A stretch of DNA of 44,290 bases, counting the filler, from Jimgerdemannia flammicorona (lineage: Eukaryota), in the NCBI GenBank assembly GCA_003990765.1. It is 2 parts of 2 records of this genome, joined end to end, with 100 filler letters (N's around TTAATTAATTAA, not from the genome) between each part and the next. Parts side by side here need not be neighbours in the genome. Positions count along the whole stretch, not along the records: positions 1 to 22,101 come from RBNJ01001336.1; 1 more part is not named here. The stretch is one strand, 5' to 3'. The notes under the pieces are model-generated. The model searched no databases and was not told the origin of the DNA. It saw only the letters and a list, made by a program, of their open reading frames with translations. Positions 1-44,290 of this stretch are shown in pieces. The position numbers and the translations under genes were made by a program. The stretch's first letter is position 1. Every line of letters begins with the position of its first letter.

Positions 1-66
1 TTTTATAGTCACTTGGACTCCACCTTTATTATCAGTCTATGAGTAAATATACATCATTCCAACCCA

Positions 67-3000
67 CTATCCAATCCCCACAGGGGGGCCCCTCTCTATA
101 CCCTCATGAATGAAAATCACCTTTTCACCAACTACCCTAACTCTCCCCCCACTTTGCCCACAGATTTTCTCCACCAAGCAGTGCCGCCGACCACCCCGCA
201 TCCCCCAACCCAGCCACCAGCCTGTTAAGGTGTCTTCCATAAGCCTATGCCATTGCAGCAGCTGGTCCCCTACACTCTGTCTTCTCCCATCCTCAAAAAC
301 AAAAAGCCAATGACTGGCCAGCCCCACCCAAATAGCTAAAGCCCAACCTAGTATAAGCCACTCCTTCTCTATCCCCCCTACCAATCTATCCCTCAGATCC
401 TCCCACCACTCCTGTACTTCATCACCTCTACCCCATACCCCTAAGCGATCCCCAATTGTCGGCCAAAAGTCTCCCAATACCTCACACTCTCCTAGCCAAT
501 GTTCTGGCATCTGTATGTAACCCCCCTCCTGCCCTACATTATAGCACTCCTCACAGTCGAAGCAACCCTCTACTACAAGGTGCCCTGAGCAAAAGTTGAG
601 CATAACATTCCTCCGCAGCATGCACCACCAGACCACCCAGTACTTTGGCAGCAGCCACACTCTTACTGCAGCACTCCAGGTCCAAACACCATGCCAGTTC
701 CACTCTTCGCCAATTCCAACTCCTTGCCAACCACTAGGCCACAGATCCTGGCCTAGTCCCCTTTGGCATTCCATTCCATCACCAATGTTGAACTCAACTA
801 AAGGAGTGCCACCCAGCAGTATACGGTCCCATCTCTACATTGCCAGGTCCCAATCCTCCTTGCCTTCATTCCCCTGCCAATGAATACCAATGCGGTGCAC
901 TCCTTCTGCAATTTCCCACCAAAATCCTTTATATCGTAGTTGGGCAGTGTTCTGAAGCCCAACCAGGGAGAGGAGATTGCCGGTTGAGCCCCTTGGCGAT
1001 GCCCACCTCTCCTATATCTTCTGTAACAGAGGAACCCATCCACCTCCTCTCAACTCCACTGCCCTCTTTAGCCACCATGCTCTCAAGCAGTGTAACTGTT
1101 TTAGGAAGTCAACCAGCCCAAGACCGCCTCTTGCCACTGATAGGGACAAGGTCTCCCAACCAATTTGACTCTGCCTGCCAGCCCAAATCCATCCCTTCGC
1201 TGACTTCATCAATCTCTTCACTACCCAGGCTGGGAAGTCCAGATGATATGCCAGGTACCACAACTTTGGCAGCCAGTGGACATTCAAAATTGAGACCTGC
1301 CCTGCCAGAGAAAAATGTCTTCCCCTCCAACTCCACAGAGCCTCCTCCCAGATTCCAATCCTCTGCTCCCACCAAAGCTTAGGCAGAACAGACCCATAGA
1401 CTGACAAGTAGATACCTAAGTACTGCACTGCTTCCCCAGTGAGGACAATTGTTCCTATAACTTCCCCTCCCATCAGGCCATTACCAAGCACCATTGTCTC
1501 ACACTTATGCCAGTTCAGCTTAGCTCCAGAATGTTCCTCATACCACTCTACAGTCCTCTTGAGCTCCTCAACATCAGCAATCAAACCCAAACCTACCACC
1601 ATGTCGTCAGCAAAAGCCCCAACCTTCCATCCAATGCCAAAGACAGAGAGCCCCACTATCCTTCACCTAATTCGGTCCAAAAGTAGTTCCAGGGAAAGAG
1701 CATACAAAATGGGGGACAATGGATCCCCCTGGGGCACCCCCCTATCCAAGGGGAATGCTACCCCTCAATGTCCATTATATGTGAGTGCAGCCCTACTCCC
1801 TTCCAGTAGGCTGACCATTATTGACCGGATTTGATGCGGTACCCCCATTCTATCCAAAACTTTCTCCAGCCAGACTCTACGCACCCAGTTGTATGCCTTC
1901 TCCTGGTCCAAGAAGACTAGATGCCCTTCCAGTCTACAGGCCCTTGCCTCTTCGATAATGCCATGCACCCAGGCAGTGCCATCCCTGATGAGCTGACCAC
2001 CCACAAAACCCCTCTGCTCAACACCCACGACTTGCTGGGCCACCTTCTGTAGTCGTGCCACCACCATCTTAGTTACCAACTTTCTGTCCATATCTAGCAG
2101 CATTATCGGCCGCCAGTTCTTCCAATCCTCCCACCTTCCTTTGTTTTTGTAAAGCAGTATCACCAGCCCAAGATCCTGCTCCCCCACCCACCTCCCTGTC
2201 TGTAGAATAAGGTCACACAGTGCTGTCATCTCTCCCATCACCCCCAGGACTCCAACCATTCGCTTCCAAAAGTCCCAGGGCAGACCATCCTCCCCAGGTG
2301 CCATACCGGACATTGTCATGACAAGAACCTGATGGATCTCATTCTCCTGTACAGGCATCACCAGGTCCTTTAGCCCTTCAACTTGTGGTGGGTGCCAATC
2401 CTCCAATGTCTGTTCAATTGTAGCAGCATCTACCCCACCCTCCTCCTCACTCCACAATCCACTCCATCTCTCCTTCAGCAATCCAAGAATGTCCTGTACA
2501 CCATGCACCAGTACACCATCAGAGTCCAATACTCCTTCCCACTGTTGCTGGACCTGCCTCACCCTAAGGGCCCTTGTAAGAAGCTTGGAAGGCCTCTCTC
2601 CTTCCTCCAGATCCTGCCAGCGAAGACGTGCTGCCAGGCTCTGTACCCTCACCTCTTCCTCCTTCCGCAGCACCTGTTGAAGTTCCCCAACCTCTATTTT
2701 CGCCCTCAATAATCTCCAATCTTCTTCTCCCTCTAACATCATCAGCCTTGCCCATTCCTCTAGGAGCCTTGTCAATCTGGCAGAGGCCCAATGCACTGGT
2801 TGTTTTCACTGCTTCCCTGCCTCCTTGCCAGCCTCCTTCCAGTAAATCCTGGCCATTTCCTTCAACCTCATCCACCTAGTCCCAACCGAGGCCCCTTCCT
2901 GCCTCCAATTCTCCACCCTCAGTTGAATGTCTATAGCCCACTCATCCTACTGGGTCCTGTCATCTAACAAAGAGGAATTGAGGCACCAATGTCCAGGCCC

Positions 3001-3723
3001 ATCCCCACTTCCCCCAAAGCACCCCTGTCCCAGAAGCCCCCAGTGATCTGACCATGGACACCATTCTACCTCCAATGACTTCCAAACATCTAGTCCCCAG
3101 CAGCAGGCCATCAAAATCCAGTCGATTCTAGTCCCCAGACCCCCTGCCCAGTGTGTATAGACCCTTCTACTCCCCCAGCACTCCCTTCCAGCATCCAATA
3201 GTGCACTTAGTCTTTCTACTTCCTCCCATGCCACCAGTCCTCCACTCCTGCTCTCAGCACCTCATCCTCCATCTGTTCTATCCAACAGTGTATCCCTAAC
3301 CATATTGAAATCTCCCCCAAGCACATCCACCTCAGCCTCCACAAGTAATCCACTCTCCTGTAAGCCTTTCACCCACTCTACTCTCTCACCCCATACCACA
3401 GGGCAGTAGCAGGAGCCAACCATAACTGGCCCCCAGCCTGCTCGAATCCACTCTCCCCAGACCAGTCTCTCTCTCCAGCACTATACATTCTGTATCTCCC
3501 CTCTGCCTTTCCTAACCAAAATCCCAACCTTGCCCTTCCAAATTGCCCCACCTCCCCATTCCTTCATCCATTCTAACCTTTCAGAGTCATCTTCGCACCA
3601 GATATCCTGCAATAGGAAGAGATCGGCCTCCAATCCCTTCATCCAAGTAAAAATGTTCCTACGTCGAGAAGTGCCCCATAACCCATTCACGTTCAAAGAG
3701 AAAATGTTGGTTGTACTGTTCAT
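67..3723 (-). pseudogene. LINE ORF2: APE endonuclease, reverse transcriptase, C-terminal Cys/His region; multiple in-frame stops
   Basis: APE motifs FSLNVNGL, GGDFN, RIDWIL, WSDH; RT motifs KNWRPI.LL, EQRGF, FLDQEKAY, QGDPLSP, AFADD, YLGI; C-terminal CEEC...H...C. Confidence 0.92.
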
Positions 3724-3756
3724 ATTGATGATATATGTGATGTCATCAATCAGCCT

Positions 3757-5780
3757 CTACTGCTCCATGCTCATCTCCTCCTGTGCCCTGTCCAAAATAT
3801 GTTCTGCAGCCACCTCCTCCTCTTCTGCCCTCTGAGCCTCCAATCCAGCCAGCAGTTTATTTATCTCTCTGTCGGCCTTCTCCTCAAACTCCTCTCGGTA
3901 TTTGATGCATGCCTCCTGCCAGAGCTGTAGTCCATGACGCTTGTTCCAGCAATATTCAGCTCTTTCTCTAGCAACAACTGCCATCTCCTCCTCCCTCTCC
4001 TTATCCACCTCATACCCTTCCTCCTCCAGGTATACCACAAGAATTTCTGCCTTCAACGCCTTCATTACGCCATCCCCCTGTAGTATCCCTGCCAAATGCT
4101 CATCACTCATCACTTGCAAGTCCACTTCCCCCAATTCTTCTGCCGCCAGATTATTCATCATCTGGCATATCCAAAGCAAATTCCCCACCTCTTTCCCCCC
4201 CAGAGTCACCAGCCTCCCTCCATCCAACATTGTGGTGTCAGCCCCAGCACTTGCAGACTCATCCTATACTTCCGGGACATCCACCAGTTCCTTCTCACCA
4301 GCTGCCACCACCTGTCCCCCATATGCCACCTCTGGAACTCCGAATTGCACCCTCTGGGCTCCTCATATTGGTACATCTTCCACCACCCTATTCCGGGCAG
4401 CTGGGCTATGCCTGATAAGAGGAGTAGGGGTAGGGGAGCCCACCCAGTCCTCCTCCCACACCTCCAGTGTACCATCTGCATACGGGTCCTTCCCAGCCTT
4501 TTTCTTGTCCTCCCCCGCCTCCTTCTTATCCTTCCCCTCTCCCTCGCTGGCCCAGACACTTGCTCCAGCTCCCCCTGTGCCCATCACCTTGCTCGCCTCT
4601 CCCAGTGGTCTGCTATCCAGCTTGGCCAGCAACTCCTTCTGTCTCTTATGCCCCTAAGCCCTTTCCCACTGCTCCTTGATCACTCGAATCCACTTTCCAT
4701 CCACCACCTCCAAGTGTGTCACCTCCACAAAAGCCTCCCAAGCCTTCACACGCCTCTCCACAGCACCACTCAGCTCTTTTAGTGCTTCCAATAAATCCTC
4801 CTCCTCCTCCTCACTTCCCTTCACCCTTGTTACCTTACACAGGATCGCTCCCCAGACTATTGCCGAAGGCCAATTCCTTGCCTTCCCAGTAGCTTCTCTC
4901 CCAGCCAGCCGAATCCTCACATCCACATCACCAGTCCTGAGTGAGGTCCCTTCCCAGACCCTGAACCTGATATCCACCACCTCCCCATATTCCACCATGA
5001 AATTCTCAACTCTCTTCCTTGTCTTCATTGCCATCACCATCAGTACTCCTTTCACCAGCAGTTGGACCACCCTGGGGTCCTACTTCAGACACCACACCAT
5101 TGGAATACACACCTCCCCAACTACCAATCCAATCTTCAGCACCTTCTCCAGTGGAGCCGCCTCCTCAAAACCCACCTCCACTCCTTCCAGTCCCTTCAAA
5201 AACTTCACAGATGCCACTCCTGCCACCTGCTTAGCAATGAGCCCCAGCACCATTTTTGCTGTCACCACCAGGCCCCAGAAGTACAGTGTGACTGCGAATG
5301 CCGAAATCGATTTCTTGATTAATAGGGCCACTGTCAGACCCATCACACCATCTGCCAAGTCCTCTTGTCTCCTAAGCCACAGCTACTCAGCCACGCTATC
5401 AGCCATCACATCTGGATTTTTTTCCAGATTGACAGTCCCACCACCATCAGCAGTCACACCCCCCCCAGCCACTACCCCCCAGCTCCACTGCCCACCCTTC
5501 CAAGGGCCACTCCCTCTGGCACTGTCGCCTTCTCGGTCTCCTTGCCCTTCCTCAGCCAGCCCTCCAGTCCTGATGCCTGCTGTCTTCTCTTCACCATCTC
5601 TGCGAAGCTTGCCCTCCCAGATCCTGATCCTCTACCCCCACCTCCACTCCTTCCACATCCACCTGCCAGCAGGCCCCTCATACCTCCCCCCAGACCTGGA
5701 CCCCTCCCCACCTGCTGCCAGTCGAAAGCGCTTGGGCCACCCTGCCCAGTATGCACCTCAGGTTGCCTGTTGGTTGCCAT
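3757..5780 (-). pseudogene. LINE ORF1 (RRM-like region, charged linker, C-terminal helical domain); stops present
   Basis: Co-framed fragments from MATNRQ (ATG 5780) to stop at 3757, directly upstream of ORF2. The segment YGEVVDIRFRVWEGTSLRTGDVDVRIRL...WPSAI resembles L1/Tx1 ORF1. Homologous to 7078-9071. Confidence 0.75.
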
Positions 5781-5887
5781 GTTGTTAGTCTCTTTTCCCT
5801 GAAAACAATGTCGAAAGTGCCTCCCAAAGGTTGTGTAACCCGAATGGTACTGAAAAGAGATGTCACGCCTCCCACCTTTGCTATACA

Positions 5888-8800
5888 CTTCTCACCTGAA
5901 GAGCCCTTGTAAGAAACTTCAAGAGCCACTCTCCTTCCTCCAGCCCCTATCAATGAAGCTGTGCTGTCAGACCCTGGACCCTTGCCTCCTCCTCATTCTG
6001 CAGCACCTGTTGTAGTTCAGCCACCTCCATTTATAGTCTTATCAATCACCAGTCCTCCTCCCCCTCCAATGTCACCAGTCTTGCCCAGTCCTCCAAGAGT
6101 CTAGATAATCTATGCAATGCTCACCACACCTGCTGTCTCCTCTGTCTCTCTGCCTCCATACCAGCCTCACTCCAGAAGGCCCTGGCCATCTCCTTCATCC
6201 TCATCTACTAAATATCAACTGTTACACCTCCCTGCCTCCAACACTCCACCTGCATTTGAATGACTTCAGCCCATTTACCCCACAGGATCTTATCATCTAG
6301 TAGGGAGGAATTGAGATGCCAATGTCCAGGCCCATCTCCACTCCCCCCAAAATGTCCCTGCCTCAAAAGCCCCCAATGATCTGACCAAGGACACCATTCC
6401 ATCTCCAGTGACTTCCAAACATCCAGGCCCCAGCAGCTGGCTGTCAGAATCCAATCAATTCTTGTCCCCTGGCCCCCAGCCCAGTGTGTATACACCCTCC
6501 TATTCCCCCAACATTCTCTACCCACATCCACCAGAGCACCCACTTCCTCCCACGCTGCCAGTCCTCCACTCTGCCCCACAGCACCTTGTCTCCCATCAGT
6601 TCTATCCCTCAATATGTCTCAGACCATATTGAAGTCCCCACTGAGCACATCTACCCCAACCTCTGCAAGAATCCCACTCTCCTATAGGCCTGTCACCCAA
6701 TTCACCTGCTTGCCCTATACTGCAGAGCAGTAACAGGAGCCCACCATGACTGGCTCCCAATCTGCATGTATCCACTCTCCCCAGACCAATCTATCCCCCC
6801 AGCTCTGCACATCCCATATCTCCCCTCTACTCTTCTGCACCAGAATTCCAACCTTGTCCTTCCAAACTGCCTCACCTCCCCACTTCTTCATCCATCTCAG
6901 TCTATCCAAGTCATCCTCACATCTGACATCCTATAAGAGGAAGAGATCAGTCTCCAATTTCTTCAGCCAAGTAAAAATATTCTTTCATCAATAAGTGCCC
7001 CATAACCTATTCATGTTTAAAGAAAAAATGTTGGTTGTACTATTCATAAGAAAATTATATAGTTTCAGATGCAACCTCTACTGCTCTATGTCCACTTCCT
7101 CCTGTACCCTATCCAGATTGCACTCAGCAATAGCTTCTGCTTCCTCGGTCCTCTTAGCCTCCAATTCAGCCAGGATTTCTGCCATCTCCCCATCCTCCTT
7201 TTCCTCAAACTCCTCATAGTACTCCAAACAAGCCTCCTGCCAGAGCTGCAGTCCATGCCTCTTAGTCCAACAGTGGGCAGTCCACTCACCTGCCACAACT
7301 GCCAGAGCAGCTTCCCTCTCCTTATCTACCTTATACCTCTCCTCCTCCAAGTATACTGCCAGAATTTCTGTCTTCAATGCTGCCACCACTCCATCTCCTT
7401 GCAGGATCCTGGCCCAATGCTCATTGCTCATCACTCAGAAGTTGACTTCTCTCAGCTCTTCTGCTGCCAAGTTGTTCATCATCTGGCATATCCAGAGCAA
7501 GTTTCCCACCTCCTTCCCTCCTGGGGTCACTGGCCTCCCTCCATCCAACATCGTAGTATCTGCCCCTACACTCACTGACTCATTCCATCTCTCCTCTGAG
7601 ACATCCACCAATTCCTCTTCCCCAGTTGCCTCTACCAATCCCCCCTTCTCTATATTTGGGACTCCAAAGTATATTAGCTGAGTACCACACATTGGCACAT
7701 CCTCCATCACTCTACCTTTTACTGCTGGACCCCTTCTAATAAGGGGAGAGGGAGAAGGTGAACCCTCCCAGGTTTCCTCCCAAACCTCCAGTGTGCCATC
7801 TTCATATGGATTCTTACTCGGCACCTTCATGGCCTCCACCTGCCCCCTCTCCTCATTCTGTCCACTACTGGTAGCCCAGACACTCGCCTCAGCACCTTTA
7901 GCGGTTGCACTATCGCTTGCCTTCCTTGTTACCTCTACCCCCATTTTCACCAATAATTTCCTCTTCCTTCTGCGCCCTTGGGACCTCTCCCATACCTCCT
8001 TGTTGATGTGGACTCACTTTCCTCCAACCACCTCAAGATGTGTCGCCACCTCAAATGCCTTCCATGCTTTCGCCCTCCTCTCAACTGCCCCACTCAACTC
8101 CTTCAGTGCTTTCAGCAAATCCTCCTCCTCCTCCTCACTCCCCTTTACTCTTGTCACCTTACACAAGATAGCCCCCCACATTATCACTGAGGGCTAGTCC
8201 TGAGCCTTCCCAGTAGCCTCCTGCCCAGCTAGCTGAATCCTGACATCAACATCCTCTATCTGGAGGGAGATTCCTTCCCACACTCTGAACCCAATATTGA
8301 CTACCTCTCCATACTCCGCCATAATCTCCTTGACTTTCTTCCTCATCTCTATAGCAATTACAGTGGGAACTCCTTTTACCAGAAGCTGCACCACTCTCGG
8401 GTCCCACCACAGGCATCTCACCATTGGTACACACACCTCACCCACTCTCAACCCAGTCTTCAAAGCCTCCTCCAGTGGCCCAGCCTCCTCAAATCCTACC
8501 TCCACCCCTTCTAGGCCCTTCAGGAACTTAACTGATGCCACCCCACCCATCTGCTTTGCAATCAGCCTTAGAACTATTTTTGCTATCACCACCAAGCCCC
8601 AGAAACACATTATGACTACAAATTCTGAGATCGACTTCTTGAGTAACAGAGCCACTGCCAGTCTCGTTACACTATTCGCCAGGTCCTCGGGCCTTGTGCC
8701 CTTCCCACTGCTTGGCTCACCATCAGCAGTTCCATCTAGATTTTTTTCCAGATCACCTGTCACACCCCCATCAGCAGTCTCTGCCTCAGCCACTACCCCT

Positions 8801-9071
8801 CTAGCTCCACCCCTATGGCCCTTCAGAGAGGTACCCCCATGAGGTTGCTGCCTGGTAGCCCTCACCGGTACCTTCTCCCCTCTCAGCCAGCTCTCCAATC
8901 CAGCTCTCTGTTAACCCCCCTTCACCTTCTCCACAAAGCTCACTCTGCCAGACCCTTGACCTCCAGCTCCGCCCCCTCCTCCTCCACATCCTCCTGCCAG
9001 CAGGCCCCTCTTACTTCCCCCCAAGCCAGAACCTCTCTCCACTTACTGCCATTCAAATGCTCCAGGGCCAC
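5888..9071 (-). mobile_element. LINE copy 2 (same family): 5' part of ORF2 (ATG 7047) and most of ORF1 (stop 7078), interrupted by LINE copy 1 and by the Gypsy element
   Basis: Collinear with copy 1: 5891-6010 matches 2558-2680, and RIDWIL, WSDH and KEVGNLLWICQMMNNLAAEEL are shared. Confidence 0.9.
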
Positions 9072-11143
9072 TGTAAGCGCACAACCTCCAAGCCACCGAA
9101 ATTACATGTCACCCTCTGAACAAGCCACTGAAATTACATGCAACCTCTGAACAAATCTAGAAATCACCTGCTTGATCATGAAGCTGAGTCAAACCAAAGT
9201 CACAGCACACAAAGCTGAGTCAATACGAAGTCACGGAACACAAGATTTATACAAACGGAATCTTACCAATCAGAACCAAATGCATATATACCGAGCACCG
9301 AGATGTATCAAATCAGAGAACCAAAACAAACAACAACTACAACTTCCAAATACACAAATAATCACTGAGATCTACAACTGTATCCACACTGACATTTGGA
9401 ATGCCATTGTCAACCAAGCCACACTCCCTCTGCCCCTTATGAATATCCATAGCCTGGCACCCCTCTACTTCATGGAAGCCCGATGGAATGCCCTGAACAT
9501 GCTTAGCGAGACCTACCGAATCAGACAAATCTCAAGCTACTACCAGATTGGCTGCCTCCTGGAAGACATGGTCGAACACCACCATGATACAGACATTATC
9601 CAGATGTCTCAACACCAGAAGCTCATCGCCCGCAAACATTGAGAACTCTTCTATGAGTACAACACCTTTATTCCCCACCTCTGAGTCACTACCAGCAAAA
9701 TGGTTGCTACCCTGTCCTATGGCCAAATCGATGACATGATATAAGAACTCAACCACAAGTACCTCGAATACGTCCAGACTACAGACAGAACCTTCCTGCA
9801 CCCTGATGACCATATCCTGCAAATGCCTCAAGTCAGATAAGCCATGAAGGACATCTATGATATAATCCACTTCGATGAAGATGAAGCAGAAGACAATGAT
9901 CCCTCTGACGCCGACATGACCTCTAGCCAAGGATCTCTGCCAACCCTGATCACACCGCCAAACTTGCTGATGAACTTACAACAGTTTATAACCACATACA
10001 AGACTTATTGGAACAATGACCACTGGCACAAATACCAACCTGCATTCACTCCCGACTACTTCAACTACAATGAAGAGACCAGAGAACACAACCTGTATCT
10101 CCAGACAACCCTCGAGATTGAACCAACCACTCCACTACCTGAGTACAAGCGACATAAACCACAGCCGCCAGCTTACTACAATCCTGCAACTTATAGTGCT
10201 ATAACCTATAGAAGGTACACAGACAGTGAATCTGATGAAAGTGAAGACAATACACCCATCCTTCACCCACCAACACCTTATCCAGCCTATGAGACAGATG
10301 ATGCTATCTTGTGGGATGGAGACGAAGTTCCAATGTACTATTACCTCAGCGAACAAGGAGAAGTAATCCACGAACCATTATTTCTAGATGACTACTTCAT
10401 CAGAGATGATGCAATCAATGGTGATGTCATCGAAGACTACCCAGACAGCACCTAAACCCATAAATAGCCTAGCAGTCATAGTATAGTTAGATTAGCATTA
10501 TATGATGTAACTGTGAACTGACTCAGCAGTCAGATGATCTCTTGACATATCAGATCACACTTGTACTATATGACTGCATTCCGACTCAGCAAAGTACTTA
10601 GTGCTACATCCATATCTAGCATAGTCCAGATAGCCCCTCACTAGTATAAATACCCCCTCCCCCAGACCTCAGAATCTCAGACTTGAACAGACTCGAACAC
10701 ACAAGAACATTCCTGAATACTTCCCCACAATATCCCTTCATACAACTACTCCTAGTATAAGCAATATCATGAATAACAAATAAACCTATTCCATAACCCA
10801 CAAATCACTCTTAAGTAAATCTGCTCCCTGTTAGGTCCCACTCCTAACTCTGTCATGAAATTTCCTAATTGGGTATTGTCTGCAGTGATATGCCAATTCA
10901 ACTAAGCTGGTCTTAGTTTCTTGAACTTCCTGAAATACGGAAAAATCCTGAACACCTAGAACTAGTCCAGAAAAGGACTTTGGTTGAGACATCAATCTGA
11001 TCTTGAAATCAATAAGTGTAGAGGACGTACTCCATATGAAATTGATCTTGACCATAAGAAAACGGTCTTCCAGAACATTCAGAATATCCAGAGAACCTTT
11101 TCAGAACTACGTAATGGTCACCCTAAAAAGTAACCCTCTTACA
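9072..11143 (+). repeat. 5' LTR (2072 bp)
   Basis: Direct repeat of 17664-19735 (offset 8592). Termini TGTAAG/CTTACA, ~31-bp tandem repeats near the start, TATAAATA at 10645-10652, AATAAA at 10779-10784. Confidence 0.95.
9358..10455 (+). pseudogene. LTR-internal ORF (~365 codons, acidic, Tyr/His-rich, unknown function), 5' LTR copy
   Basis: Same frame and sequence as 17950-19047. Start decayed to ATA; stops at 9640, 9682 and 9838 are sense codons in the other LTR. Confidence 0.75.
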
Positions 11144-11146
11144 ACT

Positions 11147-11158
11147 TGGTAGCAGTGG
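11147..11158 (+). promoter_or_regulatory. Primer-binding site, probably for initiator tRNA-Met
   Basis: TGGTAGCAG begins after a 3-nt spacer following the 5' LTR and is complementary to the ...CTGCTACCA 3' end typical of eukaryotic tRNAi-Met. Confidence 0.75.
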
Positions 11159-12105
11159 TTTACAATCCAATTCTGCTTCAAGATGCTTCCTCACCCCGCT
11201 ACAAACCCTTCTGAGAATTCCTATAAGTTGGTATAAAGCCCAACCTCTGAACTGGAATTTATCCTGAACCATCTGACAATCTGGAGAGAATTGAACCTGA
11301 CATATAAGGACAATTTGACCTCCACACCTGCAACAAGTGGGATAAACTTCATTCAAAGAAAGAAGTACTCTGGTTAAACCAACAAATAGATGAAACCCTA
11401 TTCACTGAACTCCTTGCACTACACCCAGCAAGTCAAGATGAAGAAGGTCTTATTGAAGCCTTCTTTACTCTTCTCAACAAGAGTTTTGTCAGCTCCACAA
11501 ATCCGAGCGACCTAGGACAACCAGCAGCAGTCTTTCTAGCCTTAGTTCCTCACGAAGCCCAAGCCTCTATAGCCAAGTGGCTCAACTCTACTGACTTTCA
11601 CCATACCAGGACCAAGACCACCTTATACTACTAATTCCAGAACAGCAAGGCCTGCCATATCCTCAAAGAAGAAGCAAGAGAAATCCTTCATCAACTACCT
11701 GACCCCGAACCTGAAGCAGGCCCTGCTACAGCCCTACCTGAATCTGAAACCAATACCGAACCTGAACTTGACTTTGAATTAAGTCCATCTGAAATCAGAT
11801 ATACAACTGATTCTGTCTACTTCGATGCCAAGCAAACCCAATTACACGGAGACCAAACCGAAGAAGAGGAGGAGTATCTCACTGAATTCGATCCCGGATA
11901 CACCACTGAAGGAGATATACGTCCATCAGGACAGAATACACCTATACTGCAATAAACAGTTATCTATCAAGCCCTCACTCCAGATCCACAACTACTACTC
12001 CAGCAACTTACACAGACTCAAAGAACTCCATCACACTCTGCACCAGTACCTCAAGTAGTACCAGTAACACCACTACCAGTAGTCCAACTGCCTCCAGTAA
12101 ATAAT

Positions 12106-15100
12106 ATGGCAAACCAACAGATTCTTGATCTCACAGCCCAAGTAGCTATAATGGCAGCAACCATTACTGCCTTAGCCGAACAGACCCAACCTACCAAAAA
12201 TCTGAGCCTACCTACCTTCAATGGTACTACACAAGAAGTCCAAAGCTTCATTAGTATAGTTGATACCAATTTCGAAGCCAATCAATGGACTAATGAGCGA
12301 GTCGCTGACCGCGTTCTGACAAACAATCAAGACCACACCCTGGAACAACTCTTTGCTACCACTACAGCCTATATCTGCCAAGTTGTTACATTTTTCCAAG
12401 GACCTGCCAAAGAATGGTGGCGAACCCTTCCTGAAAAACCCCTCACATAGGATACCCGACCTGCAGTAGTTGCTCAGAATGCAGCAAACAATGCCCCAGG
12501 ATATGGAGCCCATCCTGCAGCCCCTGGACTCAAACAACTTATGATTGCTCAATATTGCAGCAAAACTATGATCGCCGAATCTTGAGTAAAACTCTGCAAC
12601 CTCAAATTCGATGTACATGGCAAAGAAGAATTTGAAACCTTCTGTACAAAACTCGAGTCACTCCTGAACACTGTTGGTCTAGGATATATTGCCAATGATG
12701 AAGCATGAAATGGTACAAGAGCAGACCATTTATTTGATGCCCTGCCTGAATGGCTTACTAGAAAAATCCGAGAGCAAGGCTGCCCAGTTGGTTGTAATCA
12801 CCAACAATGGTGCCTGACAAGAATCAAGACCATAGTCAAGCGAATCCTAATAGCTGGACCAATTCTGCCCCGAAGACAATTTAACAACAAAGAAAGGACT
12901 TGGACCAAGAAAGAAGAATCCAAGCATGAAGCATCCCGAGCTCCCTTCACATCCACCTCTTGGATACCCAGAAATCCTGAACCCACCCAGCCCAGTACCT
13001 TCAAGAAACTTACTGAAGGTGAAAGGAATGAACTTCGAAGAAGTGGAGCATGTTTCTATTGCTGAAAGACAGGACATATGGCCAGTGCCTGCCCTAACCG
13101 AAAACCCCGAACAGCAATATGAGCAACTGTTACCACTCTTCACCACCTCAACAACCTGACCACCAGAACACTAGACTTTGTCAAGTTAAGACAAACTGCT
13201 AAGGCCCCAACCAAAGGAAGTCAAAAAGCAGCTGGATATGACCTGTATGCAGCTGAAGAAGCTACAGTTTCCAACTGAGAAGTCAAACAAGTCTATACAG
13301 GAATCAGTATCCAAATCCCTAAAGGACATGTTGGAAGAATATACTGTCGCAGCAGCCTAGTACTGAAAGGACTCTCAGTAGAAGGAGGAGTCATTGATGA
13401 AGATTACACAGGTGAAATCATTGTCCTCATTTGAAACCACAGTTGGACACCCTTCAAGATTCCTATTGGCTTCTGCATTGTCCAGATCTTGTTCGAAAAA
13501 ATTGAGTCTACCCTGACAGTCAAGGAAGTCCCTGAACTACTGCCCACCATCTGAGGATCCAAAGGATTTGGCTCATCAAACAAAGCCCTAGCTCAACCTA
13601 CCATGAGCAAAGAAGAACAATTCTACAAGAAGATCAAAGATGGATATGTACCAAGTGGCTGATGCCCTCATGGTATTGGAATGTACTCTTCTTGAATGAT
13701 TGATAATTGCTTCTCTTGTGTCAATGAACTGACTCAAAGAAGAACCAATAGAAGGAAAGCTCCTACAACTGAAATCACCACAATTGGATCAGACAAACTG
13801 CTCACTCTTAAGGCTTTTGTCAACGGAGCACCTGTTAAGATTATGATAGACAGTGGTGCCTCAGGCAACTTTATCAATGAAGAGACAGCCAACAGACTCA
13901 AGGTCTTCACCTCTCCAGTATAACAAACTCAAGCAGTTGCTACAGCTGATGGAATCTCACATGTTATTAGCAAAGAAGTCCACAATCTACCCTTCTGAAT
14001 TGGCGACTACTGAGTACATGTTACCCTCCAAATCGTACCACTTCCTGACAATGAAATCATCCTTGGGACTCTATGGTTAAAACAAGAGAACCCCATGATC
14101 GATTGGGTAAACCATTCTCTGACCATCAAGAAAGGACACCACAACTTCAAACTGCAAGGCAAAAAGGACCCACTTAATTCTAATGACTCTGGATCAAAGA
14201 TCACCCACATCAACAAGCTACAACTCAAGAAATTGGCCAAGAAATGCCCTCTCTTCGCCATCTCCATCCATCCATCCAAAGGAGAACCTGAGAATTCTGA
14301 AGAAGATTTTTCCAAAGTTGACAGCCATGTCAGACCACTACTCCAGAAATTCCGGGACATATTTCCAAAGAAGCTCCCAAAAGGCCTACCTCCCAAATAA
14401 GCAGTAGACCATGCTATCAAGACTATCCCAGATGCCAAACCAGCCTTCAAGTCAATTTACCACATATCTCTGAGAGAAATTGATGTACTCAAGAAGGAAA
14501 TCAATGAACTTCTAGAACAAGGATTCATCAGACCCAGCATATCACCCTATGGTGCACCAGTCCTCTTTATTGTCAAGAAAGGAGGAGACCTGCGAATGTA
14601 TATTGACTACCATGATCTCAATGAACAGACCATCAAGAACTGTTGCCCACTACCCAGAATCGATGAAATATTCGATAGGCTCACCAACTCACAATTCATG
14701 AGCTCTTTTGATCTGCGAAATAATTACTGGCAAATTGCCATGAAAGAAGAAGACATCTATAAGACAGCTTTCTGAACACGCTATGGACACTTTGAGTTCT
14801 TGGTTATGCCCTTTGGCTTAACTAATGCTCCAGCAACCTTCCAGACACTGATGAATACCATTCTGCATCCATACCTGGACAAATTCATTGTTGTCTACAT
14901 TGACGACATCCTAGTCTTCAGCAAAACCCTGGAAGAACATCTTGAACACCTTGAACTAGTGCTACTAAAACTCTGAGAAAACCGACTCTTTGCAAAACTC
15001 AGCAAGTGCAAATTTCTTCTGAAAGAAATTCAATTCCTTGGACACATTGTCACTCCAAATGGAATCAAAGTGGACCCCAGCAAAATCTCTGCAATCAAAG

Positions 15101-17238
15101 ATTGGCCCACACCCAAGAAGCTGAAAGACCTCTAGTCATTCCTGGGATTAGCAAATTATTATAGGTGATTTGTTGCCAACTTTGCTAAAATCGCTACCAT
15201 CCTCACCCAAATGACCAAGCATAGTAAGAAACAAGAACAACCCTGGACCATGAAACAAGAGAAAGACTTCAACAATCTTGTAAATTGGGGATATGAATAA
15301 GATACTGCCTTCCAAGCACTGAAAGATGCTCTGATAACCACACCAGTACTTCAAGCGGCAAACTCTACCCTACTATATGAAGTCACCACTGATGCCTCTG
15401 ACCTAGCTCTTGGAGCAGTGCTCATGCAAGAAGGACACCCTGTGGCCTATCACTCCCGCAAGTTCAATGATGCTGAAATCAACTATACAACTCATGAGAA
15501 GGAAATGCTAGCCATCGTAGATACTCTGATCAAATGGTGACCATATCTAGAAGAAGCACACTTCACTGTGTTGACTGACCACAAGTCATTAGTCAACATC
15601 AAGACACAGGCTACCCTTTCTCGAAAGCAAGCCAGATGGATGAAAGTCCTCACCAACTTTGACTACGAAATCCAGTACTGCCCTGGCAAGGAAAATATTG
15701 TTGCTGATGCAATCTCCAGACCACCAATCAAAGAGGTTATCCAAACTCTGACCTTGGTTACCAACACTATCATGGAACAAATCATTGCAGCATGTATTGA
15801 TGATAAAGAAGCTCAAGCACTCCAAGAAATTCTGAACAATGATGATGCTGACAAGCATACCTGGTACAATCAATACCAACTCAAGGACAATGCTATCTAC
15901 TACAAGGACAGATTGTATGTTCCAAACAACCGAGACCTCTGAAGGACTATCCTATTCGAATGTCATAATGCCCCTACAGCTGGACATTTAGGATTTGATA
16001 AATGTTACAAAGTTATCTTCCGAAACTTCTATTGGCCCCACATGGCAGATCAGCTCAAAACCTACATTACTTCTTGTAATGCCTGCCAATGAAACAAGTC
16101 CTCAACACTAGCAAAACCTGGCTTACTCCACTCTATCCTGGTACCATCTGCAAATTGGGAACAAATCTCTATGGACTTCATTATACAACTATCCCGAACC
16201 AAGAATGGGAAAGATGTAATTGTTGTCTTTGTGGACTACATCAGCAAACAAGCCCACTTTTTGGCCACTACCACTACTGCAACAGCACCAGACATAGCCA
16301 CACTCTTGTTTAACAACATCTTCTGCTATCATGGTCTTCCCAAGATCATTGTTAGTGACTGAGATCCGAAATTCACCAGCCACTTTTGGAAAGCCCTCCA
16401 TACATACCTTGGAACAAAACTTGCACTATCCACAGCCATTCACCCTGAAACTGATGGCCAAACTGAAAGAATGAACTGAACTCTGGAACAAATGCTAAGG
16501 AACTATGTCTTCTACAGATAAGATGATTGGTATGAACACCTCACCGCAGTTGAGTTTGCCTATAACAATAGCAAGCAAGCCTCTCTTGGAATGACCCCAT
16601 TCTTCGCCAACACTGGACAAAACCCAAACACCCCTTTGACACTTATCTGAACTACCGATGAACCCTCCACAGTTGAAGCTGTTGAAGAATTCCTACTCCG
16701 AATGCGCAATCTAAGCCAGATCGCAATTGAGAATTTATCACGAGCTCAAGAACAACTGTCACAGTATGTTAACTAACACCACTGAGAAGAAACCTTTGAC
16801 ATTGGAGAAAAAGTTCTACTAGACATCAGAGGATACTGAGTTGACAACCTCAAGCACAGACCATCTACAAAGCTGAACAGCAAGTTCATTGGACCATTTG
16901 AAGTCATTGCACAAGTCACTCCAACCTCCTACAAACTGGCACTACCAGACACCATTAAGATTCACCCAGTCTTTAATATTCAATGTCTTAAGTGATACAA
17001 TGACAATGATGACGAGCTATTTCCAAACCGAACCACCAAACCACCTGTACCTGTCATCATTAATGATCAAGAAGAATATGAAGTTGAACAAATCCTCAAC
17101 AAACATGGTAACAAGAACCATCCCAAGTACCTTGTCAAATGGAAAGGTTACCCAATCCATGATGCAACCTGGGAACCCAAGACCAATCTCCAGAATGCTA
17201 CTGACTTAGTTCAGGAATATGATTCCTTGAACAACTAG
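12106..17238 (+). pseudogene. Single-frame Gag-Pol polyprotein (Gag, CCHC knuckle, dUTPase, aspartic protease, RT, RNase H, integrase, chromodomain), many stops
   Basis: All fragments share one frame: LPTFNG (Gag), CFYC*KTGHMASAC (~13051-13092), [24 protein letters not shown] (~14896), [49 protein letters not shown]...YLVKWKGY...TWEP; stop at 17236-17238. The frame may begin further upstream. Confidence 0.93.
13171..13578 (+). pseudogene. dut: Trimeric dUTPase domain within the Gypsy polyprotein
   Basis: Hand translation shows all five motifs: AAGYDLY, IYCRSS, GGVIDEDYTGEI, IVQ, (R)GSKGFGSS. Three TGA stops are consistent with CGA>TGA. Confidence 0.93.
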
Positions 17239-17649
17239 AACCAAATATTCCGCACCCATCTACACATACTATATATTATCCTCCTGAACATTATAATTAT
17301 TGTGAACCAAACCAAGAACTCAGCAAAATAAGACAAGAATACCAAATCCCTGGAAAAATAGCAAAACTGAAAGCAAGCCTATTCTCCCTGTACCACTGGT
17401 GGGAAACAAGGTGTAGACATTTAAGAAGATTCCTTAGAGGAAATTCTCCAGCAGTGAATGACATCAGAATCACTTCCGGCGCACGGCATTGAACACATGA
17501 CCCTTTAACATGTGAATCCAACACGTTAGGCAACTATACTACAAGCATGCCACTTTCTGAGAAAATGGACCTTACCAGACTTTTGACCTCCCAAACGGTA
17601 TAACAACACTAGAACAAATTAGAAGGCCCCGATGAGGATGTTGAAAGCT

Positions 17650-17662
17650 AAGAAGGGGAGAG
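17650..17662 (+). promoter_or_regulatory. Polypurine tract
   Basis: AAGAAGGGGAGAG immediately before the 3' LTR start at 17664. Confidence 0.88.
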
Positions 17663-17663
17663 T

Positions 17664-19735
17664 TGTAAGCGCACAACCTCCAAGCCACCAAAATTACACA
17701 TCACCCTCTGAACAAGCCACCAAAATTACACACGATCTCTGAACAAATCTGGAAATCACCTGCTTGATTATGAAGCTGAGTCAAACCAAAGTCACAGTGC
17801 ACAAAGCTGAGTCAATACGAAGTCACGGAACACAAGATTTACACAAACGGAATCTTACCAATCAGGACCAAATGTATATATACCGAGCACCAAGATGCAT
17901 CAAATCAGAGAACCAAAACAAACAACAACTATAACTTCCAAATACACAAATGACCACTGAGATCTACAACCATATCCACACTGACATTTGGAATGCCATT
18001 GTCAACCGAGCCACACCCCCTCTGCCCCTCATGAATATCCATAGCCTGGCACCCCTCTACTTCGTGGAAGCCCGATGGAACACCCTGAACATGCTTAGCG
18101 AGGCCCACCGAATCGGACAAATCTCAAGCTACTACCAGATTGGCTGCCTCCTGGAAGACATGGTCAAACACCACCATGATATAGACATTACCCAGATGTC
18201 TCAACACCAGAAGCTCATCGCCTGCAAACATCAAGAACTCTTCTATGAGTACAACACCTTTATTCCCCACCTCCGAGTTACTACCAGCGAAATGGTTGCT
18301 ACCCTGTCCTATGGCCAAATCAATGACATGATACAAGAACTCAACCACAAGTACCTCGAATATGTCCAGACCACAGACAGAACCTTCCCGCACCCTGATG
18401 ACTATATCCTGCAAATGCCTCAAGTTGGATACACCATAAAGGATGTCTACGATATAATCCACTTCGACAAAGATGAAGCAGAAGACAATGATCCCTCTGA
18501 CGCCGATATGACCTCTAGTCAAGAATCTCTGCCAACCCTGATCACACCACCAAACTTGCCAATGAACTTGCAACAGTTCATAACCGCATATGAGACTTAT
18601 TGGGACAATGACCACTGGCACGAATACCAACCTGCATTCACCCCCGACTACTTCAACTACAATGAAGAGACCGGAGAACACAATCTGTACCTCCAGACAA
18701 CCCTCGAGATTGAACCAACCACTCCACCACCTGAGTATGAGTGACATGAACCACAGCCACCAGCTTACTACAATCCTGCAACTCATAGTGCTGTAACCTA
18801 TAGAAGGTATGCAGACAGTGAATCTGATGAAAGCAAAGACAATACACCCATCCTTTGCCCACCAACACCTTATCCAGCCTATGAGACAGACAATGCTATC
18901 TTGTGAGATGGAGATGAAGTTCTGATGTACTATTACCTCAGCAAACAAGGAGAAGTAATCCGCGAACCATTATTTCTAGATGACTACTTCATCAGAGATG
19001 ATGCAATTGATGGTGATATCATCGAAGACTACCCAGACAGCACCTAAACCCATAAATAGCCTAGTAGTCATAGTATAGTTAGATTAGTATTATATGACAT
19101 GACTGTGAACTGACTCAGCAGTCAGACGATCTCTTGACATGTCAGATCACACTTGTACTACATGACTGCATTCCGACTCAGCAAAGCACTTAGTGCTACA
19201 TCCATATCTAGTATAGTCCAGATAGCCCCTTACTAGTATAAATACCCCCTCCCCCAGACCTCAGAATCTCAGACTTGAATAGACTCAAACACATAAGAAC
19301 ATTTCTGAATACTTCCCCACAATATCCCTTCATACAACTACTCCTAGTATAAGCAATATCATGGATAGCAAATAAACCTATTCCATAATCCACAAACTAC
19401 TCTTAAGTAAATCTGCTCCCTATTAGGTCCCACTCCTAACTCCATCATGAAATTTCCTAATTGGGTATTGTCTGCAGCGATATGCCAATTCAACTAAGCT
19501 GGTCTTAGTTTCTTGAACTTCCTGAAATATGGAAAAATCCTGAACACCTAGAACTAGTCCAGAAAAGGACTTTGGTTGAGACGTCAACCCGATCTTAAAA
19601 TCAATAAGCGTAGAGGATGTACTCCATACGAAATTGATCTTGACCATAAGAAAATGGTCTTCCAGAACATCTAGAATATCCAGAGAACCTTTCCAGAACT
19701 ATGTAACGGTCACCCTAAAAAGTAACCCTTTTATA
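17664..19735 (+). repeat. 3' LTR (2072 bp)
   Basis: Direct repeat of 9072-11143, differing mainly by transitions. Confidence 0.95.
17950..19047 (+). pseudogene. LTR-internal ORF, 3' LTR copy
   Basis: ATG at 17950, open for 264 aa. Stops at 18742 (CGA in the 5' LTR) and ~18904 (TGG in the 5' LTR). Ends EDYPDST* as in the 5' copy. Confidence 0.78.
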
Positions 19736-19862
19736 GCTACCCTGCCCAGTACACACCTCTAGATACTCATTGATTACCATGATACTAGTAGCTTGTCTCC
19801 AGAAACTGTATTGAAAGTGTTGCCAAAAGATTGTATAACCTGAATGTTACCAGAGAAAGATA
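19736..19862 (-). mobile_element. 5' end of LINE copy 2 (ORF1 ATG at 19780 plus 5' UTR), split off by the Gypsy insertion
   Basis: CCTGCCCAGT...TTGTATAACCTGAATG matches copy-1 positions 5741-5860. Confidence 0.88.
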
Positions 19863-20927
19863 TTGAAAGGACTCTCAGTAGAAGGAGGAGTTATCAATGA
19901 AGATTATACAGGCGAAATCATTATTCTCATTTGAAACCACAGTTGGACACCCTTCAAGATCCCTATAGGTTTCTGCATTGCCCAGATTCTATTCAAAAAA
20001 ATCGAGTCAACCCTGACAGTCAAGGAAGTCCCTGAACTACTGCCTACCATCCGAGGATCCAAAGGATTTGGCTCATTGAACAAGACCCCAGCCCAATCTA
20101 CCATGAGTAGTGCACCCAATGAATCAAATCAAATCGAATTTGGCCCAAACTCGATTCGATTCAATTGAATCAAGGGTCCAATTTGATTCAAAGTTCAATT
20201 TGAACCCTAATTTTCAAAATGTAATAACTCAACGAAAACTCATCTAAATTTAACATATTTTATCTTGTTAGATTCATCATATTAATGTGATTCTAACAAG
20301 CTAAAGTATGTTAGATTTGGATGAGTTTACGCTGAGTTATTGCATTTTGAAAATTAGGGTTCGAATCAGATCCTCAATTCAATTCGACTTTTGATTTGAT
20401 TCAAATTGATTCGAATTGAAAAATCCCCAATTCGATTCAACTCATTTAACCCTCAATTCGATTTGATTCGAATTGATTTGACTCATTTGGGAGCACTAAC
20501 CATGAGCAAAGAAGAACAATTCTACAAGAAGATTGAAGACAGATATGTACCAAGTAGCTGATGTCCTCATGGTATTAGAATGTACTCTTCTCAAATGATT
20601 GATGATTGCTTCTCTTGTGTCAATGAACTAGCTCAAAGAAGAACCAACAGAAGGAAAGGTCCTACAACCAAAATCACCACCATTGGATCAGACAAACTAC
20701 TTATACTTAAAGCTTTTGTCAACCAAGTACCTGTTAAGATTATGATAGACAGTGGTGCTTCAGGCAACTTCATCAATGAAGAGACAGCCAACAGACTCAA
20801 GGTCTTTACCTCTCCAGTACAGCAAACTCAAGCAGTTTCTACAGCTGATGGAACCTCACATGTTATTAGCAAAGAAGTTTGCAATCTACCCTTCTGAATT
20901 GGCAACTATCGAGTATATATTACCCTC
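19861..20927 (+). mobile_element. Fragment of a second copy (B) of the same Gypsy family: dUTPase C-half, Cys/His linker, protease
   Basis: Collinear with 13361-14028 apart from the MITE; contains MIDSGASGNF. Confidence 0.92.
20108..20498. mobile_element. hAT-type MITE, 391 bp, largely palindromic
   Basis: TIRs TAGTGCACCCAATGAATCAAATC / GATTTGACTCATTTGGGAGCACTA; perfect 8-bp TSD ACCATGAG (20100-20107, 20499-20506); the empty site is present in copy A at ~13600. Confidence 0.93.
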
Positions 20928-22101
20928 AGCTCCTTTCTCTGCTACCTTACCGGTCACAAGGTTTGGTAGGCAACCTTCCAAGTCCCCTTTCCCCTAATAT
21001 TACCCCCTCTACCTCGGGTTGGTTTGCTGTGCCTGTAGGGGCATGGTGGGAGGAGGGCAATGGTGATGAGTTGCCCCTTTATCGGTGTCAGATCGGTGCT
21101 TCCTCCACTTTTTCGTGGATTCTGGTGCCTTCAGCTGCATCTGGGGTGTACCCGTTTTGGTGCGGTGCCTTCTTCCTTTTGCCGTCGCCAACAAGGAGTT
21201 GTCTTGGTGTGTCTCAGACTATGTAGGGAGTCGGCCGACCTTGGGCGTCAAGTGCTCAGTGTAGGTTACCTGCACATCCTCAGTGCCTGTGGTGGGGCCC
21301 TCTGGCTTTGGTGAGCTTCCCGGCGAGCGTGGTTCTGGTGTAGGTGACTGCTTTTTGGGTGTTGTCGGGATGGGAGGGGAGATGGCCGTCACAGATAGGC
21401 AGAAGGACAATTACGGTGAACCAGTAGGGTGCCAGGCTGGGGGCGGTCATCGGGGCTGGGGCAGGTGCTGCTTCGGTGGGGCCTTTTGATTGGTGCGGCG
21501 CGGTTAGGTGGTAGGTGTCACTCTCGGCTTCTTTTGGCGGGTAGCGGGGTGAGGCCCCAGTCGTCAGGGGGGGTTGGGGGGCCCGAGGCTACCCATTTCA
21601 GGTGTCTTGGCTGCACTCAACTGGAACCGGGAGCTGACATGGTAACGTGATTGAGGCCCGTAGGCTTGAGTAGTGGGGTATTGGAGGTTTCTTCCCGCCT
21701 CACGTGTAAGTCCTTTACTCATCTCGACTGGGAGAACCAGGCCCTACCCACTGTGTTGTACTTTGATGAGGGTTTTTTATTTACCTGTCATTCTCTTTGG
21801 GGTGGCAGGGGCTATTCTATTCGGCTCGGGCATGGCCTTGTACATATGGTGGGTTCTCAGGCATGCACTTTCGGTCGTTGGCATATGGTTGGATTTCCCC
21901 TGGTGGTAGGAAGAGCATGGTGCACAGAATGAGGTGCAGGCTTATTAGCCCTGCTGCGCCTGGTATGGTCAAGCTGCTGGACAATAGCTAGCCTAGGTTA
22001 ATGGGGGGGCAGTGCTTGGTGGGTGGTGGGGGAGGGTTTTGGCCTATATAGTCTAGGTTCCCTTCCAATAAAAATCCACGGGACATGAGTCCGTTAAAAA
22101 A
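20928..22101 (+). mobile_element. Poly(A)-tailed ~1.2 kb non-autonomous retroelement (SINE-like or LINE 3' piece), copy 1
   Basis: Abruptly interrupts Gypsy B, ends AATAAA...AAAAAA at the gap, is homologous end to end with 31305-32509, and has no convincing ORF. Confidence 0.75.
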
Positions 22102-22201
22102 NNNNNNNNNNNNNNNNNNNNNNNNNNNNNNNNNNNNNNNNNNNNTTAATTAATTAANNNNNNNNNNNNNNNNNNNNNNNNNNNNNNNNNNNNNNNNNNN
22201 N
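22102..22201. other. Assembly gap with artificial TTAATTAATTAA spacer
   Basis: 100-nt block of Ns with a central six-frame-stop linker at 22146-22157. Confidence 0.9.
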
Positions 22202-24050
22202 AGAATTCGGCAGGCAAAATTTCGTTTACGATCGACACATGGATATCCCCCAATACAATTTCATTTCTGAGCATTACCAGTCATTGGATTGACCTCGATT
22301 GGCAGCTTAAATCTCTCACCCTTGACTTCGTCAAACTTGCTGGCCCTCATTCTGGAGACAACATCGCAGATGCTTTTATTAGTTGTATCTGGGAGCTTGG
22401 GATCACCACCAAGGTAAAAAAGGGGGGCTTGCCATCAGGTCAGCGTTTTGAGGGAGGTCCTAAACCAAACCAGATTTTATTGGTTACTTATTTTCACATA
22501 AATTTATCAACCAAATATTTCAAGTACAGATTTTGGCCATTACGATGGACAATGCCACAAACAACTCAACATTTTTCCAAGGTTTAGTGGCTAGCCTCAA
22601 ACAGGAAAACGTGGCCTTCAGTACAGAAAGCTGCCGTGTGTGATGCCAGGTCCACGTACTGAACCTCGCTGTTCAGGACTATCTTACGCACATAGACAAA
22701 ACATCCGAGAGAGGAGGTGCCCTGAGTATAATTTCCAAGCTGTACAAACTGGTTGTATCGGTCCGATCATCCCCACAACGACAAGACAAATTCGCTGCAT
22801 AGTGTAGGGCAATCAGTTAAGCCCCGAAAGAGCTTATATTGGATGTCTGTACATATTGAAACTCAACATTTGCAATGATCCAGCACATGCTGGAGTTTGC
22901 TATGGTATGCATCCTTTTTTTCTTTGGTCGGCTGAAGCAACTGTTTCGGATGATGGAAGATTTATTTTTTTAAAAAAAAAAAAAGCCAATAGATTCAACG
23001 ATGGCTACCGACAAGGAAATATGGGCCAAGGCTCTAGGTGAAAGCAAGTGGGACGTACTTAGGAATGTTGTCAGAGTTTTAGAAGTAAGTGGTGGTTGCT
23101 CTGGCTCCACACTCGTTTTGTCTACCTCTGCACAGTGCAACACCTCACCACATATAACTGCCAGTGTTTCGATGATTGTACAAAGGATATAGTCAAACAA
23201 ATGACCCTGACAATAAGCTCTGCGATACCGATATACAACCTTCTGATTGACTGGCTAGAGGACAAGCTCGAGGATAGGCTGGAGGGTTGCGGTGATTTAT
23301 AGTTAAGCCCGAATCAGAGAGATACCATGGTGGTTGCTCTAAGCAAGCTTAGAAAATACTACACCCAAACAGATACCGCCGTATACTCAATCAGTACAGG
23401 TATGTTGGCGTGTGGTCATTGCCCCTTCCAAAATAGAGGAAACCCTACAAAAACTCACTCTCCTTTTCTTCGAACAGTGCTGGACCCACGCTTAAAGCTA
23501 CAATACCATAAAGATCAGAGCTGGGAGCAGCACTTCATTGAGAGAACCAAGCAGGCCATAATTGAAGTGTACTGGAAAAACTACGCACCGCTGCAAGGTT
23601 CTGGCCGAAGTCCGGACGAATATGCTGAGGGATCCCTCCTGTCCCATATTTACTTCAGCAGAAAGAGGAAGAGGGAGCTGTCAGTGGAAGAGCTGCCACC
23701 AATAGATGAACTTACCATTTATCTTGCCAGCGACCACGTGGTTCTGCTGGAGGGTACGGAGGTGCTCAACTGGTGGAAGGTAGGTTGTCTGGTGGGCGTT
23801 GGGCCAATTTAACCCACCAATCTAACCACCGCTCTACTCTATCCACCGGGGTGTGCAGCTACATCAAACAGACTTCCCCAGCCTGTGTGGTATAGCTCAG
23901 GACTACCTGGCGATTCCTGCCTCCAGCGCTCCTGTCGAGCAGATGTTCTCAGGTGGGGTGGACCTCGTTGCCCCAAAGAGGTGTGCACTGAATGCTGAGA
24001 CAATCCGGGCATGTATGTGTCTAAAGTCTTGGTGGGGCTCGGGCTGCTAA
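22202..24050 (+). pseudogene. hAT transposase, intron-containing, 5' part missing, with stops
   Basis: Hand translation: ISFTIDTW, ITSHWID, GPHSGDNIA, ITMDNATNN, RV*CQVHVLNL (CxxH), LDPRLK, and dimerisation domain WWK...FPSL..IAQDYLAIPASSAPVEQMFS. Confidence 0.93.
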
Positions 24051-24159
24051 AATTTGGTGGATCCATGGATAAGTTGGTTGGCCTTGTGGAATATTTAATA
24101 CCTTTCAAATTAATAAAAGGAAAAAAACCTGAGGACTCGGCTCAGAGTTTGCGGCCAAA

Positions 24160-24470
24160 GTGGGGCAGGGTTGGCAGCCCCAAGCTGCCAGTGCCTGGGT
24201 CGGTGGGCAGGTCGGCGGAGGGAGCGCGCAAAATTTGCAGCCCTCCGCCGGCAGCAAGGGGCAGCTCCAAGCCGCAATTGTCTGGGTCAGGGGGGGAGGC
24301 GGAGGGAGTGCACAAAATTTGCGGCTCTCTGCCAGCAGCGAGGGGCAGCCCCAAGCTGTCAGTGCCCAGGTCAGTGGGCAGGTCGGTTGGTGGGCAGGGC
24401 AGGCGGAGGGAGCATGCAAAATTTGCGGCCCTCCGCCAGCGACATAGGGGCAGCCCCAAGCCGCCAAGGA
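24160..24470. repeat. GC-rich array of three hairpin modules with shared spacers
   Basis: GGCGGAGGG-AG...CAAAATTTGC-CCCTCCGCC at 24214-24249, 24298-24333 and 24402-24437, alternating with GGGCAGCCCCAAGC. Confidence 0.8.
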
Positions 24471-24749
24471 GTCCGGGGCAGAGGGTGCTTCTGGTGGGTG
24501 GAGGGTGCTTCTGGCAGTCGGAGGGCATTTCCGGTGGTCGAAGTCGCCAGTTCGGGTCCCACGGGCACCCCGGCCCTATGCTGCAGCACTGCACTGGCAG
24601 CACTACAGAGCAGAGCTGAGGGGCTGGTAGGGCTCTATATAATGGCTAAGCTAGTGCTACATAAGAGGCGCCCAGCCCAACCCCCCCGTATAAGACTGCC
24701 CAACCTGTACAAAATGGCTGCCTAACCCTCACAAAAGATTGCCTAACCC

Positions 24750-26810
24750 TCACAAAAACTGCTCCACCCACCGGTCCCAGGCCTTGATGAGCCTGTCATC
24801 CATTGTGAGTGTAACGACTGTTGTGTCCGAGCTCTCTTCGAAGGCAATGGCACTGTGGTGATCATGTGGTTGGAATAGGATAGCCGTGTTGGCCGCAAAC
24901 AGGACCTCGAAACTGTAGGTGAGGTTGTACCAGACTCTGCCACTGTCCTCCCAGATTGGGCCCTTCCTTTCCGGGACGTAAAACATTACTGGGGTGACAT
25001 TGTTGTCTGTGTGTATGGGCAGAGAAAGGTTGCGCCTGACATATCCTGATGTGATGTGAGCGTACGGTTAGGTGAACCCTTGGCCCAGGACCTCATACTA
25101 CCAGGCTGTGCTGGTGGATACCTGCCCTTGGTCCAGCCCCAGGAGCTCCAGCTTGGAAACCTGCCAAAACGGACGGCAACCGGTCAGTCCTTTTTGCATT
25201 CGGGGGGCAGAAACCCCCCAGGCTGCAGAAACTCCCTGAACTGCAGCACCCCAAAAAAGCGGAGCTCCTCACCTCATATGGTATGCTAAATTGTGCCAAG
25301 AACGTACATACAGCCGTGCTGAGATCACCACCAAGCTGGCCTGCCGTACGCTCTACCAATCTGCTCAAAGAACCCCAGATTATAGCCGCCATCGCCGCAC
25401 AGGCCATGTCATGCTCACATGCAGTTTGCTCTTCAATGGCACTTCTAAAGTTCCAGTAGGGGTACAGAATCTTGTGTATCCCTGGAATTGTATCAAAAAG
25501 AGTATGTCAGCGAAGAGTGTGATTTATCTGGAGAGGAATTAAAAAAAAAGGGAGACAAGTGTAGGGGATTTCGGAACCCACCCTTTGCCAGTGTTGCAGT
25601 ATACCCAATTCCTGTCCAAACCCCCCCTCCTTGCTTTTTTCACCCCCTCTTCCCTGCCACCCGGTATTTGATGCAATCCTCGCAAATCTCGTTGATGTGG
25701 CGGCAAAGCTCATCACTGTAGAGGTTCCTTACCACCATCGCAACCACCTCTCCACATTCATTAATAAAGATATGATTCTCTTCATCGTTAGTTACTCCTG
25801 CTGGCCAATGGACCCCTTGGTCAAGTACAATTGGCTCTGATTCGAATATAGACCCCCAAGCCTTGATGACGATGCTGGTACTGCTCATGCTGAACATCTT
25901 GCCCTCGAATTTCTCTATTTGATCAGATGCCAGACATGGTTGAACTCGGGTAACTTTGAACTCTTCTTTCTACTAGAACTGAGCCCTGATCTGAGGGACC
26001 GAGATAAGTATGCAGATGGGTTGCGTGCGGGCAGGTTGCGTGTGGGCGGGTTGTAGGCAGGTTGCATGCGGGCGGGTTGCATGTGGGCGGGTGGGTTGCA
26101 TGCGGACAGGTTGCGTGCGGGTTGCATATGGGTGTGGGTGTTTTTTAGGGGGAGACCACATAAAAATAAAGTTAAATAAAACATGGAGATGGGTATTTCA
26201 GAAAAAGAGCGTGAGTGAGTGAGCTGCATGCCGATGAGTTGCATGCCGATGAGTTGCACGCTGACAAGTTGCACGAGTTGCATAAGAATTGCTCATGAAG
26301 GCTTACTTCTGTTCCTTTTGAGACCTCCGCCATGCAATGCATTGACTCAACAGCTCAGCCACCAAAGGCATGCCCCACAATGTCCACCAGCCTTTCTTCA
26401 TCTTGACCAGATGTTGTAAATAAAGTCAGCAGATCTCGCCATAGAGCTGTGGACCCTGAGAAAAGCACGAGATGAATTGGGTCATACTGGGAAAGTTTAA
26501 ATAAATAAACACAAGTAAACAAGTGGCAGCCGAGTGAGCAACCTACATCTACTATTGGCTGCTCCAAAAAGGCTGCCGCATACATAGCTGTGAGGTCTGT
26601 GAATTCCGAGGTCCAAAGGGCTGCCATGAGTTGTTGCTGGAATTCTCCCTCATCCCTGCCATCGCCATTGTCATTGCCACCGCCACTGCCACTGCCATCA
26701 CCCCTTTGGCTCTCGATGAGCAGCTTGTGTGCTGTCCATATGAGAAAGAATCTAACATTGTCAGCAGAGAGTGCGTTTCCACCTCGAATACTCCCTCTTT
26801 TGATGATCAT
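24750..26810 (-). pseudogene. Five-exon pseudogene (~490 codons) with a C-terminal candidate 2OG-Fe(II) dioxygenase (TET/JBP-like) domain
   Basis: Phase-consistent GT-AG model: exons 26810-26547, 26486-26307, 25990-25582, 25481-25273, 25160-24750. Motifs GGGVWTGIGY, NLSLPIHTD (HxD), ILFQPHDHH. Six in-frame stops, all explicable by C>T. The gene model is well supported; the family call is tentative. Confidence 0.55.
26015..26285. repeat. Short tandem repeats (GGTTGCRTGYGG and GAGTTGCATGCCGAT units) inside predicted intron 2
   Basis: Visible repeats at ~26015-26135 and ~26215-26283. Confidence 0.75.
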
Positions 26811-27009
26811 TGCAGGTGAAAAATGAGTAGACTGGACCAATGTACGAATTTAGGGCTGCTGTTTTGTTTGCTCGTGATGTGGCAAGAAAGAACAAAGAAA
26901 AAGAACAAAGAAAAGAGAGAGAACAAAGGAAAGGGTGATGTCACCAAAGTGCAGCAGAAAAAAAAAACAAGAGCAAAATGAATAAAAGAAAGAGTGATGT
27001 CACCAAAGA

Positions 27010-27233
27010 TTTCAATCTGAATGGATCAATCCAGATGGGTCAATCCGGATGGATCATCTGGATGGATCATCCGGATGGATCAATCCGGATGGATTAATCC
27101 AGATGGATCAATCCGGATCAATCCGGATCAATCCAGATCAGATCATGAGACCAATCCGAGTTGATTCGAATCCATCACATGACGAATCTGAATTGAATCT
27201 CATCCGGATCAACTCCATTCATTCGGAGCACTA
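27010..27233. repeat. hAT subterminal repeats (ATCCGGAT/GGATCA) and right TIR
   Basis: Dense ATCCGGAT/ATCCAGAT motifs ending in GGAGCACTA. Confidence 0.8.
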
Positions 27234-29219
27234 TATATATCTATAAAATACTAGTAGTTTTATATCTATCTTGTCTAGATATCTTGATTCAATTTATATA
27301 ATTGTTCAAATAGTAGCAGTTGTTTATTATTCAGCTTAAAAGTGAGAGATTTATCTTGAATCACTAGCCAATAGACACTAAGTTGTAATATAGTAGATAT
27401 ATAACTATATAAGTGTGTTGAATTTTTATATCTTAAAAACTTAATCTTCTTTGACTCTATAGAGTTCTTGGGATATAAGAGTGAGTAAGTTCAAAGTATA
27501 TCTGTCTGCAGACTTACTAGTTTCTTTACTTTCTCTTTGCTTTGAACTATTTTGATCTAAGGTTTATTCACTCTAAATACTGATGATATTTATATAAGTT
27601 TATTAGCTATAAGGTAGCTAAGTTATAACTATGTTTTCTGTAAATTACTTTCTACAAATATAGATTCTCTATATCTATAAAATATCTATATTTGTAAAGT
27701 TTCTACATTTGTAAAATATGACTACTATTTGTAAGACTATACTATATTTGGGAATTAGATTCAGATACTATAATCAAATATCTATTCTCCTAATTTATAT
27801 TTCTAATTTAGATCAATTATCATAGTATGTAAAGAAGACTTTTTTAACTGAGCTAAACTAACTCTACTGAGCTTTATTCACTCTAAAATACTGGGTTATT
27901 TATACAAATTTGTATACTAATTCTGCTACTAAATATATAGCTAAGTATCAAGTCTTTTTATGTGAAATTTCTAGCAGAATTCCATCTGTATCTCAGATAA
28001 AATCTCATGTGAAATCCTATCTGAAATTTATAAAAGTAATAAGAGTTTTACTGATAATGTTTTAGATATAGTATCTATAGTAAAAGTAATTTCTACATTA
28101 TAATAAATCAGGAAATCAGATTCAGATATCATAATTAAATATCTATTCTCTTGATTCTTATTTCTATTTCATACTATGTATTAAATATATAGTTATTCTA
28201 TATAAGATATATTACTACTAAGTTATAATTTTTATTAGTAATTCTATTGTAAATTCTACTGATAATTTTAGTAAAAATTTTATTGAAACTTCTAATAACT
28301 TATTACTATATAATAAATTATTATATCCTTCTCTTTTTTAATAAAATCTATTTATTTAATTTTATATCAAACTTCAGATATTTATTAAATTGAAATATAA
28401 TATATTAGATAACTTAAAAAATAATATTACTCTAATATTTATTAGTTAAATTAGTAATATTTTTAGAGAATACTTCTTGAAGATAGTTAAGAACTTATAA
28501 TTAAATATATATAGTCTTTTTGTAATAATATAAGTATAGTTATCTATATAATATTTAAGAGGATATTTATACTTATCTTGTCAAAAATATAACTATTTTT
28601 GGAAAATTTTATTAGAATTTCTAATATATAGTATATTTATATATATAATCAAGTTGCTACTTTTTTTATATTTAATAGAATATTTTCTTCTTTTTTTTAG
28701 ATAGTATTATACTTTGAGTAATCTTTCTATTTTATAAGATAGTACTGAGTAAACTTGGTAGTTTATCTAAACATTAGTCTTTATATAATAAATTATTATA
28801 TATCTATAAGCTATTGAAAATTCTAATAGAATTTCCAACAAAAATTTCTATAAAAATTTCTATAGAAATTCTAACTAATAGTTATAAATATTGAATATAG
28901 TATAATTATATATAGATATATCTAATATACTATATTTAATTATAGCTTTAAATTTGTTTAAATACTCTCTATATTGAGTGTATTATAATCTTAGCTTCAC
29001 TTTTCTCAAATATAAAAATAAAGTAGTATTCTTATTATAAAACCCTCAGACCTGACTTATTAATAATTCTGAGTCTAATTAACTTAAGATATAAGTTTAC
29101 CAGTATAAGAATCTGAAAGTGATATTTAGACTATACTACTATAATAAATAATTAGAACTCAGTACTTTCTTATTAAAACTTAGAACTTAGAGCTAATAGT
29201 TATTTTTATTATCTATAAC

Positions 29220-29500
29220 TAGTGCTCTCAATAAATCAAAGATCTAATTTAATTCAAAATTTAATTTCAACTTTATTTTATTTTTTATTTTATTTTATTT
29301 TATTTTTTGAAATATAATAATTTAATAAAAATATATCTCAATTTAATGATCTTTAGCTTGTTAAATTCCCCTATATTAGAGAAATCTAATAAGCTAAATA
29401 TTGTTAAATTTAGATATATTTTTATCAAGTTATTATATTTTAAAAAATAGAATTTAAATTAGACTCTCAATTTAATTTAAATTTGATTTAATTTAAATAA
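29220..29500. mobile_element. Decayed relative of the hAT MITE
   Basis: Starts TAGTGCTCTCAATAAATCAAA and has the same central palindrome layout (AAATATAATAA...CTTGTTA...CTAATAAGCTAAA...GTTATTATATTTT). Right end not clear. Confidence 0.65.
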
Positions 29501-31304
29501 CCCAAGAAATAGCTCTTGTCAAAATTAACAGCCTCAATAATATCTATATAGCCCAAGTAGAGTTAGATCTTATAAATAACTTTATACTTGATCTTATAAG
29601 AACAAGATATTTAACTCTATCATTAATCTCTTCTAAGAATCAATTGCATAAGTCTCTATCTCTATCAGTATCTGGCCATCTGGCTACTCTGTTCTCTCCA
29701 ATATCAGACTAGTCTCTGACTGGTCTTCTATATCATCTGAGACTATAAGGTTAGAAACTAGCTCAAAAGAGCTAATCTGTTTCTTATCTCAGATGAAGAG
29801 TCTCTAACCCCTTATACAGAAGTCCATTACTATTATATAATATAATAAAACACTATACTATAAGTCTCAGTCGAAATCTAGAATAATTACTTCATAGTTA
29901 GTATATGAAAATAATATTATTAAATAGTATCATTATAACTTTATAATGACACTATTATAGTATAACTTTTATATTATTTATAGCAACTTTTTATTTTCTA
30001 TTTTTTAGCTAAAAGTTAGTCAATATTAAGAGACCTTCAAAATATATAAATACCTTTAGAGAAATGACTCAAGAACTTTCAGAATTTATAGAATATTGAA
30101 TAAAAGAATAATTAAGACTTAAGTCTATAATATATAAATAAGTCTCAGAATAATCTTCAATAGAAAGACTATATCTAAAATTAGATATTCTGAACTCTAT
30201 AAATACTTGAACTCTGAAGAATCTAAATATAATTCTCAGAACTAGACTATATCTAAAAAGAATATACTAAAAGACTTAAACTTTGAAGAACTAAAGTTTA
30301 TAATTATTAAATTATTATCTAAATCTATTAGAAGAAGACTAGATCAATTAGAAGTATAATAGACAGTACTTAGGCACTAAGATAGCCACTTTCTCAAGCT
30401 ACAGATATTTGATATAAGTATCTTTAAATTATTAAAATCAAGAATTATTAACTTAAAGAGTATAATTACTATAATAGTAAAGATATATTATTATAATTAG
30501 TAGCAGTAGAATCTATAAGCCAATCTGATATAAAACAAATAAAGAATTATTAAATAGTCTATAAGCTATTACTAAACATATACTCTAAAAAGTGACTAAG
30601 ATACTCTGGACTCTTAAATAAGAGAAAAATAGAATATAAGAACTATTGTTAACTGAGAAAGCTAATATAAAGAATAATAATAAGAACTTATTGAATATTC
30701 TGCTCAATATTTATATTCAGAATTCTGTAAACTATGTTTAGTATTAAGAAGAAATACAGATCTTCAAAAAAAGTTTTATAGACTTATATGACAATATATA
30801 TATAGAGTAGAAATACCTGAATCAGTTACTTAAGCAACAGAATAATTTCTTGAATTAATCTCTATTGAAATAAGAACTACTATTCTTTAGTAGATTAATT
30901 TCCCTTACTATTACTCTACTGAAAGAAAGAGCTATCTTTACTTCAGATATTTAAGTTATAAGACCAACTATATATAAGAATTATAAAGACTAGAAACTTC
31001 TGAGACAACTATTTAAAAAATTCTATAAAAAGAACAATCTATTTTGATACCCAATAAGAATCAGACATCTCTTCTGTACTTAGTTCAGAAAGAGACCAAA
31101 TAGAATATTTATCTACTAGATAACAGATACTAATAGGAAGACAACTTCTAGAATTAACAAGCCTAGAACCTAGTGTAAATTTACTATATAGAAGCTAGAG
31201 AATTACTTAAGACCCTTATCTCAGAACTTTATATATCTTCACACTTAGTATCTATTTCTCACTCAAGACTAGAACTTGAACCAAAAGATAGATATTTAGA
31301 TTTT

Positions 31305-32468
31305 ATATATCTTTCTTTGCTATCTTATCAGTTATAATAGTTTGGTAGATAATTTTTTAAGTCTATTTTTCACAACTAATATCTCCTCTATCTTAAATTA
31401 GTTTACTATATCTATTACAAAATAGTGAAAGAGAGGCAATAGTAATGAGTTGTCCCTTTATTGATATCAGATTGATATCTTCTCTACTTTTTTATAGTTT
31501 TTAGTATCTTTAGCTATATCTGGAGTATACTTATTTTAATATAATGCCTTCTTTCTTTTGTTATTATCAATAAGGTATCATCTTAGTATATTATAGATTA
31601 TATAGAGAGTCAGCTAATCTTAGACATCAGATACTTAGTATAGATTATCTGTAGATCCTCAGTATTTATGGTGGGATCCTTTGACTTTCGTGAGCTTCTC
31701 AGTGAGCATAGTTCTGATATAGATAATTGTTTTTTTTGAGTAATATCAAAATGAAAGAGGAGATAACTATCACAGATAAGAGAAAGAGTAATAATGATAG
31801 ATCAGTAGAGTATCAGACTAGGGGTAGTTATTAAGGCTGAGACAGATACTACTTTGGTGGGGTTTTTTGATTGATGTAGAGTAGTTAGATAGTAAGTATC
31901 ACTCTCAGCTACTTTTGATAATTCATAAGATTGGGCCCTAGTTATTAGAGATAGTTGAGCTATCTAGATCAGATATCTTGGCTACACTCAACTAGAACTG
32001 AGAGCTGATATAACAATATGATTAAGGCCTGCAGACTTGAGTAGTAGGATATTAGTGGTCTTCTTCTATCTTATATATAAGTCTTCTACTTATATATCTC
32101 ACTTGGAAGAACTAGGCCCTATCTACTATCTGTACTTTGAGGAGAGTTTTTTCTTTATCTATTATTTCTACTTAGGACGGCAGAAGTTATTCTATTTAGC
32201 TCAAGTATGGCCTTATATATACATTGAAGTTTCAGATATATGCTTTCAGTCATTGATATATAGTTGAGTTCTCTCTAATAGTAGAAAGAGCATAATATAC
32301 AAAATGAGATATAGGTTATATTAGACTCTACTATATCTAGTATAGTCAAGTTACTAGATAATAACTAGTCTAAATTCAATAAGAGAGCAGTGCTTGATGG
32401 ATGGTGAGAGAGAGTTTTGGTCTATATAGTCTAGGTTCTCTTCTAATAAAAATCTGTGGAACTTTGAG

Positions 32469-32509
<41 letters not shown>
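31305..32509 (+). mobile_element. Poly(A)-tailed element, copy 2, heavily C>T/G>A mutated
   Basis: Aligns to 20928-22101; 36-nt poly(A); ~14-bp TSD GATATTTAGATTTT (31291-31304) / GACATTTAGATTCT (32510-32523). Confidence 0.82.
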
Positions 32510-32511
<2 letters not shown>

Positions 32512-34091
32512 CATTTAGATTCTGAATCTAAACTATCAGTAGAAGATCTTTCTGAAATAAAAAGACTACCAGATATATTATCTAAAGAGAAGGAGAAAGC
32601 AATAGATTCTTTAGAAGAAAAAGATCTTAAAAGACTTTTTAAAGAAAGCTCTGAAGACTTAGATAAAACTTTTAAAGAACTAGAGTTTATGCCTAACCCA
32701 AGTTATTATTATTATTAGTTATTATTGAAAATTATTTTTACTAAATTATATTAAAGATATTATTATATAGTATTAATGTTAAAATATAGATATTAATATA
32801 GATATTATTTTCTTTTAATTATATATTTTAAGAGATAACTATATATTACTTATAAGAATTCTATAGTTTACTATATATATATTATTTTATTATATTAGCT
32901 TACTATAAGTAGTACTTTTAATAAATTGATTTAATTTATTTAAGAGTACTAACTATGAGTAGAGGTTTCAATCCTTGCATTGAGATCTTACTCTTCTCCT
33001 TTTGAAATAGAATGATATCAGATAGATATATTTAATATTGTTTACATTCAGACATAGTGCTGCTGCCCCCAGGGCTATCAACTACAAGATGAAACCCAGC
33101 AATCTCACCATCAATATAACCAATGGCTGGCCTTACCTGCTACCAGCTACCTGTAGTCTGGGAAGGTTAGGTTGGCGTGTACTGTTTGGAACGTTGCTGT
33201 GGCAGTTGGTCTCACAATAAAAATGCACCCCAGGAGTGATTGGTGAATGTACGAATCTGAATCTGGTAAACTGACATTTATGAGTTATAGTTATTATCTA
33301 TATGTATAAGATTTGCTTCTCTTCTGCGCATTTCGTAACATAGATTTTTAAAACGAAGAGGTTTGCAGATACCATTGTTAAGCAGGTCACATACACATAC
33401 GAGTTGGGTCGTCACCTATCAAATATGGATCGCAACAACTCTCTAATGATTTATCGCCCAACGACAGGATCCGCACATACAATTCCCACACACCCCCGAG
33501 TTCCCATAATCAACTCCCGATCTGTGACTGACGACGCATCATAGCAACTGAAGCCATTTAAATTGCTTTTTATTTGAAGACTGTCAGTGTGCCTTTGACT
33601 TGTGCAAAGCTAATTATGCATCGTTCAAAATCTGATCTTTCTATTAGTTATAGATGGATATGAATTTGATTATTCAATGTCCACGTCACAAATAACAAAG
33701 AAAGGTAAGCTCTATATCAGCGTAGCATCATGCATGTAATAAGCTACGCTTGTTGGATCAATCCGCCTGCGAAGAATGCAGATCGGGAGCAGCCGTGTGG
33801 GCTTTGAGTGACATTTCCATTCTATCGGAGATGTCGCAACCCAGATTGGGTGGCTGCACCCGGATTGGGTGGCTGCACATCACCGTCAAGGAGCAGTCCC
33901 ATCTCGTCGAAAAATTTTGATGTCCTATTCGAAACTCAGATCGCTTCATTGTTCCATTCCCCTTTCTTCTCCACGCCGTCCACACTGAACCGGCTCTCTA
34001 AGGTACCTATCTTCCGACTTCGTGCTTGCACCACATCCTTGTCCTCGTACATTAAACCTCCCAGGTCTTGTCCGTCATAGGAACAAAAATC

Positions 34092-37000
34092 ATGCCGGTA
34101 GCTGAGAAAGACAACGCCGTCGCCACCGCGGCGAAAAAGACGACCGTGGCCGACGCGACCAAGGAAGAGGAGGAGCAGCAAGTCGCGACCACGGATGGAG
34201 AGGAACAAGCCGCGCAACTTGCGGAGGGCATAGGTAGGTATCTCAAACGTCAAGTGACAAGAGTGAACTATTTTATACGTCGCGTTGTTTTGAGCGCACG
34301 TCGTGGGATTGTGTGACGAGTTACCCGTATGGATTGTTGGTGAGAATTTGTAGCGCTATGGTTGTTTGGAATACGATGGAAAAGTGGGCTGTGATATGGT
34401 GTCACATTTCGATGTGCCTTTGGGGTTCCGATCTGATGATGGCGAGATGCTTTTACCGTTCTAACATGCTTTTTGCAAATGCGCTCCCCTTGTCCATTTA
34501 TTCCCTCATTCTGAAGTCGCCGACGAGTCCTACCAGCTCACCATCATCCTTCCCCGCGAACCCGGCAGGGTCCAAGTCATAGTATGTGCACACTCATTAC
34601 ATAACTTTGCCTCATCTATTCCGATACACAGATTCTAATTTGCTTGTTTTGTACCATCACAGGCGAGTCCCCGAGAGGCTATCCACGACATCAAGCAGTC
34701 CATTATCGAATCTCCCGAAACGTGCATTTACTCGTGCTTCTATCTGTCCTACAAGGGAGTCCGCCTGAATGATTTCATGGATCTGGGTGAGATCGAAGGG
34801 GTGACCCCCCAGAGTGAGTTCGAGCTTATTGAAGGTAAGCCCGGGGGTAATTGAGAGATTTTTTGTTTCAATGTCGGCATTGCATAATGAATTATACTAC
34901 AGAGGTTTTTCATCGCACATTTCATGATTCATCCAATTGTTGATCCGATGGACCAAACGGCCTCCTTCTAATCAATTGTTCATTCTTTCTGTGCAACCAG
35001 ACGTCTACACGGAGCGCGATGCTCGCATCCACATCAATCGCCTCCGCGACCTCATGGCGGGCCCGCACAAGCAGAGCCCCAACGCCATCGGTATCGATGC
35101 CGGCCTGTCTTTCTTGACGGCAGTGACAGGAACCGTAGGTGAGTGAACGCCATCCACGGTTTGGCATAGTTTTCTGACTAAATGAATGCGCTTCATGCCA
35201 TCGATTCTCCATTACGTTTTCTCACCTCTCCACATTTTCGCTCACACCCCCGTACTCTGTCTTGATCCGCATCAGTGGAGGAAACGATCGAATCGCCCAA
35301 GGACGGTGAGAAAGCTCCCGAGACGGCGTTCACGGGGTACGATCTCAAGGCACCCGCGGCGCTTTCAAAGTTCGTCCCAGTGTCGTTTGAGCGTCATCCG
35401 CCGCAATGCCTCAAGAGTCTGGCTCTGTCGGGATGGAACTCGCCACCGCATTATTTGAGATTGAGAGGTATGTAGAACAGGCATAGAAAAGAATGGTTTG
35501 GATAAAGGTTATGGCGAAATATAGCAACAAACAATTTGACGGACAACTTCTAACGCGTTTGTTTCACACAAAAAGGCGAACTTCTCTACCTCGTTGTGAC
35601 GACGCTTGAGAATGAGACCGTGCACATAACCTCCGCCACCACGGGCTTCTTCGTCAATCGGTCGACAAACAACCAGTTCGACCCGGCACCCAAGCCCTCG
35701 ACGACGGACAAGCCTCTCCGGGCACACTCGCTCATCACGCTTCTGCAAAGCGTCTCGGCGCAGTTCGCTACGCAGTTCACGCTCCTTCAGAAGTTCATTA
35801 CGGACCACCAGATGCTCGAGGTTCTCCCCGTCAATACTTACCCGCCTGCACACCCATGGGCCGTGACGCGCACACCCCACACCTACGATCCGACCCGCCC
35901 AGCCGACAGTTACCTCAACTTCGGCACCGACACCGTCGACTCACTGCACGACTGGAACGACGAGCTGCAATCGCACCGCGAGCTACCCAGAGGGGACTTA
36001 CAGGAACGAGTCCTCCGCGAGCGCCTCATCAACAAGATCCAGGCTGATTTCGCCGATGCGGCCGTCCGAGGTGCCATACAGGTCGTTGCTGGTGCTGTCG
36101 TTCCACTTAACCCGACCGACCCGCCGGAGTCGTACATGTACCTGTACAACAACATCTTTTTCTCAAAGGGATCGGATGGTCGCGGCACGTTCGAGGCTTT
36201 AGGTGGGGACGAAGCGGCCCATGTGGCTACGGGGAAGGATCTTGAGGGCGTCAAGACGCTGAATGGCGCCGATATCGAGGGGTTATATACGCTGGGGAGC
36301 GTCATTGTGGATTATAAGGGCGTAAGAGTCGTGGCGCAGAGTATTGTTCCCGGTACGGTTCCTTCTTTTATACCGTGTTTATGGGATTGGCTGTTTCATT
36401 TTGGAACGGAAGCAATTAAGAATACATGAGCGCGAAAAGCAATCATCATATACAAGGTCAGACCGGGGATGCCTTTAATAAAGCAAATCAAGCGAATATT
36501 TTCTCACTATACTTGCACCCCAAATTTTAGGCATCTTCCGCCGCCAGGACGAGAACTCGATTATCTACGGCTCCGTCGACAACGGCACGGTCATCAGCGC
36601 GGACCCCAAATTCCACGAGCTAGTGGGGCAGGCGGCCAAGTCGCTACACCTCGCCGAACACAGTGTCTTCGACGCCGAGGGTAAGAAGGTGAATCTGTAT
36701 ACGTCGGTCGAGACTAAGGGCCTGCTCGGTGCCGACGGCCGCCGCTATCTGCTCGACTTGTACCGTCTGCACCCTGTCGACGTCGAATTCCAGGAGGCCG
36801 AGTGCGTGGCCACGGAAGGCGAAGGCGAAGGTAAGGGTGCGACGCCGGCCTACCCGCACAAGATGACGTTACTCAGACCCGAGCTCATGGACCTATTCTG
36901 GGATAGCAAATTCCGCGCATGGGTAAAGGAGAAAGCGACCGCGTTGGCGGAGAAGAAGGCAAAGGCGACGGAAGCGGAGAAGAAGGAGGGAGAGACGAAG

Positions 37001-39621
37001 GTGGTGGAGAATGGCACGGCGAATGAGGAGAAGAAGGAGGGAGAGGAGAAGCCTGCGCAGCTTTCGACTGAGGAGCAGGTTGCGGCTGAGGATGCGGCAT
37101 CGCTTGATTTCGACTTGACGTTCAATCCGGACGCATTTATCGGCGTTAAGGCTGTTGAGGAGGAGGACTTGGAGAAGTTGCACCAGCAGGAGGGAGTGGT
37201 CCGTGAGGCTTCCAAGTTCTTGAGGGAAACCATTATTCCGGCGTTGGTGAGCATGCAGATTTCATTGTGGCTCTGAATTATCCCCTTACCCTGACTTTTC
37301 TAATACTCGTTCATTTCCTCATCAAACCTTTGCAGATAATCGATTTCACCTCATATATCGTCTCTCCCCTGGACGGTGAGGCTTTAACCAAGATCATGCA
37401 CCGCCGTGGCATCAACATGCGCTACCTCGGCAGGGTTGCCTCTCTGGTCGCCTCTACCGAAGATAAGCGATTGGCCCATATCAAGGTGTGCATTAATAAA
37501 TATCGTGTGCGATATGTAATATGTCGAGCCCTTTGTGATTTCAACAACTCATCGGGGCCTCAATATATGCGATGGCACATCTTTTCTTTACCACTTTGGT
37601 GTATTAGGATTTGGCCGTCCAAGAAATGATTATCCGAGCCAGCAAGCGTATTCTCCGCGGTCTCTTGAACACGGCAGCCATTACCCAGGTGGCCGAGTGC
37701 ACCTCACACTTCCTGAACTGCCTCCTTGGCACCGCATACAACCCAGCACCCGAGGGTGTCGTGTCCGAACCCCTCAAGGCGCCCGCCTACGCCAGCCTGA
37801 CGCCTGCTTCCCTCGCCGACCAAATCCGTTTCGAGGTCCTGCGGCGATTCCGGTACGCTCTGCCAGACTGCTACATCGGCTCGATCAAGAAGCTGCCGAT
37901 GTTGCGCGAGATCTGCCTGCGCGTTGGGTTGCAGGTTGAGGCACGTGATTATCAGTTCGTCCCTAGTGCCGTAGAGGAGGAGGAGGAAACTGCGGTCGAG
38001 GAGCCGAAGGAGGGCGGTAAGAGTAAGAAGGACAAGAAGAAGGGTCAGGCGGTTAAGCAGAAGAAGATCAAGCGGATCACCACGTTTGTGCCGGAGGACG
38101 TGATGAATTTGTTGCCAACCGTCAAGCAAGCTACGACGAGGGTGAGCATTTTAAGCATTTGCCTTCCACTGATATGTAATCTCACAGGCAACTCATCTCG
38201 ATTACCGCTTTCAGAGTCTCTTTGCCGAGGAAGCTTTCGAGGCTGGCAAAATGAGCCTTGCCCAGGGGCAACGCCAACTCGGCCTCGAACTGCTGCTGGA
38301 ATCGTTGGCATTGCATGAGCAAACCTATGGATTCCTCCACCCGGAGACTGCAAAGTGCTACGCCGCCCTGGCCATGATTTACTACCACGGCGAAGACGGC
38401 GAGGCGGCGCTCGATTTCCAGCGGAGAGCTGTCATCGCGTCGGAAAGGACGTCTGGCGTGGATAATCCGGATACGATCCATAACTACGTATGTTGGGTTT
38501 TATTATTGCCGCATCATTGTTTTTCTAATAAATCCGTACATTGTTGCGTGAGGCTGATGTTGCATGTTATGGCTCACTGTTTTTCTTTTGCACACAGTTG
38601 AATCTGGGCTTGTTTGAGCACGCCGCTGGTAGGACCCAATTGGCTCTTCGCTTTCTCCGTCATGCGATGAACTATTGGGATCTTGTTTTCGGGCCCGGTC
38701 ATCCCGATGCTGCGACGGCTGATGTAACTAATTTTTATAATTTTGTCATTTGTTATAAGTTCATCGGTGCCATTAATACTAATTTACCTGCCTTGTACTT
38801 TATTTGTTTGTTTATTCAAAGAACAACGTTGCTGTCATGCTTCAGATCCTTCGCGACTACGATCTCAGCTGCAAGTTCTTTGAGCGCGCTTGTGAAACGC
38901 AAGAGAGCATCCTCGGCAAAGAGCACGTCGTCACCGCCACGAGGTAAGCGACAATTTTGTTGTTAACGACAAACTTACGCTTATTGAACAGGATAGGTTT
39001 CTAACACAACGTACAATATTTGCATATACGCATCCGTGAAGTTATCATATTCTGGCGAAGGCGTTCTCGCTAACAGGCGATTTCAAAAAGGCCTTGGCAG
39101 TGGAGAAGATCGCATATCGCGTTTTCGACGAGAAGGTATGCCGTCATTCACCCTTGTTCCTTATTTTCGTGAATATCACAACCTTACCAATTTCCCTATA
39201 CAATATCGCAGCTCGGTCGAGATGACATCAGGACGAGGGAAAGCGAGTCGTGGCTGAAAGAGTTGACTCAAAATGCTGTATATACTGTACGTCGTTTTCT
39301 CACATGTTGTCGATTTCAATTCCTCATGTTTATTATATGTCACGTTTCGTCGCACAATGTAGTGCCCCATCACGCCATATCCTTGACTCATGTTTACATT
39401 TTTGGTTGGCACAGGCCAAACTGGCATTAGAGCACCAGAAGCAGGGCAAGGTGAACGCGCGCGTCTCAACACCGAAGTCGCAGGCGCTGGAAACCGACCC
39501 CACGGGATCCAAGGGTCATCTGCCGATCGACGAGCTAATGAAGTACATTGGTAGCTCTGACGCTAGTGGGTCGGGGGGGTCGAGGAAAGGAAAGAAGAGG
39601 CAGCAACCCAGAAGGAAGTAA
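34092..39621 (+). CDS. CLU1: Clustered mitochondria protein CLU1/TIF31 (CLU domain + TPR repeats), multi-exon
   Basis: ATG at 34092, TAA at 39619-39621. Motifs SLALSGWNSPP, DWNDELQSHRELP, FFSKGSD, VIVDYKGVRVVAQSIVPG, KGLLGADGRRYLLDLYR, MHRRGINMRYLG, LREICLRVGLQ, and TPR region (HEQTYGFLHPETA). Canonical introns. Confidence 0.93.
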
Positions 39622-39688
39622 ATGAAGACAGGAGATGCAACCGATATTACACGACAGAGCGGTTGTAGTTTGGGATCTGAAAATTAAC

Positions 39689-39691
<3 letters not shown>

Positions 39692-39737
<46 letters not shown>
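39692..39737. repeat. Poly(T) tract downstream of the CLU1 stop
   Basis: Run of ~46 T. Confidence 0.9.
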
Positions 39738-39738
<1 letters not shown>

Positions 39739-40367
39739 TTTTCTTAGTAAAGTACTGTATCATAGACATGTCAACGTGTTCGGTAAAAAAAGAAGAAAAA
39801 AAACTAGAGTTTCCCAAAATATTCTTTTGTTCGTTCCAATTCAGAGTTTTGCACTATATCCCTCTGTATGGAATCTTTTCAAATATTGGTATTTCGTGAT
39901 CAATTGTCATGTTAGGGGAAAGAGAAGAGGTCCAAAATAAAAAGTTAATTACGTAAAGGTCTTAAAGCAGGTGTTTCGAACGCCCACCATCTCCTGATAT
40001 TGTGGAATCTTTTATCCCCACCACATGCTGCTCTGTCCCTCCTTTGCTTCTGCACTCAACCGTTACGCCTGACATTCTATTTCTATATCTCTCATCTATG
40101 ATATAATTCATCAATGGTACCAGGATAATGCCAATTAAATAATGTCGGTAAATACATTCGCGGTTTAAGTGTTGGAAGTTTATTAAAATTATTCTTGTCT
40201 ATAGCGGTCGTTCGCGTTAAGTATTGTCTTTGATGGTGTAACTTGAGATACCAGGATGGTTCGAGTGTGAAATGATGACCGTGTTAGGGAGCAGGGCTAG
40301 GCCTAACAGGTGTCACTTGGTGGTGGCCAGGCTTCACTTTAAAGATTCACTTAGTGGTCGGAAGAGG

Positions 40368-43125
40368 CTATTTAACCTGAAGCGGAGAAGCATCGGCGAA
40401 ACTGCCGGCAACAGGGGCTGCGAATGAATGGACAGATGTTGGGTGAGTGAAATGATCAATGTGATTGTATCACGGCAAGAGAGAGATCAAACACATGTAC
40501 TTACCAGAGCACTTGCTGGCCTTGACCCATTTTCCACCAGAGCAGGTGTACGGTTGAACCAGGGCATTGTTCTTGGCACACTTGGGGTAGAGGCTGAAGT
40601 TCTCAACGGCGACAGGCAAGCTGATGCCGTCAATGGTGGCGGCCGGGCAAAGGTGGGTGGCCTCGAAGGATAAGAACTCGGAAAGGTCTAAAATCGTGAC
40701 GAAAAGAGTATGGTGGTTGGCATGGGAATGGATGGCATGGGGAAATGATGAATGATAAAAATGCTTACTCGGTTGGCCGGTCGCGATGGGGTTGTGATTG
40801 GCGGCACCGGCCAAGTCTTGGTTCTAAAGTAGAAATATTGTTAATGTGCATCATAGAGCAAGGTGGAAAACGACAAGTAGTGGCATGGACAAAAAACGTA
40901 CAATAGACCAATGTACCACCCCGAGCAGACCATTCTGGGCCGCGAACTGGGTTTTCAGAAGCAGACTGAGGCGGTCATCGTAACCAACCCAGTTGGTGGC
41001 GCCCTTTGAGTCAACGTATGTGCCATAGTACGAGTATCCCTGGGTTTTACAATGTGCACTGGTGTTGAGTATGTACAAAAGCAATTGGTTTGCAGACGTG
41101 GCGATCATGTCAACGGGTTTGCAGACTTACCTCTGGGGTGAAGACCGGGGTAAGTTTCTTGGAAGCAATGAGATTGGCAATCTCATAGTAAAAGAGGACA
41201 CCGGAGGATTGGCTGCAATTTCCGGCGGTACCTATGATTTCCGATCCGTTGAAAAGATGGTCAAAGAAAGAGTCAACCTATCGCATTCTCTTCACTAATC
41301 GACGACCCTAATTACAGCTCGAACTTACCTGAGGCGTTCCATGCCGAACCAACATCATTGGTCTCAGAGGGATTCGTGAGCGTGTATGTGTGGCCGTATA
41401 AAGGTAGGCCTGCGATTCGAGAAGATTCGGGGGATATCTGTTAGCAATCAAGTCATATCACTACTCTTTGAATTGAAACCCCACTGAATTGACGTATTAC
41501 CAAGGTTGATCTGCGAGCGGTTCACACCCTGTTTTTCGTAGAACTCAATGCTAGAGTAATCGTTGAAGGCTGAGGAGACGAAGGCAGGGTATTTGAACGT
41601 GTTATTATTTTGCCAATACGTCCAGCATACGAAAGTTTATATGCATAAAACAAAGAGCATTACTCGGATTAGCACCCCCAGAAAGAGGCAAGAGAGGGGA
41701 GTTAACTTCGACGACACCATTCGTGCCATATGGACCGAAGAAATCTTTGTGAGCAACAGTAACAAAGCAAAAATAATATTGTATATTAGAAGTCACATAA
41801 ACTATCAAAAAAGATTGAGAAAGAGAGGAATGTTTGTCTTACATACCGTAAGCTGCATGCGAGGTTTGCAATGTGTTAACCAATTTTCCCAGATTAATGA
41901 TAACCTTTTTTGTATCAAACGAGCGCTTATCTCAAGAGCCGTTACTTACCCATAATATTGAAAAAGTCAACTGTAGTGCGGATTGATATTGATTATTAAC
42001 AGCTGAATTAGGGGGCTACGACACCTCTTGAAATCGATACGCACCATATTTGGCAATGCCGCCAAGATCGTAACCATTAAGATTATCACCTATCGCTGGA
42101 GAGGCCAGCGAGATGATGAAATTGGCAGGAGCAGCTGCACGCAAATCGGCAAACAGGTGGACAGCGTTGACCTTGTCGGCAGCCACGGGCTAAATATAAT
42201 CAAACTTAGAACACAAATATATCTCGCAAGCGATAACAGAGAGAAGGGGTAGGTGATAGTGCAGACTTACGTATTCCCAACTCTATGTAGGCCACGAAGG
42301 CATGCAACAAGAAACCCGTCGATGAGTCGTGATCTCGCGCAATCAATGCAAGATTAGGTTAACAATACTTACAATGTCGAGGCCATCGAAGCCATAGGTC
42401 TGGGCGAATTGGATGGCGGATTTGACAAAAGTCGCACGGGCGGCTGCGCATGCCGCCATCGTGGGGAAGTATGCGTTGGTTGGAGGGGTTTGGGAGAATG
42501 TATACCCGCCAATGGAGAGGAGCTAAAAGGAATAGGGGAAGTCGTCTCTTGAGATCAGTAGATAAATTTTCGAATAATTAGCTAAAATCTTTATTCGATT
42601 GGGTTCCTACCGTCTTGGTCTTGCCCTTTTTGCCATTGATTTCCTTGAAGAAGGTGACATCGTCCCACTCAACGGGCTCAACTTCGTAGGTGCTGTTGAT
42701 CTTGACGAAGGCGTAAAAAATGTAGTCGTAGTTCTCATAGGTGATGTTGATAGGCTTGAAAGGGGAGCATGGGTTGTACTGCGCCCTAGAAAACGAACAT
42801 AGAAAAGTCTCTTTGTCAATTACAATGCTCGATTAGCTTTGAGCGAAGAGTTATTGTACGGACCAGTTCGTGAAGTAGCCTAAGCGCTTTAATGGTGGCG
42901 GATTGGTATGGTGGGCAGGCGCTGACAGACCTGTGTATGTATTCCATTCCAAATATCAGTAGAGCACTTACTTCATTCATGCCCATAAAATATAGAGTCC
43001 CGGATAAAAAATAAAAAGAAATTGAATGGGGATGACACTTAATCATTGTTGTTCGTACCTTCGGCGATCAGGCACGACAGGAGTGCCGCGCCAACTAAGA
43101 GCTTATGGAACATTTTAGTCGACAT
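40368..43125 (-). CDS. GH18 chitinase-family protein, secreted, many small exons, short Cys-containing C-terminal extension
   Basis: Signal-like N-terminus MSTKMFHKLLVGAALLSCLIAE; motifs FFYAF, LLSIGG, FDGLDI/SWEY/P, GLPLYG, WVGYDD, GLLGVVHWSI. The end coordinate depends on the choice of last exon. Confidence 0.87.
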
Positions 43126-44222
43126 GGTGATGGATGGTAGTCTGGCTCTACGGGCTGACGGTCAATCGAGAAAGGGAGAAGTGGAGGGAGGGGAAAAGGT
43201 TGATGGATGTGGAGAGAGAGCTCAACTGCAACACGCCCCAGTTCACATCAACCTCCTCATTTATACTCTTTGTTCGGGAGCAAGATGGCCGTGCTACCGT
43301 GTAGCTTCGGCTGAACAGGCTTGCGGACTTTAACTATGAAGGTCTTCGCACAGTGGAAACGGGATATAGGATGGTACAGCGGGATTCCAACCTCCATAAA
43401 AGGCAACTTGATCACACCAGTACAAAGCAGGGCGTATTGCCCAATGCAGAGATCCGACTCCAGGTAGGAGCAAAACTTTGGAAGACCGACACTTAAGACC
43501 GACTGGAGGCTGGCGCATCCACTACTATATGTTTTATGAGCCACGATACTTACTGTACTTTGTACTCGAACGTCGGCTTGTGTGCTAGCAGAGAAAATTG
43601 CATGGTCCATCGGCAGGAAGTCTAGAAATATATCGATTCGTACACTGCAGTATATGGGCAACCTGGCCTCACCATTTGGGGATTCCTTCTCAAAAAATGG
43701 AATGAGTCCCTTCCACGGAATGTTAGGAGTTTGAAAACGTGAGAAGCTCCGCTAAGATTTTGAACTAGGAGAAGCAATGAGTCACTTTCTCTGGTACGGC
43801 AGAGGTAAAGCAGTGAATAATGACCGCCTTCGCCTTCGAGAGTACTATGGGCAACGAATTTGGGTAGATGATAGACACACAATATAACCGCATCATTAAC
43901 GGATAATAGAAGGCGGCCGGCAATACGCGACATTATTTGACTTTTGGACGCGTGTATTCCACGTTACCTAGTGTCACACAATTAAATCATGGCACGCGCA
44001 ATTTCCTGTTATAACCAATTATGATTAGTAAGGACCAAAAAAGGATAAAATGGTTGATAATACATTCTGAACATAGTTAGGCTGGAACTTAAATAGGAAA
44101 ATCTTGCTCACCAACTACGTTTTCAAAAATATCGATTCCAACCATAATATATACATCTACATCAATCGATAAGCATAACATATGAGATGTGTAATGGCAC
44201 ATTGGCACATTTTTGTTGCTAT

Positions 44223-44226
<4 letters not shown>

Positions 44227-44290
<64 letters not shown>
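44227..44290. repeat. Long poly(T) running off the window; possibly the poly(A) tail of a minus-strand retroelement
   Basis: Run of >60 T at the window edge. Confidence 0.6.

Follow-up and report, generated by a model that had tools for sequence, protein, structure and literature searches.

A chromovirus family of Jimgerdemannia flammicorona probably carried a real accessory protein gene wholly inside its LTR, and the open reading frame (ORF) described here would be what remains of it. The frame was open at the insertion of the present copy, shares its codon usage with the gag-pol of this element and, judging from a database protein at 66% amino-acid identity, has been kept open in a relative; the C-to-T hypermutation that put stops in gag-pol later killed the frame in the present copy as well. 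Because the ORF lies wholly inside the LTR, there are two copies of it per element and one per solo LTR. A retrotransposon gene is unusual in such a place.

Structure of the Carrier Element

The window, i.e., the whole stretch of 44,290 nucleotides that was analysed, contains two LTRs that bracket a gag-dUTPase-PR-RT-RNaseH-INT-chromodomain element (Table 1). Self-BLAST aligned the LTRs over 2070 nt with 93.3% identity and zero gaps. The LTR ends, the target-site duplication, the PBS-like sequence, the polypurine tract, the order of the pol domains and the chromodomain all identify the element as a chromovirus (a chromodomain Ty3/Gypsy retrotransposon). In one contig of the family, the end of the LTR is fused to ...TTGGTAGCAGC.

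The Pfam matches fell in one and the same frame and comprised gag-asp_proteas (1.6e-11), RVT_1 (1.4e-33), RT_RNaseH (3.4e-31), Integrase_H2C2 (2.4e-17), SH3_Tf2-1 (8.3e-16), Chromo (7.1e-15) and, ahead of PR, dUTPase (8.3e-31); a match to rve (2.5e-5) in this frame was under Pfam's own cut-off. A CCHC knuckle in gag was spotted by eye in the translation, and the overall domain content is gag, dUTPase, protease, RT, RNase H, integrase, SH3 and chromodomain. The damage to gag-pol amounts to 31 stops in 1719 codons, with zero frameshifts. The element is now dead.

Elsewhere in the window, a hAT-like transposase suspected by eye at about 22.3–24.3 kb gave no Pfam match in the three ORFs tried. The introns of the host gene, also by eye, are about 85–180 nt long.

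Table 1. Coordinates of the element and of the features of its LTRs, counted along the window
Feature	Position	Second copy or partner	Strand	Remarks
Target-site duplication GCCAC	9067..9071	GCTAC, 19736-19740		pair differs by one C/T
5′ LTR	9072..11143		+	2072 bp, TGTAAG...CTTACA; self-BLAST, ends read
Tandem repeats, 32 nt x 2.1	9089-9154	17681-17746	+	upstream of ORF; Tandem Repeats Finder
Tandem repeats, 31 nt x 2.0	9181-9243	17773-17835	+	upstream of ORF; Tandem Repeats Finder
CCAAT	9266-9270	17858-17862	+	sequence read
TATATA	9285-9290	17877-17882	+	73 nt upstream of start codon; common to both LTRs
LTR ORF, 5′ copy	9358..10455		+	365 codons + stop; start ATG>ATA; internal stops 9640, 9682, 9742, 9838
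TATA box TATAAATA	10645..10652	19237	+	190 nt past ORF stop codon
AATAAA	10779..10784	19371	+	only AATAAA/ATTAAA common to both LTRs on this strand
PBS-like TGGTAGCAGTGG	11147..11158		+	3 nt beyond 5′ LTR; read in sequence
gag-pol, single frame	11250..17238		+	Pfam matches in one frame; stop count; coding signal from ~11250
Polypurine tract AAGAAGGGGAGAG	17650..17662		+	read in sequence
3′ LTR	17664..19735		+	2072 bp; final CA now TA; self-BLAST, ends read
LTR ORF, 3′ copy	17950..19047		+	ATG 17950; internal stops 18742, 18904; natural stop TAA 19045-19047

The Frame in the Two LTRs

A preliminary description of this DNA had reported the same sense ORF in both 2072-bp LTRs, with stops at differing positions that implied an intact ORF at insertion, and had read it as an accessory gene lying upstream of a TATA box and an AATAAA. 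We could verify the coordinates of both copies, which occupy LTR positions 287–1384, and the TATA box at 10645 and the AATAAA at 10779 are indeed where they had been placed (LTR positions 1574 and 1708). The stops and the intact frame at insertion also held up: none of the stops is shared and, by shuffles, codon model and homologues, the frame looks like a genuine coding sequence of the element that has been under selection.

The internal stops number four in the 5′ copy and two in the 3′ copy. At 6/6 of these sites the opposite LTR has a sense codon, as do the outside relatives P0004 or P0005 (see below) wherever they cover the site. Five of the six stops arose by C>T or G>A, and the remaining one is TAA vs TAC. 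When only the stops common to both LTRs are counted, the ORF frame is open for 434 codons (9151–10455) and one antisense frame for 281 codons; the other frames have 31–51 such stops per 690 codons.

The differences between the LTRs show a RIP-type pattern, i.e., nearly only C:G to T:A changes, on both strands and with a dinucleotide preference. Transitions account for 137 of the 138 differences, and the base after the mutated C is A in 80 cases, G in 35, C in 18 and T in 5; per available site, mutation reached 25% at CpG and 12% at CpA. Other repeat pairs gave 60:7 and 113:7 in the same RIP-pattern test. Deamination of methylated cytosines would be another source of a similar pattern.

Two further possibilities were tried and rejected. 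The upstream ATG at 9178/17770 is out as a coding start, there being no coding signal from it and a frame-shifting AC insertion in family copies, and a search for the ORF as a duplicate of gag-pol or of other sequence in the window returned a best E of 0.27.

Evidence for Coding and Selection

In dinucleotide-preserving shuffles (2000 per copy), the mean number of in-frame stops was 21.4 and 22.0 and the minimum 9 and 8; the observed 2 and 4 stops were reached by 0/2000. A codon model trained on the element's pol scored the frame at +86.6 bits in the 3′ copy and +73.5 bits in the 5′ copy, four other frames at −42 to −163 bits, and the open antisense frame at +7.9 and −1.0 bits. The signal is confined to the ORF: 8/8 of the 150-nt windows inside each copy are positive, the score upstream of 17950 is near zero or negative, and the downstream LTR flanks give negative or near-zero values (maximum +2.7). 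The use of G at the three codon positions (0.27/0.10/0.14 in the ORF vs 0.27/0.13/0.12 in gag-pol) and the base composition agree between the two.

Four runs, consisting of contigs, contained thousands from the family. The listing covered 40 of the 1564 variants and 12 of the 38 indels; all 12 indels listed, hence at least 12 of the 38, fall at 17152–17949, between the end of pol and the ATG; they include an AC insertion directly before 17950, and the family contigs diverge upstream of that position. One contig has a 93-nt (31-codon) skip, 18140>18234, with a 22-nt side, to which we gave no weight. Between LTR1 and LTR2 there are 25 synonymous and 50 non-synonymous codon changes, which are uninformative on selection because, within one element, these differences are neutral by construction.

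Among about 15 billion proteins, the only relatives were two metagenome proteins, and no full-length intact copy of the ORF was seen. P0004 (247 aa) is 66% identical to our frame (164/250), with zero stops and two gaps of 2 codons each, while P0005 (128 aa) is 88% identical and has the same starting Met. Both match the sense frame and both are fragmentary, the contigs that encode them being 998 and 1180 bp long; their openness carries an ascertainment bias, because it was by being found open by a gene caller that they entered the database. None of the annotated host proteins (in the database, P0021) matches the ORF, there are no relatives outside the family in 1.84 billion representatives, and scans of metagenome contigs, viral contigs and genome contigs found no DNA relatives.

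Neutral simulation to the same identity gives an expectation of 3.4–4.6 stops, with P(no stop) of 0.01–0.03. Single-transversion replacements are conservative in 14/22 cases vs 31% expected (p 0.0016); the neutral control, LTR1 vs LTR2, is likewise above expectation (23/42, p 0.011). The share of BLOSUM-positive replacements is 0.53, vs 0.27–0.30 in the simulations and 0.52 in the same neutral control. The conservative-replacement test is confounded for transitions, and only the transversion subset was retained because the neutral control matches the overall BLOSUM-positive share. Openness beyond chance, a coding composition and a frame kept across diverged copies together point to purifying selection on the ORF.

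The Predicted Product

In line with the preliminary description, Tyr, His and Pro are abundant in the encoded protein, which is acidic: of 363 residues, 62 are D+E vs 17 K+R, 30 Y, 18 H and 30 P, with a pI of 4.35. No motif had been recognised in it, and our Pfam search agrees, with no family for four readings of the protein under E limits of 1 and 5. A sequence profile search of the PDB gave no match either (best E 0.26), and there is no membrane segment, the Kyte–Doolittle maximum being 0.86–0.97 over 19 residues.

Disorder is predicted over more than half of the protein. In both AlphaFold models, whose confidence is low (pLDDT 32.8 with the whole protein, 49.4 with the N-terminal domain alone), the N-terminal domain of ~145 residues is all-helical. 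A tentative domain picture would accordingly have an N-terminal helical domain followed by an acidic Tyr/Pro-rich tail. The acidic, aromatic-rich C-terminal tail is conserved, e.g., EPLFLDDYFIRDD, its motifs being retained at 18–20 of 25 positions. When the N-terminal model (pLDDT 49.4) was compared with the PDB by Foldseek, the best hit was meaningless (E 0.49, TM 0.30); the best ESM Atlas score, 0.87, was dropped as low recognition and a lead at best.

Regulatory Layout of the LTR and Alternative Readings

As shown in Table 1, promoter-like motifs occur on both sides of the ORF. The CCAAT/TATATA pair upstream of the ATG is an addition to the TATA box described earlier. Only two TATA[AT]A sites on the + strand are common to both LTRs; with two TATA boxes per 2072 nt, the chance of one lying within 100 nt upstream of the ATG is roughly 1 in 10. 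In the tandem repeats, a joint that skips 31 nt (17705>17737) occurs in contigs of runs X9 and X3, which suggests that the repeat copy number varies.

It is plausible that the ORF sits in U3, a placement which presupposes that the downstream TATAAATA at 10645 is the promoter of the genomic RNA. Because promoter-like motifs precede the ATG and the only AATAAA follows the ORF, each LTR may be a self-contained gene. Along with the whole ORF, a solo LTR may reasonably be expected to hold the two candidate promoters and the single poly(A) signal.

Because of the second CCAAT/TATATA pair, 73 nt upstream of the ATG, the ORF could instead sit in a very long R. The gene would still be real, with CCAAT/TATATA as the true promoter and an R of ~1.5 kb containing the ORF as a leader cistron, which would be the first cistron of the genomic RNA and would be repeated at the RNA 3′ end. 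This arrangement would fit the position of the tandem repeats, CCAAT and TATATA at the extreme 5′ end of the LTR, the usual seat of U3 enhancers and promoters, and that of the LTR's one poly(A) signal downstream of the ORF. However, TATAAATA followed by AATAAA 134 nt on makes a conventional short R with a U5 of ~340 nt, and an upstream ORF of 1.1 kb, combined with a poly(A) site 1.5 kb from the cap, would in general hinder the translation of gag and the making of full-length RNA, and we regard a long R as decidedly unlikely.

It is quite improbable, in our judgement, that the ORF is a passenger without benefit to the element, captured or arisen de novo in one LTR lineage and open through youth rather than selection. 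Such an origin would suit a protein without relatives outside the family (in the 1.84 billion representatives), without a known Pfam domain and with predicted disorder over more than half of its length; against it stand the codon usage, which is that of gag-pol, the conservation of the tail motifs (18–20 of 25 positions), and the 66%-identical relative, which is open with in-frame gaps, an outcome that neutral drift produces in 1–3% of simulations. A chance open frame on an A/C-rich strand, or a true gene in the 281-codon antisense frame, has some appeal given that the + strand is poor in T and G and that the antisense frame is open at all. Nonetheless, no composition-preserving shuffle out of 2000 reaches the observed stop count, the codon model sees no coding signal in the antisense frame (+7.9 and −1.0 bits) and both outside proteins are in the sense frame, and we find either version extremely improbable.

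Comparison with Known Systems

The sag gene of MMTV, a betaretrovirus, is an ORF for a superantigen and lies in the U3 of the LTR. It shares with the LTR ORF a length of about 320–365 codons and a location wholly within the LTR and ahead of its TATA box, as well as the presence of two copies per provirus and a position at the 3′ end of the genomic RNA, the U3 placement being plausible in our case. However, the LTR ORF has no sequence similarity to sag and no Pfam match, and Pfam includes the MMTV superantigen family. Moreover, sag encodes a type II membrane anchor, whereas the LTR ORF is without a membrane segment (hydropathy maximum 0.86–0.97) and is carried by a fungal chromovirus that lacks env rather than by an infectious retrovirus.

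Accessory ORFs running into the U3 of the 3′ LTR are found in foamy viruses (tas/bel1 and bet) and in HIV/SIV (nef), and in foamy viruses they are driven by an internal promoter. By analogy, the LTR ORF may be compared to them as an accessory gene in or overlapping U3, with a putative second promoter upstream and an acidic C-terminal region as in a transactivator. The viral ORFs merely overlap the LTR, whereas ours is wholly inside it, and there is no homology.

The additional ORFs (aORFs) of plant LTR retrotransposons sit in the internal region, adjoining gag or pol, either between the 5′ LTR and gag or between pol and the 3′ LTR; the LTR ORF, at LTR positions 287–1384 and not in the internal region, does not share this placement. 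What it does share is being an extra ORF beyond gag-pol; according to a review, plant aORFs are mostly of unknown function and often lineage-specific (Vicient and Casacuberta 2020, PMC7264820). Wording for the location of an ORF inside an LTR occurs 0 times in that review (PMC7264820).

Our element has a dUTPase and an extra ORF in common with fungal chromodomain Ty3/Gypsy elements of another study, where the dUTPase occupies varying places in Pol and the drawing of at least one element includes an 'add. ORF' whose function is unknown (Novikova et al. 2010, PMC2864245). The dUTPase taxa given there include Postia, Phanerochaete and Tuber (PMC2864245), whereas ours is an element of the Endogonales (Mucoromycota), with the dUTPase located between gag and protease. 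Searching open-access text by exact wording, including a plant aORF review, a rotifer paper and a survey of fungal LTR elements, we found no retrotransposon example of a protein gene inside an LTR.

Proposed Mechanism and Implications

The mechanism that we propose is modelled on the foamy-virus/nef arrangement as a working analogy. The ORF would have a promoter of its own in the 5′ part of the LTR, made up of the tandem repeats, CCAAT and TATATA, with the ATG 73 nt on, and its transcript would end at the LTR's single AATAAA. Each LTR would form a self-contained cassette located upstream of, and reading through, TATAAATA, which probably starts the genomic RNA; on this cassette reading, the ORF would lie in U3 and would also be the 3′-most ORF of the genomic RNA.

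As for the protein, the helical N-terminal domain (~145 residues) would tether it to DNA, chromatin or an element protein, and the acidic, aromatic-rich C-terminal tail would bring in transcription or chromatin factors of the host. Acting in trans, the protein would activate the LTRs of the family or counter their silencing. That a tether and a recruiting tail combine in this way is, from what the sequence suggests, a possible but doubtful function. It is unlikely that each LTR, whether paired or solo, forms an autonomous cassette in which enhancer-like repeats, CCAAT/TATA, the ORF and the LTR's poly(A) signal together yield such a trans activator or anti-silencing adaptor.

Retrotransposon LTRs are handled as non-coding control regions and are masked by annotation pipelines. 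A conserved protein gene inside an LTR would mean that the coding capacity of the elements, and of the far commoner solo LTRs, has been overlooked. If the product acts in trans on the promoters or chromatin of the family, a plain retrotransposon would possess a retrovirus-like regulatory circuit, and this would be a candidate for what drives the extreme load of repeats in this mycorrhizal lineage.

Should the cassette reading be true, the ORF would be a 'public-good' gene, multiplying at twice the copy number of the element and outliving the elements in solo LTRs. It would offer a parallel to the foamy-virus tas/internal-promoter circuit in an env-less retrotransposon of an early-diverging fungus. 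For an Endogonales fungus, a genome of about 240 Mbp with over 77% repeats is given in a review, and a cassette of this kind could have helped one chromovirus family to inflate that genome.

An Open Reading Frame in Both LTRs

The chromodomain Ty3/Gypsy retrotransposon (chromovirus) of this stretch had been described, in a preliminary reading, as carrying the same 365-codon sense frame (the LTR ORF) in both of its LTRs, and we found this to be so far beyond chance. When only stops common to the two LTRs are counted, the frame is open for 434 codons, whereas the other frames contain 31–51 common stops per 690 codons. Dinucleotide-preserving shuffles of each copy gave 21–22 in-frame stops (minimum 8–9), against 2 observed in the 3′ copy and 4 in the 5′ copy, and none of 2000 shuffles reached the observed count. 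As the preliminary description also held, the stops differ between the copies: none is shared, and each of the six sites is a sense codon in the other LTR, as it is in two metagenome proteins related to the ORF product (P0004 and P0005) wherever they cover these sites. Five of the six stops are C>T or G>A changes, and the sixth is the sole transversion among 138 LTR–LTR differences.

The start codon proposed earlier, at 17950 (9358 in the 5′ copy, where ATA replaces ATG), is borne out by an AC insertion immediately 5′ of 17950, among the indels listed for contigs of the same family; by the divergence of the family contigs of two runs 5′ of this point; by the lack of coding signal in 17743–17949; and by the start of P0005. 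An earlier in-frame ATG at 17770 is unsupported, since it falls in this stretch devoid of coding signal and before the AC insertion.

Antisense to the LTR ORF, one frame runs for up to 281 codons with no common stop. As a gene this frame was rejected, because it lacked a coding signal (scores of +7.9 and –1.0 bits), and its openness probably follows from the codon usage of the sense frame.

Features of the window, by position along the whole stretch
Feature	Position	Strand	Remarks
LINE-like (non-LTR) retrotransposon remains	1–9071	–	
RVT_1 match in LINE-like remains	1768–2805		Pfam, 6.2e-11
Tandem copies in LINE-like region	2537–5740; 5870–9071		3.2 kb each, 74% identical
5′ LTR	9072–11143	+	2072 bp, TGTAAG...CTTACA ends
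LTR ORF, 5′ copy	9358–10455	+	4 internal stops
Antisense frame of LTR ORF	9532–9930; 18124–18948	–	
Coding signal 5′ of first Met of gag	11250–12105		
dUTPase domain	13198–13578		Pfam, 8.3e-31
3′ LTR	17664–19735	+	2072 bp, TGTAAG...CTTACA ends
LTR ORF, 3′ copy	17950–19047	+	2 internal stops
dUTPase and protease fragments	19861–20107; 20499–20927		89–91% identical to 13361–14028
Runs of N	22102–22145; 22158–22201		
hAT-type candidate region	22300–24300	+	by eye
Low-GC block	27000–33000		16–29% GC
CLU/TIF31 host gene	35554–39000	+	several introns of ~85–180 nt (by eye)

Evidence for a Gene

The LTR ORF is real, and four lines of evidence, namely codon usage, relatives, simulation and the indels of family contigs, make it very probable that it is a genuine accessory gene. 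Under a codon model trained on pol only, the two copies scored +86.6 and +73.5 bits in frame, against –42 to –163 for four other frames. In 150-nt windows, the score was positive in 8 of 8 inside each copy; it was negative or near zero in the LTR flanks (+2.7 at most) and near zero or negative in the spacer 5′ of 17950. The base composition by codon position also resembles that of gag-pol.

Among ~15 billion proteins, exactly two relatives were found, P0004 and P0005, both from metagenome contigs, and both fragments that owe their place in the database solely to being open. P0004 (247 aa) is 66% identical over the C-terminal two-thirds, with no stops and, as its only gaps, two of 2 codons each; P0005 (128 aa) is 88% identical and begins at the Met of 17950. 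A third match, P0006 (E 1.7e-5), is a repetitive, unrelated protein and was set aside. None of the annotated J. flammicorona proteins, which are present in the same database, matches the ORF. When neutral drift was simulated to the amino acid identity of P0004, 3.4–4.6 stops accumulated and the frame stayed open in 1–3% of 300 runs per setting. Of the 38 indels in family contigs of four sequencing runs, the 12 listed all fell at 17152–17949, the spacer from the end of pol to the ATG.

The replacements with respect to P0004 tended to be conservative, both among single transversions (14 of 22, vs 31% expected; p 0.0016) and among single transitions (28 of 42, vs 36% expected). For transitions, though, expectation was likewise exceeded in the neutral control of LTR1 vs LTR2 (23 of 42, p 0.011), so that only the transversion figure carries weight. 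The codon changes between the two LTRs (25 synonymous vs 50 nonsynonymous) are uninformative about selection, because LTR divergence after insertion is neutral.

The Predicted Protein

The product has 365 residues and a pI of 4.35, with 62 Asp + Glu vs 17 Lys + Arg, 30 Tyr, 30 Pro and 18 His, in keeping with the acidic, Tyr/His/Pro-rich protein of the preliminary description. No motif had been recognized in it, and searches of Pfam, PDB sequences, the Atlas and Foldseek likewise gave no match worth naming, placing the product outside any known family in these resources. No similarity was found to the gag-pol of the element or to the rest of the window. No membrane segment was found either, meaning that the protein is neither env-like nor Sag-like.

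Two AlphaFold runs, both of low confidence (pLDDT 32.8 and 49.4), modeled the first ~145 residues as four or five bundled helices and the remainder as largely unstructured. This tail is nevertheless conserved in blocks with respect to P0004, at 17–20 of 23–25 positions, for example YQPAFTPDYFNYNE, SESDE..DNTPI, PPTPYPAY and EPLF.D.YFIRDD.

With its folded N-terminal domain and its acidic, aromatic-rich, Lys/Arg-poor tail, the product is laid out like an acidic transcriptional activator. Judging from composition, our best guess, albeit a doubtful one, is a trans-acting factor, whose N-terminal domain would act as a tether while the tail would recruit the host's machinery for transcription or chromatin. 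Its effect would be to increase the expression of the LTRs of the family or to oppose their silencing, which, on the same compositional grounds, agrees in spirit with the anti-silencing role suggested at the outset.

The Element and Its Surroundings

The two LTRs are 93.3% identical in a gap-free alignment. A 5-bp target duplication (GCCAC/GCTAC) lies on either side of the element, a PBS-like TGGTAGCAGTGG comes after the 5′ LTR, and a polypurine tract comes before the 3′ LTR. The 6.5-kb interior is a single frame for gag, dUTPase, protease, RT, RNase H, integrase, an SH3 domain and a chromodomain, with all Pfam matches in one frame; the CCHC knuckle of gag was read from the translation by eye. 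Each defining feature tested was present, and the element is a chromovirus. Its gag-pol frame has no frameshifts but 31 stops in 1719 codons, so the element is structurally whole, albeit dead. Soil metagenome runs and an organism coded A are rich in members of the family, with 738–8430 contig pieces per run matching the element.

Coding signal, with few stops, extends ~280 codons 5′ of the first Met of gag (12106); gag probably started near 11250–11300, where a G>A change may have removed the start codon. The dUTPase domain has gag on one side and protease on the other; in passages of one study, dUTPases of fungal LTR elements (Postia, Phanerochaete, Tuber) occupy other positions in Pol (PMC2864245). 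Just past the 3′ LTR are dUTPase and protease fragments, separated by ~390 nt of other sequence, which represent an older relative of the same family, so that the element lies beside or inside an older copy.

Elsewhere in the window, exon 35557–36354 of the CLU/TIF31 (clustered mitochondria) gene is 100% identical to an NCBI protein of J. flammicorona, the next best matches being from Mucoromycotina (72–75%), which makes the host this member of the Endogonales or a very close relative. The LINE-like remains, in which endonuclease-like motifs were seen by eye, lie on the minus strand and account for the strong C-over-G skew of the plus strand in 1–9071. In 22300–24300, the translation resembled, by eye, that of a hAT-type transposase ending in a dimerisation motif, but none of the three stop-free ORFs scanned there had a Pfam match, so that the assignment is tentative.

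Transition Bias among Repeats

The LTR–LTR differences comprised 137 transitions out of 138, in both directions and on both strands. The base following the mutated C was A in 80 cases, G in 35, C in 18 and T in 5; per available site, mutation affected 25% of CpG, 12% of CpA, 4.5% of CpC and 0.9% of CpT. Other repeat pairs in the window had the same transition bias (60:7 and 113:7), and in one run (X1), 793 of the 864 places at which family contigs varied were transitions. Between the 52%-GC repeat at 21598–22101 and its 32%-GC twin at 31969–32479, 104 of 120 differences were G/C in the first and A/T in the second. CpG observed/expected was 1.04 over 33000–44290, the block of CLU/TIF31, vs 0.15–0.50 in repeats. 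In passages of a review, the genome of the J. flammicorona lineage is put at ~240 Mbp with >77% repeats (PMC10386755).

The process that inactivated this copy is either hypermutation of a RIP-like kind or heavy deamination of methylated cytosine, and the 6.7% LTR divergence is therefore unusable for dating the insertion. As passages of a 2026 review assign RID and RIP to Ascomycota (PMC13297926), the pattern merits separate attention in a fungus of the Endogonales (Mucoromycota).

Comparison with Known Systems

In retroviruses, MMTV sag lies wholly in U3, and nef, bel and bet overlap it; the LTR ORF, if it lies in U3 as presumed, resembles these genes in its position. Plant aORFs have been described in the internal region, whereas the LTR ORF lies inside the LTR. 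In a review of plant aORFs, phrases for an LTR location occur 0 times (PMC7264820). Passages and a figure legend of one study describe fungal chromoviruses with a dUTPase, and one with an "add. ORF" of unknown function (PMC2864245). Exact-wording searches of open-access text for ORFs located in LTRs brought up only papers that dealt with retroviruses or were irrelevant, and word searches of a bdelloid rotifer paper and of a survey of fungal LTR elements returned nothing on LTR-borne ORFs; given this scope, an earlier description may exist. LTR retrotransposons with an extra gene are already known; here the probable gene is placed inside the LTR of a chromovirus from an early-diverging fungus.

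LTR Layout and Possible Expression

The ORF spans LTR positions 287–1384. On the plus strand, the two LTRs share only two TATA[AT]A sites (LTR positions 214 and 1574) and only one AATAAA/ATTAAA (1708), which upholds the earlier placement of the ORF upstream of a TATA box and AATAAA. Tandem repeat pairs (32 nt × 2.1 and 31 nt × 2.0) lie 5′ of the ORF, with CCAAT at 195 and TATATA at 214; the ATG comes 73 nt further on, after an A/C-rich leader. On the other side, TATAAATA is found 190 nt past the ORF stop codon and AATAAA 134 nt further.

Read from these motifs, each LTR would have two tandem promoters, the first giving an ORF mRNA of ~1.45 kb, terminated at the poly(A) site within the LTR, and the second giving the genomic RNA. 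The ORF would thus lie in U3, as the preliminary description presumed, and the spacing of TATAAATA and AATAAA would fit a short R of the usual kind, with ~340 nt of U5. The main rival takes the upstream promoter as the only one, with the ORF as a leader cistron in a 1.5-kb R. With two TATA boxes in 2 kb, one would fall within 100 nt of the ATG by chance about 1 time in 10. Like MMTV sag, the ORF might also be expressed from a spliced subgenomic RNA, but no convincing acceptor was seen by eye 5′ of the ATG.

In foamy viruses, an internal promoter drives the gene for the Tas transactivator, which runs into U3, and the layout of the LTR ORF recalls this circuit. If the two-promoter reading is true, every LTR of the family, solo ones included, would be a complete cassette.

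Follow-up and report, generated by a model that had tools for sequence, protein, structure and literature searches.

The window analysed here, a 44,290-nucleotide stretch (filler included) of Jimgerdemannia flammicorona DNA joined from two records, carries at 22202-27233 a fragmented hAT transposase and, on the opposite strand, a five-exon gene for a dioxygenase-like protein (Table 1).

Table 1. Features of the hAT-associated locus. Positions count along the window; L001 is a 3.7-kb contig with an intact relative of the gene.
Feature	Position	Strand	Remarks
MITE, 391 bp, same terminus family	20108-20498 (with TSDs 20100..20506)	+	neighbouring contig
Artificial contig junction	22102..22201	.	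44 N, TTAATTAATTAA (stop in all six frames), 44 N
hAT transposase pseudogene	22202..24053	+	5'-truncated by junction; three frames, several stops
hAT dimerisation domain, C-terminal	23826..24050	+	PF05699 Dimer_Tnp_hAT, E 1.2e-12, 47.9 bits; stop codon next
GC-rich tandem repeat, 84-87 bp unit	24170..24470	.	between transposase and dioxygenase-like gene
Back-to-back TIR-like 15-mers	24591-24605; 24652-24666	-; +	46 bp apart; each 11/15 to family TIR
Exon 5	25160-24753	-	z = 27 vs L001; terminal TGA 24752-24750
Distal His, family-invariant	24857-24855	-	exon 5, 52 residues after first His
Arg, family-invariant	24968-24966	-	exon 5, 15 residues after first His
HxD	25013-25005	-	exon 5
In-frame stops, exon 5	TAA 25070-25068; TAG 25100-25098	-	
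Intron 4	25272-25161	-	GTGAGG..CAG, phase 0; position and phase as in L001
Exon 4	25481-25273	-	z = 10.6 vs L001
Intron 3	25581-25482	-	GT..AG, phase 1 within Gly codon; position and phase as in L001
Exon 3	25969-25582	-	GEVVAMVVRN and GGGVWTGIGYT; z = 23 vs L001
In-frame stop, exon 3	TGA 25642-25640	-	
Intron 2	26296-25970	-	now ATGAGC...TAG; contains 15-nt minisatellite
Exon 2	26455-26297	-	weakly similar to L001 and P0006 N-termini; z = 3.5
In-frame stops, exon 2	TAA 26305-26303; TGA 26428-26426	-	
Intron 1	26546-26456	-	GTAGGT..CAG, phase 0 after Asp codon, as in L001
Exon 1	26849-26547, first ATG 26810	-	weakly similar to L001 upstream exon; z = 2.5
Subterminal short repeats, GGATCAATCCGGAT-like, and hAT-family terminus	26998..27233	-	

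The transposase ends in a dimerisation domain that was recognised by Dimer_Tnp_hAT, whose bit-score cut-off is 21.4, and upstream of it the stretches FTIDTWIS, DNATNN, HVLNLAV and LDPRLKL, read by eye, are what we take to be hAT-typical. The terminus at 27233 starts TAGTGC and was recorded as TAGTGCTCC; on the minus strand it reads TAGTGCTCCGAATGA from that position, and the plus-strand flank outside it is TATATATC. The same terminus family delimits a MITE with a perfect 8-bp TSD, ACCATGAG, at both sides, and of the first 30 nt of the 27233 end, 20 are identical to the MITE left end. The transposase end and hAT-like terminus described in the earlier note are thereby confirmed by the domain match and the shared terminus, and the hAT identity is real. 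The artificial linker cuts the element at 22202, and its left end is therefore out of view, so that neither a TIR pair nor a TSD is demonstrable for the window copy.

This copy is decayed, with a fragmented transposase and five in-frame stops in the gene. The soil-metagenome run X1 gave 1967 contigs on 22202-27400, with all 30 of 30 bins covered, and the summed contig depth, which is not equal to copy number, dropped from 203 at 27074-27247 to 28 at 27248-27400. The differences in X1 comprise 536 transitions and 23 transversions. CpG observed/expected is 0.18-0.54 in the TEs of the window versus 0.97-1.12 in host-gene segments, which agrees with the erosion of TEs by C>T mutation noticed before, and the CpG depletion therefore makes a methylation-driven C>T regime plausible. 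The copy number of the 84-87 bp tandem repeat differs between metagenome contigs, with joints between 24174 and 24406, and no bridge over 24197-24744 was seen among the 32 metagenome pieces listed (2199 more exist).

The sequence at 22202-27233 may be a single element, or it may be an autonomous hAT and an abutting non-autonomous relative. In the latter arrangement, which we regard as possible but unlikely, the autonomous hAT would end at 24605, and a 2.6-kb element at 24652-27233 with only the dioxygenase-like gene would be mobilised in trans. Indeed, 22202-27300 contains just two extra sites with at most one mismatch to the terminal 9-mer, 46 bp apart and oriented back to back, as expected where the right end of one element meets the left end of the next; a loose end at 24633 in two X1 contigs falls inside the 46-bp spacer. 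Moreover, the gene on L001 lies near a terminus-like sequence, faced by its 3' end and not its 5' end, and no transposase was seen in the 3.7 kb of that contig. The putative 24652-27233 element, however, lacks an 8-bp duplication (GGCTAAGC vs TATATATC), and the candidate ends lack the short subterminal repeats of the 27233 end and the MITE, the similarity ending after 11 nt. The TIR-like pair at 24591-24666 either arose by chance or marks the place where two elements abut; about one chance 11/15 match per TIR variant is roughly estimated for 10 kb of sites, and a chance palindrome is plausible because the local DNA repeats AGTGCTGC-like words. Even with two abutting elements, the gene would remain cargo of a hAT, though it would not belong to this transposase copy.

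The minus-strand exons (26849-24753) join in frame into 1467 nt, or 489 codons, in a homologue-guided model, close to the approximately 490 codons proposed before. When the metagenomic proteins P0006, P0010, P0003, P0004, and P0007 were compared with the whole window by tblastn, matches were found only at 25804-24756 and were collinear: P0006 gave three collinear HSPs (8e-15, 8e-15, and 2e-7), P0003 a single HSP (1e-65, 76% identity), and P0004 a single HSP (4e-35). P0006 runs as one uninterrupted ORF of 374 aa across the exon junctions, and L001 carries an intact five-exon gene of 482 codons with no stops, in which introns 1, 3, and 4 have positions and phases identical to those of the window gene. 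The five-exon gene claimed in the earlier note is real, and it is one of a small family of fungal genes that has no name yet. The view that its exons are reading frames arisen by chance in repeat DNA, with a coincidental HxD...H, could draw on the five in-frame stops, the lack of a Pfam match, and the weak similarity of exons 1 and 2 to L001 (scores reached by 5/200 and 3/200 shuffles, respectively), but it has a practically negligible probability and was rejected on the tblastn matches and the exon/intron agreement with L001.

Some details of the earlier model had to be revised. The peptide strings quoted in it all occur on the minus strand, but only three of the four introns described as GT-AG have those borders, the second being the exception. 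Five stops were counted in frame instead of six; the TAG and TAA of exon 5 are indeed C>T-type changes because P0003 has Gln at these sites. A further TGA near 25509 lies inside intron 3 of the homologue-guided model. For exon 2, the other frame is supported, in which ELLSQCIAW... corresponds to the N-terminal sequence of L001 and P0006, and exon 5 starts approximately 110 nt further upstream than assumed, where P0003 and P0006 align through the presumed intron.

The HxD...H motif noted at the outset is present and conserved: HxD and a distal His-Gly are kept in six of the seven aligned family sequences, while P0007 has HxN. The absence of the 2OG-binding Arg after the distal His was also noted correctly, and it extends to all seven sequences instead of being peculiar to the window copy. 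Neither residue of the canonical 2OG-binding Arg pair could be placed, and GY-T occupies the site of GW-R in PU-type proteins. In JmjC/FIH enzymes, Lys takes the place of the 2OG-binding Arg; by analogy, the missing Arg may be replaced by the invariant one that lies 15 residues beyond the first His.

The kinship with TET/JBP is supported only indirectly. In the ESM Atlas, the best cluster by language-model features for the full-length relative P0006 scored 0.96 with 209/256 features in common and was from Basidiomycota, with PF20515 in 15% of its members, and a rank 11 cluster (0.91) had Tet_JBP in 16% of its members. The HMMER check proposed in the earlier note turned out negative: 11 family sequences or exon translations gave no match at E <= 10 in Pfam, including Tet_JBP and 2OG-FeII_Oxy_6, but only noise (E >= 0.06). 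No sequence or profile match to PDB chains was found at E <= 10, exon 5 giving only WD40 and reductase noise. It is conceivable that the product is a member of the 2OG/Fe(II)-oxygenase superfamily or merely a cupin-like protein that is neither TET/JBP kin nor DNA-acting, for example a hydroxylase captured from a host, or a protein with a domesticated or structural function that still shows HxD...H. On its own, exon 5 is similar to 2OG-FeII_Oxy_3 clusters of the prolyl-hydroxylase type in the ESM Atlas (0.93, 168 features). PF20515, which likewise gave no HMM match, occurs in just 15% of the members of the first-ranked cluster for P0006, neither canonical Arg is present, and the two AlphaFold2 models were unusable (mean pLDDT 38.1 and 38.6). 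We nevertheless consider such a protein distinctly improbable, given the high whole-protein ESM score and the multi-block collinearity by eye with PE-type TET/JBP proteins, which goes beyond the metal triad to an N-terminal strand-helix and a G-Y-(S/T) block. In addition, the window and L001 genes, from two unrelated genomes, each lie inside or beside DNA transposons, and the DNA surrounding both copies has undergone C>T decay. The "TET/JBP-like" label of the earlier note is accordingly supported, indirectly, by ESM features, the conserved triad and the PE-type collinearity, but not by Pfam or PDB. We infer a double-stranded beta-helix fold for the gene product, together with its substrate and co-substrate.

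On balance, 22202-27233 is probably a dead, left-cut copy of a hAT-superfamily element with a five-exon gene on the opposite strand, the product of which is dioxygenase-like and predicted to bind Fe(II). Of the earlier proposal of a hAT element with a base-oxidase cargo, the decayed hAT and the decayed multi-exon gene with its triad between the transposase stop and the terminus hold, while the TET/JBP assignment is reached through indirect signs. The product of an intact copy would bind Fe(II) via His-x-Asp...His, and the enzyme might oxidise or otherwise modify 5-methylcytosine on the element's own DNA. Such modification would work against the CpG methylation by which TEs of this genome are silenced and mutated.

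TET/JBP genes associated with KDZ (Kyakuja/Dileera/Zisupton) and Plavaka transposons in Basidiomycota were reportedly described by Iyer et al. in 2014; like the window gene, they are lineage-specific and travel with DNA transposases, although the transposase superfamily differs. Profiles of the Pfam Tet_JBP type recognise AG-type or CcTET-like enzymes, whereas they do not recognise the window gene family. The KDZ/Plavaka-associated genes are summarised by Kojima (2025, PMC12730594), and the comparisons below refer to the available part of that article. CMD1 of Chlamydomonas, as far as the available part of its description goes (PMC7854593), is homologous to TET and shares an HxD...H triad with the window gene; a further likeness to the window family is that the co-substrate pocket of CMD1 differs from the 2OG-binding Arg pair found in TET2 and NgTET1. 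In the alignment, however, CMD1 keeps the two Arg residues (Arg244 and Arg410), unlike the window family, and it is a host gene, whereas the window gene is transposon-associated, and neither ascorbate use nor 5gmC formation is implied for it.

The PE type of Kojima, the models of which match the structures of CMD1, NgTET, and CcTET and whose best HHpred match was CMD1 (E 1.4), was compared by eye with the window gene family using the sequences in the available part of Table S1 (PMC12730594). The blocks ..EIVGLVARN.., MGYSAG, and GLSFVTSSRL of the PE type correspond to ..EVVAMVVRN.., GIGYTA, and GLSLTT.ERL, and both share GG.F(F/Y)..YG....N...(I/V)(W/F).....HG(T/S). In both, an Arg follows the first metal His (HxD/E) at a distance of 15-16 residues, G-(Y/H)-S/T stands at the PU-type G-W-R site, and no Arg precedes the G-L-S-(F/L) strand. 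Both are also carried on DNA transposons and are missed by ordinary profile searches. The PE-type hallmark is, however, HxE in contrast to the HxD of six of the seven window-family sequences, the family words AGYT, GIGY, THVD, and HTDNN do not occur in the available part of Table S1, and hAT is not among the PE-type carriers given there, whereas the window gene is hAT-associated (PMC12730594).

Although the earlier note knew of no established hAT carrier of TET/JBP genes, that view is outdated by the 20 TET+ hAT7 families from six Puccinia species (rust fungi) published in December 2025 (PMC12730594). These and the window element are both fungal hAT transposons in which a dioxygenase gene of TET/JBP type, probably so in the window element, sits next to the transposase, and the same role, escape from methylation-based silencing, has been proposed for both. 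hAT7 has 7-bp TSDs and consensus ends starting with CAACGGTGGG or CAGCGATGGG, as opposed to TAGTGC and 8-bp TSDs in the window family, and its cargo is of the PU type (GGKMWGIGWRK..., ...RLGLSLQ), which keeps both Arg residues and is not closely like the window gene by eye (PMC12730594). In hAT7-1_PCor, hAT7-2_PCor, and hAT7-1_PHor, the TET gene precedes the transposase and is read in the same direction, while the window gene is downstream and convergent (PMC12730594). Because hAT carriers of TET/JBP genes have already been published, the window element is a variant of a published type, and what is new here, relative to the available part of that article (PMC12730594), is its so far undescribed version, an 8-bp-TSD hAT with a PE-like HxD gene.

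The DNA of the window is eukaryotic, fungus-like and rich in transposable elements (TEs), and the features located in it are collected in the table. The LINE-like element at its start shows a very strong GC skew of -0.34 to -0.51 across 9 kb. Because the two contigs are joined by an artificial linker, the DNAs flanking it may not adjoin in the genome. The stretch considered here (22202-27233) opens with the first base of its contig, and the data lack both the left terminus of the element and the 5' portion of its transposase.

Features located in the window
Feature	Position	Strand
LINE-like element (RVT_1 + Exo_endo_phos)	~1-9000	minus
Gypsy-type LTR element (RVT_1, RNase H, aspartyl protease)	~9-21 kb	
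MITE, 391 bp, ends TAGTGCACCCAATGA and (reverse complement) TAGTGCTCCCAAATGA	20108-20498	
Artificial contig junction: 44 N, TTAATTAATTAA, 44 N (six-frame-stop linker)	22102-22201	
GC-rich tandem repeat, 84-87 bp unit, between transposase and dioxygenase-like gene	24170-24470	
Dioxygenase-like gene, exon 1	26849 (ATG 26810)-26547	minus
Dioxygenase-like gene, exon 2	26455-26297	minus
Dioxygenase-like gene, exon 3	25969-25582	minus
Dioxygenase-like gene, exon 4	25481-25273	minus
Dioxygenase-like gene, exon 5	25160-24753	minus
CLU1/TIF31-like host gene (CLU, eIF3_p135, TPR domains)	35554-38963	plus
GH18 chitinase fragment	40854-41126	minus

The transposase ends in a hAT dimerization domain, as the plus-strand ORF at 23826-24050 matches Dimer_Tnp_hAT (PF05699) in the Pfam scan with an E value of 1.2e-12 and 47.9 bits. 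The pieces upstream of it lie in three frames, are interrupted by stops and look hAT-like by eye, with motifs upstream of 23826 that we take to be hAT-typical, and no other Pfam model and no PDB sequence, an RNase-H-like DDE domain included, matched these upstream ORF pieces. The right terminus lies at 27233, from where the minus strand reads TAGTGCTCCGAATGA and continues into short subterminal repeats. This terminus matches at 20 of 30 positions the left end of a MITE, a short hAT-family element on the neighboring contig. The MITE has TAGTGC termini and a 117-nt palindrome in its interior, and it has landed within the gag/protease region of the Gypsy-like element. It stands between two copies of ACCATGAG, a perfect 8-bp target-site duplication (TSD), and its matching termini together with this duplication therefore identify the terminus family as a genuine hAT family that has been mobile in this genome. 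Terminal inverted repeats (TIRs) with an 8-bp TSD are seen for the MITE, and the element itself shows the right terminus at 27233 alone.

The dioxygenase-like gene lies on the opposite strand, between the transposase stop and this genuine hAT-family terminus. With exon 5 as the query, a full HMMER scan over 1.84 billion representatives gave seven proteins at E <= 1e-3, among which P0003 (77% identity), P0004 (52%), P0006 (374 aa, full length) and P0007 are true relatives, while P0005 (2115 aa, tandem repeats), P0008 and P0009 (both internally repetitive) were dropped as unrelated after inspection. Neither exon 5 nor exon 3 gave a match in word-index protein searches, and the same search with P0006 gave P0010 as its sole match. 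All these relatives are metagenome-derived and either lack a name or are labeled "hypothetical protein." A metagenome scan with a three-row alignment yielded the contigs L001 and L002, and on L001 the gene is intact, with five exons, 482 codons and zero stops. No relative turned up in the viral_contigs scan, and tblastn of P0006 against phages yielded noise alone (E >= 7). When the relatives were compared with the whole window by tblastn, their matches were collinear and confined to 25804-24756.

Guided by these homologs, the spliced model comprises 489 codons in frame with five internal stops. The earlier note had described a gene of five exons and about 490 codons with six stops; its overall structure and all the peptide strings it quoted were recovered, but the boundaries of three exons differ and one stop fewer is present. 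Two of the stops, TAG at 25100 and TAA at 25070, align with Gln in P0003. Introns 1, 3 and 4 agree with those of L001 in both position and phase, and intron 2, which now starts with ATGAGC, contains a 15-nt minisatellite (26012-26280). The similarity to L001 is strong for exons 3-5 (z = 23, 10.6 and 27, respectively) and weak for exons 1-2 (z = 2.5 and 3.5). As for expression, no RNA run was found among the sequencing runs sharing words with the window, the best word share being 0.20. P0006 is an unbroken ORF on a 1702-nt Logan contig and crosses the intron positions of both the window gene and L001; it may be an intronless copy or else derive from the assembly of a spliced transcript, in which case the gene would be expressed somewhere.

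Contigs of four public runs, three of them labeled soil metagenome and the fourth a coded organism, cover 22202-27400. In one soil-metagenome run (X1), 1967 contigs fall on the stretch and fill all 30 bins, their summed depth drops from 203 to 28 just beyond 27247, and transitions predominate among the differences. This coverage fits one repeated unit, but contig depth is no measure of copy number. The tandem repeat downstream of the transposase varies in copy number among metagenome contigs, and not one of the 32 pieces listed out of 2231 extends across 24197-24744 or across the terminus at 27233. It is conceivable, though rather unlikely in our judgment, that two hAT-family elements stand side by side with their boundary between the transposase and the dioxygenase-like gene, as two TIR-like 15-mers, 24591-24605 and 24652-24666, might suggest by their back-to-back placement; this pair, however, lacks subterminal repeats, and a putative element spanning 24652-27233 has no matching 8-bp duplication. 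Position 24605 alone was also considered as a true hAT end and was not adopted, its similarity ending after 11 nt. Whether one element or two are assumed, the gene sits inside hAT-family termini. L001 likewise has a terminus-like sequence, as its segment 3490-3630 contains GATTTGATT-type short repeats ending in ...GACTCGTTGGAAGCTCA, similar to the subterminal repeats and terminus of the MITE in the window. This sequence, located 1.7 kb downstream of the gene, may be either the carrier's end or a separate MITE; however, it faces the 3' end of the gene, and no transposase was found on the contig.

The conserved residues of the family give indirect evidence for an Fe(II)-dependent dioxygenase. 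The window gene, P0003, P0004, P0006, P0010 and L001, that is, six of the seven sequences compared (alignment A6), contain an HxD...H arrangement, a putative Fe(II)-binding facial triad, and share a distal His-Gly. The first and the distal His stand 50 residues apart in P0010, L001 and P0007, whose spacing is thus shorter than the 52 residues of the window gene, P0003, P0004 and P0006. P0007, which has HxN in place of HxD, represents a 28-member cluster and is near-identical to L001 1534-1956 save for this exchange. The HxN would be a G>A-type loss of a metal ligand in a widespread copy.

An Arg located 15 residues past the first His is invariant in the family and resembles the strand-IV Lys of JmjC/FIH enzymes. 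In TET/JBP enzymes, 2OG is bound by two Arg residues, given as Arg1261 and Arg1896 of TET2 and Arg224 and Arg289 of NgTET1 in PMC7854593. By-eye placement gives the gene family neither of them. No Arg occurs 10-25 residues past the distal His in any of the seven sequences, and a G-Y-T block occupies the position of the G-W-R of the PU type, one of the transposon-borne TET/JBP types of Kojima, which leaves the other canonical Arg without a counterpart. The missing Arg after the distal His had already been noticed in the window gene, and since it is missing from all members too, its absence is a family trait and not a result of decay. This family-wide absence makes the co-substrate chemistry of the enzyme a matter of interest.

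The assignment to TET/JBP proteins was also examined with profiles and structure models. The earlier note had proposed a check against Tet_JBP and 2OG-FeII profiles, and Pfam hmmscan at E <= 10 returned neither Tet_JBP nor 2OG-FeII_Oxy_6 for any scanned sequence; the scan took in P0003, P0004, P0006, P0007 and P0010, three exons of L001, and the exons of the window gene together with their read-through forms. No Pfam family matches any member, and no PDB chain was found by sequence or profile search. Two AlphaFold2 models built from shallow alignments reached pLDDT values of 38.1 and 38.6, at which the Foldseek-PDB and VIA-wide rows have no meaning. The ESM Atlas placed exon 5 with 2OG-FeII_Oxy_3 clusters (score 0.93), and whole P0006 adjoined a cluster from Basidiomycota with a score of 0.96 and 209 of 256 features shared. 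Of the members of this cluster, 15% have PF20515, presumably the fungal "Tet-like 2OG-Fe(II) oxygenase" model; at rank 11, P0006 met another cluster, 16% of whose members have Tet_JBP. No paper was found in the literature on PF20515 or 2OG-FeII_Oxy_6. The family is missed by standard profiles and, among the collections searched, turned up solely in sequences of metagenome origin, both proteins and contigs (ENA, JGI, Logan).

CpG observed/expected ratios are 0.18 for the LINE, 0.31 for the LTR element, 0.54 for the transposase and 0.50 for the dioxygenase-like gene, in contrast with 0.97-1.12 in three host-gene segments, and CpG is normal in both the CLU1/TIF31-like gene and the GH18 chitinase fragment. 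Because GpC is ~1 in all segments, the loss in TEs is specific to CpG, a mark of CpG methylation followed by deamination. Classical RIP was rejected as the cause, as the TE segments give (CpA+TpG)/(ApC+GpT) values of 1.2-2.1, which are not RIP-like. A classical RIP-like signature is confined to the AT block at 27234-33300 (GC 0.24 with a minimum of 0.16, CpG observed/expected 0.07, TpA/ApT 1.19, (CpA+TpG)/(ApC+GpT) 0.82), whereas the neighboring TEs are depleted in CpG alone, and two distinct C>T regimes seem to have operated. L002, whose ORFs are broken, is 99.3% identical to L001; 19 of the 20 differences are transitions, and for 15 of these L002 carries the G>A or C>T change. The relative too therefore exists as intact and C>T-decayed copies. 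The organism of L001 is AT-rich (34% GC), and the CpG observed/expected ratio of L001 is 1.21. As the element copy in the window is dead, it has no function in its host today. An active enzyme would give its element an advantage if it stripped 5mC from the element's own DNA. The same role, erasing the methylation that silences DNA transposons, has been proposed for transposon-borne TET/JBP genes in PMC12730594. None of the transposon-encoded enzymes has been characterized functionally, and a 2026 review (PMC13297926) counts this among the open questions. The intact relatives L001 and P0006 are candidates for expression and assay.

The earlier note did not know hAT as an established carrier of TET/JBP genes, which was its central surprise, but such carriers have already been published: Kojima (December 2025; PMC12730594) reports TET/JBP genes from eleven lineages of DNA transposons, among them 20 hAT7 families from six Puccinia species. 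Beyond that paper and the 2026 review citing it, no relevant report on such elements was found in the literature. Compared by eye with the sequences of its Table S1, the gene family shares at least five collinear blocks with the PE type, another of the types defined there, and does not line up in this way with the PU type carried by rust hAT7. The PE sequences of that table likewise lack an Arg after the distal His. According to the same source, PE-type models match the structures of CMD1, NgTET and CcTET, and HHpred detects the PE type weakly. In contrast, the hallmark of the PE type is HxE, and the gene family has HxD; hAT7 elements make a 7-bp TSD, and the MITE of the element's terminus family has an 8-bp one. 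These comparisons raise the tentative and somewhat improbable idea of a fourth, undescribed type of transposon-borne TET/JBP-like gene, PE-like with HxD, in which an invariant Arg on the strand after HxD stands in place of the two canonical 2OG-binding Arg residues. Its enzyme would accordingly hold 2OG as JmjC/FIH enzymes do, or rely on a different co-substrate in the way of CMD1, and might make a DNA modification other than 5hmC; ordinary 8-bp-TSD hATs would have spread it in two or more soil fungi that differ widely (GC ~50% here and 34% in L001). Kojima's catalogue contains no hAT carrier whose ends read TAGTGC and whose duplications measure 8 bp, no PE-like cargo bearing HxD, and no cargo placed downstream of the transposase and convergent with it; the pairing of such an 8-bp-TSD carrier with a PE-like enzyme that has HxD is new to it.
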